From Kofleriaceae bacterium (GTDB lineage Bacteria; Myxococcota_A; Polyangia; Haliangiales; Haliangiaceae): a stretch of 64,000 nt of DNA. The notes beneath the pieces were generated by a model, which saw only the letters and a program-made list of their open reading frames with translations, was not told where the DNA came from and made no database searches. Location of the stretch: NCBI GenBank assembly GCA_039935615.1, contig JBDTJY010000032.1, positions 14,265 to 78,264 on the forward strand, written 5' to 3'. Positions 1 to 64,000 of this stretch are shown here, in pieces. A program made the position numbers and the translations under genes. Within the stretch, counting starts at the first letter, position 1, and each line of letters opens with the position of its first letter.

Positions 1-557
1 CCGAAGTAGAACGCCGCACCGAACGCGCCCTCGGCAGGGTTCGTGCCGGTGACCGCGGTCGCATCCTCGGCCGGCGAGCTATCGACACCGTCCTCGATGC
101 AGTGAAACACACCCGCGAAGCCGGCGCGCCACACCGTGCGGCTCTCGCTGCCGGCGAGGTACGGCGCCTTCGGATTGTCGAAGTACATCGTCAGCCGCGT
201 CGGGCCGGCGCTGTCCACGTGCGGGACGCGCAACCACACGAGCGCGCCGCGGCTCGCCGAGATCGCTTCGATCTCGAATGGCAGGTCGACGCCCGAGGCA
301 TCGGTGAAGCGCAGGTCGTGACCATCGGCGGCGTAGCGTTTCGGATCGATGCGATCCGGCGTGATCCGGATCGGTACCGGGAAATCGTCGAGCGGCTGCT
401 CCGCGTGGACGTCGATCGCGAGCGCGACCCGCGCGCCCCACCCGGGCCGCGGCGAACGCTTCGCGCTCGGTGGCGTCGCGTGACCTCCGCACGCGGCGAC
501 CACGAGGACGCTAGCGCATCGCGATGAACGCCATGTGAACCCCGCCATCCTTGCCAT
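1..557 (-). CDS. Lipoprotein with DUF2341/LamG-like region; 5' part only, gene runs off the left edge of the window
   Basis: Absent from the ORF track because its stop codon lies outside the window. My own minus-strand translation gives MARMAGFTWRSSRCASVLVVAACGGHATPPSAKRSPRPGWGARVALAIDVHAEQPLDDFPVPIRITPDRIDPKRYAADGHDLRFTDASGVDLPFEIEAISASRGALVWLRVPHVDSAGPTRLTMYFDNPKAPYLAGSES... This is a signal peptide plus lipobox (VVAAC), then a motif pattern I associate with DUF2341. Third codon positions are almost all G/C. ATG at 557 (or 548); it overlaps the 3' end of pgeF by about 40 nt. Confidence 0.55.
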   Translation of the reverse strand, partial: MARMAGFTWRSSRCASVLVVAACGGHATPPSAKRSPRPGWGARVALAIDVHAEQPLDDFPVPIRITPDRIDPKRYAADGHDLRFTDASGVDLPFEIEAISASRGALVWLRVPHVDSAGPTRLTMYFDNPKAPYLAGSESRTVWRAGFAGVFHCIEDGVDSSPAEDATAVTGTNPAEGAFGAAFYF

Positions 558-1266
558 CGCGACGATAGCTGAAGAATCGACCGGGTTCGCACTTCGTACA
601 CGGTGGTTGATCATCGAGGTGATCGGGCGCGACGCCCGCGCGCTCGAGCGACGTGCGCAGCGCGACGCGCAGATCGAGGTGGTCTTTGTGCGGGCCCTGG
701 ACGACCAGCTTCGGCACGTCGCCGAACGCACCGCGGAACTCTTCCACGACCTCCGGGCCGACCTCGAAGCAGCACGGTCCGATCGAAGGGCCGAGTGCGA
801 CGCGGATCCGTGCCGGCTGCGCGCCGAGCTCGGTCATCCGCGCGATCGTGTTCGCCGCAACGCCATTCACCGTGCCGCGCCAGCCGGCGTGACATGCCCC
901 GATCACCCGGGCCTCGGGATCCGCGAACAGGATCGGAACGCAATCGGCCGCAAATGCGCCGAGCACTGGCCCCGGTCGATCGCAGACGAGGCCGTCGAAC
1001 TCGGCATCCGCGGCCAGTGGCTCGCCAACCGCCCAGACGGCGGTCCCGTGGACGTGGCGGGTCGCCTGGAGCTCGGCCGGTTCGTAGCCGGCGTGCACCG
1101 CGAGCAGCCGCCGATTCTCCTCGACCACCTCGGGTCCATCGCCCCAGCGCTTACCCAGATTCAGCGACGTCCGGGCGCCGGTCGAGACGCCACCGGTGCG
1201 CTCCGGGAAGCCGTGCACGAAGCCTTCGGTGGGCAGAACCGGCGACGTGTAGAGGCGGATCGCCAT
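511..1266 (-). CDS. pgeF: YfiH/PgeF family (DUF152, laccase-domain) protein
   Basis: C-terminal 251 aa of track ORF 511..1992, starting MAIRLYTSPVLPTEGFVHGFPERTGGVS. Family motifs ACHAGWRG and GPCCFEVG are present. The upstream 242 aa of the track ORF are Arg-rich shadow sequence. ATG checked at 1266..1264. Confidence 0.9.
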   Translation of the reverse strand: MAIRLYTSPVLPTEGFVHGFPERTGGVSTGARTSLNLGKRWGDGPEVVEENRRLLAVHAGYEPAELQATRHVHGTAVWAVGEPLAADAEFDGLVCDRPGPVLGAFAADCVPILFADPEARVIGACHAGWRGTVNGVAANTIARMTELGAQPARIRVALGPSIGPCCFEVGPEVVEEFRGAFGDVPKLVVQGPHKDHLDLRVALRTSLERAGVAPDHLDDQPPCTKCEPGRFFSYRRDGKDGGVHMAFIAMR

Positions 1267-1308
1267 CGCCGAGCTTCTAGCACATCGTCGCCATGATATC
1301 GTCGCCCC

Positions 1309-1767
1309 ATGATTCCGTACGATGACCTGGTCGCCGCGCTGCAGGCATGGCGTGCTCGCCAGGGCTTGCCGGTGGCCGCGCCCTCGGCAGGCTCTGTGCC
1401 CGCGACCATGACCGCGCCCGGCTCTGGTCCGCGCACCGCGCCACCTCCACCGCGCACGAATCCGCCGGCACCGCCGCCGCCGATGGCTGCACGCACGCCG
1501 ATGCCGCTCGAGGCTCCCGACGAGACCCACGAGGAGATTCACGACGGTGACGCGATCGAGGAGCACGCGCTGATCGAGGAGTCGCACTACGAAAGCGAAG
1601 GCGACGACTTCGCGATGTCGTTCGCCGCCGACGGTCACAACGGTCATGTCTCCGGTGCCGAAGCCGATGGCACCGAGACCGTGGTCGGGCACGATCCACT
1701 CGAGCCCGAGCATCCCGAGCTTCCGGATCCGGCCGCCGCGCAACGCAGCGGTCGCGACGACTGGTGA
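1309..1767 (+). CDS. Hypothetical protein with a Pro-rich centre and an acidic C-terminal half
   Basis: Track ORF of 152 aa with an ATG start. G/C-rich third positions. Its stop overlaps the next start (ATGA at 1764). No family recognised. Confidence 0.55.
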   Translation: MIPYDDLVAALQAWRARQGLPVAAPSAGSVPATMTAPGSGPRTAPPPPRTNPPAPPPPMAARTPMPLEAPDETHEEIHDGDAIEEHALIEESHYESEGDDFAMSFAADGHNGHVSGAEADGTETVVGHDPLEPEHPELPDPAAAQRSGRDDW

Positions 1768-2594
1768 GCCTGTTCGCCGCGGCGCCTGCCGAGGTCCTCG
1801 ACGTCGAGCTCCTCGCGCGCCAACCCGGCGGAGCCGCGCTCGCGCGCGTGACCGCGACGCCCGAAGGCGCGCTGCTCGCCACCGGCACGCTCGTGCTGGT
1901 CGGTCCCACCGATCCGTGCGGCGAGTGCGAAGTTTGCCGACGCGGCGGTGCCGCCGTCTGCGCGCATGCCCGCCCGCGCGATCCGATCGCATGGACCGCG
2001 CAGCTCTCGAGCCGCTGGCTGGTCGCGCTCGGCGACGGGCTCGAGCTCCCCTCGCCCGCCGCCGCCGCGGTCGCCGGCGACCTCGCGGTCGCGTACACGC
2101 TGTACGCGCGGACCGGGCTCGCGCCGCGCGATCCGGTCGTGGTCACCGGCACGACGCCGATCACGCGGTTCCTCGTCGAGATCCTCCGTGCGAAGGGCCT
2201 CACGCCGGTGGTCGTCACCGATCACGCCGAGCTCGCGGCCTGGGCGATCGGCAAGGCCGCGCACGTCGCGACCGATCGCGACGGCGTGATCGCGGCGACC
2301 CACACGCTCGGGCTCGGCGCGCGACCGCTGCGCGTGATCGCGACCGACGCCGCCAGCCTGCCACTCGCCGCCGAGCTCGCCGGTCCGCGCGCGACTCTCA
2401 CGGTGCTCTCACCTGCCGCGGATCTTCCCGGCTCGTTGATCGCCCGCGAGGTCACGATCATCGGCGTCGCCGGTGCTCACCCCGATCTCGTCACCGAGGT
2501 CGCGGCGATGTGCGCGAAGGGCGAGATCGATCTGGTCGGCGGGACGACCGCCGATCGATCCGACCCGACGCGCGCGATCGTGATCGCGCGCTAG
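1764..2594 (+). CDS. Zinc-type alcohol dehydrogenase-like (MDR superfamily) protein, N-terminally short
   Basis: 276 aa. Structural-zinc motif CGECEVCRRGGAAVC, followed by a Rossmann-like VVVTGTTPITRFLVEILRAKG. Translationally coupled to the upstream ORF. Confidence 0.7.
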   Translation: MSLFAAAPAEVLDVELLARQPGGAALARVTATPEGALLATGTLVLVGPTDPCGECEVCRRGGAAVCAHARPRDPIAWTAQLSSRWLVALGDGLELPSPAAAAVAGDLAVAYTLYARTGLAPRDPVVVTGTTPITRFLVEILRAKGLTPVVVTDHAELAAWAIGKAAHVATDRDGVIAATHTLGLGARPLRVIATDAASLPLAAELAGPRATLTVLSPAADLPGSLIAREVTIIGVAGAHPDLVTEVAAMCAKGEIDLVGGTTADRSDPTRAIVIAR

Positions 2595-4438
2595 CGAGCG
2601 ATCAGAACGATCAACAGGACGAGCGCGACCACGCCGATCGCGATCGCGATCAGGATCTTGCCTCGGCCGCCCTTCATCTCGCCGATCAGCGCGTCTTCCG
2701 AAACCTTGTGGCTGCCACTCGCGCCCGGCGGGCTCTCGCCGGGGCGCAGCGCGGCCATCATCTGCGTCGCGCCGGTGCGCAGCGAGTACTTCTCTTTGTC
2801 GCCGCGCGAGATCGAGCCGTCGTCTTTGTAGCGCTCGTCCATCGGCAACGAGTCGGCCTTGTCGGCGGCGACGTCCTTACCCGTACGCGCGCGCTCCTCG
2901 GCGGCGGCGACCGCCGCTTGGGTATCGAGGTCGCCCTTCTTGAACCACATCGTCTCGCGGAACTTGCCCTTCTGCGACTGCGGCTCGGGCGCCTTCTGCT
3001 TGCCGGCGGCACCAGCGGCGGCGACGGTGGCGACCACCGGTGCGGCGAGCACGGGCGCGGCGAGCACGGGTGCGGCGACGACCGGCGCAGCGACGGCGAC
3101 GGGCGCTGCGACCGCCGGCGGGGCCCACGGCGAACCCTGCGGTGCCTGCGGTACCGAATCGGGGACGATCTGCGCCTGCATCATCTGCGCGGGCTGCGCC
3201 TGCAGCGGCTGCGGCATCGGTTGCGCTTGCATCGGCGCGGCCTGCATCGGCGGCGCCTGCAACGGCTGCGTCGGCGCGTCGTGCGCACCGCTCGAGACCC
3301 CGACCATCGTCGACTGCATGACGGGCGCGGACTTCGACTGTGCGATCGGCGCTGCGACCGACGGCACGCCGGTGCCGACCGTCGGGGCCGAGGCGATCGG
3401 TGGAGCGACGTACGGCTTCGCCGGCTCGCCACCACCGCCGTGACGAACCCCCATCAGCGTCGACACGAGCTCCGCTTTCGGGCGCGCCGCGCGGCTGCCC
3501 TGCGGGAGTGTGGACTTCAGCTCGATCACGTCACCGCGACCGGCGCGACCGACCCGGCCGACCTCGTCGACGAACTGGCGCACGGTCAGGAAGCGCTTGG
3601 TCGGGCTGCGATCGAGTGCGCGCATGATCACGGTCTCGATCGGCGAGCCCGGGTTGATGCCACCGATCAACTGCGACGGCGGGCGGATCGTCCCGCTCTG
3701 ATGCTGGCGATGCACCTCCTCGGCGGAGCCCGAGAACACGGTCTGGCCGGTGAGCACGTAGTAGTACAAGGCCCCGAGCGAATACAGGTTCGATCGCTGA
3801 TCGACCGGGCGACCATCGACCTGCTCGGGCGCGACGAACTCGGCGACGCCGGGGACCTTGTCGGTGGTCGGGACCGGCAACGAGAAGTTGATCAGCTTGA
3901 CGTCCTGCCCCGCGAACAACACGTTCTTCGGCGCGAGATCGCGATGCACGACGCCGACCTGCGCGGCTTCGATCAGCGCTTCACCGACGACCTCGATCAG
4001 ATCGGCGGCCTGCTCCGGCGCGATCGGCCCACGGGCGGTGATCGCCGCGGCCAGCGTATGCGCGCCCTCGAGCAGCTCCATCGCCACCCAGGTCTCGTCG
4101 CCCGCACGCTTTCCGGAGGCCAGCACGCGCGCCACGCCGGCGCTTTGTACGCGCTCGAGCTGGCGGAGCTCGCGCTCCAACCGCTGGGCGACCCCGGGCA
4201 AACCGACCACGTTGGCGGCCACCAGCTTCACGACCACCGGCTGTTTGGTGGTCTTGTCGGCCGCCCGATGGACCGCACCGGTCCGGGTACCGCCTACCCG
4301 GGCCGCGAGGTCGAACCGGGCGGCCAGGCTGTCGCCCCCCGCCGCCGGCGCCTCCAGCGGCGCCAAGCGGGCCGCGTCGACGGGGCAGAAGTTGGCGTCA
4401 TCGCTGAATTGCTTCTGGCACTTCGGGCAAAGCTTCAT
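2591..4438 (-). CDS. Ser/Thr protein kinase with N-terminal zinc ribbon, low-complexity Pro/Ala/Gln/Met region and C-terminal TM anchor
   Basis: 615 aa. MKLCPKCQKQFSDDANFCPVD (zinc ribbon). Kinase catalytic loop VVHRDLAPKNVL and FVAPEQ. C-terminal ILIAIAIGVVALVLLIVLIAR. ATG checked at 4438..4436. Confidence 0.9.
   Translation of the reverse strand: MKLCPKCQKQFSDDANFCPVDAARLAPLEAPAAGGDSLAARFDLAARVGGTRTGAVHRAADKTTKQPVVVKLVAANVVGLPGVAQRLERELRQLERVQSAGVARVLASGKRAGDETWVAMELLEGAHTLAAAITARGPIAPEQAADLIEVVGEALIEAAQVGVVHRDLAPKNVLFAGQDVKLINFSLPVPTTDKVPGVAEFVAPEQVDGRPVDQRSNLYSLGALYYYVLTGQTVFSGSAEEVHRQHQSGTIRPPSQLIGGINPGSPIETVIMRALDRSPTKRFLTVRQFVDEVGRVGRAGRGDVIELKSTLPQGSRAARPKAELVSTLMGVRHGGGGEPAKPYVAPPIASAPTVGTGVPSVAAPIAQSKSAPVMQSTMVGVSSGAHDAPTQPLQAPPMQAAPMQAQPMPQPLQAQPAQMMQAQIVPDSVPQAPQGSPWAPPAVAAPVAVAAPVVAAPVLAAPVLAAPVVATVAAAGAAGKQKAPEPQSQKGKFRETMWFKKGDLDTQAAVAAAEERARTGKDVAADKADSLPMDERYKDDGSISRGDKEKYSLRTGATQMMAALRPGESPPGASGSHKVSEDALIGEMKGGRGKILIAIAIGVVALVLLIVLIAR
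3042..3086 (-). repeat. 15-nt in-frame tandem repeat (GCGGCGAGCACGGGY x2 plus a degenerate third unit) encoding AAPVL/AAPVV pentapeptides inside the kinase
   Basis: Read directly: gcggcgagcacgggc / gcggcgagcacgggt / gcggcgacgaccggc. The protein shows AAPVVAAPVLAAPVLAAPVV. Confidence 0.7.
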
Positions 4439-4488
4439 CTTCGACGTCCCTCAAGAGCCGACAAAACGAATTGCAACGTAGCACACGA

Positions 4489-4518
4489 TTGACACGTCAG
4501 GCGCCGGAGCGCTAGAAA
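4489..4518 (+). promoter_or_regulatory. Candidate sigma70-type promoter TTGACA-N18-TAGAAA
   Basis: ttgaca at 4489..4494 and tagaaa at 4513..4518, in an otherwise GC-rich intergenic region. The -10 ends 9 nt before the ATG at 4528, which implies a near-leaderless mRNA. Confidence 0.35.
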
Positions 4519-4527
4519 CTGCCCGTC

Positions 4528-4689
4528 ATGGCTTCGAACACCAAATCGACCACCGTCAAGCGCAAGAACAAGCATGAGAAGGCGGGTCGCCGCCGCAAGA
4601 ACAAGCTCGCGAGGAAGTCGACCGCGAGCCGCGTCGAGCTGTTCGCGGCGCTCGGCGAGCCCGGCAAGCCGGCTCCCAAAGCGAAGTAA
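4528..4689 (+). CDS. Small (53 aa) highly basic Lys/Arg-rich protein, function unknown
   Basis: Below the ORF-track size cut-off. My translation: MASNTKSTTVKRKNKHEKAGRRRKNKLARKSTASRVELFAALGEPGKPAPKAK. It uses the preferred AAG/AAC/CGC codons, is flanked by a promoter-like element, and is followed 21 nt later by a canonical intrinsic terminator. Confidence 0.55.
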   Translation: MASNTKSTTVKRKNKHEKAGRRRKNKLARKSTASRVELFAALGEPGKPAPKAK

Positions 4690-4710
4690 CTCGCTCGGCG
4701 GTTGCGAGCT

Positions 4711-4736
4711 CGCGCGTCGTACGGCGCGCGTTTTTT
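4711..4736 (+). terminator. Rho-independent terminator (8-bp GC stem, GUAC loop, U6)
   Basis: cgcgcgtc-gtac-ggcgcgcg (one G-U pair) followed by tttttt. On the opposite strand it is preceded by an A-run, so it may also act weakly on rel. Confidence 0.75.
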
Positions 4737-4747
4737 CGTTTCGGCGA

Positions 4748-6916
<2,169 letters not shown>

Positions 6917-6962
6917 GGTGCGTGATCCCGCTCAGGGTACCACGCAGCGCGTCGTCCGCCCT

Positions 6963-6988
6963 ACTAGCCGGTCATACTAGCCGGTCAT
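6963..6988. repeat. Perfect 13-bp tandem duplication ACTAGCCGGTCAT x2
   Basis: Read directly (6963..6975 and 6976..6988). The second unit contains the stop codon of the lipoprotein gene. It lies 47-72 nt upstream of the rel start. Confidence 0.9.
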
Positions 6989-7704
6989 CCGGGTGTGTCG
7001 GTCGACGCGACGTCGTCTTGGAATCGCCAGACGAACTCGAACACCTGGCCGGACCGGTGGACTCGCAGCTTCATCCACCGGACCTTCGCCGTAAACAAGT
7101 CGCGCTGATAGAACACGAAGTCGCCGTTGCCGCGCCACACCGAGAGCGAGCCGAGCGGCTTGCGATTGCGCCAGCCATCGTTCGCGAAACCGATGGTGTT
7201 GAGGCAGTTGCCGAGGGCGTTGCGGCCCTGGGCATCACAGATCTGCGAGCGCTCCTCCTGATCCCACATCGTGGTGATCACGCGATGGCGGACGTGCTCG
7301 ACCGATTCGGGACTCCAGTGGCGGCCCTGATCATCGGTGAGCTCGACGTCCCACGTGTGGAGGTCCGAGTACTCCTCCCACTTGTGATCGATCTGCACGT
7401 GAAAGCGCAGGCGATCGCGCGACACCATCGTGAAGCTCGCCTGGTTGATCAGCGCCCAGCGATGCATGTGCGCGATGGTCGCGTCGCCCGAGTTCTCGCT
7501 CGGCTGCGCGTCGAGATCTTTGTCGTTCTGATTCGGCGCGGTGAGATCCATATCGCCGGTCACGATCGTGACCTTCGCGGACGTGCGCAACGTCTCTTGC
7601 GGATGCACGAGCGGATTCGGTTGCACCGCCTCGCGCGACCAGGTGCGCGTGCATCCGGTGACGAGTACTGCAGCGACGAGCAACCCCACGCTCACGAACC
7701 GCAT
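6985..7704 (-). CDS. Trp-rich lipoprotein of unknown function
   Basis: 239 aa. Signal peptide plus lipobox MRFVSVGLLVAAVLVTGC. ATG checked at 7704..7702. Normal codon bias. Confidence 0.75.
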   Translation of the reverse strand: MRFVSVGLLVAAVLVTGCTRTWSREAVQPNPLVHPQETLRTSAKVTIVTGDMDLTAPNQNDKDLDAQPSENSGDATIAHMHRWALINQASFTMVSRDRLRFHVQIDHKWEEYSDLHTWDVELTDDQGRHWSPESVEHVRHRVITTMWDQEERSQICDAQGRNALGNCLNTIGFANDGWRNRKPLGSLSVWRGNGDFVFYQRDLFTAKVRWMKLRVHRSGQVFEFVWRFQDDVASTDTPG

Positions 7705-7768
7705 GAATCAAGCGTGGAGGTTTGCCCCTCGGACGTCAACAGTTTCGCGCTATCCGGAGCACCGTACC

Positions 7769-7792
7769 GTCGCACCCGATTCTCGGTGCGAC
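7769..7792 (-). terminator. Possible terminator hairpin after gmk (8-bp stem, no U tract)
   Basis: gtcgcacc-cgattctc-ggtgcgac, starting 3 nt past the gmk stop. There is no T-run, so function is uncertain. Confidence 0.3.
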
Positions 7793-7794
7793 AG

Positions 7795-8496
7795 TCAGTC
7801 GAGCAGCGACTTCGCGTGCGCCTCAGCCGCCGACGGATCGCCGATCTTCGTAGCCAGGGTGGCGAGCGGGTGTGCGACGTCGGGCCGATCGACGGCACCG
7901 TAGCGACGCGTCAAGTAGATCGCGCGTAGCGCGTCGTAGGCGCGATCGAGATCGTCGTTGACGATCAAGTGCTGGTACTCGTTGTAATGACGGAGCTCGT
8001 CCTTCGCCTTGTCGATCCGGCGCTGGATCACCTCGGACGAATCCGTCGCACGGGACCGCAGCCGCGCCTCGAGCGTGGTCAGGTCCGGCGGCAGGACGAA
8101 GATCTTGAGAGAATCTTGGGGCCACATCTCTCCGAGATGCCGGCCGCCCTGCCAGTCGACATCGAAGATCACGTCGCGCCCCGCGGCGAGCGCGGTGTCG
8201 ATCGGCGCCTGCGCCGTGCCGTAGCGGTTGCTAAACACGAACGCGTGCTCGGCAAATTCGTGATCGCGGACCATCGTCTCGAACTGGTCCGCGGTCACGA
8301 ACCAGTAGTCGCGACCGTTGATCTCGCCGGGACGCTGCGGCCGTGTGGTGTAGGACACCGAAAACTCCAGGCGAGGTCCGAACTCGTCGATCAGCCGGCG
8401 CGTGAGCGTGGTCTTGCCGGCCCCCGAGGGCGACGACACGATGACCAGAACTCCACGGTCACTCACGAACCCATAAGTAACATGGCGCTGCGGCAC
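7795..8496 (-). CDS. gmk: Guanylate kinase
   Basis: P-loop VLVIVSSPSGAGKTT and the typical Gmk core. GTG at 8496. An internal GTG at 8466 (MSDRGVLVIV...) is an equally plausible start. Confidence 0.9.
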   Translation of the reverse strand: MPQRHVTYGFVSDRGVLVIVSSPSGAGKTTLTRRLIDEFGPRLEFSVSYTTRPQRPGEINGRDYWFVTADQFETMVRDHEFAEHAFVFSNRYGTAQAPIDTALAAGRDVIFDVDWQGGRHLGEMWPQDSLKIFVLPPDLTTLEARLRSRATDSSEVIQRRIDKAKDELRHYNEYQHLIVNDDLDRAYDALRAIYLTRRYGAVDRPDVAHPLATLATKIGDPSAAEAHAKSLLD

Positions 8497-8522
8497 AGTG
8501 AACTGCGCGCGCCGGGTCCCGG

Positions 8523-9392
8523 CTATTCGACGTTCTGGACCTGCTCGCGCATCTTCTCGAGCACGCTCTTGGCCTCGACGATCGACGCGCTGATCTCGGT
8601 CCGCTGCGACTTCGAGCCGATCGTATTGAGCTCTCGGCCGATCTCTTGGACGAGAAAATCGAGCTTGCGACCGGCCGCCGCGCTGCCGGTCGTGATCGAG
8701 CGGGCTTGATCGAGGTGCGAGCCGAGGCGCACGAGCTCCTCGGTGAGATCGGCGCGCTCGGCGAGGAGCGCGACCTCCTGGGCGAGCCGCGCCGGATCGA
8801 TCGCGGCATCGCCGACGAGCTTGGTGACGCGATCGACCAGCTTCTTGTGCAGTTGTTCGGTGATCCCGGCGGCGTGCGCCTCGATCGTCGCGCGCACCTG
8901 CGCGAGCTCGTCGAGGCGAGACAACAGCTCGCGCTGCAGCGCCGCACCTTCGACTGCACGCATCTCGGAGAGTTGTGCCAGCGCCTGGTCGAGCGCGGCG
9001 AGGATCGCGGTGGCGGCGACGTCGTCATCGTCGTCGTCGTCGTCGTCGGACCCGATCTGGATCACGCCGGGCTGCGCGAGCACGAGCGCGAGATCGGGCG
9101 GCGTCAGGCCGAGCGTCGTCGCCAGGTGGCGCAGCGTGGTGTGCGCGTGATGGGCGGCCGCCTCGTCGATCCGCAGCGCGCCGGCGGTCGCGGTCGGGCG
9201 AGCGACGTGGACCGCCACCGCGACGCTGCCGCGCTCGATGCCAGCGCGAATCTTCGAGGAGATTTGGTCCTCGAGCGCCGGCGCGACGGTCGCGCGCAGC
9301 TTGAGATCGAGGAACCGATGATTGACCGTGCGGAGGTCGACGGTCGCGCGCACGCCGCCGTGCTCGGAGACACCTCGTCCGAAGCCGGTCAT
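8523..9392 (-). CDS. yicC: YicC family stress-induced protein / endoribonuclease with a poly-Asp insertion
   Basis: Starts MTGFGRGVSEHGGVRATVDLRTVNHRFLDLKLR (YicC N-terminal signature). The C-terminus EIGRELNTIGSKSQ...KSVLEKMREQVQNVE matches DUF1732. ATG checked at 9392. The 30-aa extension in the track was rejected. Confidence 0.9.
   Translation of the reverse strand: MTGFGRGVSEHGGVRATVDLRTVNHRFLDLKLRATVAPALEDQISSKIRAGIERGSVAVAVHVARPTATAGALRIDEAAAHHAHTTLRHLATTLGLTPPDLALVLAQPGVIQIGSDDDDDDDDDVAATAILAALDQALAQLSEMRAVEGAALQRELLSRLDELAQVRATIEAHAAGITEQLHKKLVDRVTKLVGDAAIDPARLAQEVALLAERADLTEELVRLGSHLDQARSITTGSAAAGRKLDFLVQEIGRELNTIGSKSQRTEISASIVEAKSVLEKMREQVQNVE
9021..9047 (-). repeat. GAC trinucleotide run encoding nine consecutive Asp inside yicC
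   Basis: Plus strand reads gtc gtc atc (gtc)x6. The protein reads GSDDDDDDDDDVAAT. Confidence 0.9.
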
Positions 9393-9406
9393 GCTGCGCA
9401 CGGGAG

Positions 9407-10534
9407 ATGAATAACACGTACAGTTTGGGCGTGCGGCTGTTGGTGCTTCTCGTGATCGCCGCGTGCGGTGGTGAAGCCGCACCGGTGCATCCGATCAAGT
9501 TCCTGCACACGTTCAACCCGCGCGAGACCGAGCTGTTCAACTCGACGATCGCCGAGCGCGGCCTCCGCGTCGACGCGTCGCTCGTGCCGTTCGCGCGCGG
9601 CCACCAGGTGATCACCGAGCTGTTGCGCGCCGGCAAGGACTGCCCGGACCTGATCCGGATCGATGCGACGTGGCTGCCCGGCCTGGTCGCGGCGAAGTTG
9701 CTGCAACCACCGCCGGCCGAGCTCCAGGCCGCGGCGTGGTCGGCGATCGCGAAGGAGATGACGATCGCCGAGGGCGCGGCGTGGGCGGTACCGCAATCGA
9801 TCGACGGGCTCGTCGTCGTGCGGCTCGCGAGCACGCCGGCGCCGGCGGGACCGAGCGTGGAGGAGCTGGCGCGGGCGGCACGCAGCTCCGGCCTCGCGCA
9901 TCCGCTCGGCGTGCGCGTCGACGGCTATTGGTTCGTGCCGTGGTTGCGCACGTTCGGCGTCGAGCTCGCGCCCGCCGAGATCGAGAATGATGGTGCGGTC
10001 CACGCGCTGCGCGAGTTTGCGGCGCTGTTCGACAGTCTCGCCGCGGCGCCGCCGAGCGCCGGCAGCGAAGCGCCCGACGAGCTGCGGCGGTGGAACGCGA
10101 AGGAGATCGCGTATTGGGTCACCGGTCCGTGGCAGCTCGCGGATCTGCGCGACCGCGATCAGATCGAGGTCAGCGCGCTCGCGCACGCACCGCGCGGCGG
10201 CCAGTTGCTGGTCGTGCCGACCTGCGCGCAGCAGCCGGCGGAGGGCTGGCGGCTCGCGAAGGAGCTGACGTCCGAACAGGTGTCGCTGATCTTCAGCGAC
10301 GCATTCGCGACGATCCCGACGCTCGACGCGGCGCAGGCGCACGCGACGACCCTGGTCCAGCGCACGCTCGCGGCGCTCGCGTCGGCCGAGCACTTGCCGC
10401 GCACGCAGGTCACGCCGCTGTTGTTCGACGATCTCAATCCGGCGGTCGCCGCGGTCGTCAACGGCGATGCGACGCCGGAAGAGGCGATCGCCGGTGTGCG
10501 GCGCGGCTGGCATCGCCTGGAAGGCTCGAAGTGA
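9407..10534 (+). CDS. Periplasmic solute-binding lipoprotein (ABC family-1 sugar-binding-like), no cognate permease nearby
   Basis: 375 aa. Signal plus lipobox LLVLLVIAACGG. Typical SBP N-terminus (IKFLHTFNPRE..., DLIRIDATW). Its stop overlaps the kinase start (GTGA). Confidence 0.75.
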   Translation: MNNTYSLGVRLLVLLVIAACGGEAAPVHPIKFLHTFNPRETELFNSTIAERGLRVDASLVPFARGHQVITELLRAGKDCPDLIRIDATWLPGLVAAKLLQPPPAELQAAAWSAIAKEMTIAEGAAWAVPQSIDGLVVVRLASTPAPAGPSVEELARAARSSGLAHPLGVRVDGYWFVPWLRTFGVELAPAEIENDGAVHALREFAALFDSLAAAPPSAGSEAPDELRRWNAKEIAYWVTGPWQLADLRDRDQIEVSALAHAPRGGQLLVVPTCAQQPAEGWRLAKELTSEQVSLIFSDAFATIPTLDAAQAHATTLVQRTLAALASAEHLPRTQVTPLLFDDLNPAVAAVVNGDATPEEAIAGVRRGWHRLEGSK

Positions 10535-12287
10535 AGCGGCCGTCGCTGCGCTGGCGGGTGTTGCTCGTGCTGGCGCTCGCCGCGATCGTACCGACGATCG
10601 TCGTCGGGTGGCTCGCGATCTCTCGCGCGCGCCACGATGTCGAGGACGAGGTCCAGCGCGGCGCGCTCGCTCATATTCGCGCGCTCGGTGCCGCGCTCGA
10701 CGGCACGCTGCAGGATGCGCGACGCACGGTCGAGCTCGCCGCCTCGCAGTGGGCCGACGCGGCGGGGGACGCGAAAGGCACGCAGCTGCTCGTGCGCCGC
10801 TTGCGCCGCGACGTGCCGATCGTCGAGAGCCTGTCGATCCTCGATCCCGACGGTGCGCTGGTGTTCGGCGATCCGATTCCTCACGGCGTCGATATCGGCT
10901 CGCACAGCTTCGGCGGCTACATCGGCGATGCCGTGTTCGAGCGCGGCAAGCCGGTGATCCACATGGTCGTACAGGCGCGCGGCCGCACCGGCGAATTGAT
11001 GGGCGTGTTCGTCGCGACGCTCGATCTCGACTTCGTCCACGACGTGATCGCGGCGGCGCGCCTCGGACCGGGTGCCCACGTGGTGGTGGTGGATGGCCGC
11101 GGGCAGCCGGTCGCGACCAGCGATCCGACGATGCTGGCGTTACACGTCGATGCTCCGGTCGTCGAGCGCGCGTTGTCGTCGACGGTCGAGGGCACGCTGT
11201 CGCAAGGTGGTTGGGTCAGCTCGTATCGCAACCTGTCGAGCTATCAATCGCTGCGCGGTGTGCGCTGGGCGATCATCCATCAGCAGCCCGAGGCCGAGGC
11301 GTATGCGCTCGCGCGGCGCACCACGCGCGACACCCTGGTGATCGGTGCGGCGGCGCTGGCGATCGCGCTGTTGCTCGGCGCGTACTTCGCGACCCGCCTG
11401 ACTCGTCCGCTCGCCGACCTCGCGCGGCGCGCCGATCAGATCGCGTCGGGGATCATCCCCGACGAACCGCCGGTCAAAGGTCCCGGCGAGATCGGGACGC
11501 TCGCGATGGCGGTCGACGAGATGGCGAAGCGGATCGCCGAGCGGGCGGAGCTCACCTCGGCGCTCGCGCGCGGCGATCGCCTCGCGTCGGTCGGCGTGAT
11601 GTCGGCGCAGGTCGCGCACGAGATCAACAATCCGCTGACGACCGTGCTCGGCTACGCGAAGCTCCTGATCGAGGACAAACCGGACGACCATCCCGATCGC
11701 CACGCGCTCGAGTTGATCGCGGACGAGGCCGAGCGGATGAAGAAGATCATCGGCACGTTGCTCGAGTACGCGCGCGCGCCGCGGCCGAGCGAGACCGCGC
11801 TTGGAGTCGGCGGAGTCGGCGGTACCGCGGGAACCACGCGCGCCGAGCCGGTGTTGCGCCATGTCGCGGCGCTGGTCGTGCCGCAGCTCAAGAAGGTGCG
11901 TGCCGTGCTGACGACCGATACCGCGCCGGAGCTGCGCGACACGCTGCTCTCGATCGAGCCGAGCTCGTTGCAGCAAGTGCTCGTCAACCTGGTCCAGAAC
12001 TCCGCGCAGGCGTTCACCGACGGCGGCACGATCACGATGACGGCCCGGCCAACGTCGGGTGGAATCGCCACGCTGATCACGGTGGCCGATGACGGTCCGG
12101 GGATTCCGGTCGAGGCGCGCACGAAGGTGTTCGACCCGTTCTACACGACCAAGGCGCCCGGCACCGGCACCGGGCTCGGCCTCGCCGTGTGCAAGCACCT
12201 CGTCGCGACCGCTGGCGGCTCGATCGAGCTCCTCGACGGGCCGAACGGGCGTGGTGTCGAATTCCGGGTCGTGATACCCAACTCGGT

Positions 12288-12291
<4 letters not shown>
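10531..12291 (+). CDS. Sensor histidine kinase (TM, Cache-like periplasmic domain, TM, HAMP, HisKA, HATPase)
   Basis: GTG at 10531 (VKRPSLRWRVLLVLALAAIV...). H-box SAQVAHEINNPLTT, then NLVQNSAQA, DDGPGIP, GTGLGLAVC. The track ORF 10090.. is over-extended. Confidence 0.9.
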
Positions 12292-13630
<1,339 letters not shown>

Positions 13631-13634
<4 letters not shown>

Positions 13635-15220
13635 AACGGCGCTGGAAGCGAGAGCTCGACGCGCTCGCCGGCGTGCGGGTGCGCGAAGCCGAGGTAGCTC
13701 GCGTGGAGCAGCAGGCGTGCGGCCGGCGTGCCGTAGAGTCGATCGCCGACGATCGGCAGCAGCCCGACCGCGCAGTGCACGCGCAGTTGGTGGGTGCGCC
13801 CGGTCCGCGGTTGGAGCACCACGCGCGTCGTGGTCGGATCGCGCCGCGTGACCTGCCACGTCGATTGCCCTGGTTTGCCGTGCACGTGATCCACGATCTG
13901 GCGCGGGCGATCTTCGAGGTCGACGCGGAGCGGCAGCTCGATCGTGCCGGCGTCGCCGCGACTCGGATCGAGCACGCCGTCGAGCACGGCGTCGTAGCGC
14001 TTCACGATCTCGCGGCGCGCGAACTGGCGCTGGAGGATCAGGTGCGTCGCGGCGTCCTTCGCGACGAGCATCAGGCCGGAGACATCGAGGTCGAGGCGAT
14101 GGACGATGTGTGCAGCGCCGAGCCGCGTGGCGAGCCGGGTCTGCACCGAGTCGGTGAGCAGGCCGCTGCGGCCGGGGACCGCGAGCAGGCCGACCGGTTT
14201 CGCGACGACCACGAGCCAACGATCTTCGAACACGATCCGCGGCTCGTCGGCCGCGATCTGCGACGCGTCGCCGAAGACCGGGTTGGGCTCGGCGTCGAGG
14301 CCCGCGAGCATGTGCGCGAGGATCGGACCGCACTTGCCGCGGCACGCGGGGTACGCGTTGCCGGTCCGGCGATCGCCCGACGGTGGCGGCGGACCGAGCC
14401 AGACCTCGGCGAGCGCGAGCGGCGTCAGGCGTTCGCGATACGCGTGCGCGAGCAGCTTCGGTGCGGCGCAGTCGCCGGCACCACCGGGTGGCGAATCGGG
14501 CGCGAACAGCTCGCGCACCGAGCGGGTCTCGCCGCGCGCGTTCGCGAACGCGTACGTCGCGTGGATCGCGATCAGTAGATCGCGCGAGCGCGCCGCTCGT
14601 TCGGCCGCGAGCGCTCGACTCGCGGCGGTGAGCTCCGCGACGCGGGTCGCCAACGGTCCGAGCGCCGCGGCGTGTGCGGTGTCGAGCGTGCGGCGCTCCG
14701 CCGAATCACCCCGGCTCTCCTGATCGAGCGCGTGCGACGGCGCACCGCCATCGCGCGCTGCCTTGCGCGCCCCCTTGCGCTCGGCGTGGCGCGCCTTCAC
14801 CGCGGCGAGCTCGATCGCCTGCGCCGCGACGATCGCCGCGTGCGCGGCGTGCACCGGATCGGCGTCGAGCACGCGTTGCTGGTCGGCCAGGACGCCGAGC
14901 CCCGCTTCACCCGCGGGCCAGAACGCGTCGCGCGCCGCTTCGTCGAACGTCGGGCCGACGAAACCCTCGCGATGCCAAGTACCGTCGAGCATGCCGCTGA
15001 ACGCGCGCAGATAGCCGAGGCGACCTGCGCGATCGCGCACGACCAGCACGCCGAACATCTTGCCCTCGCGCAGCTCGCCGACGGAGAGCTCGGCGATCGC
15101 ACGCAGCGCGAGCGGATGCGGAGGCACCGCGAACGGACTCGGGAACCGCGCCGGCAGCTCGCCGGGCTGCGGGCCGAGCTGCGGCCCCGGCTGCGGCCCC
15201 GGCTCGAAGTACGTGATCAC
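13631..15220 (-). CDS. RluA-family pseudouridine synthase with a ~300-aa N-terminal Cys-motif domain
   Basis: 529 aa. GTG at 15220 overlaps the rluD stop (GTGA). C-terminal half has HRLDLDVSGLMLVAK and RTGRTHQLRVH. N-terminal half has GKMFGVLVV, GDCAAPKLL and YPACRGKCGPIL. Confidence 0.85.
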
Positions 15221-16215
15221 GGGAGCGCCAGCGCGGCGCGCGCGGCGACGAGATCCGGCGGCAGCGGCGCCTCGAACCGCAGCCGCTCGCCGGTCACCGG
15301 ATGATCGAACGCGAGCACCGCCGCGTGCAGCGCTTGCCGCCCGAGCGTCGTCGCGACCTCGGCGAGGCGCTCGTCGCGCGGCTTGTGGCCGTACACCGTA
15401 TCGCCGACCAGCGCCCATCCGTGATCGCTCGCGTGGACGCGGATCTGATGCGTGCGCCCAGTCTCGAGCACGAACTTCACGAGCGCCGCGTCGTGCAGCG
15501 GCTCGACCACTTCCCAGTGCGTGACCGCGGTCTTGCCGGACTCGACCTTCGACGAGAACTTCTTGCGCAGCGCCGGATGCCGCCCGTACAGCGTACGCAG
15601 GACGCCGCGCTTGGCCGGCGGCGCGGGCGACGTGATCGCGAGATAGCTGCGCTCGATGCCGCCGGTCTCGCCGCGCGACTTCGCCGCGAACGCTTGGGTC
15701 AGCGCCGCGTGCGCGCGATCGGTCTTGGCCACGACCATCACGCCCGAGGTGTCCTTGTCGAGGCGATGCACGATGCCGGGCCGCATCACGCCGCCGATGC
15801 CGGACAGGCCGCCAAACGGGCCGCCGGCGCTGCAATGAAACAACAGCGCGTTGACCAGCGTGCCACTCGCGTGGCCCGGCGCCGGGTGGACGACCAAGCC
15901 GGCCGGCTTGTCGATCACGATCAGCTCGATGTCTTCGAACAGCACGACCAATGGAATCGGCTCGGGCAGCACCTCGAGCGCGACCGGCGGCGGCACGCTG
16001 AGCTCGATCGCATCGAGCGCGCGCACCTTGGCGCCGGTCTTGGTCACCGCCACCCCGTTCACGGTCACGCGTTCGTCTTCGATCCACTTCTGGACCTGCG
16101 CGCGCGAGACCTCGGTCAACGCCGCGGTGATCACCGCATCGAGCCGGCCCGCTGCCTGAACCTCGATCCGATGAACCTCATCGAGATCAGGCTCCGGTTC
16201 GGGCTCGTCGCTCAC
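15217..16215 (-). CDS. rluD: 23S rRNA pseudouridine synthase RluD (S4 domain plus catalytic domain)
   Basis: 332 aa. HRLDKDTSGVMVVAK and GRTHQIRVH. GTG start overlaps the upstream stop (GTGA). Confidence 0.92.
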   Translation of the reverse strand: MSDEPEPEPDLDEVHRIEVQAAGRLDAVITAALTEVSRAQVQKWIEDERVTVNGVAVTKTGAKVRALDAIELSVPPPVALEVLPEPIPLVVLFEDIELIVIDKPAGLVVHPAPGHASGTLVNALLFHCSAGGPFGGLSGIGGVMRPGIVHRLDKDTSGVMVVAKTDRAHAALTQAFAAKSRGETGGIERSYLAITSPAPPAKRGVLRTLYGRHPALRKKFSSKVESGKTAVTHWEVVEPLHDAALVKFVLETGRTHQIRVHASDHGWALVGDTVYGHKPRDERLAEVATTLGRQALHAAVLAFDHPVTGERLRFEAPLPPDLVAARAALALP

Positions 16216-16478
16216 CAGATCTTCGACTTGACGTGACCCTTCGACTTCACGAGCACGTCCACGATCGCACGCTCGTAGATGTGCTGACCGTAGATCTCCT
16301 CGGTGACGCGGCTCTTGAACAGCTCGCGACCTTCGTTGACCTCGTCCGCCATCACCTCGAACAGGTTGTCGTTGGCGATGCCCTCGAGGATTTTCGGCTC
16401 GTGATAGAGGGTCAGGTCCGAGGCGATCGCACGAGCAAGTTGCCGCGCGCGCTTTGGATTGTCGATCAGAGTCGCCAT
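16212..16478 (-). CDS. Small (88 aa) helical protein of unknown function
   Basis: C-terminal part of track ORF 16212..16988, from ATG 16478: MATLIDNPKRARQLARAIASDLTLYHEPKILEGIANDNLFEVMADEVNEGRELFKSRV... It lies 31 nt after the upstream gene and overlaps the rluD start. Confidence 0.7.
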   Translation of the reverse strand: MATLIDNPKRARQLARAIASDLTLYHEPKILEGIANDNLFEVMADEVNEGRELFKSRVTEEIYGQHIYERAIVDVLVKSKGHVKSKIW

Positions 16479-16509
16479 GTCGTGATCGTAGAGGCCAGGT
16501 GCTCCGCGA

Positions 16510-18071
<1,562 letters not shown>

Positions 18072-18075
<4 letters not shown>

Positions 18076-19427
18076 CCGGGCGACATAACACAGGACTGAA
18101 CGGCGGCGATCAGCTCGAACAGTTCTTCGTCGGCAACCGTCCTCAGATCGAGCCAGACCAGGCCGCCGGCGACTCGCCCGATGACCGGCGTGCCGTGGCC
18201 GCGCAGCCTCGGCTCGTAGCGCTCGGGCAGCGTGATCGCGACCGACGGCAGCTCGGCGGTCGGCATCGCGCCACCGCCGACGGTCGACACGCACGGCGCG
18301 ATCGCGATGTCCTGGCGACCCGGCAGGTGGTCCTGGTCGACGCACAGCGAGGTCACGATCGCGTCGGCCATCGCGCGCATCTGCTCGACCGAGCGCGCGA
18401 GCATCATGTGGGTCGGGATCGAGGTCTGGGTGCCATCGCGATACATCGCGAGCGTCGCCTCGAGCGCGGCGAGCGTGAGCTTGTCGGGGCGCAACGCGCG
18501 CATCAGCGGATGGCTGCGCGCGCGTTCGACCGCCGCGGTCTTGCCGATCAGGAGGCCGGCCTGCGGTCCGCCGAGCAGCTTGTCGCCCGAGAACGTCACC
18601 AGATCCGCGCCGCTCGCCACCGCTTCACCGATCGTCGGCTCCTCGGGCAAGCCCCAGCCGCGTTGGGTCTCGCGATCGATCATCATCCCCGAGCCGAGAT
18701 CGATCATCGTCGGGATCCCACGAGCGCGACCGATCGCCACGAGCTCGTCGGGCATGACCTCGGAGGTGAAGCCGACCATCGCGAAGTTCGAGCGATGGAC
18801 CTTGAGCAACAGTCCGGTCGCCGGACCGATCGCCTGCTCGTAGTCGCGTGCGTGGGTCTTGTTCGTGGTGCCGACCTCGACGAGCGTGCCGCCCGAGAGC
18901 GCGAGGATCTCGGGCAGCCGGAACGATCCACCGATCTCGATCAGCTCGCCGCGCGAGACGATGATCTCGCGATTCGTCGCGAGCGCGGCGAGCCCGAGCA
19001 CGGTCGCGGCCGCGTTGTTGTTGACCACGATCGCGTCCTCGGCGCCGGTCAGCGTCTGGACCAGCGCACGCAGATGATCGTGGCGCGAGCCGCGCTCGCC
19101 TTTGTCGACGTCGTACTCGAGGTTGGTGTAGCCCGCCGCCACCGAATCGATCACGCCACGCGCTTCGATCGACAACGGCGCGCGGCCGAGGTTCGTATGG
19201 AGGACGACGCCGGTCGCGTTGATCACCCGGCGCAGGTGCGGGCGCACGAGCTGCGTCGCGAGCACCGCCACGGCGTCGGCGTCGATCGTACCCTCGCGAC
19301 CCGCGGTCAGCTCGTCGCGCGCGGCCGCGATCACCCGGCGCGCCGCCTCGACGACGGCCCACCGCGGCGCGACCTCACCCACGTCGTCGGCCAGCGCATG
19401 CACCGAGGGCAGTTGCGAGTAGTCCAC
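18072..19427 (-). CDS. selA: L-seryl-tRNA(Sec) selenium transferase (selenocysteine synthase)
   Basis: 451 aa. YSQLPSVHAL N-terminus, NATGVVLHTNLGRAPL, PLP-lysine motif FSGDKLLGGPQAG. GTG start at 19427. Confidence 0.92.
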
Positions 19428-19458
19428 GGATCCGAAGTTAACAGGCTAGACTCCCTCT

Positions 19459-21684
19459 GTGGACGTCCAGGCCGTCTCGGCGCTACTCGCCGCGCTGCTG
19501 ATCCTCGCGATCGGCGCGTCGGTGCTGCTGCGATCGCGCTCGGACCGCATGTACCGCGCGTTCGTCGCGTTCACGTTCACGGTCTCGGCGTGGCACTTGT
19601 GCTCGTTCATCGATGCCGCGACCGGCAGCCCCGTGATGCGCTGGCTCGCGCTGTGGGCCGCCGCCACGATCCCACCGACCGCGATCCGGTTCTTCCGGAT
19701 CTTCCTCGCGCAGCCGTCGATCGGTGGCCCGAACCGCGGCCCGCGCGTGACGCTCGCGTGGACCCTGCTCGCCTACGCCGGGCTCGTGACCTCGGCGATC
19801 TACAAGCCGATCCACGAGACCATGTGGTTCCTCGTGCCGTTCGGCATGTACGTGTTCGGCGGCCTCTACCGCTGCGTCTGGGATCTGTGGCGGCAATATC
19901 GCGCGACCACGAAGCGCGTCGAGCGCACGCGGATCGGCTACCTCGCGCTCGGTGGCTTCGTCGCGACCACGCTGACGATGACCGACGTGTTGCCGCGGTT
20001 CGGCATCGCGTGGCCGGCGATCGGCAACGTGCTCGGCATCCTCTACCTCTACTTCTTATCGCAGACGCTGTTCCGCAACCGGCTGCTCGATCTCAACGAG
20101 CTCGTCGGCAAGATGGCGGTGCTCGGCTCGCTCGTCGTGTTGCTCTCGGCGGTGTACGGATTCTTGCTCTACTGGGTCGGTAGCGGCCAGCAGGGGCTGT
20201 ATCTGTTGAACGCGCTCGTCGCCGCGTTCGTGATCCTGATCCTGTTCGAGCCGGTGCGGAGCTGGCTCGAGAACGGCATCAACCGCTGGCTGTTGCGCCA
20301 GGGCACCGAGCTGCGCGGCAAGATCGAAGCAGTGCGCAAGCAGCTACCTGGCGTCGTCGACGTCGCCGACATGACCACGCGGATCATCTCCGCGCTCGAA
20401 GAATCGCGGCGCGTCACCGACGCCTCGATCTACCTGCTCGACGCCGATGGCGCCGGCTTCGATCGTGCGGGCTTCCTCGGCAAGCCGCCGCCCGACCGGC
20501 TCGACGCGAACACCGAGCGCGCGCTGCTCGATCGGGTGCGCACCGGCTATCTCGATCTCGAACAACTCGCGCGCGAGGTCGATGCCACGCCGACCGCGGG
20601 CGAGCGCACGCCTCCCGATCTCGAAGCGAAGCGGACCGCGCTCGTCGCGCTGCGCACCCGCGCCGAAGAGCTGATGGCCTCGGTGGTGTTCCCGCTGTTC
20701 GGATCGGCCGAGACCGAGCAAGGTCCGTGGCTGCTCGGCCTGTTCTGCGTGCGCGACGACCGCACCGATACCGCGTTCGACGCCGACGACCTCGATAGCT
20801 TCCGCGGGCTCGCGATCGCCGCGGCGCGCGTGATCGAATCGTCGCAGGCGTACGAGCGCGTCAAGGAGCGCGACCGCCTCGCCGCCCTCGGCGAGATGTC
20901 CGCCGGCCTCGCGCACGAGATCCGCAACCCGCTCGGCGCGATCAAAGGCGCGGCGCAGTTGCTGGTGACGTCGGAATCGTCGTCGAGCCCGGAGAACCTC
21001 GAGTTCCTCAACATCATCATCGAAGAGGCGAACCGGCTGAACAACGTCGTCACGCGGTTCCTCGACTACGCTCGCGCCGAGCGCCCGGGCGGTGAAGGTG
21101 CCGACAAGGTCGATCTCAACAACGTCGTGCGCAAGACCGTCCAGCTGCTCCAACAGGAGCCGCTCAAGAACATCGAGCTGCGCGTCCGCATCGACGAGCA
21201 GTTGCCGATGGTCGCCGGCGATCCCGAGTCGCTGTTGCAGGTGTTCCTCAACCTCGGCCAGAACGCCGTGCAGGCGATGCCCGAGGGTGGCGTGCTCGAG
21301 ATCCTGTCGACGCGGCGCCGGCGTTCGCGGCTCGGCTACGGCCAGTTCTGCGAGGTCCGGTTCCGCGACTCCGGCGTCGGCATCCCGCGCGATCGTTTGA
21401 AAAAGCTGTTCATCCCGTTCTATACGACCAAGCAAAAGGGCACCGGCCTCGGCCTCGCGATCTCGCATCGCATCATCAACCAGCACGGCGGCACGATCGA
21501 GGTGCGCTCGACGATCGGCCAGGGCTCCACGTTCTCGGTGTTCTTGCCCGCGGCCGAGCCGATTCCGCTGAGCAAGGTCGAGGACATCACCGAGACCGGG
21601 CGGTTGACCACCAAGCCGGTCGACAAGGTCGACCTCGACGAGCCGGGCCTGACCAACGAGCCGCTTGCGGATCGTGTAGGGTAG
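19459..21684 (+). CDS. Sensor histidine kinase (7TM N-terminal domain, GAF, HisKA, HATPase)
   Basis: 741 aa. About 7 predicted TM helices. H-box [15 protein letters not shown], then [26 protein letters not shown]. Confidence 0.9.
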
Positions 21685-21688
21685 CCGC

Positions 21689-23143
<1,455 letters not shown>

Positions 23144-23182
23144 GTGCGGGAAGCGCAGACCGACAATGATAATGTCGGGGCG

Positions 23183-24517
23183 GTGCTGCGGTCCGTCTTT
23201 GTCGTCCTGATCACCTGCGCGGTGGCGCATGCGAATCCGGCGAGCCTCGTTCCGGGTGGCATCGACTCCACCGGCCGGGTCGATGTCATCGGTACGGTCG
23301 ACTACGAGTTCGAGCACGACACCTCGACGATCTGGCGCGAGAGCGATCACGACACCAACGCCGATCCGAACGGCCCGTTGCCGCGCCACCGCGATCTCGC
23401 GTTCAACTCGGACCGCCACACGATCACGCCGAAGCTCGCGATCGGCATCTTCCACGACACGTTCTTCACGGCCGCCCTGCCCGTGATCATCTCGCAGACC
23501 CGCGAGCTGCACCTCGACAACGGCGTCCCGCGCGACGGCAGCTCGACGGTCGCCGACGGCATCTTGCCGAGCGCCGGCTACGACGCGCGCGATCCGACCA
23601 CACCACCGGCCGGCGATCTGATGTTCCGCGGCGTCGACCGCCACGGCATCGATCAGATCCACCTCGGCCTCGGCTTCGCGCCGATGAACCAAGCGCGCGA
23701 CGATACGAAGCCGACCTGGAAGCTCGGCGCCGAGCTCCGGCTCGCGATCGGCCAGGTCATGAAGTTCGACCCGATGGCGCCGACCGCGAGCTCCGGCGTG
23801 AGCTCCGGTGTCCACGAGCTCAAGCTCTGGACCTCGTTCGACCGCAAGCTCGATTGGATCGAGCCGTGGGTCGAGATCTTCTGGCAGGTCCCGCTGGGGG
23901 TCACCAAGGATTCACTGTTCCAGGATCCAGGCTTCGGCACGGCGAACATCTCGAAGAGCCAGACCGCCGGCGTGGAGTTCGGCTTCGAGGCGTATGCGAT
24001 CGACAACCAGGCAGACCACAACCGGATCAGCCTCGATCTCGGAACGAAGGTGACCGCGCACTTCGAAGGCCGCGACTACTCCGAGATGTGGGAGGCGTTC
24101 TCGTATGCCGGCGACAGCCGCGGCACCGGGCCCCTCATCCTCGATGCCGATCCGACGAAGGCCGGCATCCAGCCCCTCTCGTACCCGGGCATCTCGAGCA
24201 TCGAGAACTACCTCGAGACCGCCGCGAAGATCGCGATCCGCGGCGAGATCGGGCCGCACGTGCGGTTCGCCGTCGGCACCGACATCGTGTGGAAGACCGA
24301 CCACGTGATCACGTTCGCCGACGCCGGCATCGACCTGCCGACCTGCGGGGCTGGCCAGACCACCCACTGCGAGGCGACCAACAACGACGTCATCAACCCG
24401 GGGACCGAAGAGGTCAACCCGTTGCACAACAGCAAGATCGACCTCGTCGGCCATCGCTACTGGTCGCAGGACAACTTCGGGATCGTCGTCGGCGTGTCGG
24501 GCAGCGTCCTGTTCTGA
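23183..24517 (+). CDS. Putative outer-membrane beta-barrel protein
   Basis: The track ORF starts at 23144. I prefer the internal GTG at 23183, which gives the signal peptide [17 protein letters not shown]. The sequence is Gly/aromatic rich and ends GVSGSVLF (terminal Phe, typical of OMPs). Confidence 0.6.
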
Positions 24518-24596
24518 CACCTACACCCTGAAGTACTTCGATAACGACGATGTCTCGCGCGAGCGACGCGGCAATGAGCTACCATTTTAGGTACTA

Positions 24597-26747
24597 GTGC
24601 TCGCTCGGCGGATTATCGCAGTATCGCCGGACAAGGGGTTCGGCAAACAATTGGCGACGGCGCTCAAAGCAGCCGGCGGCGCGGTCGATCTGCACGCGAC
24701 CATCGACGAGCTCGGCAAGGGCGAGATCCAAGCGGCGCTCGTCGTACTGCACCTCGAGGGCGACCTCGCGATGGCGACGTCCGAGCTGCTGCCGCGCCTG
24801 AGCGGCGACGCGCGCGTGATCTGCATCCTGCCGCGCTCGAACCTCGCGGCGGTCGTCGACACGATGCAGTCCTCGGATCGCGTGGCCGGCCTGCTGACGA
24901 CCGAGCAGTTCGATTCGCGCGAGCTGTCCGCGCTCGCGACCCGCGTCCTCGCCGGCGACATCTTCGGTCTCGAGAAGCTGATCAACTGGGGGACGCAAGT
25001 CCACAACCAGTTGGTCGGCGACTACCAAGAGAAGTCGCTCGCGATCTCGCAGATCTCGGAGTTCGCCGAGCTGATGGGCGTGCGCCGCAAGTATCGCGAG
25101 TCGATCGAGCAGTGCGTCGACGAGATGCTGATGAACGCGCTCTACGACGCTCCGGTCGACGAGCACGGCCACCCCCTGTTCTCGGAGATTCCGACCAAGA
25201 CGCGGATCTCGTTGCGCGTCGAACAGAAGGTCGTCGTGCAGTACGCGTGCGACGGCAAACGCTTCGCCGTCTCGGTCCGCGATGCGTTCGGCACGCTCGA
25301 GCGCGCGACCGTGCTGCGCTACCTCCACAAGTGCTTGCACGCCGAGCAACAGATCGATCGCAAGGTCGGAGGTGCAGGTCTCGGCCTGTACCTGATGGTC
25401 AACTCCGCGACCATCGTGTTGTTCAACGTGCTGCCCAAGGTCGCGACCGAGGTCGTCTGCGTGTTCGACCTCGAGATGCCGAAGATGCAGCTCGAAGAGA
25501 TCGGGTTCTTCCACGAGAAGATCGATGCGGGCGGTCGGCTCGCGACCGGACCGTCGAAGCGCTTGCCCGGCGTCGCGTATCCGGTCGAGCGCCGGCAGAG
25601 TCAGCAGCTCCCCGCCGTCGGCCCGTCGCCGCTGGTCGTGCGCGTGCTCGCGGGCGCGATCTTCGCGATGTGCGTGCTGATCGGCTTCGTCGCGTGGCCA
25701 CGGTTGACGGGCGGCAAGAAGACCGCGCAGGTCATGTTCCTCACGACCCCGAGCGGCGCGCAGATCGAGCTCGAGGGTCACAACGTCGGTTCGACGACGA
25801 ACGCCGGACTCGCGGTCGACCTCGAGGTCGGGCGCGCCTATGCGGTGGTCGCGCGGCTCGACGGCTACGAACCGAAGCAACAGGTCGTGCAGCCGAGCGC
25901 GAAAGGCAGCCAGGTCACGATCGAGCTCCACGCCATCGCGACGACCGTCGATGTCGACACCACGCCGACCGGCGCGACGATCCTGGTCGACGACAAAGAG
26001 CTCGGCCAGACGCCGCTGTCGCTGACGACGCTGGCGCCGGGATCGGCGGTGACCCTGACGTTCCGCAAGACCGGCTATCAAGATGCGATCGCGAAGCTCG
26101 ACGTGCCGGGCCCCGGCAAGCAGATGCGGTTGGTGCAGCCGCTCGCGGTCGCCGCCGAGTTCGCGCGCATCAAGCTGACGTCGGAGCCCTCGGGCGCATC
26201 GGTCACGCAGAACGGCAACCTCATCCCGGGCGTGCTGACGCCCGCCGACGTCCTCGTCGAGGCCGGCAAGCCGGCGCGGTTCGTGATCTCGATGGCGCAC
26301 AAAGTGCCGGTGGTGATCGAGCCGTTCACGCCCGGGCGCGGCGCCGACGGCATCACGAAGCACGTCAAGCTGGTCGACGGCGCCGACCTGCATGTCGAGA
26401 CCAGCATCGAGGGCCGGCTCAACGTGTCGAACGCGCCGCACTGCCAGGGCGTCGCGACGCCGGCGGATTGCTTGCTCGCGAAGGGGCCTTACACGCTCGA
26501 CTTCACCGGTCCAGCGAACGCGCACGTCGTCCGCAAGATCGTGATGACGGACAAAGACCTCAACGAGAAGATCGAATTCGGATTCGTCGACGCAGCCAAC
26601 GGCAAGCAGATCGTCGTCGCGCCCGGCATCGTGTCGAGACACGTAGCGTACGAGGTCGGGCCGCACCAGGTCACCGTCAACGATGAATCGGGAACCCATC
26701 CGGTGGCGGTCCGCGTGAAAGTCGCCACGACGGTGGTCGTCAACTAA
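24597..26747 (+). CDS. Transmembrane signalling-type protein: pseudo-receiver + GHKL/anti-sigma-kinase-like ATPase-like domain + TM + periplasmic PEGA repeats
   Basis: 716 aa. N-terminal REC-like fold with His where the phospho-Asp is expected (ALVVLHLEGD). GGAGLGLYLMVNSA. TM LVVRVLAGAIFAMCVLIGFVAW. Repeated PEGA-like units (TTPSGAQIELEG, TTPTGATILVDD, SEPSGASVTQNG). Confidence 0.8.
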   Translation: MLARRIIAVSPDKGFGKQLATALKAAGGAVDLHATIDELGKGEIQAALVVLHLEGDLAMATSELLPRLSGDARVICILPRSNLAAVVDTMQSSDRVAGLLTTEQFDSRELSALATRVLAGDIFGLEKLINWGTQVHNQLVGDYQEKSLAISQISEFAELMGVRRKYRESIEQCVDEMLMNALYDAPVDEHGHPLFSEIPTKTRISLRVEQKVVVQYACDGKRFAVSVRDAFGTLERATVLRYLHKCLHAEQQIDRKVGGAGLGLYLMVNSATIVLFNVLPKVATEVVCVFDLEMPKMQLEEIGFFHEKIDAGGRLATGPSKRLPGVAYPVERRQSQQLPAVGPSPLVVRVLAGAIFAMCVLIGFVAWPRLTGGKKTAQVMFLTTPSGAQIELEGHNVGSTTNAGLAVDLEVGRAYAVVARLDGYEPKQQVVQPSAKGSQVTIELHAIATTVDVDTTPTGATILVDDKELGQTPLSLTTLAPGSAVTLTFRKTGYQDAIAKLDVPGPGKQMRLVQPLAVAAEFARIKLTSEPSGASVTQNGNLIPGVLTPADVLVEAGKPARFVISMAHKVPVVIEPFTPGRGADGITKHVKLVDGADLHVETSIEGRLNVSNAPHCQGVATPADCLLAKGPYTLDFTGPANAHVVRKIVMTDKDLNEKIEFGFVDAANGKQIVVAPGIVSRHVAYEVGPHQVTVNDESGTHPVAVRVKVATTVVVN

Positions 26748-26961
26748 CCTTCGCGGCGGTTTTCTTCGCCGGCGGCTTCGCCTTCCGGATGATGTTCGCA
26801 CCTCGGATCGGCGACGAACCGCTGCTCGCTCGCACCACCGACGCGCCGGATCACCCCGGCCGCGATGTCGGTATCCTGGTCGTCGTCGGTGGCGAGCTCG
26901 GCGCGTATCGGTAATCACATGTCAGGCGCGTTCCGGAGCGCCTGCTGTATGGTCGCCGGCG

Positions 26962-28251
26962 ATGTTCCGGTGCCTGATCGTCGTGGTCGTGCTCGCGCGG
27001 GTCGCCGCGGCGTCGCCGACGATGACGTTCTCCTCGGATCCGCATCCCGGGATCCATCGCGAGACCTGGGAAGACTCGACCGTGCCGTGGCGCACGCGCC
27101 TGATCCGCATCGATCTCACCTCGGCCGAGATCGCGGTGTACGCGACCAAGGAATCCGACCGCGGCATCACCACGACCGCGTACGCCGCGCGGGTCGGTGC
27201 CCAGGTCGCGGTCAACGGCGACGCGTTCTCGGTCGATAACTTCCTGCCGCGCGGCCTCGCGATCGGCGCGTCCGACGTGTGGTCGAACACGATGGACGAC
27301 AGCACGTCCGCGATCTTCCACATGCGCCGGGTCGGCGAACGCACCGTCGCCGGCATCGTTCCGCCGGCACCGGTGACCACGCCCGCCGACCTTCCGGACG
27401 GCACCGAAGGCGCGGTCTCGGGACGCCCGCTCGTCGTCAGCGCCGGCCAGGTCCCGACGACGTTCGACTGCACCGACGCGGTCACGCTCGCGTGCGAACG
27501 TGCACCGCGCACCGCGGTCGCGCTGTCCGCGGATGGCAATACGATGTGGCTCGCCGTGACCGATGGCTGGCAGGCCGGCACGCTCGGCATGACCGCCGCG
27601 GAGCTCGGCACGTTCCTGCTCGCGCGCGGTGCCTACAACGCGCTCGCCCTCGACGGCGGCAGCTCGTCGACGCTCGACGTCGATGGCAAGCTGATCTCGT
27701 CGCCGTCGGATGGCGTCGAGCGTGCGGTCGCGAACCACGTCGCGGTGAAATACGGCTCGTTGCCGAAGGGGCAACTCGTCGGCCTGATCTGCAAGCACGA
27801 CGTGATCGGCTGCGGCGACGACCCCACGCGCCAGATGGCGGGCGTGAAGGTCTATCTCGACGACGGCCGCGAGTTCACGACCGCCACCGATGCCGAGCTC
27901 TACGACTTCACGGCCGTGACGCAACGCCTCGCGTGCGTCACGGCCAAGAAAGCCGGCTACCTGACCAAGACGCAATGTGCGCAGGTCGACGGCAACGGCA
28001 TCACCTACAACTCGATCGCGATGTTCGAGGGCACCGACACGCCGGATGCGGGCATCACCGACGACGCGGGCACCGATGACATCGATGCTGGGATGGGCAC
28101 GCATGGTCATGGCGATGCGGGAAATCCCGCCTCTGGCAGCAGTGGAGGCTGCTGCCAAGCGGCCGGTGATCACCTGCCAGGGCGCCCCGACGTGTGGGCA
28201 GTGGTCCTGGTCGCTTGGTTCCTGACACGTCGCCGCGGTACAACTGCTTAA
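26962..28251 (+). CDS. Secreted phosphodiester glycosidase family (NAGPA/DUF2233) protein with carboxypeptidase-regulatory-like domain and MYXO-CTERM-like sorting tail
   Basis: 429 aa. Signal peptide MFRCLIVVVVLARVAAA. PRTAVALSADGNTMWLAVTDGWQ...ALALDGGSSSTL. C-terminus SSGGCCQAAG...VWAVVLVAWFLTRRRG. Confidence 0.85.
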   Translation: MFRCLIVVVVLARVAAASPTMTFSSDPHPGIHRETWEDSTVPWRTRLIRIDLTSAEIAVYATKESDRGITTTAYAARVGAQVAVNGDAFSVDNFLPRGLAIGASDVWSNTMDDSTSAIFHMRRVGERTVAGIVPPAPVTTPADLPDGTEGAVSGRPLVVSAGQVPTTFDCTDAVTLACERAPRTAVALSADGNTMWLAVTDGWQAGTLGMTAAELGTFLLARGAYNALALDGGSSSTLDVDGKLISSPSDGVERAVANHVAVKYGSLPKGQLVGLICKHDVIGCGDDPTRQMAGVKVYLDDGREFTTATDAELYDFTAVTQRLACVTAKKAGYLTKTQCAQVDGNGITYNSIAMFEGTDTPDAGITDDAGTDDIDAGMGTHGHGDAGNPASGSSGGCCQAAGDHLPGRPDVWAVVLVAWFLTRRRGTTA

Positions 28252-28258
28252 AGCGGCT

Positions 28259-29622
<1,364 letters not shown>

Positions 29623-29623
<1 letters not shown>

Positions 29624-30693
29624 TGCGTAGCTGGTTGCTGATCGCGTTGGTCTCGACGGCGTGCGGTCACAAGGACAAACCCGCGGGCACCGGCAGCGGC
29701 TCGTCGATGCCGCCCGGTCATCCGATCCTCGTCGATGCGGCGCCACCACCGCGGGTCGATTGGACCGCGTGCAACACGGCGCTGCGCAAGGCCGCGACCT
29801 CTCCGCTCGACGTCCGCCCGCAGCTCGTGATCGCAGGCTGCGCGGTGTGCGGGGATTGGACGCCGATCCTGATGTGGAACCACCTGCAGACCGAGAAGGG
29901 TCCGAGCCGCGCGCAGATCGAGGCCGCGATGGAGACGTGTGGCTTCTGCAACGCGAACGCGAAGCAGCGCTTCCTCGGTACGCTCGATAACGCGCGCGGC
30001 ACGAGCGCTCGCACGCCGTGGCGCTACCTCGGCGAACAGTGCAAGGCCGAGGTCAGCGCCGCGCCCGACAACCGGTTCACGAGCGCGCCGTTCTACGCGC
30101 TCGATCGGATCGCGCGCGCCGCGACCGCCCACGGTGGCGAATCAGCGAACCTCATGGCCGCGGTCGAGCTGCCGCTGCCCGCGGTGTCGATCACCGGCTC
30201 GGGCATCACGTTGCCGGACGTCGATGCGGGGATTTCGCCGACCGCCGGTCCGCTCGCGATCACGATGATGGGCGATGGCCTCCACGTCGCGAAGCTGCCG
30301 CGCGCACGGCTCGGCGCGAGTGGCGTCGCGGTCGACCTCGGCAACTATCCCGGCGATGTCGTGAAGCCCGCGGACCTCGCGACGGCGTTGAAGAAGCTCG
30401 CCGCGGGCGATGCCACGGTCTCGATCGCGCTCCTCGTGCCGGTCGCCACCCCCGCCCAGCAGATCATCGCGGTCGCGGCTGCCGCTGCCGGCGTCGCGCC
30501 GACCTACCTCGCGGTCAACGCGCACGGTTCGCCCGAAGGCTGGGACCTGCCGGCGACGATTCCCGTCGCGCTGGTCGCGACCGGCGGAGACACGCTGAAG
30601 ATCGACGGCGAGATGACCGCGCAGTTGCTCGCGACCGAGCTCGCGAAACGAGCGAAGAGCGGTCAGAAAAAGATCGTGCTCGCGGGCAAGTGA
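29623..30693 (+). CDS. Cys-rich lipoprotein of unknown function
   Basis: ATG at 29623 shares one base with the upstream stop (TGATG). MRSWLLIALVSTACGHKD signal plus lipobox. The track ORF 29206.. is over-extended. Confidence 0.75.
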
Positions 30694-30738
30694 GTCCCTT
30701 GACGCGTCGCGTTGCTAGCGCCAATCTCTAGGTTCTCC

Positions 30739-32391
30739 GTGGCAGACGCAGCATATGACCTCGTCGTGATCGGCGGCGGCATCACCGGCGCCGGCATCGC
30801 GCGCGATGCAGCGCTCCGCGGCATGAAGGTCGTGTTGTTCGAGAAGGGCGACTTCGCCTCCGGCACGTCGTCGAAGTCGAGCAAGTTGATCCACGGTGGC
30901 CTGCGCTACCTCGAGCACGGCGAGATCCGGATGGTGTTCGAGTCGGTGTCGGAGCGCAGCGTGCAGTTGCGGGTGGCGCCGCACCTCGTGCGCCCGCTGC
31001 CGTTCCTGATCCCGATCTACAAGGGCGTGCGGCCCGGGTTCGAGCTCATGAATTTCGGGCTGTGGATCTACGACTCGCTCGCGCTGTTTCGCGTGCCTCG
31101 CGTCCACAAGGCGTTTCGTGGGACCAAGGCCGCGCTCGATCTCGAGCCGCAACTGCGAGCCGACAACCTGCGCGGCGCGTTCGAGTACTACGACTGCGCC
31201 ACCGACGACGCTCGGCTCGTGCTCGAGAACGCGCTCGATGCGATCGCGCTCGGCGCCGAGTGCCACACGTACACCGAAGTCCTCCGGTTCGAGCGCAATG
31301 CGTCGCAGCGGATCACCGGAGTCACGGTCCGCGATCGCTTGAGCGGCAAGCAATGGTCGGTCAAGTCGCGCGCCGTGATCCTCGCGGCCGGCGCGTGGAC
31401 CGACGAGATGGTGCGGCGGTTCGAGCTCCCGATCACACCGACGCGGCCGCTGCTGCGCCGGACCAAGGGCGTGCACATCGTGCTGCCGCGCGAACGCCTG
31501 CCGCTCGCGCGCGCGATCACGCTGATCTCGCCGGTCGATGCACGGGTGATGTTCGCGCTGCCGTGGCGCGACCGCAGCGTGCTCGGCACCACCGATACCG
31601 ACTACGACGGCTCGCCCGACGACGTCGCGGCCGATGCTGACGACGTCAACTATCTGTGCGAGAGCGGCAACGGCTACTTCCCCGGCGCGAACCTGACTCC
31701 GAGCGACGTGATCGCGACGTGGGCCGGACTGCGCCCACTGATCGCGCCGCCGCCGAAAGGCGACGACGGCGTCGACGAGAGCTCGGTGTCGCGCGAGCAC
31801 GAGGTGTTCACGCGCCCCGACGGCCTGGTGATCATCGCCGGCGGCAAGCTGACGACGTATCGCCGGATGGCGCGCGAGGCGGTCGGCAAGACGCTCGACA
31901 TGCTGCGCGAGATGGGCGACGAGCCCGCGAACCACAAGGAGACGACGAAGCATCGCCCGCTCCCCGGTGCGGTCGGGCTCGAGACCGCCGACCTCGCGGG
32001 CGTCGCCGCGATCGGCCGCCGGTTGATCGCGCAGCACGACATCGACCTCGATACCGCGACCCATCTGTGCGGCGTCTACGGCGCGCGCGCGCCCGAGCTC
32101 GGTGCCGCGATCGCGAAGGACCGAGCGCTCGGCGAACGCATGGATCCCGAGTTGCCGTACGTGTGGGCCGAGGTCGAGTTCGCCGCGCGCCACGATCTCG
32201 CGCGCACCGTCGACGACGTGCTCGCCCGCCGCGTCCCACTCTTGCTCGTGTCGCGCGATCAAGGGCTCGGCGTGTGCGACCGCGTCGCCGCGTTGCTCGC
32301 GAAGGTCCACGGCTGGGACGACGCGACGATCGCGAAGCAGGTCGACGAGTACCGCGCGGAAGTTGCGTTGAGCAGACGCTGGCGCCTGTGA
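30739..32391 (+). CDS. glpD: FAD-dependent glycerol-3-phosphate dehydrogenase
   Basis: YDLVVIGGGITGAGIARDAALRGMKVVLFEKGDFASGTSSKSSKLIHGGLRYLE. I prefer GTG 30739 over the TTG 30712 used by the track. Confidence 0.9.
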   Translation: MADAAYDLVVIGGGITGAGIARDAALRGMKVVLFEKGDFASGTSSKSSKLIHGGLRYLEHGEIRMVFESVSERSVQLRVAPHLVRPLPFLIPIYKGVRPGFELMNFGLWIYDSLALFRVPRVHKAFRGTKAALDLEPQLRADNLRGAFEYYDCATDDARLVLENALDAIALGAECHTYTEVLRFERNASQRITGVTVRDRLSGKQWSVKSRAVILAAGAWTDEMVRRFELPITPTRPLLRRTKGVHIVLPRERLPLARAITLISPVDARVMFALPWRDRSVLGTTDTDYDGSPDDVAADADDVNYLCESGNGYFPGANLTPSDVIATWAGLRPLIAPPPKGDDGVDESSVSREHEVFTRPDGLVIIAGGKLTTYRRMAREAVGKTLDMLREMGDEPANHKETTKHRPLPGAVGLETADLAGVAAIGRRLIAQHDIDLDTATHLCGVYGARAPELGAAIAKDRALGERMDPELPYVWAEVEFAARHDLARTVDDVLARRVPLLLVSRDQGLGVCDRVAALLAKVHGWDDATIAKQVDEYRAEVALSRRWRL

Positions 32392-32401
32392 GCGAAGCGA
32401 G

Positions 32402-32863
32402 GTGAGCGAGCATTTACTCGAGCTGTTCGGCCTGTACGGCGCCTGCCTCGTGATCTCGTTCGTCGCCGGGATGTTCCCGCTGGTCAGCATCGAGGCGTTC
32501 CTGATCGGCTACTGCGCGCTGCGCCCGGTGACCTGGCCCGAGTTCGTCGTGATGGTACTCCTCGGCGCGCTCGGTCATCAGATCGCGAAGACCGTGTGTT
32601 ACTTCGCCGGCATCGGCGCCCTCGAACATCGCCGGCTCAAGCCGATGATCGCGAAGTGGCAGCCGCGCATCGATCGCTGGAACAAGTATCCGTGGGGCAT
32701 CTTCTGGCTCGCGTCGATCTTCGGCTTGCCACCGATGTGGCTCCTCGGCTTCATCGCGCGGCCGCTGATGCACCTGCGGTTCCTGCCGTTCACGCTCGTG
32801 TGCTTCTTCTGCCGTGCCGGTCGCTACGCGTTCGTCGCGGCGATCCCGATGCTCGCGAAGTAG
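32402..32863 (+). CDS. Small integral membrane protein (DedA/VTT-like, YqaA-type)
   Basis: 153 aa, 4 hydrophobic segments. GTG start 10 nt after the glpD stop. The family assignment is tentative. Confidence 0.65.
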   Translation: MSEHLLELFGLYGACLVISFVAGMFPLVSIEAFLIGYCALRPVTWPEFVVMVLLGALGHQIAKTVCYFAGIGALEHRRLKPMIAKWQPRIDRWNKYPWGIFWLASIFGLPPMWLLGFIARPLMHLRFLPFTLVCFFCRAGRYAFVAAIPMLAK

Positions 32864-32870
32864 TGCTACC

Positions 32871-34229
32871 GTGGCGGGTGTGAAGCGTGTCGATGCGTCG
32901 CGCGTGCTGATCGTCGACGACGAGAAGAACATCCGCACCACGCTGACGATGTGCCTCGAGAGCATGGGCTGCACGGTCACCGGCGCGAGCACGACCGAAG
33001 CCGCACTCGCCGCGGCGGAGCGCACCGCGTTCGACCTCGCGTTCGTCGATCTGCGCCTCGGCGATGAAGACGGGATGGCGCTGCTACCGCGGTTGCTCGC
33101 CGCGCGCCCGGGGCTCGCCGCGATCGTCGTCACCGCGTACGCGACGATCGATACTGCCGTGCAGGCGATCAAGCTCGGCGCGGTCGACTACCTGCCGAAG
33201 CCGTTCACCCCGGCGCAGATCCGCTTGGTCGTCGAGCAGGTGCTCGCTCGCCGGGCGACCGAGCGCAAGGTCGCCGACCTCGAGGCGCAGCTCGCGGACG
33301 AGCTCCCCGGCATCGACCTGTCGTCGCGCGCGCCGAAGATGATCGCGGCGTTCGAGCTCGCCGGGCGCGCGGCCGCGAGCGACGCGCCGATCCTGTTGCG
33401 CGGCGAGAACGGCACCGGCAAGAGCGTACTCGCCCGCTACGTCCACGCTCGCAGCAAGCGCGCGGGTCAGAGCTACGTCACGGTCAACTGCCCGACGCTG
33501 TCCGAGGACCTGCTCGCGAGCGAGCTGTTCGGTCACGCGATCGGTGCGTTCACCGGCGCGGTACGCGATCAGTCGGGCCGCGTCGAGTCGGCCGAAGGAG
33601 GCACGCTGCTGCTCGACGAGATCGGCGAGATCACACCAGCGCTGCAGGCGAAGCTGCTGCGGTTCGTCCAGGACAAAGAGTTCGAGCGTGTCGGCGAGGC
33701 CCGCACGCGCCACGCCGACGTCCGCGTGATCGCGGCGACGAATCGCGACCTCGATGCCGATGTCAAAGCGGGGCGGTTCCGCGAGGACCTGCTGTTCCGG
33801 CTCAACGTGATCGAGATCCACGTGCCGCCGCTGCGCGAGCGCGGCGAGGACATCCTCGAGATCGCGCGCAAGTTCCTCGCGTTCTTCGCACGCGCCGCGA
33901 ATCGCCCGACCCCGACGCTCGCCCCGGATGCCGAACACGCGCTCGCGGCGTACGCGTGGCCCGGCAACGTCCGCGAGCTGCGCAACGCGATGGAGCGCGC
34001 GATCATCCTGTTTCCCGGCAACGTCGTCGGTATGGCGGCGCTGCCCGAGCGGATCGCGCCCCACCCCACGACGTCGCCACGGCTCGGCGGCGACTTCACG
34101 CTCGACCAGATCGAGCGCGAGCACATCGAGCGCGTGATCGCTCGCACCGCGACGCTCGACGATGCCGCGAGCGTGCTCGGCATCGATTCGTCGACGCTGT
34201 ATCGCAAGCGCAAGCGCTACGACGGCTGA
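32871..34229 (+). CDS. NtrC-family sigma54-dependent response regulator
   Basis: [14 protein letters not shown], Walker [16 protein letters not shown]-terminal HTH. Start is GTG 32871 or 32880. Its 3' end overlaps the 3' end of the convergent kinase by 13 nt. Confidence 0.9.
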
Positions 34230-36046
34230 GCCACGGTCTTGACCGTGAACCAGATCGTGGTGCCCGGTCCCGGGCTCTCCACCACGCCGATGTCACCGCC
34301 GTGCGCGCGCACGTTCTCGCGCGCGATGAACAGGCCGAGCCCCGCGCCACCGGCGGGCGCGCCCGGCACCCGCACGTACTTGTCGAAGATCGTCGTGCGG
34401 AACTCCGCAGGAATGCCCGGGCCCTCGTCTTGGACTTCGAACCGAACGTAGCCCGCTTGCGCCAGCGCGCGCACCGTCACCGTGCCGTTCGCCGGTGTGT
34501 AGTGCAGCGCGTTACCGAGGAGGTTCGCGAACACCAGGGCGATCCGATCGTGTTCGACCTCGACCGGCGTCATGTCGGGCAGCACCTCCGAGCGCAGCGT
34601 CACCTGGCGCTGCGCCGCGACCGAGCGCTGCGCAGCGATCGCCTCGTCGACGAGGGCTTCCGGATCCTGCGGCGCGGTCCGCATCTCGATCCGGTTCGCC
34701 TCGATCCTCGACAGGTCCAACAGCTCGTCGACGATCGATTGCAGGCGGTCGCACTCTTCGCGCGCCGCGAACACCAGGTCGGCCTGCTTCGCGGTCAACG
34801 GGCCGACGGTCTCCTCGGCGAGCAGGTGGACCGCCATCCGCAGCGACGTCAACGGGGTGCGGAACTCGTGCGCGACGGTCGCGACCAGGTCGTTGCGGAG
34901 CTCCTCGAAGCGATGCAGGCGCGTCACGTCTTGAAACACGATCGTCGCGCCGACCACATCGCCTTCGTCCGCGTAGAGCGGCGCCGCGCGCGGCAGGAAC
35001 AACCGATCGCCTTCGCTGGTCGGGACGCGCACCGCCTCGTCGAGCCCTTTCGGCACGTACGGCCCGTGACCGGCTGCGACGTGCACGCGCAGCCGCTCGA
35101 TCACGCTGCGGATCGCCGGCTCCGCGCTCGCGATGCCACCGGTCTCGGCGCGGGTCTTCAACACGGTCTCGGCCGCCTGGTTCGCGTGGCGCAGCGATCC
35201 GTCGAGCGCGACCACCACGACCGGATCCGGCAGGCTGTCGATCGTCGCCTGCGCCGCGAGCTGAGCTTCGAGCAGCTCGCCGAGCGAGCTCGCGCGATAC
35301 TTCTGGAGCCGCTCGGCCATCGTGTTGAGCTCGCGCGCGACCTCGCCGATCTCGTCGCGACTGTCGACGCGCGCGCGGACGACGAGGTCGCCTTCGCCGA
35401 GGCGCCGCGCGGTCTGGCCGAGGACCGCGAGCGGTCGCAGCACCCGGGTCGTGATGATGCTCGACGCCGCGAGGCCGAGGATCAACCCGGCGAGCGACAC
35501 CAAGACCAGCAGCGTGTTCGAGCGGTTCGCGAGCGCCTGCGCGCGATCGCTCTTCGCGATCATCGCGTCCTGGTTCATCGTCAAGATCCCGTCCGCGGTG
35601 GTCTTGACCGCGAGGAAGGCACCGAGCATCGAGTCGAAGTAGCGCTGCCCGAGCGCGAGGCCGGCCGGATCGCGCCGGACGTCCGCGATCGCCGCCGTGT
35701 ACGCGGTCCAGGCCACGCGCAGCTTCGCCGTCGCGTCGTGCTCGCCGCGCTCCGTGATGTTCGCCTCCTGCGCGGAGAGCTCCGCCTCGAAGCGCGGGAT
35801 GTTCGCGTTGATCTGATCGAGCCCCATCGTGACCTTGCCGAGGGTCACGAACGTGATGCCACTATCGATCCGCTCGGCCGCCTCCTTCATCCGCTCGGCC
35901 GCGAGCACGCTGCGATAGTTGTCCTCGAGGATGGTCTGCGACTCGCGACCGAGGTCGCGCGCGACCAGGCTGCCGACGACGATCGTCACGCCGAGTGCGA
36001 TCACCAGCGGCAACTGCGCGAGCATCAGCTTGGTGCGCATCCTCAT
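34217..36046 (-). CDS. Sensor histidine kinase (TM, four-helix-bundle-like sensor, TM, HAMP, PAS, HisKA, HATPase); last gene of the kdp string
   Basis: 609 aa from ATG 36046 (MRMRTKLMLAQLPLVIALGV...), with an ATGA overlap onto the upstream stop. H-box ATVAHEFRTPLTSL, then NLLGNALHYT, DEGPGIP, GLGLFIAREN. Confidence 0.9.
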   Translation of the reverse strand: MRMRTKLMLAQLPLVIALGVTIVVGSLVARDLGRESQTILEDNYRSVLAAERMKEAAERIDSGITFVTLGKVTMGLDQINANIPRFEAELSAQEANITERGEHDATAKLRVAWTAYTAAIADVRRDPAGLALGQRYFDSMLGAFLAVKTTADGILTMNQDAMIAKSDRAQALANRSNTLLVLVSLAGLILGLAASSIITTRVLRPLAVLGQTARRLGEGDLVVRARVDSRDEIGEVARELNTMAERLQKYRASSLGELLEAQLAAQATIDSLPDPVVVVALDGSLRHANQAAETVLKTRAETGGIASAEPAIRSVIERLRVHVAAGHGPYVPKGLDEAVRVPTSEGDRLFLPRAAPLYADEGDVVGATIVFQDVTRLHRFEELRNDLVATVAHEFRTPLTSLRMAVHLLAEETVGPLTAKQADLVFAAREECDRLQSIVDELLDLSRIEANRIEMRTAPQDPEALVDEAIAAQRSVAAQRQVTLRSEVLPDMTPVEVEHDRIALVFANLLGNALHYTPANGTVTVRALAQAGYVRFEVQDEGPGIPAEFRTTIFDKYVRVPGAPAGGAGLGLFIARENVRAHGGDIGVVESPGPGTTIWFTVKTVAQPS

Positions 36047-37191
36047 GCGTGCGACTCCTCGGTCACCGCGACGATATGGACGTCGAGGTCGGTGGCCTCG
36101 CGCAGCAGGCGCAGCGGGGCCGAGCGGCCCATCAACTGACGCCACCACGGCTGATGCGAGCGCCCGATCAAGATGTGGCCGACATCGTGCGAGCGGGCAA
36201 AGTCGATCAGTGCCGGCACCGGATCCTTCGCACGCAACCGCACGACCTCGGCGCCGAGCTCGCGCGCGAGCTCGATGTTGCCGAGCAGGTGGCGCTGCGC
36301 TTCCGAATCGATCCGCTCGGGCGCCTCGCGCGGTGTCTCGACGTAGACCACGAACCAGTCCCCCGACAACCGACCCGCCATCCGCGAGCCCTTGCGCAGC
36401 AGCATCTCGGCATGCGGCGGATACGACGACATGCACACCATCACGCGCGCATGCACGGCCCGTGGCTCGCCCGCCGCCGTGCGCGCCTTCGATTCACTCT
36501 GGCGTTCGATCGATTCGGCGACCTCGCGCAGCGCGAGCTCGCGCAGCGTGGCGAGATTCGCGTCCTTGAAGAAGTGATCCATCGCCCACGCCACCTTGTC
36601 GGCCGCGTAGATCTTGCCGGACTTGAGGCGCTCGAGCAGATCCTCGACGGCGAGGTCGAGGTTGACGACCTGGACGGCCTCCTTGAGGAAGCGATCCGGC
36701 ACGGTCTCGTGGATCGCGACGCCGGTGACCTTCATCACCACATCGTTGAGCGACTCGAGGTGCTGGATGTTGAGCGCACCGATCACGTTGATCCCAGCCG
36801 CGAGTAGCTCGATCACGTCCTGGTAACGCTTCTTGTTCTTGCTACCGGGCGCGTTGGTGTGAGGAATCTCGTCGATGACACAGATCGCCGGCTTGCGCCG
36901 CAGGATCGCATCGACGTCCATCTCCTCGATCTCGACGCCGCGATACTCGACCTTGCGGCGCCCCACGACCTCGAGGCCGGCGACCAGCGCTTCGGTCTCG
37001 GCTCGACCGTGGGTCTCGACAAAGCCGATCACGACATCGACGCCGCGCTTCGCGAGCGCGTGTGCCTCCTCGAGCATGCGATAGGTCTTGCCGACTCCGG
37101 CGGCAAACCCGATGTAGAGCTTGAGCCCGCCGCGGCGAGTGCGCTGGACCAACTCGAGGAAGTCCTCGGCGCGCGGGCGGGTGGCCGTCAC
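36043..37191 (-). CDS. kdpD: Stand-alone KdpD N-terminal sensor module (KdpD domain + Usp domain), no TM or kinase part
   Basis: 382 aa from GTG 37191 (GTGA overlap with the kdpC stop). LKLYIGFAAGVGKTYRMLEEAHALAKRGVDVVIGFVETHGRAET..., HTNAPGSKNKKRYQDV, then Usp-like RVMVCMSS...DFARSHDVGHILIGRS. Confidence 0.9.
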   Translation of the reverse strand: MTATRPRAEDFLELVQRTRRGGLKLYIGFAAGVGKTYRMLEEAHALAKRGVDVVIGFVETHGRAETEALVAGLEVVGRRKVEYRGVEIEEMDVDAILRRKPAICVIDEIPHTNAPGSKNKKRYQDVIELLAAGINVIGALNIQHLESLNDVVMKVTGVAIHETVPDRFLKEAVQVVNLDLAVEDLLERLKSGKIYAADKVAWAMDHFFKDANLATLRELALREVAESIERQSESKARTAAGEPRAVHARVMVCMSSYPPHAEMLLRKGSRMAGRLSGDWFVVYVETPREAPERIDSEAQRHLLGNIELARELGAEVVRLRAKDPVPALIDFARSHDVGHILIGRSHQPWWRQLMGRSAPLRLLREATDLDVHIVAVTEESHA

Positions 37192-37850
37192 TTTGCCAGG
37201 GTAGCTCCGCCCTCGCTCGCCAGGTGAGCTGGCCGCCCGAACTTGCGGTCGAGCGCGAGGTTGACCGCGAGCACGTTGACGCGCGGCTCGCCGAGCAAGC
37301 CGAGCTCGCGGCCGTCGGTGTTGGCGTCGATCACGGCCTGGACGCGCGCGACCTCGACGCCGCGCGCCTTCGCGATCCGCGCGGCCTGGAACCTCGCGTT
37401 GTCGGGGCTGACGTCGGGATCGAGGCCGCTCGCCGAGCGCGTCACCGCGTCGACCGGCACCCACTCGCTCGCGGTCAGGCCGTTGGTCTCGCGATAGTCG
37501 TGGGCGAGCTGGGTCACGCCGATGAACGACTCGTCGACCTCCTTGGTCGCGGGGTCATCGACCGCGCCATCGCGCAGCTTCTTCGAGGTCGGCCCGAGGT
37601 TGGTGCCACCCGAGCTCGCCGCGTCGTAGCCACTCGCCGAGGGCCGCGGCCACACGTACTCGGGTGCGGTGAAGCCCTGGCCGAGCAGCTCGGAGCCGAC
37701 CTCGTGCCCCTTGTCGTCGACGACGATCGAGCCGTTCGCACGATGCGGGAACAGCACCTGGGCGGCGCCGGTGACGACGAGTGGATAGACGAGCCCGGTG
37801 AGGACCAAGGTGACGAGCGTGGCGCGCAGCGCGGTGACGAAGGTCTCCAT
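37188..37850 (-). CDS. kdpC: K+-transporting ATPase subunit C
   Basis: 220 aa. [28 protein letters not shown]..., GGTNLGPTSKKL. ATG shares one base with the kdpB stop. Confidence 0.93.
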   Translation of the reverse strand: METFVTALRATLVTLVLTGLVYPLVVTGAAQVLFPHRANGSIVVDDKGHEVGSELLGQGFTAPEYVWPRPSASGYDAASSGGTNLGPTSKKLRDGAVDDPATKEVDESFIGVTQLAHDYRETNGLTASEWVPVDAVTRSASGLDPDVSPDNARFQAARIAKARGVEVARVQAVIDANTDGRELGLLGEPRVNVLAVNLALDRKFGRPAHLASEGGATLAK

Positions 37851-39880
37851 TACACGGCTCCGATCGCCTGGAGGACCAGGTCGATGAGCTTGATCCCCAC
37901 GAACGGCGCGACGACGCCACCGAAGCCGTAGATCACGAGCGAGCGGCGGAGGATCGCGGCGGCGCCGAGCGGCCGGTACTTCACGCCCTTCAGCGCGAGC
38001 GGGATCAAGATGATGATGATGATCGCGTTGAAGATCACGGCGGACAGCACCGCCGACAGCGGCGACGCGAGGTGCATGACGTTGAGCGGCGCGATCTGCG
38101 GATACACGCCCATGAACATCGCCGGCAGGATCGCGAAGTACTTCGCGACGTCGTTCGCGATCGAGAACGTGGTGAGCGACCCGCGTGTCATCAACAATTG
38201 CTTGCCGACCTCGACGACCTCGAGCAGCTTCGTCGGATCGGAGTCGAGGTCGACCATGTTGCCGGCCTCTTTCGCGGCCTGTGTGCCGGTGTTCATCGCG
38301 ACGCCGACATCGGCTTGCGCGAGCGCCGGCGCATCGTTCGTGCCGTCGCCGGTCATCGCGACGAGCTTGCCCTTGGCCTGCTCGTCTCGGATCAAGTTCA
38401 TCTTGGTCTCGGGCGTCGCCTCCGCGAGGAAGTCGTCGACCCCAGCCTCGGCCGCGATCGCCTTCGCGGTACGCGGGTTATCGCCGGTCACCATCACCGT
38501 GCGAATGCCCATCGCGCGGAACCGCGAGAACCGCTCGCGGATGCCCTGCTTGACGATGTCCTTCAGGTGGATCACGCCGAGCACGCGCTTGTCGTCGGAC
38601 ACGGCGAGTGGCGTGCCGCCGGTGTCGCCGATCTTGTCGGCGGCGTCTTTGACGTCGGCCGGCAGGTTACCGACGTACTTGCCGATCGCATCGACGGCGC
38701 CCTTGCGGACTTCGCGATCGGCTATATCCACACCGCTCATCCGGGTCTGCGCGGTGAACTTGATGAATGTCGCGTTCGCGATCTCGCGCGGCGGGACGCC
38801 GTAGGTGTCCTTGACGATCGCGACGATCGATCGCCCCTCGGGGGTCTCATCCGCGAGGCTCGACAACATCGCCGCCTCCGCGAGGTCCTCGATCCGCACA
38901 CCGGCCGCAGGCAGCAGTTCGCTCGCCATCCGGTTGCCGAGCGTGATCGTGCCAGTCTTGTCGAGCAGCAGCACGTCGACATCGCCCGCGGCTTCGACCG
39001 CGCGACCGCTCATCGCGATCACGTTCTTGCGCATCAAGCGATCCATCCCGGCGATGCCGATCGCCGAGAGCAACCCGCCGATCGTCGTCGGGATCAGGCA
39101 CACCAACAGCGCGACCATCACGGTCCCCGACAGGTGGACACCCGAGTAGATGCCGAGCGGCACCAGCGTCACGGTCGCGATCAGGAACACGATCGTGAGC
39201 CCGACCAGCAAGATGTGCAGCGCGATCTCGTTCGGCGTCTTCTGCCGCGACGCACCCTCGACCAGCGCGATCATCTTGTCGAGGAACGACTCGCCGGGGT
39301 CCGCCGCGATCCGGACGACGATCCGATCCGAGAGCACCTTCGTCCCACCCGTCACCGACGAGCGATCGCCGCCCGACTCGCGGATCACGGGCGCGGACTC
39401 GCCGGTGATCGCCGACTCGTCGACCGACGCGATCCCCTCGACGATCTCGCCGTCGCCGGGGATCATCTGATTCGCTTCGACGACGACGAGGTCACCCTTG
39501 CGGAGCAGCGACGCCGGCGTGAGCTCGGCCAGCTCCTTACCGTCGACGAGCTTGCGCGCGCTGGTCTCCTGCCGCATCTTGCGCAGCGAATCGGCCTGGG
39601 CCTTGCCGCGGCCTTCGGCGACCGCCTCGGCGAAGTTCGCGAACAGCACGGTGAACCACAGCCACAGTGTGATCGCGATCGTGAACCACAGCGGCGAGCT
39701 CGGCGTGCCGATCAGATCGCGCACCACGAACACCGTGGTCAGCACCGAGCCGATCATCACGACGAACATCACCGGGTTCTTGTAGAGCACCCGCGGATCG
39801 AGCTTGACGAAGCTGTCGCGGACCGCCGCGCGCAGCAGCGACGGATCGAACATCGAGATCTTCTTACTCTGGCTCGCCAT
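37850..39880 (-). CDS. kdpB: K+-transporting P-type ATPase subunit B
   Basis: 676 aa from ATG 39880 ([30 protein letters not shown]). [27 protein letters not shown]. Confidence 0.96.
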
Positions 39881-41595
39881 CACAGCACCTCGCCGCGCAG
39901 GGTCTGGAAGTGTTCGACCACCGGACCCAGCGACAGCGCCGGAAAGAACGTCAGCGCGCCGACGACCACGATGACCGCGACGAGCAGCGCCGTGAACAAC
40001 CAGCCATTCGTCGGGAACGTGCCGAGCCCGGGCGCGACGGTCTTCTTGTTGAGCATCACGCCGGCGAGGCCGAGCGCGGGCAAGATCATGAAGAACCGGC
40101 CCGCGAGCATCGCGAAGCCGAGACAGATGTTCCACCAGTCGGTGTTCGCGTCGAGACCACCGAACGCCGAGCCGTTGTTGCCGGCCGCGCTCGTGAACGC
40201 GTACAGCATCTCCGACAGGCCGTGCGAGCCGGCGTTGCCGACCGAAGAGCTGCCATAGCTCGCGACCGCCGCCCACCCGGTGAAGCAGAGGATGATCAGC
40301 GGGAACACGAGCACGTAGAGCATCGCGAGCTTCATCTCGCGGCCCTCGATCTTCTTGCCGAGATACTCCGGTGTGCGCCCGACCATCAAGCCCGCGATGA
40401 ACACCGTCAGCACGACGAAGATCAGCATCCCGTAGAGGCCGGCGCCGACGCCGCCGAGCACGACCTCGCCGAGCTGGATGTTGACCATCGGCACGAGCCC
40501 ACCGAGCGGCGTGAAGCTGTCGTGCCACGCGTTGACCGCACCGCACGAGGCGTCGGTGGTCACCGTCGCGAACAGCGCGGAGTTCGCGACGCCGAATCGG
40601 AGCTCCTTGCCCTCCAGGTTGCCGCCCGCGACCGCGAGCCCGTGCATCGCCGGGTTCGGATGCGACTCGGCCCAGTACGTCACCGCCACGCCGGCGAAGA
40701 ACAACACCGACATCGCGGCGAGCAGGACCCAGCCTTGCCGCTGGTCCTTCGCCATCCGGCCGTACGTGTACGTGAGCCCCGCGGGGATCGCGAAGATCAG
40801 CACGAGCTCGAGGAAGTTCGTGACCGCGCTCGGGTTCTCGAACGGATGGGCACTGTTCGCATTGAAGAAGCCGCCGCCGTTCGTGCCGAGCTCCTTGATC
40901 GCTTCTTGCGACGCGACCGGGCCCATCGCGATCAGTTGCTTGCCGCCCTCGAGCGTCGTGATCGAGTGGTAGCCGGCGAGGTTCTGGATCACGCCCTGCG
41001 AGACCAGGACCAGCGCGACGACGACGCAGATCGGCAGCAGCACGTAGACGATGCCGCGGATCAGGTCGACGTAGAAGTTGCCGACGCCCCGGCTGCCGTC
41101 CGGGCCGGGGCGCCGCGTGAGGCCGCGGGCGACGACGAGCGCGACACCGAGACCGGCGGCGGCCGACGTGAAGTTGTGCCACGCCAACCCGGCCATCTGG
41201 GTGAAGTAGCTCATCGTCGTCTCGGGGACGTACGACTGCCAGTTGGTGTTCGTCGTGAAGCTCGCGGCGGCGTTGAACGACAGCGCGGCCGGCACGTTGC
41301 CGAGGTGCTGCGGGTTGAGCGGCAGCGACCCCTGCGTGCGCTGGATCAGATACGTCACGATCAGGCCGAGCGCGCTGAACACGAGCATCGCGATCGCGTA
41401 CTGCAACCACGATTGCTCGCGCGACGCGCGCAGCCCGCACGACCGCAACAGGCCGCGCTCGAGCCGGCCGAGCGTGCGCGGTAGTGGCCGCGTGTCGCCC
41501 TCGAACACGCGAAACATGTACGCGCCGAGCGGCTTCGTGAGCGCGACGATCACGAGGAAGAAGCAGATGATCTGCAGCCAGCCGTTGAACGTCAT
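39880..41595 (-). CDS. kdpA: K+-transporting ATPase subunit A
   Basis: 571 aa polytopic membrane protein. [27 protein letters not shown]... Typical KdpA length and start. Confidence 0.95.
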
Positions 41596-41684
41596 CAGAA
41601 CTGCTCCGGCCCGAGCAAGGCGTAGACGAGATAGACGGCGACGAGCACCGCGACGACGAGCCCGAGCAGATATTCGGTGGACAT
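41595..41684 (-). CDS. kdpF: K+-transporting ATPase subunit F (29 aa)
   Basis: [33 protein letters not shown] lies 6 nt upstream of the ATG. The stop shares one base with the kdpA ATG. Confidence 0.85.
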
Positions 41685-41770
41685 CACACGCTCCGGTCCA
41701 GCGAGCGCGCGTAGACCACCGCGACGGCGAAGAACGCAGCGGTCACGATCAAGAACACGACATCGGCCAT
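41684..41770 (-). CDS. Unannotated 28-codon hydrophobic ORF, KdpF-like single TM helix, coupled to kdpF
   Basis: My translation: MADVVFLIVTAAFFAVAVVYARSLDRSV. 26 of 28 sense codons end in G/C. Its TGA shares one base with the kdpF ATG (TGATG). GGGGTGA lies just upstream of its ATG. Confidence 0.45.
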   Translation of the reverse strand: MADVVFLIVTAAFFAVAVVYARSLDRSV

Positions 41771-41784
41771 TTTCACCCCACTCG

Positions 41785-41800
41785 TGCAGCACGAGTGCCA
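41785..41800 (-). promoter_or_regulatory. Candidate sigma54 (-24/-12) promoter TGGCAC-TCGTG-CTGCA for the kdp string
   Basis: The minus strand reads TGGCACTCGTGCTGCA. The GG and GC dinucleotides have the exact consensus spacing (consensus TGGCAC-N5-TTGCW). The motif is embedded in a 9-1-9 palindrome at 41779..41797. Predicted TSS is about 41772..41776. Confidence 0.55.
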
Positions 41801-41912
41801 CCACTCAGATCGCGGGAACTACTCGGGATGTGCCCCCTGTTCGGATCGCGGAGGCGGGCATTTCGCATGACCACGAACGAGGCATCGTGCAAAGCGCAGC
41901 CTGGGCGTTTCT

Positions 41913-41965
41913 GATCAAGAGGAGATCAAGGCCTTTACGGATTCTTGATCGTGGAGTCGATCTTG
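41913..41965. promoter_or_regulatory. Heptamer repeats GATCAAG (x2, 11-bp register), inverted CTTGATC and GATCTTG in the kdp/kimA-like divergent region
   Basis: gatcaag at 41913..41919 and 41924..41930. cttgatc at 41944..41950. gatcttg at 41959..41965. These lie about 115-165 bp upstream of the sigma54 motif and 15-67 bp upstream of the transporter ATG. Confidence 0.4.
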
Positions 41966-41979
41966 CTGATGCCGGTTGG

Positions 41980-43962
41980 ATGCGCGCCCTCGCCCATCGG
42001 CTGTTCGGTCGAGCTCGTGACCTTCGCGATCCGAGCATCTTTCATCAGATGAGCCTCGTCGCGTTCCTCGCGTGGGTCGGGCTCGGCGCGGATGGCTTGT
42101 CATCGTCGTCGTACGGTCCCGAAGAAGCGTTCAAGGCGCTCGGTCACTGGACGCCCGCCGGCACGTTCGTCCCCGATCACGCGTACCTCGCGGTGTTCCT
42201 CGCCGGCGCGATCGCGGCGACGGTCTTCATCATCTCGTGGAGCTATCGCCGGATCATCGAAGAGTTCCCGCACGGCGGTGGCGGCTACATCGTCGCGACC
42301 AAGCACCTCGGGCCGTACGTCGGCGCGCTGTCGGGCTCGGCGCTGCTCGTCGACTACGTGCTGACGATCGCGATCTCGCTTGCCTCGGGCGCGGACGCGA
42401 TCTTCAACTTCCTGCCCGATCGCTGGCTACCGTACAAGCTCGCGTGCGTGCTCGCCGTGCTCGCACTCCTCACGCTGATGAACCTACGCGGCGTGAAGGA
42501 ATCGGTGACCATCCTGATGCCGATCTTCATCATCTTCCTCGTCACCCATGCGTTCTTGATCTTTGGCGTGATCGGCACCCACGTCGGGCAGGTCGGCGAG
42601 ATCGCGCACACGGTCTCCGACGGCGCGCACTCGCACCTCAGCGCGGTCGGCTTCATCGGCGTCGCGCTCGTGTTCATGCGCGCGTTCTCCCTCGGCGGCG
42701 GCACGTTCACCGGCATCGAGGCGGTCTCGAATGGCATCGGCATCATGCGCGAGCCGCGGGTCCGCACCGCGAAGCGCACGATGCTGTTGATGGCGACGTC
42801 GCTCGCGATCACGGCGAGCGGCATCTTGCTCGCGTATCTCCTGCTCCACGTCGTGCCCGAGCACGGCAAGACGATGAACGGCCTGCTCGCCGAGAAGTTC
42901 GTCGGCGACGGCGCGCTCGGCACGATCTTCGTGATCGTGACGATGGTGTCCGAAGGCGCGCTGCTGTTCGTCGCCGCGCAGGCCGGCTTCCTCGACGGAC
43001 CGCGCGTGATGGCAAACATGGCGCTCGACAAGTGGCTGCCGAGCCGGATGGCCGCGCTGTCCGAGCAGCTCACGATGCACAACGGCGTCTATCTGATGGC
43101 GGTCGCCGCGGCGCTCGTCCTGGTCTACACGCATGGCTCGGTCGACGCGCTCGTCGTGATGTACAGCATCAACGTGTTCATCACGTTCACGCTATCGAAC
43201 GTCGCGATGATCCGTCACGCCGCCCACGCACGTGAGGGCCGCTGGCGCCGCGCGATCTTCGTCCACAGCCTCGCCGCGACGGTGTGCGCGATGATCCTGG
43301 TCGTCACGCTGGTCGAGAAGTTCACCGAGGGCGGCTGGATCACGAGCGTGATCACCGCGACGCTGGTCGTCGTGTGCATCGCGATCCGCGCGCATTATCG
43401 CCGGGTCGGCACGAAGGTCGCCGAGCTCTCGAAGCAGCTCGACCTCGACATCCCGCCGCCGGCCGAGCTGTACACGACCGCCGAGCTCGATCCGACGAAG
43501 TCGACCGCGGTCGTCCTCGCCGGCGGCTACAGCGGTCTCGGCCTGCACACGCTGATGCAGATTCCGCGCGTGTTCCCGAATCAGTTCGAGCAGGTCGTGT
43601 TCCTCGCGGTCGGCGTGATCGATGCCGGCGTGTTCAAGGGCAAGGACGAGGTCGATCGGATGCGAGCGAAGATCGACGCTGACCTCGACAAGTACGTCAC
43701 GTTCGCGCGCACGCACATGGGCTGGGCCGCCGAGAACGACTCCGCGATCGGCACCGAAGCGGTCAGCGAGCTCGATAGCCTGTGCCGGCAGCTCGCGCTG
43801 CGGTTCCCGCGATCCGTGTTCTTCGCAGGCAAGCTCGTGTTCCAGCACGACAGTTGGTACCAGCGCATCCTGCACAACGAGACCGCGATCGCGGTCGAGC
43901 GTCGCCTGCACTTCGCGGGGTTACCGATGATCGTGCTGCCGATCCGGATCATGGGATCTTGA
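41980..43962 (+). CDS. APC-superfamily transporter with cytoplasmic C-terminal domain, KimA (YdaO)-like K+/H+ symporter candidate
   Basis: 660 aa from ATG 41980 (MRALAHRLFGRARDL...). Motifs I associate with KimA: SSSYGPEEA, FPHGGGGYIVATKHLG, SALLVDYVLTIAISLASGADAI, FTGIEAVSNGIGIMREP, C-terminal WYQRILHNETA. The track ORF 41677.. is over-extended. Confidence 0.8.
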   Translation: MRALAHRLFGRARDLRDPSIFHQMSLVAFLAWVGLGADGLSSSSYGPEEAFKALGHWTPAGTFVPDHAYLAVFLAGAIAATVFIISWSYRRIIEEFPHGGGGYIVATKHLGPYVGALSGSALLVDYVLTIAISLASGADAIFNFLPDRWLPYKLACVLAVLALLTLMNLRGVKESVTILMPIFIIFLVTHAFLIFGVIGTHVGQVGEIAHTVSDGAHSHLSAVGFIGVALVFMRAFSLGGGTFTGIEAVSNGIGIMREPRVRTAKRTMLLMATSLAITASGILLAYLLLHVVPEHGKTMNGLLAEKFVGDGALGTIFVIVTMVSEGALLFVAAQAGFLDGPRVMANMALDKWLPSRMAALSEQLTMHNGVYLMAVAAALVLVYTHGSVDALVVMYSINVFITFTLSNVAMIRHAAHAREGRWRRAIFVHSLAATVCAMILVVTLVEKFTEGGWITSVITATLVVVCIAIRAHYRRVGTKVAELSKQLDLDIPPPAELYTTAELDPTKSTAVVLAGGYSGLGLHTLMQIPRVFPNQFEQVVFLAVGVIDAGVFKGKDEVDRMRAKIDADLDKYVTFARTHMGWAAENDSAIGTEAVSELDSLCRQLALRFPRSVFFAGKLVFQHDSWYQRILHNETAIAVERRLHFAGLPMIVLPIRIMGS

Positions 43963-43997
43963 CGCCATCTTGATGTGACCGGAGCTATCCATGTGGT

Positions 43998-44204
43998 GTG
44001 GACCGCGACGACCGAACCATCTACCTCGCACTCGTGTTGATCGGCATGCTGCCGCTGATCGGTGCCATCGTGATCGGCGGTCCTGTCGGCTCGGGCGTGA
44101 CCGTGTGCTTCTTGATGGTCGTATTCGGGATCGCGGGGGTAGTCCATGACACCTTCCACCACCGGCCACCGCAGGCGCGCGTCTCTCGCGATCGCGACCG
44201 CTAG
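43998..44204 (+). CDS. Possible 68-aa two-TM membrane protein
   Basis: Track ORF with a GTG start. Hydrophobic segments IYLALVLIGMLPLIGAIVIGG and VTVCFLMVVFGIAGVV. It overlaps the first 59 nt of the next gene if that gene starts at 44146. Codon bias does not discriminate. Confidence 0.3.
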   Translation: MDRDDRTIYLALVLIGMLPLIGAIVIGGPVGSGVTVCFLMVVFGIAGVVHDTFHHRPPQARVSRDRDR

Positions 44205-45399
44205 GCGCTACGGCGTCGCCGTCCTCGGCGTGGTCGCGGCGACCGTGGCCGCGAGCGCGTTGGGCGATCACATTACCGTGGCCGATCAGGCGATGCTGTT
44301 CCTGCCGGCGATCCTCCTCGCCGCGCTCGGTGGGCGCGGCCCGAGCCTCGCCGCGGCTGCGCTGTCGGTCGCCGCGTTCGACTTCTTCTTCGTCGAGCCG
44401 CGCCTCACGTTCGCGGTCTCGGACCTCCACTCGATCGTCACGTTCGTCGTGATGTTCGTGGTCGGTAGCGCGATCGGCACGTTGGTCGCGCGGCTGCGTG
44501 CCGCCGAGGAGGCCAGCCGCGAGCGCGAGCGTCGCACCGCCGCGTTGCTCGCGTTCACGCGCGATGCCGCCGCGGCGACCGACGAGGCCGGGGTCGTCGC
44601 GGCGGTCGAGGCACATCGAGTCGCCTCCGATCAGCCGGCGTTCGTCGACGCGGTCGCCCGTCAGGCGGAGGTCGCGATCGGCCGTTTGCAGCTCGCCACG
44701 GTCGCGCGCGATGCCGCGTTGCGAGCCAAGGCCGAGGAGCTGCGCAGCGCGCTGCTGTCGTCGGTGTCACACGATCTGCGGACGCCGCTCGCGGCGATCA
44801 CCGGCATGGCGACGTCGCTGCGCGATCGCGTGGGCGCGAACCTGGAGCTCGACACGATCATCGAGGAGGCGCAGCGCCTGAGCCGACTGCTGACGAACCT
44901 GCTCGCGATCACGAAGGTCGAGAGCGGCGCCGCACCCCGCCGCGACTGGGTACCGCTCGAAGAGATCGTCGGCTCGGCGCTCGCGCGGTTGGACCACGAG
45001 CTCGCCGATCGCACGATCACCGTCGACGTGCCGGCGCTCGCCCACATCGATCCGATCCTCGTCGAGCAGTTGCTGCTCAACCTGCTCGAGAACGCGGCGA
45101 AGCACACCCCGCCCGGGACGCCGATCGACGTGCGCGCCTCGCGCGGTGTCGATCGCGCGGTCCTCGAGGTCTCCGATCGCGGCCCGGGGATTCCCGCCGA
45201 CGCGCGCGCGCACGTGTTCGACAAGTTCTTCCGCGGCAACGCGTCGGTCCCCGGCGCCGGCCTCGGCCTCGCGGTGTGTCGCGGCATCGCGGCCGCCCAC
45301 CTGGGTGGCATCGAGGCGCTGCCGCGCGATGGTGGCGGCACGCGGTTCGTCGCCTGGTTTCCCGACGCCGAGCCGGTGCCGGCGGAGGTGCTGCCATGA
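44146..45399 (+). CDS. kdpD: Histidine kinase corresponding to the C-terminal half of KdpD (DUF4118 TM domain, linker, HisKA, HATPase)
   Basis: 417 aa. TM block LGVVAATVAASALGDHITVADQAMLFLPAILLAALGG...FDFFFVEP. H-box SSVSHDLRTPLAAI, then LLENAAKHTP, DRGPGIP, GAGLGLAVCRGI. It has no KdpD-N or Usp part. The start could be slightly downstream. Confidence 0.85.
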   Translation: MTPSTTGHRRRASLAIATARRYGVAVLGVVAATVAASALGDHITVADQAMLFLPAILLAALGGRGPSLAAAALSVAAFDFFFVEPRLTFAVSDLHSIVTFVVMFVVGSAIGTLVARLRAAEEASRERERRTAALLAFTRDAAAATDEAGVVAAVEAHRVASDQPAFVDAVARQAEVAIGRLQLATVARDAALRAKAEELRSALLSSVSHDLRTPLAAITGMATSLRDRVGANLELDTIIEEAQRLSRLLTNLLAITKVESGAAPRRDWVPLEEIVGSALARLDHELADRTITVDVPALAHIDPILVEQLLLNLLENAAKHTPPGTPIDVRASRGVDRAVLEVSDRGPGIPADARAHVFDKFFRGNASVPGAGLGLAVCRGIAAAHLGGIEALPRDGGGTRFVAWFPDAEPVPAEVLP

Positions 45400-46082
45400 C
45401 GCGGACGATCCTCGTCGTCGAAGATGAAGCGCCGATGCGGCGGTTCCTCGCGTCGGCGTTGACCAGCCACGGGTTTCGCGTCGAGGAGGCCGCCACCCTC
45501 GCGCACGCCGAGCGGATCGCGACCGAGACTCGCCCCGCGGCGATCCTGCTCGACCTCGGCCTCCCCGATGGCGATGGTCTCGACCTGTTGCGCCGGCTGC
45601 GCGAGTGGTCGAACGCACCGGTGATCGTGCTGTCGGCGCGCGATCGCGAGGACGACAAGGTGCTCGCGCTCGACGCCGGCGCCGACGACTACCTGACCAA
45701 GCCGTTCGGCACGAGCGAGTTGCTGGCGCGGATCCGCGTCGCGCTCCGCCACGTCCACGGCCAGACCGTGCCCGACGATCCGATGATCGTGGTCGGGCCG
45801 ATCGCGATCGATCAGGCGCGCCACGAGGTCAGCGTCGACGGGGCGAGCATTCACCTGACGCCGATCGAGTTCCGCCTCGTGGTCCTGCTCGCGCGTCACG
45901 CCGGCAAGGTGCTCACGCATCGCCAACTGTTGAACGACGTGTGGGGCCCGCGCAACGCGCATCAGAATCACTACCTGCGCGTTCACATGGCGGCGTTGCG
46001 CCGCAAGATCGAGGTCGATCCGGCGCGGCCGCGGTGGCTGACGACCGAAGCGGGCATCGGCTATCGCCTGAAGGACGAGTAG
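45396..46082 (+). CDS. kdpE: OmpR-family response regulator KdpE
   Basis: 228 aa from ATG 45396 (ATGA overlap). ILVVEDE, LLDLGLPDGDG, VIVLSARD, winged-helix LTPIEFRLVVLLARHAGKVLTHRQLL..VWG. Confidence 0.9.
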   Translation: MTRTILVVEDEAPMRRFLASALTSHGFRVEEAATLAHAERIATETRPAAILLDLGLPDGDGLDLLRRLREWSNAPVIVLSARDREDDKVLALDAGADDYLTKPFGTSELLARIRVALRHVHGQTVPDDPMIVVGPIAIDQARHEVSVDGASIHLTPIEFRLVVLLARHAGKVLTHRQLLNDVWGPRNAHQNHYLRVHMAALRRKIEVDPARPRWLTTEAGIGYRLKDE

Positions 46083-46084
46083 CG

Positions 46085-46471
46085 CTACGCGGTGATCGCG
46101 GCGATTCGCTTCGCGAGCTGCTTCTGCTCGTTGCTCGGCTCGGCCGTCTGCATCGCCACGACCTTCGCGAGGTCGCCTTCGATCACGAGCTCGCCGAGCA
46201 TGAACGCCTGGACGCCGGCGGCGGCATCGGCCTCGACGAACAGCTTCTTCGCGAGCGGTTCGTCGAGCGTGATCGTCGCGTCGGCCTTGGCCCGATGGCC
46301 CTGCGCGACGATGCCGTCCTTCAAGAACAGCGGGACGTCGCCGGTCGGCCGCTTGATCGTGACGTTGACCTCGACCGCTCTCATCGGCGCCGGCAGGTTG
46401 AGATCGCCGGCCGCCGCGATCAATTGCTGGACCTCGGCGAACCACGGATCGGACAGGAACGGATGGGGCAT
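46085..46471 (-). CDS. SCP2 sterol-binding domain protein
   Basis: 128 aa from ATG 46471 (MPHPFLSDPWFAEVQQL...). ...AGVQAFMLGELVIEGDLAKVVAM is typical of the SCP2 C-terminus. Confidence 0.75.
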   Translation of the reverse strand: MPHPFLSDPWFAEVQQLIAAAGDLNLPAPMRAVEVNVTIKRPTGDVPLFLKDGIVAQGHRAKADATITLDEPLAKKLFVEADAAAGVQAFMLGELVIEGDLAKVVAMQTAEPSNEQKQLAKRIAAITA

Positions 46472-46643
46472 TGCGCGCACGCTACCCAATTCTCGCGCGC
46501 AGAGGTTCGCTCAAGATGCTGTGACGCAGATTGCGGAAATACCCTGCAAATCTCGACCGAGTGCGACGGCGAGCGCGCATTCGGTCAAGAGCGTTCAGCG
46601 CGTGGTTCGCGATGCGCAGCGGGCTCGTGGCATACGAGATGCG

Positions 46644-48206
46644 GTGAGGAAACACGTATGGTGGCTCTTGTTCTCGGTTGGTTGCGCGACGCCTCTCAAC
46701 GATCCGCCGCTGCCCACGTCTGATCCTCGACCGGACTTTCGCGAGGCGCAAGCGCTGACGCCGTCGCTACGTCCACCCGTGACGAGCGGGACGTGGACGC
46801 CGGTCGCCGCCTCCGCGGCATTCGCGGGCTCGAACCCGCTGTTACTTCCCGACGGCACGGTCATGCTGCAGGACACCGGCGCCGCGGACTGGTGGAAGCT
46901 CACGCCCGACAACACGGGGAGCTACATCAACGGCACGTTCACCCAACTCGCCTCCACGGGCTCCTACGCTCCGTTGTATTACGCCGAAGCGGTGCTGCCC
47001 GATGGCCGCGTGATCGTCGAAGGAGGCGAGTACCTCTCGAACGCCCAGGTCGACACGACGCAGGGCCAGATCTACAACCCCGCGACGAACACCTGGGCGA
47101 CGATCACGCCCCCGAGCGGTTGGTCGACGATCGGCGACGCCAGTGGCGTCCTGCTCCCGAACGGCACGTTCCTGCTGTCGTCATGTTGCGATCCTGGCGG
47201 TCCCCAGGCGCTCCTCAATGCGACCGCGCTCACCTGGACCTCGACGGGCACGGGCAAGGCGGACTTCAACGACGAGGAGGGCTGGACGCTACTTCCCAAC
47301 GGCAAGCTCCTCACGGTCGATGCGAACAACACGACGAAGCCGCTGAACTGGGAGACCTACGATCCAGCGACCGGCGCGTGGACGAGCGACGGGAACGTTC
47401 CGGTGTCGCTCGTCGACGCTGCGTCTCACGAGATCGGCCCCGCGATCCTGCGGCCCGATGGCACCGTGCTCGCGACGGGAGCCACCGGACACAACGCGGT
47501 CTTCGACTCCTCGACGATGACGTGGTCCGCGGCGCCCGACTTCCCGACCGGCAACGACATCGCGGACGGGCCCGGTGCGCTCCTGCCCGACGGCAACGTG
47601 CTCGTCGCGGTTAGCCCCGGCGTGTTCCAGACCGGCACGTCGTTCTTCGAATGGGACGGCGCGACGTTCACGATGGTCGCCGCACCCTCGGGCGCGGTGA
47701 GCGATAGCTCGTATCAGGTCAACTTCTTGGTCCTGCCCACGGGTCAGATCCTCGAGACCGATCAGGTCGGCAACATCGAGGTCTACACGCCCGCCGGTGC
47801 TCCGGACCCGAGCTGGTCGCCTGTCATCACCGCGATCCCCGTCGAGGTGAGCGCGAGCAACCCGAACCCGCCGACGGCGCCCGCCAACGCGGTACCGCTC
47901 GTCACGCTCCACCGCGGCCGCACGTACCAGGTGTGGGCCGATCGGCTGAACGGCCTGTCGCAAGGCACGTATTACGGCGACGACACGCAGGCCGCCACGA
48001 ACTTCCCGATCGTGCGGATCACGAACGCGGTGACCGGGCACGTCGCGTTCGCGCGCAGCCACCACAACAGCACCTACGCGATCGGACCCAGCGTCTCCGG
48101 CACGACAAAGTTCGACGTCCCGGCGACGCTCGAGACCGGTACCGCGACGATGTCGCTCGTCACCAATGGCATCGCCTCACCGGCGATCACCGTGGAGATC
48201 GACTAA
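46644..48206 (+). CDS. Kelch-type beta-propeller lipoprotein with C-terminal Ig-like (galactose/glyoxal-oxidase E-set-like) domain
   Basis: GTG 46644 gives MRKHVWWLLFSVGC (short lipoprotein signal). Repeated LPDG/LPNG...G blades. The track ORF 46092.. is over-extended through the antisense of the SCP2 gene. Confidence 0.75.
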   Translation: MRKHVWWLLFSVGCATPLNDPPLPTSDPRPDFREAQALTPSLRPPVTSGTWTPVAASAAFAGSNPLLLPDGTVMLQDTGAADWWKLTPDNTGSYINGTFTQLASTGSYAPLYYAEAVLPDGRVIVEGGEYLSNAQVDTTQGQIYNPATNTWATITPPSGWSTIGDASGVLLPNGTFLLSSCCDPGGPQALLNATALTWTSTGTGKADFNDEEGWTLLPNGKLLTVDANNTTKPLNWETYDPATGAWTSDGNVPVSLVDAASHEIGPAILRPDGTVLATGATGHNAVFDSSTMTWSAAPDFPTGNDIADGPGALLPDGNVLVAVSPGVFQTGTSFFEWDGATFTMVAAPSGAVSDSSYQVNFLVLPTGQILETDQVGNIEVYTPAGAPDPSWSPVITAIPVEVSASNPNPPTAPANAVPLVTLHRGRTYQVWADRLNGLSQGTYYGDDTQAATNFPIVRITNAVTGHVAFARSHHNSTYAIGPSVSGTTKFDVPATLETGTATMSLVTNGIASPAITVEID

Positions 48207-49240
48207 TGCGCGCGATCATCCTCGCCGTCCTGCTCGCTGCCTGCGGCAACAACAACGGCGACAACAACACCGACGCGCAAGGCAGCAACTCGCCCGACGC
48301 CCCGTTGCCATGCGATTACACCGAGACCAGTGACGGCGCGAACGCGACGACCGCGGAGACGACCAACGTCACCGTCGGCGGCGGCGACCGGACCCTGTGC
48401 GGCACGATCGATCCGGGTCACTTCAACCCGACCTCGAAGACGGTCGACGAGGATCACTACCGAATCGCCGTCGGCTCGAACGGCGCGCTGCTCGTGCGCT
48501 TCTTCGGCGACCCCGGGATCGAGACGCTCTCGCTCTACTCGGTCTTGATCTTCGACACCGCGAACCCTCCGGCGCTGATCAACGGCGGGCACTTCGACTC
48601 CACGCTCGGCGATCACGGCGTGTTCCGCACGTCGCTGCCCGCGGGCAGCTACGACGTCGTGGTGCGCGGCCAGGCCGCAGCCGACCTGTCCGCGGCGATC
48701 AACTACAAGGTGCGGATCCTCGCCGAGTCGCCGTGCGCCGCCGTCACCGCCGCGGCGAGCTACACCGAGACCTCCGACGGCGCGAGCAACACCGGCAACG
48801 ATATGATGACCGTCAACTTCGCCGCCGACCCGTCGTTCGCGCCGACCACGGCGACGACCGACGCCGCCGAGGCGACCGGCCTCACGATCGACGCGATGAC
48901 GCCGGTGCGGGTGAGTGGCTCGAGCGCGAGCGTCGCCGCGGGCAGCGACCAATACCTGGATCGCGACACGTATCAGATGATGACCGGTGCGTCGACGAAC
49001 GAGCTGGCGGTGCGGCTCGGTTGGCAGGGCACGGTCGATCTCGACTACCTCGTGTTCAAGGACGGCACGACCACCGCGACCGGCGCGAGCACCGCCGCAT
49101 CGACGACCCCCGACGAGTACGCGACGTTCGCGGTCGAGCCGAACACGAGCTACTGGGTCTGGGTCGGCGCGACCAAGGACAGCACCGGTGCGCCGGCCGC
49201 CTATGACGTGTCGGTGTGCGGCGCGCAGGTCGCGCCCTAG
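48206..49240 (+). CDS. Lipoprotein with two pre-peptidase C-terminal (PPC)-like domains
   Basis: ATG 48206 shares one base with the upstream stop (TAATG). MRAIILAVLLAACGNNNG. Two units containing DEDHYRIAV... and DRDTYQMMT... Confidence 0.75.
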   Translation: MRAIILAVLLAACGNNNGDNNTDAQGSNSPDAPLPCDYTETSDGANATTAETTNVTVGGGDRTLCGTIDPGHFNPTSKTVDEDHYRIAVGSNGALLVRFFGDPGIETLSLYSVLIFDTANPPALINGGHFDSTLGDHGVFRTSLPAGSYDVVVRGQAAADLSAAINYKVRILAESPCAAVTAAASYTETSDGASNTGNDMMTVNFAADPSFAPTTATTDAAEATGLTIDAMTPVRVSGSSASVAAGSDQYLDRDTYQMMTGASTNELAVRLGWQGTVDLDYLVFKDGTTTATGASTAASTTPDEYATFAVEPNTSYWVWVGATKDSTGAPAAYDVSVCGAQVAP

Positions 49241-49323
49241 TCCGGACCGAGCGAAGCCCGACGAGGTGCGCCGCAGGCGCAGCGGCGGAACAGCGTAACG
49301 AGGGCCGGACCGCCCCTGTCGAC

Positions 49324-50550
49324 TCAGAACGCGATCGGCGTCGCCGCCGCGGTGCCTTCCCAACACAGGACCGCGTGATCCTTCGTGAGTGCACAGCCGC
49401 GCGTCGCCGTCGCGGAGATCGCGATCGCGTTGGTGACCCCGGCGATCACGGGCGCGGCCGACGTCCCGGTGGCGCCGCAGCGGACCGTGCCGTTGGTCAG
49501 GCGCGCGCACGCACCGCTGACCTCTTCGACCGAGACCAACGCGGGCCACGGTCGCTCGACCTTGCACGCGTGATCGAGATCGATGCAATCGAGACGCTTC
49601 GCGGACTGCACACACGTGCCCGTCGCGAATGCGAGGTGACTGACCTTGCCGGTGGGCAACGCGAACGCGACCGTCGTCGGCGGTGGCGGCGGCTCCGGCT
49701 TCTTGGTCTTCGGCTTCTTCGACTTCTTCGGTTTGGGGGCCGGCTTCTTCGGCTTGGGCTTCTCGGGATGGGCGAACGAGACCGCGGCTCCGCACAGCGG
49801 CTTGTCCGCGAAGCACGTCACCGCACCCTCGGCGAGCGCGCACGGGAGGTCGCGCTCGGCGAGCTCGGTCGCGTGCGCGAGCCCGGTCGGCTTCGGTGCG
49901 CCACCATCGAGCCACGTCCACACCTCGCCGTTGTCTCGCACCGCCGCGTGCGCGGACAGCGCGGCGACGTGATCGATGCCGGCGACCGGGGTCGGAGCAT
50001 GCGAGCCGTTCGCGATCACGTGGCCGCGCGCGTCGACGCTGCCCCAACAGACGAGCGCGCCGCCGCGATCGGTCCCGCACGCGGCGCCGTCGACGGCGAA
50101 GATCCGCACGATGCCGCGCACGCCCGGGACGGCGACCGGCGCCGACACGCCGACGGCCTTGCCGAACCCGATCTTGCCCCAGCACATCACCGAGGTGTCG
50201 TCGATCAACCCGCACACGAGGTCGTCGTTCATCACGAGGTCGACGACGCCGCGGATCGCCGGCGTGACCGGCGTCGCGGAGGCCTGGAGCGTGCCGCTAC
50301 CGAGCTGCCCGTTCGTGTTGCCGCCCCAACAGCGCACCGTAGCATCCGACATCACCGCGCACGCGGCGCCGCGCGCGACGACGACCTGCTTCGCCGTCGG
50401 AGCTTCTCGCTGGACCGCCGCATCGATCGTGATCACCGCCGCATCGGCGACCACCGCGACCGCGGCGCCGTCTTGTAACGGCGAGGGCGGCGGGGGCTCG
50501 CCGTGCTTCGTGCACGCGACTAACAGCAGCGCGGCGACTACGCGCCCCAC
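49324..50550 (-). CDS. RCC1-repeat lipoprotein with Lys/Pro-rich linker
   Basis: GTG 50550 gives MGRVVAALLLVAC. RCC1-like repeats (VRCWGGNTNGQLGSG, VMCWGKIGFG, LVCWGS, VLCWEG). Linker HPEKPKPKKPAPKPKKSKKPKTKKPEPPPPP. The start overlaps the helicase 3' end by 13 nt. Confidence 0.75.
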   Translation of the reverse strand: MGRVVAALLLVACTKHGEPPPPSPLQDGAAVAVVADAAVITIDAAVQREAPTAKQVVVARGAACAVMSDATVRCWGGNTNGQLGSGTLQASATPVTPAIRGVVDLVMNDDLVCGLIDDTSVMCWGKIGFGKAVGVSAPVAVPGVRGIVRIFAVDGAACGTDRGGALVCWGSVDARGHVIANGSHAPTPVAGIDHVAALSAHAAVRDNGEVWTWLDGGAPKPTGLAHATELAERDLPCALAEGAVTCFADKPLCGAAVSFAHPEKPKPKKPAPKPKKSKKPKTKKPEPPPPPTTVAFALPTGKVSHLAFATGTCVQSAKRLDCIDLDHACKVERPWPALVSVEEVSGACARLTNGTVRCGATGTSAAPVIAGVTNAIAISATATRGCALTKDHAVLCWEGTAAATPIAF

Positions 50551-52679
50551 GTCTTGCCTTCGACCATGCGCAGATCGATCCGGGCGAGCAGCGCCTTCAC
50601 GCGCTCCGCCATGTCGTTGAGCTCGGACAACTTCGACGCCTCGCCCATCTTGTTCGCGAAGTTCATCACGCGCACGAGATACGAGAACAGATTGCCCTCT
50701 TCGTGCTCGAGGCCGTGCTTGTCGACGAACTCGAGAAAGCCCAGCCCGCTGTCCTCGAGCTGCGCCCAGGTCGACTTCGGCTTCTTGCCGCCGTGGAGCT
50801 CGGGGTGCGGAATCTTCGACGAGAACTCCTGGTGCATCAGCTCGATCTTCGTCAGTACGCGCGGGTGTTCCTTCTCCCACTCGGCCTCGACGTCGTCCCA
50901 CGTGATGTGCGGATTGTCGAACCGCAGCTCGCGGAGCTTCGTCCGCATCCACTCGCGCTTCTCGTCCTCGCCCTTGCGATCGAGCTGGCGCTGGATGATG
51001 TCGTGATCGATCAGGTACTCGACCAGCTCGCGGAGCTCGATGTACTCGAGCTGGTGATTGAACAGGATGTACCAGGTCAGCAGCGCGTCCATGCCCTGGA
51101 GCTCGCGGATCATCTGGCCCGAGACCTGGTGACCATGCTCGTCGAGCACGCCCAACGCGCGCATGTTCGCGACGAGCTGATCGAGGATCTTCATCAGCTC
51201 CTTGCGATCGCGATCGCCGAGCAGCAGGTTGTCGATCACCGTCACGATATCGAGCCGCATCGACGGCGGCAGCGACGCCTCGACCGCCGCCATCCGGGTC
51301 TCCGCCTCGGTCGCCCCGATCTTGACCTTCTCGAGATCCGGCAAGCCGATCGCGAGCACCTGCTCGGCGGTGATCTTGGTCTTGCTGCGGAGCTCGGCCG
51401 GCTCGCCCTGGACGAGCTCGGCGTGGGTCTCCGGCGTCCAGATCAGATCGCCGTGCTTCTGCGCATCCGCGCGCGCCCGCCCGTAGACCGACTTCTTCAC
51501 CTTGATCTCGTCGTACGCCGGCCGCTTCGCCGCGTCCTTGAGCTCCTTCTTGAGGTCGCTCACGATCTGCTCCGGCGCGAGCGTGATCGCGAGCCCGCGA
51601 TCATCGAACTGCGGTCGGCCGGCACGCCCCGACATCTGGTGGTACTCGGCCGCCGTGATGATCCGCGGCTCCTTCTTGATGAACTTGCGCAGCGACGGAA
51701 ACACGACCGTGCGCGCCGGCAGGTTGATCCCCGCCGCGATCGTCTCGGTCGACACCACGAACTTGATCAACCGCTCGAGCGCGAGCTGCTCGACGAGCTG
51801 CTTGTAGCGCGGGAGGATCCCCGCGTGATGGATCCCGATGCCATGCGTCAGCAGCGGCCGGAGCTCCTTCGCGACGCCGCTCGGCAGCAGCGCCTCGTCG
51901 CACAGCTTCTCGATCGTCGCCTTCTCTTCGTCGGTCGTGAACCGCCGGCACGACTTCAACAGGCGCGCGACCTCGAAGCACTGCTCGCGACCGAAGATGA
52001 AGATGATCGCCGGGACGTCGCCCGCGTGCGCGAGCCCCTTGACGGTGTCGATCAGCATCTCCTCGCGGAACTCGTGGACGAGCGGCACCTTGCGCTCGCG
52101 CGAGTCGATCAACTCGAGCGGCACGCGGCGGGTGACCTCGGCCCACTGGCAGAACTTCTCGGGATGGCCGACCGTCGCCGATAACACGACGAGCTGGACC
52201 CGCGGATCGAGCCCGATGATCGATTGCTCCCACACGTAGCCGCGCTCGGGGTCGTTGAAGTAGTGACCCTCGTCCATGATGACGACATCGGCCGGCGCGA
52301 CCGCCTTGTCGGCGACGATCCGATTCCACAGGATCTCGGCGACCTCGACCTGGATCGGCGCTTCGCGATTGATCTTGAAGTCGCCGGTCGCGAAGCCGAC
52401 GTTGCCCTCGCCGAAGTCCCCACCGAGCTCGCGATACTTCTCCTCGGTCAGCGCGCGCAGCGGCGTGGTGTAGACCGCGCTCTCGCGGCGGTGAAACGCG
52501 CGAAACAGCGCGGCCTTCGCCATCAGCGTCTTGCCGGTGCCGGTCGGCACCGTGACCATCACGCTCTTGCCGGCGAAGATCGCGCTGATCGCCTGCTCTT
52601 GCACCGGGTACGGCTCGAGTCCTTTGCCCCACAAAAACTGCTCGTAGAACGCGAGCTCGAGCTCGGCATCGGTGGCCAC
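50538..52679 (-). CDS. Ski2/HelY-like DEAD/DEAH-box RNA helicase
   Basis: 713 aa. Motif I PTGTGKT, motif II DEGH, motif VI QMSGRAGR. C-terminal helical domain resembling the Ski2-type C-terminus. GTG start. Confidence 0.9.
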   Translation of the reverse strand: MATDAELELAFYEQFLWGKGLEPYPVQEQAISAIFAGKSVMVTVPTGTGKTLMAKAALFRAFHRRESAVYTTPLRALTEEKYRELGGDFGEGNVGFATGDFKINREAPIQVEVAEILWNRIVADKAVAPADVVIMDEGHYFNDPERGYVWEQSIIGLDPRVQLVVLSATVGHPEKFCQWAEVTRRVPLELIDSRERKVPLVHEFREEMLIDTVKGLAHAGDVPAIIFIFGREQCFEVARLLKSCRRFTTDEEKATIEKLCDEALLPSGVAKELRPLLTHGIGIHHAGILPRYKQLVEQLALERLIKFVVSTETIAAGINLPARTVVFPSLRKFIKKEPRIITAAEYHQMSGRAGRPQFDDRGLAITLAPEQIVSDLKKELKDAAKRPAYDEIKVKKSVYGRARADAQKHGDLIWTPETHAELVQGEPAELRSKTKITAEQVLAIGLPDLEKVKIGATEAETRMAAVEASLPPSMRLDIVTVIDNLLLGDRDRKELMKILDQLVANMRALGVLDEHGHQVSGQMIRELQGMDALLTWYILFNHQLEYIELRELVEYLIDHDIIQRQLDRKGEDEKREWMRTKLRELRFDNPHITWDDVEAEWEKEHPRVLTKIELMHQEFSSKIPHPELHGGKKPKSTWAQLEDSGLGFLEFVDKHGLEHEEGNLFSYLVRVMNFANKMGEASKLSELNDMAERVKALLARIDLRMVEGKTWGA

Positions 52680-52694
52680 CTTCCACGTGTACCA

Positions 52695-55600
52695 CTAGCG
52701 CGAATGCTGCTGTAGATCCCGCGCCTGGTACACGACGCCGCTCCACACGTCGTGCCACTTCTGCTGCGTGATCTGCCGGAGCAATGCATCGCCTTCACCA
52801 CGCCGGCCGAGGGCCAACAGCGCTTGGGCCTTGCGGAGCAGCGGCGTCGGGTTGGTCTGATCGATCACGATGGCCTGCTGCCAGAACGGCAGCGCGTCGG
52901 CGACCTTGCCGCGGCGTTCGAACGTCTCGGCGACCGTCATGTAACCGGTCCCGGTCCACGGGTCGCGCTCGATCGTCGACGACAATTGCCGCCACGCACC
53001 GGCTTCGTCACCGACCGCGAGCAACAGGTCACCGAGCTGCTGATCGATCTGCGTGTTGCCCGGGTCGACCGCCCGCCACCGCTCGCCCCACGCGAGCGCG
53101 CCCTGCACGATCTTGTCACGCGCGGTGCCCGAGGTCTGCGCCGCGAGTTGCTGCGAGACCGAGATGATCTGCGCGAGCTCGCCGCGCACGGTCGCCATCG
53201 TCACCCGATCGTCATCCACGCGATCCTGTGCCGCCTCGAGGTCGACGAGCCCCTCGGCCAGGTCGCCGCTGTTGATCGCGACCTGTGCCGCGAGCTGATA
53301 CATCGCGCGGGTCGGCGTGCTCGCGAGCATCTGCTTGATCCGGCCCTGCACCCACACGGTCTGGCCGTACGCCATCGCGAGCTGCGCGAGCTCGACCTGC
53401 TTCCCCGCATCGTCGCCGGCGAGCTCTGCCGCACGTGCGAGCACCGGCACCGCATCCTGATGCTGTAGCGCCAGCGGCAACATCGCGACGACGTGCGCGT
53501 AGCTCGTGCTCGGCATCACCTTCGCGCGGAGCTTCGCGTAGAACAGATTCATTCCGACCTGACCCTGCCGCGCCGATGCCATGTAGTTGTGCAGTTGCTG
53601 CAACTGCGGCGGCGCTGCGTCGAGATCGAGATCGTCGACCAGCGCGATCGCCCGGTCGGCGGCGAGATCGATCTTGCCGCGATTGGCCAGCAACTGCGCG
53701 GCCTGTGCGCGCGCCACGTTCTTCATCGAACCGATCGCGTTCGCGTCCCAGATCCGCAACAGCGGCTCGACCGGCTGATCGTACTGGTACATCCCCGCCA
53801 TCGCCGCCGCGAACCGCAGGTCCGACGCCGCGGGCGCCATCGCTTCGACGGTCGCCGCCGCTCCTGCCGCATCGCGTGCCTGGAGCTGCGCCTCGGCGAG
53901 CCGCAGTTGCGAGAGTGCACCGACCAGACCTTCGCGCGACGTCGCGGCCGGTTGGGGGCGGTTGGATTGCTTCACGTAGCCGCGCGCCGCGGTCACGTAC
54001 TGCGCCACGCCGCTGCGCGGGAACGACTCGAGGCTGTTCGCGAGCTGCGCGTCCGACGCCGTCGCGAACCCTCCACTCGCGAGCACCAGGTCACCGAGCT
54101 CGACGCCGCCACGCGTGCGCAGCGCTTCGAACGTCGCGAACGAGAGCGGCTTGTTCCGTTGTGCCGCCGCGGCGACGAGCAACTGCCGCTCGGCCCGCCG
54201 CCACCCGACACTGCCCGCGGTCTCGGCCGCGACTTGCTTCGTCCAGTAGTCGACCGAATGGCCCGGCTGTTCGGCGACGACGCCCGGCAGCGCACCGCCA
54301 TGGGCCCACGCGGTGGCATCCGCGATCGCCTGACGGGTGAAGCCCACCGCGAGTGGTTCGCCGTCGAGCTTCGCCGCCATCGGGCCCTGGGGCCCCCACG
54401 CGATCTCGACGATGCGATGACCGGTGCCATCCGCGATCGAGATCAGGCGCGACTGATCGTCGAACGTCAGCGTGTAGGCCGGCGTCGACTTGCCGTGCAC
54501 CGTCGTCGACAGCGTCACGATGCGACCGCTCGCCGAGACGTCGAAGTACTGCGCGTAGTGCGCCGGGTCCGCGATCCAGATCGGGAGGTACGCGAGGCCG
54601 AGCGCGATGTCATCGCTCGCGACCGGCCGGACCACGTCGAGCCCGAGCTCGGCGTAGCGCCGCGTCCAGGTCGCACCATCGTACGACGCGGTCTCCGCGA
54701 GGCCTTGCGTCGTCGTGCGGCGCCAACCGAGCCGGCGCGCATCGTCGACCGCGAGCTCGCGATCACCCCAGCGATACACGCCGGTCGGCAGCCGCTTGCG
54801 GCTGTCGGCGAGCAGTGCACGCGCGGCGTCGCTGATCGTATGCGTCGCCGGCGTCCCGAACGAGCGGCGGAGCGTATCCGCGGTCTCGAGTGCGAGTCCC
54901 GGAATGAACCCGGTCAGATCATCGAACGTCGGATCGGCCGGATAGTTGAGGTGGAGCAGCGACGTCGCCGCTTGCTGCTTGTAGCGCCAGCCTCCGCCGA
55001 CGCCGCTGCCGTGGCCGATCGTGCCGTAGCCCACCCCGAATCCGCCGCGCCCCTGGCCGAACCCGAAGCCACCGGCGACCTCGCCGTTGAGGTCGCCGCC
55101 GAGGCCGCCGTAGATCGTGCTGTCGTCGGCGCCGGTGACGACAAACTTCTCGTCGGTCGCCGCCTTTTGCGCGTCCGCTTGTTCGTTGTCCAGCGTCCCA
55201 CCGCCCTGCTGGAGCGCAGCTGTCACGACGAACGCCGCGTCGGCGTCCTGCTTGCCCAGCTTGCCCTCGTCGAGCGCCATCGTGCCGCGCGTGGTCTCGC
55301 CACCGCGATCCTCATCCGGCGGCAGGGCATCGATGCTGCGGAGCGCAGAGTGCGCCGTCATCGGGCCCGCCCACGCACGGCGCGTCCAGGTCTCCTGTGG
55401 ATAGTCGTAGCTCGTGAAGATCTGCAGCGGCGCCCGCGCGACCTCCGCGTCGAGCGCGAGGTGCAGCGTCGGTTGCACCGTGTGGACGACTGGAATCGTC
55501 GCCGGCAACACGTACGGCGCCCAGGTATCTCCCGCGCCTTTTGGGACGTCGTACTGGCGGTACATGTCGTCGTTCTCGAGCACGAGCAGCGATGTGTGAC

Positions 55601-57965
55601 GCGACAACAAGAAGTACTTCTTGCCGAGCGCGACGACCTCGCGGCGGATCACTTCGTCACGCGCCTCGCGCGCCTCGCTCTCGCTCGGGCACGGCGTGCC
55701 ACTGCGGGTCTGCACGCACGGCGTCATCGCCACCGGTTCTTGCTTCGCCAGCAGCCGCGCCGCGATGTGCCGCTGCGCCCACAGGCGCGGGAGATAGCCC
55801 GCCTGTGGCCTAGCTCCGGCGAGCGCGATCCGCTGCTGCCACGGCGCACCGTCGACGGTCCCGGTCAGCTCGACCGCGGTCGCCGGATGATCGCTCGCGA
55901 GCTTCGCGACGAGCTCGAGCTCCTCGCCATCCGCGAGTTGCGGCGCGTTGAGGTACGCCGTCGCCGGCACGAGCGCGCCCTGCGCGTCGACCAGCTTCGC
56001 CTCGAGCCCGGTGACGCGCGTCGTATGGAGCGCCGCCACCAGGTCGAACGCGCGCCAGCCGAGGTCATCGGCGAGATCCATCGTCGTCGAATAACCGCCG
56101 GTCGCCGCGGCGAGCGCGCCGAGCGTCTGCGTATCCGGCCCATCCCCGATGCCGACACCGACGAAGTGCGCCTTGCCCGCGAGCTCCGCGCGCAGCGCAT
56201 CGAGGTGGCGATCGCCGCTCGTGATCATGCCGTCGCCGAGATAGACGATCATCGCCGAATCGGGATCGACCCCCGCGAGCTGCTTGGTCGCCGCCGCGAG
56301 CGCGACCTCGAAGTCGGTCGCGCCGACGCCACCCTCGTGCTCGAGGCTGTGGCGCAGCGCCTTGCGGTCGACATCCATCACGCGGGTCAGCGCCAGCTTC
56401 TGCCGCGCCTGCACGTCGAACGCGAGCACGCCGACCTGGTCGTTTTCGTCGAGCTCGCCGACCATCGCCTCGATCACGTTGCGCTGCGCGTGGAGCTCCG
56501 CCGGACTACGCGACGCCGAGACGTCGTCGAGGATCAGCCACGTGCGCGGTTTGTACGCCGGGCGCTTGCTGTCGCCATCGCCCCTGAGCGCGACCGGCGA
56601 ACGCACGAGCACGAACTTCTCGCCCGCGGCGTCCGCGGTCGCCACCACGGCGCGATGGCGCGTATCGCGCACGTGCAGCACGAACGAATCGCCGAGCTTC
56701 TCGTTCGCGTGGTGATACGTGACGAGCGCGTCGTCGCCCTTGCGTTCGGTCGTCACCGTGTGACTCGTCGATTGGACCTCGCAGTTGGCGCAGCCCTTGA
56801 GCCGCACTGCGATGTCCATCTGCCCGACGGTCTGGTCGACATCCGGCAACGGCACGGTGATCGTGTAGTCGTCGTACAGCTTCGGCAGGCTCTGCGTGTA
56901 CGCGAGCATCAGCCGCTTGTCTTCCTGCGCCTTGAGCGGATACACGCGCAGCGACAACCGGCCGACACCGGCCCATTCGAGCAGCGCCGGATCGACGCGG
57001 CGATACACCAGCTCTTCATAGATCCGCCGCGCACGCATGCGCTCGACGACCGCCGACTCGGTCAACTTGCCGTCGACGTACATCGCGAGTCGCTGCAGCG
57101 CCGCATCGGGCGGAATCGCGAACCGATACATCCCTTCGAGATCCTGCGGGGCATCGTTGTGAAATGTCTGATCGAGCGCGACGCGCGCGACCTGATCCTC
57201 GACGGTGATGTCGAGCCCGAGCTTCGCGATCGGCAGCGGATATTCCTGACCCCACGGCGGATGCGACCGCACGCCCGGATCGCGAGCGAACAACGTGCCG
57301 TGGTGCGACGCGAGGTCGTGCTCCTCGGCGTGACGCGCCTGTTGGGCCCACGACACCAGGTGCGAGAGGCGCGGTGCCGGCCCACGCACGGGCGGGCGGC
57401 CCGGTTCGGCGACCGCTTGCTCGCCGGCGTGCAACACGACCTCGCCGTCGCTGCTCGCCAGCTTGACCTCGCCGCGCACGACCGCCGCGGTGGTCTTATC
57501 GGCCAGCCCTTGGACGACGAACCGCGTGCCGAGCACGTCGATCCGACCGTGCTTGGTCTCGACGACGAACACGCCCTTGCCGGGCGCGACGTCGAGCAAC
57601 GCGGTGCCGCTGATCCGGACCTTGCGCGGGCCCAGCACGGTGACCTCGGTCCCTGCCTCGGCGATGTAGGTCGTCCCGTCGGCGAGCTTCTGGACCGTCG
57701 CGGTTCGGGTCGCGGTCTCGGTCGGGTGAACGAAGTGCGTCGCGACCACCGCGATCGCCGCCGTCGCGACGAAGCCGAGGCCGATCGCGAACAGCGGACG
57801 CCGCGACTTCACGGGCGCCGGTTCGCCGGCTGCCACGGCATACTTCGCGACGAGCCCGTCGCGGATCCGCGTGCGCGCGGCCGCGTCGAGCTTCGGCGCT
57901 TCGCCGCCCTTTTCGATCAGCTCCGAAACGTTCTGTTCGAGCACGTCTTTGTTGGAATTCGTCAT
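52695..57965 (-). CDS. Giant (1756 aa) membrane-anchored FecR-like / VIT / vWA / TPR protein, probable anti-sigma partner of the adjacent ECF sigma
   Basis: ATG 57965 shares one base with the ECF stop. TM LFAIGLGFVATAAIAVVATHF. FecR-like GRIDVLGTRFVV. VIT (LDITVEDQVARVALDQTFHN...YRFAIP). vWA MIDAS LILDDVSASRS. About 700 aa are unassigned. C-terminal TPR-like repeats. The 127-aa extension in the track was rejected. Confidence 0.85.
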   Translation of the reverse strand: MTNSNKDVLEQNVSELIEKGGEAPKLDAAARTRIRDGLVAKYAVAAGEPAPVKSRRPLFAIGLGFVATAAIAVVATHFVHPTETATRTATVQKLADGTTYIAEAGTEVTVLGPRKVRISGTALLDVAPGKGVFVVETKHGRIDVLGTRFVVQGLADKTTAAVVRGEVKLASSDGEVVLHAGEQAVAEPGRPPVRGPAPRLSHLVSWAQQARHAEEHDLASHHGTLFARDPGVRSHPPWGQEYPLPIAKLGLDITVEDQVARVALDQTFHNDAPQDLEGMYRFAIPPDAALQRLAMYVDGKLTESAVVERMRARRIYEELVYRRVDPALLEWAGVGRLSLRVYPLKAQEDKRLMLAYTQSLPKLYDDYTITVPLPDVDQTVGQMDIAVRLKGCANCEVQSTSHTVTTERKGDDALVTYHHANEKLGDSFVLHVRDTRHRAVVATADAAGEKFVLVRSPVALRGDGDSKRPAYKPRTWLILDDVSASRSPAELHAQRNVIEAMVGELDENDQVGVLAFDVQARQKLALTRVMDVDRKALRHSLEHEGGVGATDFEVALAAATKQLAGVDPDSAMIVYLGDGMITSGDRHLDALRAELAGKAHFVGVGIGDGPDTQTLGALAAATGGYSTTMDLADDLGWRAFDLVAALHTTRVTGLEAKLVDAQGALVPATAYLNAPQLADGEELELVAKLASDHPATAVELTGTVDGAPWQQRIALAGARPQAGYLPRLWAQRHIAARLLAKQEPVAMTPCVQTRSGTPCPSESEAREARDEVIRREVVALGKKYFLLSRHTSLLVLENDDMYRQYDVPKGAGDTWAPYVLPATIPVVHTVQPTLHLALDAEVARAPLQIFTSYDYPQETWTRRAWAGPMTAHSALRSIDALPPDEDRGGETTRGTMALDEGKLGKQDADAAFVVTAALQQGGGTLDNEQADAQKAATDEKFVVTGADDSTIYGGLGGDLNGEVAGGFGFGQGRGGFGVGYGTIGHGSGVGGGWRYKQQAATSLLHLNYPADPTFDDLTGFIPGLALETADTLRRSFGTPATHTISDAARALLADSRKRLPTGVYRWGDRELAVDDARRLGWRRTTTQGLAETASYDGATWTRRYAELGLDVVRPVASDDIALGLAYLPIWIADPAHYAQYFDVSASGRIVTLSTTVHGKSTPAYTLTFDDQSRLISIADGTGHRIVEIAWGPQGPMAAKLDGEPLAVGFTRQAIADATAWAHGGALPGVVAEQPGHSVDYWTKQVAAETAGSVGWRRAERQLLVAAAAQRNKPLSFATFEALRTRGGVELGDLVLASGGFATASDAQLANSLESFPRSGVAQYVTAARGYVKQSNRPQPAATSREGLVGALSQLRLAEAQLQARDAAGAAATVEAMAPAASDLRFAAAMAGMYQYDQPVEPLLRIWDANAIGSMKNVARAQAAQLLANRGKIDLAADRAIALVDDLDLDAAPPQLQQLHNYMASARQGQVGMNLFYAKLRAKVMPSTSYAHVVAMLPLALQHQDAVPVLARAAELAGDDAGKQVELAQLAMAYGQTVWVQGRIKQMLASTPTRAMYQLAAQVAINSGDLAEGLVDLEAAQDRVDDDRVTMATVRGELAQIISVSQQLAAQTSGTARDKIVQGALAWGERWRAVDPGNTQIDQQLGDLLLAVGDEAGAWRQLSSTIERDPWTGTGYMTVAETFERRGKVADALPFWQQAIVIDQTNPTPLLRKAQALLALGRRGEGDALLRQITQQKWHDVWSGVVYQARDLQQHSR

Positions 57966-58588
57966 CACGCAACCTCCGACGAGAAGTGGACCGACAGCGC
58001 CGCGAACGTGTCGCGGAAGGCGCGGCGTGCCCGTGCGAGTAAAGATTTGGTGGCGTCGACCGAGATGCCGAGCTCGCCCGCGAGCGTCTCGAGGCTCTCT
58101 CCGTCGACATACTTGCGCGTCAGCGCGCTGCGATACTGCTCCGGCAGATTCGCGATCGCCATGTGGACGAGGTCGCGGGTCTCGGCACGCTCCAACACCT
58201 CGCCCGGCAGCGGCCGCTCGGCCATCGCGGCGAACGTCTGCGCGAGCGTCGCGTCGATCCGCTCCCAGGTCTCGAGCAACTGATCGGCGCGGCGATGCTC
58301 GCGCAGGTGATCGCGGATCACGTTGCGCGACAGCACCGCGAGCCAACCGGCGTGCGAGCCGCGGGTCGGGTCGTAGTCGGTGGTGCGGGCGAGCGCCTTC
58401 GCGAACGTCTCCTGCACCACGTCCTCGGCCAGCGCGGCATCGCGGCCCACTCGATAGAACACAAACGCGTACAGCCCGTCGACGTTGGTGTCGTAGAACC
58501 GCTCGATCGCGGCTCGATCCCCCGCCTTGGCACCCGCTAAGTCGGCACCTCCGGCGGGCGTGCGAAACAGGCGTCCAAACAAGGTCAT
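57965..58588 (-). CDS. ECF-type RNA polymerase sigma factor
   Basis: 207 aa from ATG 58588 (MTLFGRLF...). Region 2 DVVQETFAKAL. Region 4 YRSALTRKYVDGESLETLAGELGISVDATKSLLARARRAFR. Confidence 0.9.
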   Translation of the reverse strand: MTLFGRLFRTPAGGADLAGAKAGDRAAIERFYDTNVDGLYAFVFYRVGRDAALAEDVVQETFAKALARTTDYDPTRGSHAGWLAVLSRNVIRDHLREHRRADQLLETWERIDATLAQTFAAMAERPLPGEVLERAETRDLVHMAIANLPEQYRSALTRKYVDGESLETLAGELGISVDATKSLLARARRAFRDTFAALSVHFSSEVA

Positions 58589-58652
58589 GGTGTTTGCATG
58601 TGTCAACGTCCGTGACCCAGGTGTCGATCTTTGGTCTGGCGAGCGACGGGGC

Positions 58653-58677
58653 AACGATTACGCTAGGTTTGGTGTCC
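58653..58677 (-). promoter_or_regulatory. Candidate ECF-type autoregulated promoter GGACA-N16-CGTT
   Basis: The minus strand reads GGACACCAAACCTAGCGTAATCGTT, about 65-90 nt upstream of the ECF sigma ATG. It resembles the generic GGAAC-N16/17-CGTC/T pattern. Confidence 0.25.
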
Positions 58678-58684
58678 TAACGGT

Positions 58685-59755
58685 ATGCGGATCCTGCCAA
58701 CAGCGCTGGTCGCGTCGGTGGCGATTCACACCGGCGCGATCACCTGGGCGGTCTCGCACGAGCTCGAAACCCCGGCGGTCGTTACGGTCACCGCGCCGCC
58801 GATCGAGGTCGTGATCGTCGCTCCGGCGAAGGCGCGGCAGGAACCGCAGGAGCTCGTGGTGGCGTTGCTCGACGACCACACCGTCGCAACGATGCCACAG
58901 GCCACGACCCGTGAAACGCGTGCTCTCGCGCCGCACGCGACGGGTCGAATCTCGACGGGCCGGTCGGGCCCGACCGAGGTCGCACCGGCACCTCCCCACT
59001 CGTCGATCATGACGATGCGCGGGCCCGACAAGAAGATCCTCAAGGGCCCGTCGGACGCGTTCTGGCAGAAGTTCGACGACAACACCAGGCCGCTGCAACC
59101 GAGCGACCTCGAGGGCGAGCGGATCGCCGATGATGTCGCGCGCGAGGCCGAGCACCTGAACAATCCGCGCTGGATCGCGAACGCGACGCCGGAACAAGCC
59201 TACGAGGAGCGCGAGCATCAAGTCGCGAGCCGCGAGGAACAAGCGAATCACGAGCTCCAGCAAGACGGTCGTGGCACCAAAGCCGAGCACGCGACGTTCA
59301 CCGGTCACGTCGATCCGGACGGCACCGCGCACCTCGATCAGAAGCGCCGCTACGACCCGACCGAGATCCTGATGCACCGCAACAACATCGATCCGTACGC
59401 GTCGAACAAGCGGCGATTCCTCGACGGCACGCGCGAAGAGCGCTACCAGATCGGCAAGCAGTACAAAGAGCAGCAGCTCGCGCACTCGTCGCAGATCGCG
59501 CAGCACAACCTCGAGTATCTGTGGGCGAAGACCACCGATACCAACCAGCGCAAGCAGGCGCTGTTCGAGATGTGGGACGAATGCGCGGAGACCGGCTCGG
59601 AGAAGTTGGTCGCCGGCGGTGCGTCCGCGCGCCTGATCATCGTCGGCTTCATCCGCGGCCACATGACCGGCGCTGCCTCGTACACCGCCGCCGAGCTCGT
59701 CGCGTTCAACGCGAAGAAGAAGTCGAGCGCCGTGTTCGATCCGTACAAAGAATGA
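58685..59755 (+). CDS. Hypothetical protein with N-terminal TM anchor
   Basis: 356 aa. ATG start. ILPTALVASVAIHTGAITWAV, then a charged helical region. No family recognised. Confidence 0.7.
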   Translation: MRILPTALVASVAIHTGAITWAVSHELETPAVVTVTAPPIEVVIVAPAKARQEPQELVVALLDDHTVATMPQATTRETRALAPHATGRISTGRSGPTEVAPAPPHSSIMTMRGPDKKILKGPSDAFWQKFDDNTRPLQPSDLEGERIADDVAREAEHLNNPRWIANATPEQAYEEREHQVASREEQANHELQQDGRGTKAEHATFTGHVDPDGTAHLDQKRRYDPTEILMHRNNIDPYASNKRRFLDGTREERYQIGKQYKEQQLAHSSQIAQHNLEYLWAKTTDTNQRKQALFEMWDECAETGSEKLVAGGASARLIIVGFIRGHMTGAASYTAAELVAFNAKKKSSAVFDPYKE

Positions 59756-59770
59756 TCGTACGGTCGTGGC

Positions 59771-60160
59771 ATGCCCACCTGGCCCGAGCTCAAGGACTAC
59801 GCGAAGTCGAAGTACGTGCTCGACGACGATGGCGATGACGACTTCTCGTTGATCTTCGAGTTCGACACCGGCCGCACGCAGAAGGTCGGCATCACGCGGT
59901 TCACCGCGTTCGACAAGAACTGGATCGAGTTTCGCTCGTACGTCTGCAAGGGCGCGCAGATGGACAAGGAGGTCGCGCTGCGCAAGAACGAAGAGCTCGC
60001 GATCGGCGCGCTCGCGCTCGACGAGGAAGGCGACTACTGCCTGGTGTACTCGGTCGCGCTCGACACGTTGGATCCCGACGAGTTCGAGGTCCCGCTCCAC
60101 GCGCTCGCGCATGTCGCCGACGAGCTCGAAGCGCACTACGCGGCGTCCGACGATTTCTAG
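59771..60160 (+). CDS. Hypothetical small acidic cytoplasmic protein (129 aa)
   Basis: ATG start 15 nt after the upstream stop. Good codon bias. No family recognised with confidence. Confidence 0.7.
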   Translation: MPTWPELKDYAKSKYVLDDDGDDDFSLIFEFDTGRTQKVGITRFTAFDKNWIEFRSYVCKGAQMDKEVALRKNEELAIGALALDEEGDYCLVYSVALDTLDPDEFEVPLHALAHVADELEAHYAASDDF

Positions 60161-61189
60161 TTAGTGCGACGAGCCGCAGGTGAACGTCGCCGTGATCTCC
60201 GGCGCCGTCGCCGCGGCGTTGTATGCAGTGCACGCGCTGCCGACGAGCTTGATCGTATGCGCGTCGACCGCGACCCAATCGGTCGTGTACGCCAGCGCCG
60301 TGCCGTTCGACTTCACGGTGCCGAGCGAGGCCTGGGCGACATCGATCGTGCCGTCGATCGTCAGCTTGCAATCGAGCACCGCGTGGAACACGGACGTATA
60401 GCCGGCGAGGACGTCCGCCGCGCTGTTGCTCGTGTAGTACGGCACGTCGGTGGTCGAGCCAAGGCCGGCGTTCGCGATCTTCTGCAGGAACGTGGTGTCG
60501 ACGCCGCCGAGGCCGATCACGTAGAGCGAGATGTGCTTGTCGTTGTAGTTCGCGAGCGTCTGATCGACCGCTTGCTGCGTGTGATCGACGTTGGGGTTGC
60601 CGCACGAGTTCGGCGTCCCGTCGGTGGCGAGCACGATGACCTTTGGATCGCCGGTCACGTTGCCGAAGCCGTCGTGCAGCGAGAGCAGTGCTTCGGGCAA
60701 CGGATCGGTGCCGTTGATGTAGCCCATGTCGATCGCGTTCTTCACGCCCGTCATGTTGTTGATCGTGCAAGCGCTCGCGTGGAATGACGGACACGTGCCC
60801 GAGCTAAGATAGACCGACGCGCCGAACTGGGCCTTCGTCTGGAGGCCGGTGAGCAGCGGCGTCGTGCCGCTATACAGCGCCCTCTGCACGGCGTCGTACT
60901 TGCTATTCGCGCCGCTCATACCGTCGCCCATCGTCCCCGAGCCGTCGACCACGAGCTGGATCAACGGCGTCACCGGCGTCACCGTGAACGCGTTCGCACG
61001 ACAGCTTCCACCACCGGAGCCACCGTTCTCGATCGGTGGATCGGTATCGGTGTACGTGGAGATGCTCGGCGCGACGCACGCGGTGAACAACATCGAGACA
61101 ACAGCGAGCCGCAACACGCTTAGAGAATACAGCAAGCGAGGAACCCGCGCTCGAAAGTTCGACGACGCTGGCCTACACACATCGCGCAT
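60161..61189 (-). CDS. vWA-domain lipoprotein
   Basis: Lipobox SMLFTAC. MIDAS-like LVVDGSGTMG and VLATDGTPN. Conserved C-terminal domain ending TATFTCGSSH. The start may be the internal GTG 61117 (MLRLAVVSMLFTAC), which is conserved in the paralogous copy. Confidence 0.8.
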   Translation of the reverse strand: MRDVCRPASSNFRARVPRLLYSLSVLRLAVVSMLFTACVAPSISTYTDTDPPIENGGSGGGSCRANAFTVTPVTPLIQLVVDGSGTMGDGMSGANSKYDAVQRALYSGTTPLLTGLQTKAQFGASVYLSSGTCPSFHASACTINNMTGVKNAIDMGYINGTDPLPEALLSLHDGFGNVTGDPKVIVLATDGTPNSCGNPNVDHTQQAVDQTLANYNDKHISLYVIGLGGVDTTFLQKIANAGLGSTTDVPYYTSNSAADVLAGYTSVFHAVLDCKLTIDGTIDVAQASLGTVKSNGTALAYTTDWVAVDAHTIKLVGSACTAYNAAATAPEITATFTCGSSH

Positions 61190-61201
61190 CTCGCGACACT
61201 T

Positions 61202-61701
61202 CTAGTGTGACGAACCGCAAGTGAACGTCGCCGTGATCTCCGGCAGCGTCGTCGCCTTGTTGTAGTTGGTGCACGCCTGGCCGACGAGCTTGATCGTATG
61301 CGCGTCGACGGCGGTCCAATCGGTCGAGGACGTCAGCGTCGTACCGTTGGTCTTCACCGTGCCGAGCGACGCCTGCGCGACCTCGATCGTGCCGTCGAGC
61401 GTCAGCTCGCAGTCGATGATCGTGTTGACGATCGCGGCGTAGTTGGTCGCGAGCGTGGTCGCGTCGGCCGCCTGGTAGATCGTCCCGGTCGTCGTGTTGA
61501 TCCCGGCGTTCGCCATCGGCTGGAGAACGACGTCGGAACGTCGCCGAGGCCGATGATGTACAGCGAGATGCCCGCGGCGACCGTCGCGGTGACGGCGTCG
61601 TTCGTGCGATCGCCTTGGTTACTCGACCGCCGGATCCTTGGCCGCGAGCACCCGGCGAGAAAAGCGAGCCGCAACACAATACATACACTACAGCAAGCCA
61701 C
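61202..61701 (-). pseudogene. Degraded tandem paralogue of the vWA lipoprotein gene (internal deletion of most of the vWA domain plus a 1-nt frameshift)
   Basis: Track ORFs 61402..61701 (MACCSVCIVLRLAFLAGC...ISLYIIGLGDVP...) and 61202..61516 (...MANAGINTT...TATFTCGSSH) match the N- and C-terminal parts of the neighbouring gene in two different frames. A nucleotide alignment by eye around 61505..61545 against 60470..60510 shows 30 nt versus 31 nt. Confidence 0.75.
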
Positions 61702-61807
61702 GAGCCACCCGGCCGGCGCTCGTAGGCCGAGCGGTTTCGGCGTGTTCCGAGCGGAGGGGGTCAGCAGACCCTGGGGCTCGACGCTCCTCCCATGCTAAGC
61801 ATCGCCC

Positions 61808-62926
61808 ATGGCAACCGCCGCCGCGGGAGCGATGATCGGCGGGCGATATCGGCTCGGGGCGCAACTTGGCAAGGGCTCGCAGGGTGAGCTGTTCGTAGCC
61901 GAGGACACCAAGGCCAAGGGTGCGGAGGACCGTCAGGTGGTCGTGAAGCGGATCACCCCGCACGGGACCTGGAAGTCGTTCGAGCTGTTCGAGCGCGAGG
62001 CCAAGGTGTTGTCGCAACTCCGTCACGCGGGCGTGCCGCGCCACTACGCGACCACCGAGGAGCCGCCGGGCACGTTCAACCTCGTGATGCAGAAGTTTCC
62101 CGGCCAGAACCTGCGCGAGCTGGTCAAGACGCGCCGGCTCTCCGAGGTCGAGCTCCGCGATATCTTGATCCGCTGCCTCGAGATCCTCGACTACTTGCAC
62201 ACGCGATCTCCGTCGGTGATCCATCGCGACATCAAGCCGTCGAACATCATGCGCGCGGCGGACGGCAAGATCGCGCTCGTCGATTTCGGCGGCGTGCTCG
62301 ATGCGGCGCGCGACAAAGGTGGCTCGACGATCGTCGGCACGTTCGGCTACATGGCGCCGGAGCAGCTCCACGGCCAGGTCACACCGGCGACCGATCTCTA
62401 CGCTCTCGGTGCGACGATCGTCGCGCTCGCCGGCGGCGTCGAGCCCGAGGACGTTCCGCGCAAGGGCCTGCGGATGGATCTCGCGAAGGCGTTGCCGTCG
62501 CTCGAGCCGACGTTTCGCCACGTGCTCGAGGAGATGACCGAGACCGATCCCGACAAGCGACCGCAACGCGCGCGCGATGTCGTCGCGTTGCTCGCGAAGG
62601 CGCGGCCGGCGCGCACGATGCGCGAAGAGCGCGCGCTCGTGAAACCAGCTCCTCGCGATCTCGCACCGCGCCGGTTGTTCGGCGATGTCCAGGAGCCGCT
62701 CGGCACGCTGCTCCGCATGGGCGTGTTGAGCTTCGGTGTTGGCGGCTGGGCCGGGATGGCGAGTATTCGGGTCTCGCTCGCGATCGTGATCGGGCTCGTG
62801 TCGGTGCTGGCCTTCCCCGCGCGCAAACGGATCTTCGGCGTCGGGCGCGAGCTCGATTCGATGCTGTCCGAGGGTCAGGGCGGCTTCGTCGACATGATGA
62901 AGGGCGCGATGGCGCGCCGGTCATGA
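61808..62926 (+). CDS. Ser/Thr protein kinase with C-terminal membrane segments
   Basis: 372 aa. GKGSQGELF, VVVKR, VIHRDIKPSNIM, DFGG, GTFGYMAPEQ. C-terminal hydrophobic LSFGVGGWAGMASIRVSLAIVIGLVSVLAF. Confidence 0.9.
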   Translation: MATAAAGAMIGGRYRLGAQLGKGSQGELFVAEDTKAKGAEDRQVVVKRITPHGTWKSFELFEREAKVLSQLRHAGVPRHYATTEEPPGTFNLVMQKFPGQNLRELVKTRRLSEVELRDILIRCLEILDYLHTRSPSVIHRDIKPSNIMRAADGKIALVDFGGVLDAARDKGGSTIVGTFGYMAPEQLHGQVTPATDLYALGATIVALAGGVEPEDVPRKGLRMDLAKALPSLEPTFRHVLEEMTETDPDKRPQRARDVVALLAKARPARTMREERALVKPAPRDLAPRRLFGDVQEPLGTLLRMGVLSFGVGGWAGMASIRVSLAIVIGLVSVLAFPARKRIFGVGRELDSMLSEGQGGFVDMMKGAMARRS

Positions 62927-63064
62927 CCACGCTGGTTCACGATCGCGTTTCGCACCACGGATCGCGAAGACTGCTGAGGCGTAGGCGCACATCTTCGCCT
63001 CGCCTCGCACGCGAGCGGTCAGATCGATCACCTGGATCACGCCTGGTCGCGGGGTTGGCGCGGC

Positions 63065-63307
63065 ATGAAAGCTGCTGTGTTCGCGGGTATGGGCTCCTCG
63101 CTTTGGTTCTTGTTGCTCGCCGCGATCGTCGCGCTGGTGACCGGCTGTCCTCGGGTCGAGGCTCAACCCGCACAACAGCTCCCGGGCGACGCCGGCATTC
63201 ACATCGCGGACGCGCTCAAGCGCGCGCCGATCACGCGCGACGCCACGCCGCTACATCTGGACGGTGGAGCGATCCACGCGGACGGTGGACCGAGCTCGTC
63301 GCACTGA
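63065..63307 (+). CDS. Small putative lipoprotein (80 aa)
   Basis: ATG start. LWFLLLAAIVALVTGC signal plus lipobox. Third-position G/C is lower than in neighbouring genes. Confidence 0.45.
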   Translation: MKAAVFAGMGSSLWFLLLAAIVALVTGCPRVEAQPAQQLPGDAGIHIADALKRAPITRDATPLHLDGGAIHADGGPSSSH

Positions 63308-63314
63308 GCCCGGC

Positions 63315-64000
63315 TTACATCGGACGCAGGGTCAGCACCGCGACCTCGGCCGCCGTGCCTTCACCTGCACGTCGCCGCACCCCCGAGAAGCCGACCCCCG
63401 GCGTCACGTACAGCGTCGTGCGATCGCCGAGCGCAAACGTGCCGCGCCGAAAATTCAGCCCGACCTTCTTCATGATCCGATCGGTGATGCCCTTGATGTA
63501 GATCTGCCCGCCGTGGGTGTGGCCCGACAACACGAGATCCGCGCCGCGTCGCGCGATCGCGGGCGCACGATCCGGCGCGTGACACAGCACGACGCGCGTC
63601 GCATCGTCGGGCACACCGGCGAACGCCGCGTCGAGATCATCGTGACGCGTCACCGGATCGTCGACACCGATCAGCGCGAGCGGCGCGCCGCGCACGTTCG
63701 CGATCGTGTGTTGGTTGCGCAGGACCTCGTAGCCATCCTTCTCGAGCGCGCTGCGTACGCCGGCGCCCCACGTGAAGTAGTCGTGGTTGCCGAGCACGGC
63801 GACGACGCGCGTCGCCTCGAGCCCGGCGAGCTGGTCACCCGCGAGCCCGGCCTCGTGGCGCCGCCAGTTCACGTAGTCGCCGGTCAGCGCGATCACGTCG
63901 GGCTTGGCCGCGTTCGCCGTCTCGATCGCCGAGCGCACGTGCTCCGCAGGAGTCATGTGACCGACGTGGATGTCGGACAACTGCGCGATCCGGACCCCGT
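63315..64000 (-). CDS. Calcineurin-like metallophosphoesterase (YkuE-like), N-terminus beyond the right edge of the window
   Basis: LSDIHVGH, LTGDY, VLGNHD, GHTHGGQ motifs. The reading frame stays open from the stop at 63315 to the window end, so the TTG start shown in the track is probably internal. Confidence 0.85.
   Translation of the reverse strand, partial: GVRIAQLSDIHVGHMTPAEHVRSAIETANAAKPDVIALTGDYVNWRRHEAGLAGDQLAGLEATRVVAVLGNHDYFTWGAGVRSALEKDGYEVLRNQHTIANVRGAPLALIGVDDPVTRHDDLDAAFAGVPDDATRVVLCHAPDRAPAIARRGADLVLSGHTHGGQIYIKGITDRIMKKVGLNFRRGTFALGDRTTLYVTPGVGFSGVRRRAGEGTAAEVAVLTLRPM

Follow-up and report, generated by a model that had tools for sequence, protein, structure and literature searches.

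Back-to-back kdp and kimA potassium-uptake genes in an uncultured soil myxobacterium, with a putative separate regulatory system for each

In the genome of an uncultured Kofleriaceae soil myxobacterium, the Kdp pump genes and a KimA-type K+ importer lie back to back in the company of two two-component systems, which raises the question of which system controls which transporter. We analyzed the window, i.e., the whole 64,000-nt stretch of DNA bearing this locus, along with related loci. We read directly which genes are present, how they adjoin, which motifs occur, and how far all of these are conserved and co-vary with the neighbourhood; the phosphorylation partners, the motif-binding proteins and the signals sensed are what we infer. 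The arrangement that we regard as probable comprises two K+-uptake modules, where a sigma-54/activator system would serve kdp and a KdpE-like system would serve kimA and its own operon.

The kdp string occupies the minus strand, and the kimA set diverges from it across an intergenic control region of 209 bp. The string and its convergent neighbour are as follows:

41684-41770, minus strand: 28-aa hydrophobic ORF MADVVFLIVTAAFFAVAVVYARSLDRSV, the operon's first cistron, a conserved peptide
41595-41684, minus strand: kdpF, 29 aa (PF09604, E = 7e-7, and TIGR02115, both exceeding cut-offs)
39880-41595, minus strand: kdpA (PF03814, E = 8e-237)
37850-39880, minus strand: kdpB, P-type ATPase subunit (Pfam; TGES kept)
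37188-37850, minus strand: kdpC (PF02669, E = 5e-66)
36043-37191, minus strand: stand-alone KdpD-N + Usp (PF02702, E = 2e-90)
34217-36046, minus strand: membrane HAMP/PAS histidine kinase, the last gene of the string (HAMP, PAS_4, HisKA, HATPase_c; Pfam)
32871-34229, plus strand (ORF 32814-34229): NtrC-family sigma-54 activator (Response_reg, Sigma54_activat, HTH_8)

Pfam searches and reading of the junctions bore out the original prediction as to the gene map, every gene and every overlap being found. The ORF28/kdpF, kdpF/kdpA, kdpA/kdpB and kdpB/kdpC junctions are 1-nt TGATG overlaps, kdpC/kdpD-N and kdpD-N/HAMP-PAS kinase overlap by 4 nt (GTGA / ATGA), and the kinase and activator genes converge and overlap by 13 nt, their stops being at 34217 and 34229, respectively. 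As for the gene foreseen as DedA-like at 32402-32863, the ORF (153 aa) is there, but the label was not upheld, since the product has no family match in Pfam or NCBIfam. KdpB conserves ITGESAPV when aligned to E. coli KdpB (7NNL/6HRA), and DKTGT is seen in its translation. The 28-aa ORF belongs to no Pfam or NCBIfam family; its pattern M-x-D/E-L/V-x-F...FF...Y-x-R-x-x-D/E-R is kept in Kofleriaceae, Polyangia and one more distant lineage, the DNA differing among lineages while the peptide pattern stays.

The last two products of the string and the activator form a trio. The KdpD-N/Usp protein is 45% identical to residues 7-376 of E. coli KdpD and has both Walker A (GfaaGvGKT) and Walker B (IDE) intact; its best NCBIfam match is 'KdpD-like non-kinase potassium sensor' (390 bits, under the cut-off of 550). 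The N-terminal part of the HAMP/PAS kinase consists of TM1, an outer segment of ~145 aa and TM2, as read by eye from the translation. The activator combines a receiver, an AAA+ sigma-54 interaction domain (Sigma54_activat, E = 1e-62) and a Fis-type HTH, with GTG 32871 or GTG 32880 as start candidates.

Orthologues of the HAMP/PAS kinase were found in 40 Myxococcota loci (50-76% identity), with KdpD-N immediately upstream in 39/39 evaluable loci and the activator beside KdpD-N and the kinase in 37/38 evaluable related loci. Across ~40 loci, the activator gene is convergent, co-directional, or located in the operon between kdpC and kdpD-N, and the trio stays together despite this changing position. 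Judging from this gene order, the activator and the HAMP/PAS kinase are genuinely linked to kdp, as had been proposed. The caveat that the activator may be co-transcribed with glpD is resolved, because the activator keeps with KdpD-N and the kinase, whereas in several relatives it is not associated with glpD and the 153-aa ORF. The KdpD-N/kinase pairing holds in many loci without the DUF4118 kinase described below. Furthermore, the pair occurs without kdpFABC in the relatives L018-L020, L030 and L036-L038, which suggests a function in sensing in addition to the phosphorylation of KdpB; in L037, the trio lacks kdpFABC, yet the sigma-54 promoter and the repeats are both retained.

Two elements precede the kdp operon:

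41785-41800, minus strand: sigma-54 -24/-12 promoter element TGGCACtcgtgCTGCA (motif search and conserved position)
41857-41895, minus strand: imperfect inverted repeat TTTGCACGA ... ATGCGAAATGC, a candidate binding region for the activator

The GC of the -12 element lies ~15 nt ahead of the ATG of the 28-aa ORF. The window contains a single exact TGGCAC-N6-TGCA, namely TGGCACtcgtgCTGCA (1 vs 0.08 expected); with both strands scored, one further match reaches 10 of 12 or more. At the same position, a motif scoring 8-10 of 12 was present in 18 loci (the window counted), several Polyangia copies scoring 8 and hence lying under the threshold of 9, at or above which the background rate is 0.15 per kb. 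In L004, L011 and L012, the motif is shifted upstream of an inserted porin-like gene. Counted upstream from the -24 element, the TTTGCACGA/ATGCGAAATGC repeat lies at 57-95 nt, and the inverted repeat of L002 is perfect (GATTTGCACGA-N15-TCGTGCAAATC). Ten Polyangia-type loci carry TGCGAGATGCA at about -54 from GG (eight at -53 to -55, one at -65), 9 of them with TGCGTTTCGCG at -86/-87 from GG. The predicted sigma-54 motif ahead of kdp is thus strengthened by the conservation of both the element and the upstream repeats in most kdp-bearing loci.

The divergent set comprises four genes:

41980-43962, plus strand: KimA-family (KUP/APC) K+ importer, an APC permease (PDB relative 6S3K)
43998-44204, plus strand: orf68, 68-aa hydrophobic protein, apparently with two hydrophobic segments, preceding the KdpD-C-type kinase
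44146-45399, plus strand: KdpD C-terminal-type histidine kinase (DUF4118-HisKA-HATPase_c; Pfam)
45396-46082, plus strand: KdpE-like OmpR-family response regulator (ATGA overlap with the DUF4118 kinase)

The sole PDB relative of the importer is KimA (6S3K, E = 7e-55), and the K+-site residues D36, Y43, D117, T121, S125, T230, E233 and Y377 are conserved 8/8 in the alignment; the C-terminal cytoplasmic domain (~residues 487-660) failed to align. The importer had been labelled low-affinity, which is wrong: B. subtilis KimA is reported as a high-affinity transporter, so that the proposed coordination of high- with low-affinity uptake is not supported. KimA genes adjoin KdpE-like pairs in 18/80 metagenome loci, with varied gene orders. 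In L093, a KimA-linked KdpE 79% identical to that of the window and a canonical KdpD-linked KdpE (59%) are both present.

The orf68 peptide has no family match in Pfam or NCBIfam; it is conserved in L002, L003, L006, L008, L018-L020 and also in L093, again ahead of the kinase, which it overlaps by 59 nt in the window if the kinase starts at ATG 44146. The kinase has the DUF4118 membrane domain, DHp and CA, without KdpD-N, Usp or GAF. It aligns solely to residues 426-536 and 641-881 of E. coli KdpD, so the GAF region is missing; its best NCBIfam match is KdpD (251 bits, under the 1123-bit equivalog cut-off; next family 123 bits). Over its full length, the regulator shares 55% identity with E. 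coli KdpE, and its best match in NCBIfam is KdpE (281 bits, under the cut-off of 325).

Three direct repeats resembling KdpE sites were found in the window:

41932-41949, plus strand: KdpE-like box 1, cCTTTACggatTCTTGAT, a 7-4-7 direct repeat 30 nt ahead of the kimA ATG
43957-43974, plus strand: KdpE-like box 2, TCTTGACgccaTCTTGAT, over the kimA stop, 23 nt ahead of orf68
41914-41930, minus strand: extra KdpE-like direct repeat CTTGATctcctCTTGAT, an inverted copy facing kdp

The 7-4-7 direct-repeat geometry is of the OmpR/PhoB-family type. The three matches compare with 0.01 expected in the window. In 1.55 Mb, a degenerate pattern gave 20 matches vs ~0.2 expected, and 20/20 precede kimA, orf68/kinase/kdpE or, once (L015), the activator gene, the inverted window copy being tallied under the kimA upstream region. 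Box 1 has 0-1 mismatches in 9/9 kimA-cluster loci (the window and 8 relatives) and recurs in a lineage with merely 53% KimA identity; box 2 has equivalents in L002, L006, L008 and L018-L020. In the 7-4-7 geometry and the T-rich half-site, the boxes agree with the site of KdpE in E. coli, TTTTTATacttTTTTTAC (PMC3264566). Their location 21-30 nt before start codons requires either nearly leaderless mRNAs or a non-standard box role; no sigma-70-type -10/-35 could be defined.

Taken together, these data suggest the following scheme. In the first module, the operon from ORF28 and kdpFABC to kdpD(N/Usp) and the HAMP/PAS kinase would be transcribed from the sigma-54 promoter: the operon-encoded kinase would phosphorylate the adjacent NtrC-type regulator, which would bind the upstream repeats and activate this promoter. 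Since the kinase and KdpD-N are encoded in the operon that their regulator would activate, positive feedback on both is expected. Most likely, as far as its motifs and neighbours indicate, KdpD-N/Usp is a KdpB Ser162 kinase, a co-sensor, or both. As an atypical serine kinase, it would phosphorylate KdpB when K+ is sufficient, thereby switching off the pump; it may also pass a cytoplasmic signal to the HAMP/PAS kinase. In the second module, the membrane-only KdpD-type kinase, with orf68, would phosphorylate the KdpE-like regulator, which would bind the 7-4-7 repeats before kimA and before orf68-kinase-kdpE, resulting in KimA induction and autoregulation.

The original prediction was that both two-component systems converge as two inputs on the kdp promoter, jointly coordinating kdp and kimA via the 209-bp region. 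This now appears unlikely, even though the control region is common to both gene sets. KdpE-to-kdp cross-talk may occur, because the repeat at 41914-41930 points at kdp, the kdp operon of L012 ends with the kinase-KdpE pair in the same direction, and in L015 the activator gene is preceded by a KdpE-like box, which would permit a cascade from KdpE via the activator to kdp. However, the conserved boxes precede kimA and orf68-kinase-kdpE, while CTTGATctcctCTTGAT, the sole kdp-facing copy (~114 bp upstream of the -24 element), was found in the window genome only and is absent as a full repeat from the closest relatives L002, L003, L006 and L008. Moreover, the distance from box 1 is steady to the kimA ATG (21-30 bp) and variable to the sigma-54 element (~109 to 186 bp), box 1 is retained before kimA where kdpF does not adjoin it (L018-L021), and in Polyangia, where the locus includes no KdpE, the kdp operons are still accompanied by both the sigma-54 element and the activator.

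One might also suppose that the conserved 18-bp repeat ahead of kimA serves as a promoter core or binds some unrelated regulator, the adjacency of KimA and KdpE reflecting shared function only. Its unusual proximity to the start codon would agree with this, as would the KimA loci L091, L092 and L094, which have the box and no KdpE in the available flanks, albeit these are short (~2-5 kb each). We nevertheless hold it quite improbable, given the second copy before orf68-kinase-kdpE, the tandem copies before the kinase-KdpE pair of L012, and the geometry shared with the E. coli site. There is a very slim chance that KdpD-N/Usp and the DUF4118 kinase reassemble into a classical split KdpD, with KdpE driving kdp and with the HAMP/PAS kinase and the NtrC-type regulator controlling, e.g., glpD/153-aa ORF. 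Jointly the two proteins do cover E. coli KdpD except the GAF region, a survey (PMC11018627) found split KdpD most often in the form of KdpD/Usp with a separate TM/GAF/DHpCA kinase, and the regulator resembles E. coli KdpE. Against this, the KdpD-N gene overlaps that of the HAMP/PAS kinase and always adjoins it, even without the DUF4118 kinase; the activator keeps its kinase link where that to glpD/153-aa ORF is lost; the conserved sigma-54 element precedes kdp, the both-strand window scan giving no other match of TGGCACtcgtgCTGCA strength near glpD; and the KdpE-like boxes are located at kimA and orf68. The 'unbundled KdpD sensor' envisaged earlier is not what the neighbourhoods suggest: KdpD-N always accompanies the HAMP/PAS kinase, the TM-DHpCA half goes together with KdpE and KimA, and the halves look like parts of two circuits, not one reassembled sensor.

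The locus has close parallels, and the earlier impression that nothing of the kind had been described is not supported. A sigma-54 system for the Kdp pump has a described precedent in D. vulgaris Hildenborough, where kdpFABC is followed by DVU3336 (KdpD sensor-domain/Usp), DVU3335 ('sensory box' kinase) and DVU3334 (sigma-54-dependent response regulator) in DVU3334-DVU3339 (Rajeev et al. 2011, PMC3333781), and DAP-chip placed DVU3334 upstream of its own kdpFABC-DVU3336-DVU3335-DVU3334 operon (PMC3333781). By gene order and annotation, this is the architecture of the first module. The window differs in that its regulator is convergent and not co-cistronic (Polyangia relatives carry it in the operon), and it adds the 28-aa first cistron as well as, next to the operon, a KimA importer together with a second system of the KdpE type.

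Split KdpD forms have likewise been catalogued already (PMC11018627), including the stand-alone KdpD/Usp serine kinases downstream of the pump in Deinococcus, Anabaena and Alicyclobacillus (Silberberg et al. 2024, PMC11018627). As in the window, these are short proteins after kdpC, with a separate two-component system for transcription and with Walker A (G-X5-GKT), Walker B and the KdpB TGES target conserved; in E. coli KdpB, Ser162 of the TGES motif is the phosphorylated residue (PMC11018627). In contrast to them, the KdpD-N stop in the window overlaps the HAMP/PAS kinase start codon.

The importer belongs to the same transporter family as B. subtilis KimA (PDB 6S3K), whose gene is under c-di-AMP riboswitch control. 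Rfam searching of the entire window gave zero family matches, the c-di-AMP riboswitch included, and kimA is here apparently under KdpE-like two-component control, of which we found no description in the literature. With E. coli KdpD/KdpE-kdpFABC, the window shares the pump subunits, the tandem-repeat geometry of the KdpE site and identities of 45% (KdpD-N/Usp), 38% (DHp/CA region) and 55% (KdpE). Unlike in E. coli, KdpD is split and has lost its GAF region, a sigma-54 element with an NtrC-type activator takes the place of a KdpE-activated sigma-70 promoter at kdp, and the KdpE-like boxes precede kimA, not kdp.

Because the window has a G+C content of ~68%, its raw ORF lists are noisy; genes were chosen by third-position GC and then confirmed by domain search (Pfam, NCBIfam). 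The sequence and the Pfam/NCBIfam matches clearly confirmed the predicted gene map, with its overlapping kdp string, convergent activator and divergent kimA side, and the KdpD, Usp, DUF4118, HAMP, PAS and Sigma54_activat domains were all matched. The genes are as follows.

41770-41684, minus strand: 28-codon ORF (ORF28), from sequence reading
41684-41595, minus strand: kdpF (PF09604)
ending at 39880, minus strand: kdpA (Pfam/NCBIfam)
ending at 37850, minus strand: kdpB (Pfam/NCBIfam)
ending at 37188, minus strand: kdpC (Pfam/NCBIfam)
37191-36043, minus strand: KdpD-N + Usp protein (PF02702, E=2e-90)
36046-34217, minus strand: kinase with HAMP, PAS_4, HisKA and HATPase_c (Pfam)
32871 or 32880 to 34229, plus strand: NtrC-type activator with Response_reg, Sigma54_activat and HTH_8 (Pfam)
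41980-43962, plus strand: APC permease of the KimA family (Pfam)
43998-44204, plus strand: orf68, 68 aa
44146-45399, plus strand: kinase with DUF4118, HisKA and HATPase_c (Pfam)
45396-46082, plus strand: OmpR-type (KdpE-like) regulator (Pfam), with an ATGA overlap with the DUF4118 kinase

As read from the sequence, all junctions of the minus-strand kdp string overlap, either by 1 nt (TGATG) or by 4 nt (GTGA/ATGA). The HAMP/PAS kinase gene runs 13 nt into the 3′ end of the convergent activator gene, and the ORFs of orf68 and the DUF4118 kinase overlap by 59 nt. The ORF at 32402-32863 (plus strand), earlier labelled DedA-like, gave no Pfam or NCBIfam match; it is kept beside glpD in relatives (50-71% identity), some of which have a 30-33% paralogue near by. 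Upstream of glpD, there is a second sigma-54 activator bearing an FHA/Yop-YscD N-terminal domain (28259-29623, plus strand), with a homologue at the equivalent place in many relatives. Immediately 3′ of kdpE, an SCP2-domain ORF (46085-46489, minus strand) overlaps a long Kelch-motif ORF (46092-48206, plus strand), and since both show coding-like GC3, the gene calls at 46085-48206 need care.

KdpF, KdpA, KdpB and KdpC were all found, with Pfam and NCBIfam scores above the cut-offs for 4/4. The translation of kdpB contains DKTGT, and ITGESAPV (TGES) is kept in the alignment to E. coli KdpB. A canonical full-length KdpD is absent at the locus: its 382-aa N-terminal and 417-aa TM-DHp/CA halves are separate genes on opposite strands. 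The N-terminal one, the KdpD-N/Usp protein, is 45% identical to E. coli KdpD residues 7-376 and carries Walker A GFAAGVGKT (G-X5-GKT) and Walker B VIDEIPH, aligned to 2R8R, a structure of the KdpD N-domain, and to E. coli KdpD. According to Silberberg et al. 2024 (PMC11018627), the N-domain of KdpD acts as an atypical serine kinase, phosphorylating KdpB Ser162 and so stopping the pump when K+ is high; the sequence features expected for this activity, Walker A/B in KdpD-N and the TGES substrate motif (E161-S162) in KdpB, are both present here. The same work surveyed 5495 species, listed split KdpD forms and noted that the short KdpD/Usp chain persists 3′ of the pump genes in cases where kdp is under the control of a separate two-component system (PMC11018627). 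Just 5′ of kdpF, a 27-28-aa hydrophobic first-cistron peptide is encoded in the window (41684-41770, minus strand), in the related Myxococcota loci (L002-L040) and in one metagenome KimA locus (L108); conserved in Kofleriaceae, Polyangia and one more distant lineage, the peptide matched no Pfam or NCBIfam family and may represent an additional small subunit of Kdp.

The homologues of the HAMP/PAS kinase come, by source names, from Kofleriaceae. An exact look-up returned only one 2.4-kb read-assembly contig, lacking informative neighbours, and a one-genome-per-species scan with a kinase alignment yielded 40 Myxococcota loci (50-76% identity), onto which all the window proteins were mapped. The results clearly showed kdpD-N immediately 5′ of the kinase gene in 39/39 evaluable loci, and the activator in 37/38, in one of three layouts: 3′ of the kinase and facing it, 3′ of the kinase in the same direction or, in 17 loci, within the operon between kdpC and kdpD-N. 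The neighbourhood of the activator with glpD and the 153-aa ORF varies among the loci. The link between activator and kdp had been doubted in the original prediction on account of possible co-transcription with glpD. It is borne out here: judged from gene order, the NtrC-type activator belongs with kdp, because the linkage of the trio (KdpD-N/Usp protein, HAMP/PAS kinase and activator) and the kdp promoter are conserved while the link to glpD and the 153-aa ORF is inconstant. The trio is also found with no kdpFABC near by (L018-L020, L014, L016, L024, L030, L036-L038), in some cases adjoining a KimA-type permease or, in L014, another APC permease; in L011, kdpC and kdpD-N are parted by an APC permease gene. 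P0042, a database protein of 923 aa from a public assembly, was considered as a KdpD-N-HAMP/PAS kinase fusion and rejected, its sequence showing that a frameshift reads through the ATGA junction after '...DFARSH'. The JGI label 'KinB' for the HAMP/PAS kinase was likewise set aside, reflecting domain architecture only, with no NCBIfam equivalog cut-off reached.

The kdp string is preceded by TGGCACtcgtgCTGCA (41800-41785, minus strand), the sole exact TGGCAC-N6-TGCA of the window (0.08 expected). A -24/-12 motif matching 8-10 of 12 positions stands at the equivalent position in 18 loci including the window, 13-16 nt 5′ of the ATG with which the first, small ORF begins; among the Polyangia copies, several score 8, which is below the background-rate threshold (background at a score of at least 9, 0.15 per kb). 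Farther upstream, 54-93 nt from the GG, are repeats of the type TTTGCACGA / TGCGARATGCA; ten Polyangia-type loci have the repeat at about -54, and nine of these also at about -87. In L037, kdpFABC is lost, yet the promoter, the upstream repeats and the trio are retained. In L004, L011 and L012, a porin-like gene precedes the kdp operon, and the -24/-12 motif is found ~1.5-1.7 kb upstream of kdpA, as expected if it stands in front of the porin-like gene. A sigma-54 motif scoring at least 8 was not found in L032 or L039, nor upstream of the porin-like gene of L021. This porin-like beta-barrel gene is common in the K+ loci, lying upstream of kdp in L004, L011, L012, L021 and L039 and between kimA and kdpD-N in L018-L020; the L018 copy belongs to Pfam BBP2/OmpL-like, the others being 23-30% similar to it, and none occurs within the window. 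The only other strong sigma-54-like motif of the window, TGGCTCGTGGCTTGCT (61692-61707, minus strand), precedes a 138-aa ORF that matched no family and a VWA-domain protein (60161-61618, minus strand).

On the divergent side, the sole solved-structure relative of the permease is B. subtilis KimA (6S3K, E=7e-55), and the KimA K+-site residues D36, Y43, D117, T121, S125, T230, E233 and Y377 are conserved in the alignment (8/8). The alignment extends to query residue 486; the ~174 residues that follow, corresponding in position to the C-terminal cytoplasmic domain of KimA-type proteins, are kept among relatives and unmatched to KimA. The importer had been predicted to be of a low-affinity type, which disagrees with the KimA literature, where it is called a high-affinity transporter. 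The DUF4118 kinase aligns to E. coli KdpD 426-536 and 641-881 only, so that the GAF region (537-640) is missing; the predicted kinase half of KdpD was thus recovered with its DUF4118, HisKA and HATPase_c domains but lacks the GAF region of the E. coli protein. The KdpE-like regulator is 55% identical to E. coli KdpE; with 281 bits, it does not reach the cut-off of the KdpE equivalog NF007820 (325), which is still its best family by far (next, 191 bits). The orf68 product is conserved as a peptide and precedes the kinase wherever present.

The kimA ATG is preceded at 21-30 nt by an 18-bp element, TCTTTACGGnTTCTTGAT, which is kept with 0-1 mismatches in 9/9 kimA-cluster loci (the window and 8 relatives), including L018-L021, where kimA is not beside kdpF. 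It consists of two 7-bp direct repeats with 4 bp between them, the geometry of the E. coli KdpE site TTTTTATacttTTTTTAC (read from the genome; PMC3264566), whose half-site is similar. The pattern CTTKAY-N5-CTTKAY has 3 matches in the window vs. 0.01 expected, and 20 in 1.55 Mb of related loci vs. ~0.2 expected by our own base-composition estimate. Every copy stands before kimA, at the kimA stop codon just 5′ of orf68-kinase-kdpE, ahead of the kinase-KdpE pair in L012 or ahead of the activator gene in L015. In the last case (L015:5088-5104, minus strand), the direct repeat CTTGACgcgatCTTGAT is ~45 nt before the NtrC-type activator gene, a hint of a cascade from KdpE to the activator in that organism.

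These positions bear on the proposal that kdp receives two inputs. An extra, inverted copy of the box (41914-41930) does face kdp in the window, but it is not kept in the closest relatives, and the conserved boxes precede kimA and orf68. The conservation pattern supports neither two inputs at kdp nor the suggested coordination of high- with low-affinity uptake, KimA being reported as high-affinity.

The candidate promoters at 41770-41800, 41949-41980 and 43974-43998, sigma-54 for kdp and the boxes for kimA and orf68, are about 15-30 nt from start codons, a spacing kept in relatives, and because of this proximity the kdp, kimA and orf68 mRNAs would be leaderless or nearly so. Scans of the window for consensus sigma-70 promoters and intrinsic terminators gave nothing above chance, and the kimA core promoter could not be defined; an attempt to read the box as a -35/-10 promoter gave no conserved -10. 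An Rfam scan of the whole window gave no match; neither kimA nor kdp showed an upstream ydaO/c-di-AMP riboswitch.

Metagenomes scanned with a KimA alignment yielded 80 loci (49-87% identity). KimA adjoins a KdpE-like regulator together with a KdpD-C-type or full-length KdpD kinase in 18 of the 80, with varying gene orders, and in five or six further loci the trio, or the activator alone, is beside KimA; L111 and L116, two of the metagenome loci, have a sigma-54 motif 59 nt 5′ of KimA. One lineage whose KimA is only 53% identical again carries the KdpE-like box ahead of a small ORF and KimA, and its kdp operon likewise begins with a 28-aa ORF and shows a -24/-12 motif. Another metagenome locus, L093, has two KdpE genes, the KimA-linked one being 79% identical to that of the window and the one accompanied by a full-length KdpD 59%. 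In some KimA loci, the box is present and no KdpE lies within the short flanks.

Gene content, motifs and motif conservation are observed directly; the phosphotransfer partners, DNA binding and signals of the following scheme we infer. On the kdp side, the HAMP/PAS kinase would phosphorylate the NtrC-type regulator, which would bind the upstream repeats and activate the sigma-54 promoter of ORF28-kdpFABC-kdpD(N)-kinase. The KdpD-N/Usp protein would inhibit the pump through KdpB Ser162 and may additionally serve as a cytoplasmic co-sensor, a role suggested by the occurrence of the trio without kdpFABC. On the kimA side, orf68 and the TM-DHp/CA kinase would signal to the KdpE-like regulator, which would bind the 7-4-7 boxes of kimA and of its own operon. 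It is possible, at slightly under even chances in our estimate, that KdpD has been split and its halves given to different transporters, the serine-kinase/Usp half being taken over by the HAMP/PAS kinase and sigma-54 activator in charge of the Kdp pump, and the membrane-DHp/CA half forming with orf68 and a KdpE paralogue a dedicated KimA switch; more generally, in many uncultured soil bacteria, the KdpE regulon, or in some lineages that of the Kdp-linked sigma-54 activator, would include KimA-family importers. This link was not found in the literature searched, an incomplete collection, and neither was a report of a two-component system controlling kimA or of sigma-54 control of kdp in Myxococcota.

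Models of K+ homeostasis rest on E. coli (KdpDE, sigma-70 promoter) and Firmicutes (c-di-AMP riboswitches for kimA). For soil Myxococcota and other uncultured bacteria, this locus and its ~120 relatives point to a third pattern, with sigma-54/NtrC-type control of the Kdp pump, the KdpD serine-kinase module as a separate protein and KdpE-type control of the KimA importer. If true, the KdpE regulon would extend to a second transporter family, and the locus would offer a natural case of a sensor kinase divided into parts that serve different functions. Concrete candidate cis-elements open to testing are the -24/-12 element, the upstream repeats and the 7-4-7 boxes, and the small conserved membrane peptides (28 and 68 aa) are candidate accessory subunits.

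The kdp-side architecture, part of the circuit originally put forward as not seen described, is not new, because both the Desulfovibrio vulgaris operon and split KdpD forms have been published (PMC3333781, PMC11018627); the minus-strand kdp string is already of a described type (PMC3333781). In D. vulgaris, kdpFABC is followed by DVU3336 (K+ sensor domain + Usp), DVU3335 (sensory-box kinase) and DVU3334, and the split kinase was noted; DVU3334, annotated as a sigma-54-dependent response regulator, targets its own operon (Rajeev et al. 2011, PMC3333781). By domains, compared with the published description, kdpFABC, a KdpD-N/Usp ORF, a PAS kinase and a sigma-54 regulator occur there as in the window, where a -24/-12 promoter conserved in relatives is likewise found upstream of the kdp operon. 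By this comparison, the locus joins a D. vulgaris-type sigma-54 kdp operon to a KdpE-type system seemingly dedicated to the KimA importer.

Follow-up and report, generated by a model that had tools for sequence, protein, structure and literature searches.

The minus-strand element TGGCAC-TCGTG-CTGCA at 41785..41800 is most probably (probability of about 0.85) a functional sigma-54 promoter of the kdp operon encoded in the analyzed stretch of Kofleriaceae DNA (64,000 nucleotides, hereafter the window). The operon comprises a small peptide, kdpF, kdpA, kdpB, kdpC, a KdpD-N/Usp sensor and a PAS histidine kinase. This reading draws on the observed sequence features of the element, its conservation, its co-occurrence with an activator module and the gene content of the locus.

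Gene Organization of the kdp Locus

The features of the locus are collected in Table 1. Start and stop codons overlap throughout, from the 28-aa ORF to the kinase gene, and the genes are therefore assigned to one operon, within which kdpFABC spans 37188..41684 (-). The first ORF lies between the promoter motif and kdpF; its ATG is found 14 nt past the motif, and its stop codon overlaps the kdpF ATG (TGATG). The encoded hydrophobic peptide follows the pattern M-x-D-hydrophobic...FF...Y-x-R-x-x-D/E-R, which recurs in nearly all Myxococcota-type loci described below and in L019, and it corresponds to no family in Pfam or NCBIfam. This previously unannotated membrane peptide is likely the product of an accessory gene of the Kdp operon. 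Downstream of kdpC, with its start overlapping the kdpC stop, the KdpD-N/Usp gene encodes a protein that scores highest in NCBIfam against NF038185 (KdpD-like non-kinase potassium sensor), with 389.6 bits and thus under the curated cutoff of 550.

Table 1. Features of the kdp locus in the window (positions refer to the whole stretch)
Feature	Position	Strand	Basis
NtrC-type enhancer-binding response regulator	32880..34229	(+)	Pfam REC, sigma-54 AAA+ (Sigma54_activat), HTH_8
HAMP-PAS-HisKA-HATPase histidine kinase, last gene of the operon	34217..36046	(-)	Pfam
KdpD N-terminal sensor + Usp, without kinase domain	36043..37191	(-)	Pfam KdpD (2e-90) + Usp
kdpC	37188..37850	(-)	Pfam KdpC
kdpB, P-type ATPase subunit	37850..39880	(-)	Pfam E1-E2_ATPase + Hydrolase
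kdpA	39880..41595	(-)	ORF translation; 57-84% identity to KdpA in 160 loci
kdpF (29 aa)	41595..41684	(-)	TIGR02115 + PF09604, both over the curated cutoff
28-aa hydrophobic peptide MADVVFLIVTAAFFAVAVVYARSLDRSV, first ORF of the operon	41684..41770	(-)	protein-level conservation
Predicted transcription start zone	41770..41776	(-)	sigma-54 promoter geometry (PMC7057263)
Perfect 9-1-9 palindrome CACTCGTGC-A-GCACGAGTG	41779..41797		sequence
Probable sigma-54 (-24/-12) element TGGCAC-TCGTG-CTGCA	41785..41800	(-)	sequence, ortholog matrix and positional conservation
Candidate UAS: TTTGCACGA (41893-41885) and TCATGCGAAA (41870-41861), inverted	41861..41893	(-)	conserved in alignment A1
APC-family permease, divergent	start 41980	(+)	Pfam
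DUF4118-HisKA-HATPase kinase (about the C-terminal half of classical KdpD) and OmpR-type KdpE-like regulator	44146..46082	opposite strand, past the APC permease gene	Pfam

The enhancer-binding regulator gene is convergent with the PAS kinase gene, and GAFTGA is seen in its translation. The preliminary description of this DNA had named an NtrC-type activator and a dedicated kinase at the locus, in agreement with these domain assignments. The kdp-linked homologues of the activator are 60-82% identical, that of L019 included, versus 37-39% for unrelated enhancer-binding proteins (EBPs) of the same loci. The sigma factor itself is presumably supplied from elsewhere in the host genome: the presence of rpoN is assumed from knowledge of the phylum, and the 64-kb window shows no rpoN gene. 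According to work cited in PMC12316311, Myxococcota are known to possess rpoN, and the gene is essential in M. xanthus.

On the other side of the intergenic region (41771..41979, from the 28-aa ORF to the APC permease gene), 2-4 kb away, lie the KdpD-C-like kinase and the KdpE-like regulator. This pair is near kdp in Kofleriaceae loci only; in the majority of Myxococcota-type loci (L007-L021), kdp has no KdpE in its vicinity. The more probable target of the pair is the divergent APC permease operon, and the pair may act on kdp as well. The window contains no KdpD in one full-length piece (KdpD_N-Usp-DUF4118-HisKA-HATPase) with a KdpE partner in or beside the operon.

The -24/-12 Element and Its Conservation

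The sequence, spacing and consensus match of the motif are as given in the preliminary description. On the minus strand (41800..41785), the GG (41799-41798) and GC (41787-41786) doublets are 10 bp apart, which is the consensus spacing, and the motif agrees with TGGCAC-N5-TTGCW at 10 of its 11 specified positions. Judged on the window alone, the motif is within chance and not significant: TGGCAC-N5-TTGCW with at most one mismatch occurs twice in the window against 0.75 expected, and at least two occurrences are present in 21 of 100 shuffles. Its significance lies in position and conservation and not in the match as such.

A KdpA query returned 80 genome loci, L001-L021 at 66-82% identity and L022-L080 at 57-63%. 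The first group contains Kofleriaceae, Polyangia, Anaeromyxobacteraceae and other Myxococcota MAGs, together with a few MAGs whose label goes no further than (Delta)proteobacteria or Pseudomonadota and a single MAG of Thermodesulfobacteriota (L019); the second is mostly Acidobacteriota. The window and the 21 Myxococcota-type genome loci form the 22-locus set used throughout. As demonstrated by tblastn with the window proteins, the activator, the PAS kinase and KdpD-N/Usp adjoin kdp in Myxococcota-type loci, and the Acidobacteriota-type loci carry a classical KdpD/KdpE without an NtrC-type activator of the window type.

The 2.6 kb upstream of kdpA were scanned for GG-N10-GC elements that agree with the consensus at 9 or more of the 11 positions. 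Such an element is present, one per locus, in 17 of the 21 Myxococcota-type loci, and always directly before the first operon gene; a further match within coding sequence in each of L018 and L019 was set aside. The other four loci, and the true sites of L018 and L019, present weaker elements with correct spacing at the same position (CGGCATGCGCGATGCA in L003, AGGCATGAATCATGCG in L008, TGGCCCAGTTCCTGCT in L018 and TGGCCTAACCTTTGCT in L019). A -24/-12 element, strong or weak, thus precedes the first gene of the operon in 21/21 related loci. With a background density of 6.8e-5 matches (at least 9/11) per position, the binomial probability of the positional coincidence is P ~1e-37; the related loci have common ancestry and are not fully independent observations. 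In contrast, none of the 59 control loci, which have a classical KdpD/KdpE and no linked activator, contains the motif within 450 nt upstream of kdpA (0/59). Conservation upstream of kdp in relatives had been put forward in the preliminary description as a check on its proposal, a sigma-54 promoter for kdp working with the activator and kinase of the locus. The motif is kept in all 21 relatives with the activator module and absent from the 59 KdpD/KdpE-type loci, as the proposal predicts.

The same description had suggested scoring the site with a weight matrix. When the 21 orthologous sites, with the window omitted, were combined into a leave-one-out matrix, the kdp site (41782..41803, minus strand) ranked first of ~128,000 positions in the window, at 17.4 bits versus 14.8 for the runner-up. 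A separate high-scoring sigma-54-like site at 46628-46643 (+) was not counted as a promoter, because it overlaps the probable GTG start of a lipoprotein gene.

In an independent metagenome set (L081-L099), the upstream sequence was long enough for the comparison in 15 loci. Of these, 12 have an element scoring 12 bits or more before the first operon ORF, and the remaining 3/15 have a weaker one. Alignment A1, which combines the window with its two closest syntenic relatives (L083 and L002), resolves the conservation at the nucleotide level: the blocks TTTGCACGA and TCATGCGAAA, the TGGCAC and TGCA halves of the promoter and the start-codon region are conserved, and the spacer separating -24 from -12 varies freely.

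Candidate Upstream Activator Sites

The two inverted blocks kept in the window, L083 and L002 are centered ~105 nt before the start codon and are regarded as candidate upstream activator sites. Their TTGCA/TGCAA core is enriched across the 22-locus set: within 150 nt upstream of the 22 promoters, 33 occurrences are observed versus 2.15 expected (15-fold), distributed over 19 of the 22 loci. The preliminary description had likewise placed candidate activator sites at the expected distance; the two blocks fall within the 80-150 bp or so upstream at which such sites are looked for in sigma-54 promoters.

Promoter-to-Start Spacing and the Predicted Leader

A distance of 16 nt separates the C of the -12 GC (41786) from the ATG, whose A is at 41770. 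The bubble opened by the sigma-54 holoenzyme extends from about -12 to +1 (PMC7057263), so the leader is predicted to be roughly 0-6 nt long, with a start zone 11-16 nt past the C of the -12 GC and 0-6 nt ahead of ATG 41770. The transcription start previously predicted at 41772..41776 is reasonable in this respect, and it would imply a leader of at most ~6 nt. From this geometry, the kdp mRNA is probably leaderless or near-leaderless, where leaderless denotes a transcript that starts within 5 nt of the AUG and lacks a functional Shine-Dalgarno sequence.

The short distance is a recurrent property of these loci. The last base of TGCW is 12-15 nt from the ATG in 15 of the 22 loci, versus a random expectation of 7.6%, and this gap is independent of whether the first gene encodes a small peptide or a BBP2/OmpL-like porin (13-15 nt in the porin-first loci L001, L003, L005 and L006). 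Metagenome loci with gaps of 26-42 nt (L089, L092, L094, L097 and L099) have GGAG-type Shine-Dalgarno sequences; the short-gap loci are mostly without them. Furthermore, the 12-15 nt gap recurs at sigma-54-like sites elsewhere in these loci, in 17/43 cases at a threshold of at least 10 bits and in 11/20 cases at 12 bits or more, again versus 7.6% by chance (p ~5e-9), some of these sites being mutually orthologous and the counts not fully independent. Among them are sites ahead of APC permease homologues and of a Ser/Thr kinase gene (conserved in three loci). A window lipoprotein gene, with a sigma-54-like site at 63061-63076 and its ATG at 63089, has the same short gap as kdp. It is conceivable, if somewhat doubtful, that Myxococcota sigma-54 promoters as a rule end 12-15 nt before the start codon and give leaderless mRNAs, with kdp as one example.

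The known classical examples of enhancer-dependent promoters have ordinary leaders with ribosome-binding sites. The kdp element shares with NtrC/glnAp2-type promoters the GG-N10-GC core, an upstream activator site ~100 bp off (a candidate here) and a GAFTGA response-regulator EBP (PMC7057263); it differs from them in its predicted leader of just 0-6 nt. Leaderless transcripts have been proposed in myxobacteria for sigma-A-type promoters (PMC12754779), and the literature searched yielded no paper devoted to such transcripts from sigma-54 promoters in Myxococcota. The conserved abutment of promoter and start codon may be the one feature of the kdp system that is new.

One detail of the start region points in another direction. 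A weak Shine-Dalgarno-like GGTGA ends 2 nt before the ATG in the window and is kept in the window, L083 and L002. Since such a sequence would be useless on a leaderless mRNA, it hints at an additional upstream start. The corresponding alternative is dual control, in which the sigma-54 promoter is real and an upstream sigma-70-type promoter, under the neighboring KdpE-like regulator, gives a leadered mRNA with the palindrome as a 5' hairpin and GGTGA as the ribosome-binding site. Besides the conserved purine run, the KdpE-like regulator and KdpD-C-like kinase found near kdp in Kofleriaceae loci, an 8-bp hairpin that the RNA could form, and GATCAAG direct repeats 11 bp apart at 41913-41934 are compatible with this arrangement. 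However, the repeats are not kept in L002 or L083 and, at 46-67 nt from the divergent APC start, are a better fit to the APC gene; GGTGA is only 2 nt from the ATG; and the hairpin is unconserved, with an RNA fold z-score of just -1.1. No sigma-70 consensus was found on either strand of 41650..42050, in a scan that is insensitive at 68% GC and thus a weak test. On this evidence, dual control is considered unlikely, with about one chance in five.

Other leader elements were also searched for. Rfam gave nothing at gathering thresholds over the whole window, nor at E values up to 1 over 41550..42050, and a riboswitch or other known RNA in the leader was rejected on these scans. A consensus scan of the intergenic region found no intrinsic terminator.

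The Palindrome Overlapping the Promoter

A perfect 9-1-9 palindrome overlaps the promoter, as the preliminary description had reported. Its left arm consists of the -24 CAC and the spacer, and its right arm of the -12 GCA and the next six bases (about -10 to -5). The description had offered, as an alternative to the promoter, that the palindrome is an operator or an RNA hairpin. A related possibility, compatible with a real promoter, is that the palindrome is functional as the operator of a dimeric repressor occluding the sigma-54 holoenzyme, or as a stem, in DNA or RNA, with an influence on promoter opening. The perfect symmetry beats all 200 local shuffles. In addition, the folds of the 34-nt promoter DNA reach z < -2.5 in 4 of the 22 loci (the window, L004, L005 and L012), versus 2.3% of random 34-mers (binomial p = 0.0015), and these promoters lie within strong inverted repeats of different sequence.

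Comparison among the loci argues against such a function. In L083, the closest relative (84% KdpA identity), the right arm GCACGAGTG is identical, and the spacer CCCGA is non-complementary and breaks the symmetry; in L002 there is no repeat at the promoter. The left arm falls in the variable spacer and is lost in both relatives. The repeats of the window, L004, L005 and L012 differ in arm sequence and in loop length (1, 8, 8 and 5 nt, respectively), which speaks against a common protein operator. The 18 other promoters of the 22-locus set have no significant repeat, and the overall distribution of DNA-fold z-scores is unshifted (Mann-Whitney p = 0.095). Within the window, perfect palindromes whose arms are 9 bp or longer and whose loops do not exceed 4 nt occur at chance frequency (8 counted, 5 distinct, versus 9.1 +/- 3.6 in shuffles). 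As for the RNA, the upstream arm lies outside a transcript from the sigma-54 promoter, and the fold z-score of the palindrome is -1.1. Relatives more than 90% identical, sought for compensatory changes in the palindrome, were found in neither the genome nor the metagenome collection, in which the top KdpA identities are 82% and 84%, respectively.

A conserved operator or hairpin was rejected on the L083/L002 comparison, the chance frequency of palindromes and the RNA z-score, and a functional role of the palindrome in any of the forms above is improbable, more so than dual control. Rather, the palindrome appears to be a by-product of the spacer sequence of this lineage, neither conserved nor required. 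Separately, the promoter-overlapping inverted repeats leave a modest residual excess across the set (4/22 loci).

Proposed Mechanism and Comparison with Known Systems

In the proposed circuit, K+ limitation or osmotic stress would be the signal, and the soluble KdpD-N/Usp sensor and the PAS histidine kinase may jointly act as a split KdpD. The PAS kinase, together with KdpD-N/Usp, would phosphorylate the convergently encoded NtrC-type regulator (32880..34229), which is expected to bind the TTGCA-type inverted sites at 41861..41893, ~100 bp upstream. ATP hydrolysis by the regulator would open the closed complex of the sigma-54 holoenzyme at the -24/-12 element. Transcription would begin at ATG 41770 or a few nucleotides before it; translation would be leaderless or near-leaderless, with the peptide, kdpF and kdpA presumably coupled via the overlapping TGATG stop/start codons.

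In E. coli, kdpFABC is under KdpD/KdpE control, with a sigma-70 promoter and an OmpR-type activator. The window system has in common with it the target operon, the presumed signal, the KdpD N-terminal sensor and Usp domains and a KdpE-like regulator nearby. It differs in that KdpD is split, with the N-terminal part in the operon and a DUF4118-HisKA-HATPase kinase elsewhere, and in that the operon adjoins an AAA+ enhancer-binding regulator and has a promoter of the -24/-12 type. That the motif is a chance occurrence and kdp depends on sigma-70 holoenzyme alone, with KdpE-type control of the E. coli kind, is very improbable: the window-level count is within chance and a KdpE-like regulator is encoded nearby, but the position of the element is conserved in every related locus and the element is absent from KdpDE-type loci, the independent matrix ranks the site first, the UAS and the activator module are co-conserved, and L007-L021 lack a KdpE near kdp.

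With the NF038185 sensors, the KdpD-N/Usp protein shares KdpD_N and Usp domains, the lack of a transmitter domain and its encoding in the kdp operon. It is set apart from them by its sub-cutoff score, by the dedicated PAS kinase encoded next to it and by the predicted sigma-54 output.

The closest precedent is found in Desulfovibrio vulgaris. A DAP-chip study established that the sigma-54-dependent regulator DVU3334 binds upstream of and regulates its own operon, which contains kdpFABC and a kinase split in two ORFs, DVU3336 (K+ sensor, UspA domains) and DVU3335 (kinase domains); the site, CGTTACATTTTGTAACG, lies 149 nt before kdpF (Rajeev et al. 2011, PMC3333781). In the compilation of Kazakov et al. 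(2015, PMC4641369), DVU3334 (GAFTGA) is entered with DVU3339.1-DVU3337 as its target and potassium uptake as the function. DVU3334-DVU3339.1 of D. vulgaris Hildenborough and the window locus both have kdpF-A-B-C and, after it, genes for a kinase-less KdpD-N/Usp protein, a histidine kinase of the PAS ("sensory box") type and a GAFTGA regulator of the NtrC family, and in both a palindromic activator site, a candidate in the window, is placed 100-150 nt before the first small ORF. The site cores, TTACA/TGTAA in the DVU3334 system (GTTACA-N3-TGTAAC-like) and TTGCA/TGCAA here, are similar and not identical. The two regulators are likened by domain architecture, published description and site core. 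Given the same architecture and the similar site core, the window system is assigned to the known DVU3334-type sigma-54 kdp circuit.

The window system departs from that of D. vulgaris in several respects. Its activator gene is convergent and not co-transcribed; kdpF has ahead of it an extra, conserved gene for the 28-aa peptide, whose place is taken in relatives by one for a porin; the promoter sits immediately before the start codon; and the locus is flanked by the KdpD-C-like kinase/KdpE-like pair and the APC permease.

The preliminary description had regarded kdp as classically sigma70/KdpE-dependent. This is true of E. coli; in D. vulgaris, however, kdp had already been mapped by experiment to control of the sigma-54/NtrC type (PMC3333781, PMC4641369), and the window case is consequently less unusual than was assumed. 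For myxobacteria, no description of a sigma-54/NtrC-type kdp circuit was found in the literature searched. A transcriptome paper on M. xanthus predation notes that the kdp genes of this species had not been reported on, and it assumes KdpDE control (PMC5857379); kdp is not named in a 2025 survey of sigma-54 regulons.

Conclusions

The assignment of the kdp promoter to sigma-54 corrects the default view of myxobacterial kdp as controlled by KdpDE and sigma-70 (e.g., PMC5857379). It extends the split-KdpD/NtrC-type circuit of Desulfovibrio to a second phylum, where it is apparently the standard arrangement, and it provides a concrete set of predicted promoter, candidate UAS and activator for K+ and osmotic regulation. 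The unannotated 28-aa membrane peptide is flagged at the same time as a likely accessory gene product of Kdp. Judging from the conserved promoter-to-start distance, transcription from enhancer-dependent promoters can apparently lead to leaderless translation. If this rule were general, the annotation of sigma-54 regulons and of start codons in Myxococcota would change; if true, expression would be gated almost wholly at promoter opening, with no 5' UTR for post-transcriptional control.

Divergent Permease Module and Its Upstream Region

The second module of the locus, which diverges from kdp, consists of a 660-aa APC-family permease, a kinase and a regulator. The permease finds no match in NCBIfam, and a role as a K+ transporter is possible. 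The kinase, of DUF4118-HisKA-HATPase architecture, is the counterpart of KdpD's C-terminal half; an OmpR-type, KdpE-like regulator accompanies it. Because the DUF4118 kinase corresponds to this half, KdpD is divided between both sides of the locus. Such a kinase/regulator pair lies close to kdp only in Kofleriaceae loci.

Within 41913-41953, the GATCAAG repeats and their inverted copy TTCTTGATC lie 30-67 nt ahead of the permease start. Together with the 12-nt inverted copy in the 28-aa ORF they are candidate sites for an OmpR-family regulator; they are not kept in L002 or L083, the two closest syntenic relatives, when aligned with the window. The TTGATC-N16-TGATGC element has a counterpart in L002, read by eye as TTGATG-N16-TAATGC and likewise separated from the ATG by 7 nt. 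The element could act as a promoter of sigma-70 type from which a leaderless mRNA would be made; it was not called by a sigma-70 consensus scan. In the related loci L007, L009, L011 and L012, sigma-54-like elements precede permease homologues or sensor genes; in other Myxococcota the permease and the sensor genes may belong to one shared regulon.

Features of the window and of related kdp loci (bits, score on the matrix built from orthologous kdp promoters)
Feature	Locus	Position	Strand	Remarks
28-aa hydrophobic ORF, unannotated, MADVVFLIVTAAFFAVAVVYARSLDRSV	window	41684-41770	-	directly upstream of kdpF, overlapping it
Permease, kinase and regulator module	window	41980-46082	+	divergent from kdp
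GATCAAG direct repeats	window	41913 and 41924	+	11 bp apart
Inverted copy of GATCAAG repeat	window	41942-41950
12-nt perfect inverted copy	window	41744-41755		within 28-aa ORF
TTGATC-N16-TGATGC	window	41945-41982	+	by-eye reading; element ends 7 nt before permease ATG
Sigma-54-like element TGGCATACGAGATGCG	window	46628-46643	+	14.4-14.5 bits; region ahead of large secreted or lipoprotein ORF
Sigma-54-like element CGGCATGAAAGCTGCT	window	63061-63076	+	12.8 bits
Sigma-54-like element	L007	4442-4457	-	20.9 bits; before permease homologue
Sigma-54-like element	L011	4882-4897	+	before permease homologue
Sigma-54-like element	L012	19329-19344	+	before permease homologue
Sigma-54-like element	L009	9590-9605	-	before divergent operon of KdpD N-terminal sensor and kinase
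Inverted repeat GCACGCGCG-N8-CGCGCGTGC	L004	9756-9790
Inverted repeat CACACCC-N8-GGGTGTG	L005	8334-8365
Inverted repeat CATGGC...CCGCTG-N5-CAGCGG GCCATG	L012	9798-9830

Other Sigma-54-like Elements and Inverted Repeats

Within the window, element CGGCATGAAAGCTGCT is followed after 12 nt, the same spacing as at kdp, by an ATG at 63089; the ORF that begins there opens with MGSSLWFLLLAAIVALVTGC, a signal peptide of the lipoprotein type. The promoter function of TGGCATACGAGATGCG is doubtful, since it overlaps a likely GTG start at 46643 (MRKHVWWLLFSVGC).

Besides that of the window, three kdp promoters sit inside strong inverted repeats of unrelated sequence. In each of them, the spacer or the -24 region pairs with bases directly before the start codon. 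Promoter-overlapping repeats of this kind show a modest excess over random.

First Genes of the kdp Operon

Nearly every kdp operon of the Myxococcota type, as well as one Thermodesulfobacteriota MAG, keeps a 26-29-aa version of the small peptide encoded ahead of kdpF, with the shared pattern M-x-D...FF...Y-x-R-x-x-D/E-R; no family was matched in Pfam or NCBIfam.

In five related loci (L001, L003, L005, L006 and L018), and probably also in the metagenome loci L081, L085 and L091, a beta-barrel porin gene is inserted upstream of kdpF as the first gene of the operon; that of L005 matches BBP2/OmpL-like (PF07642). The sigma-54 promoter of porin-bearing loci precedes the porin gene, an arrangement that points to a route for K+ across the outer membrane under joint regulation with Kdp.
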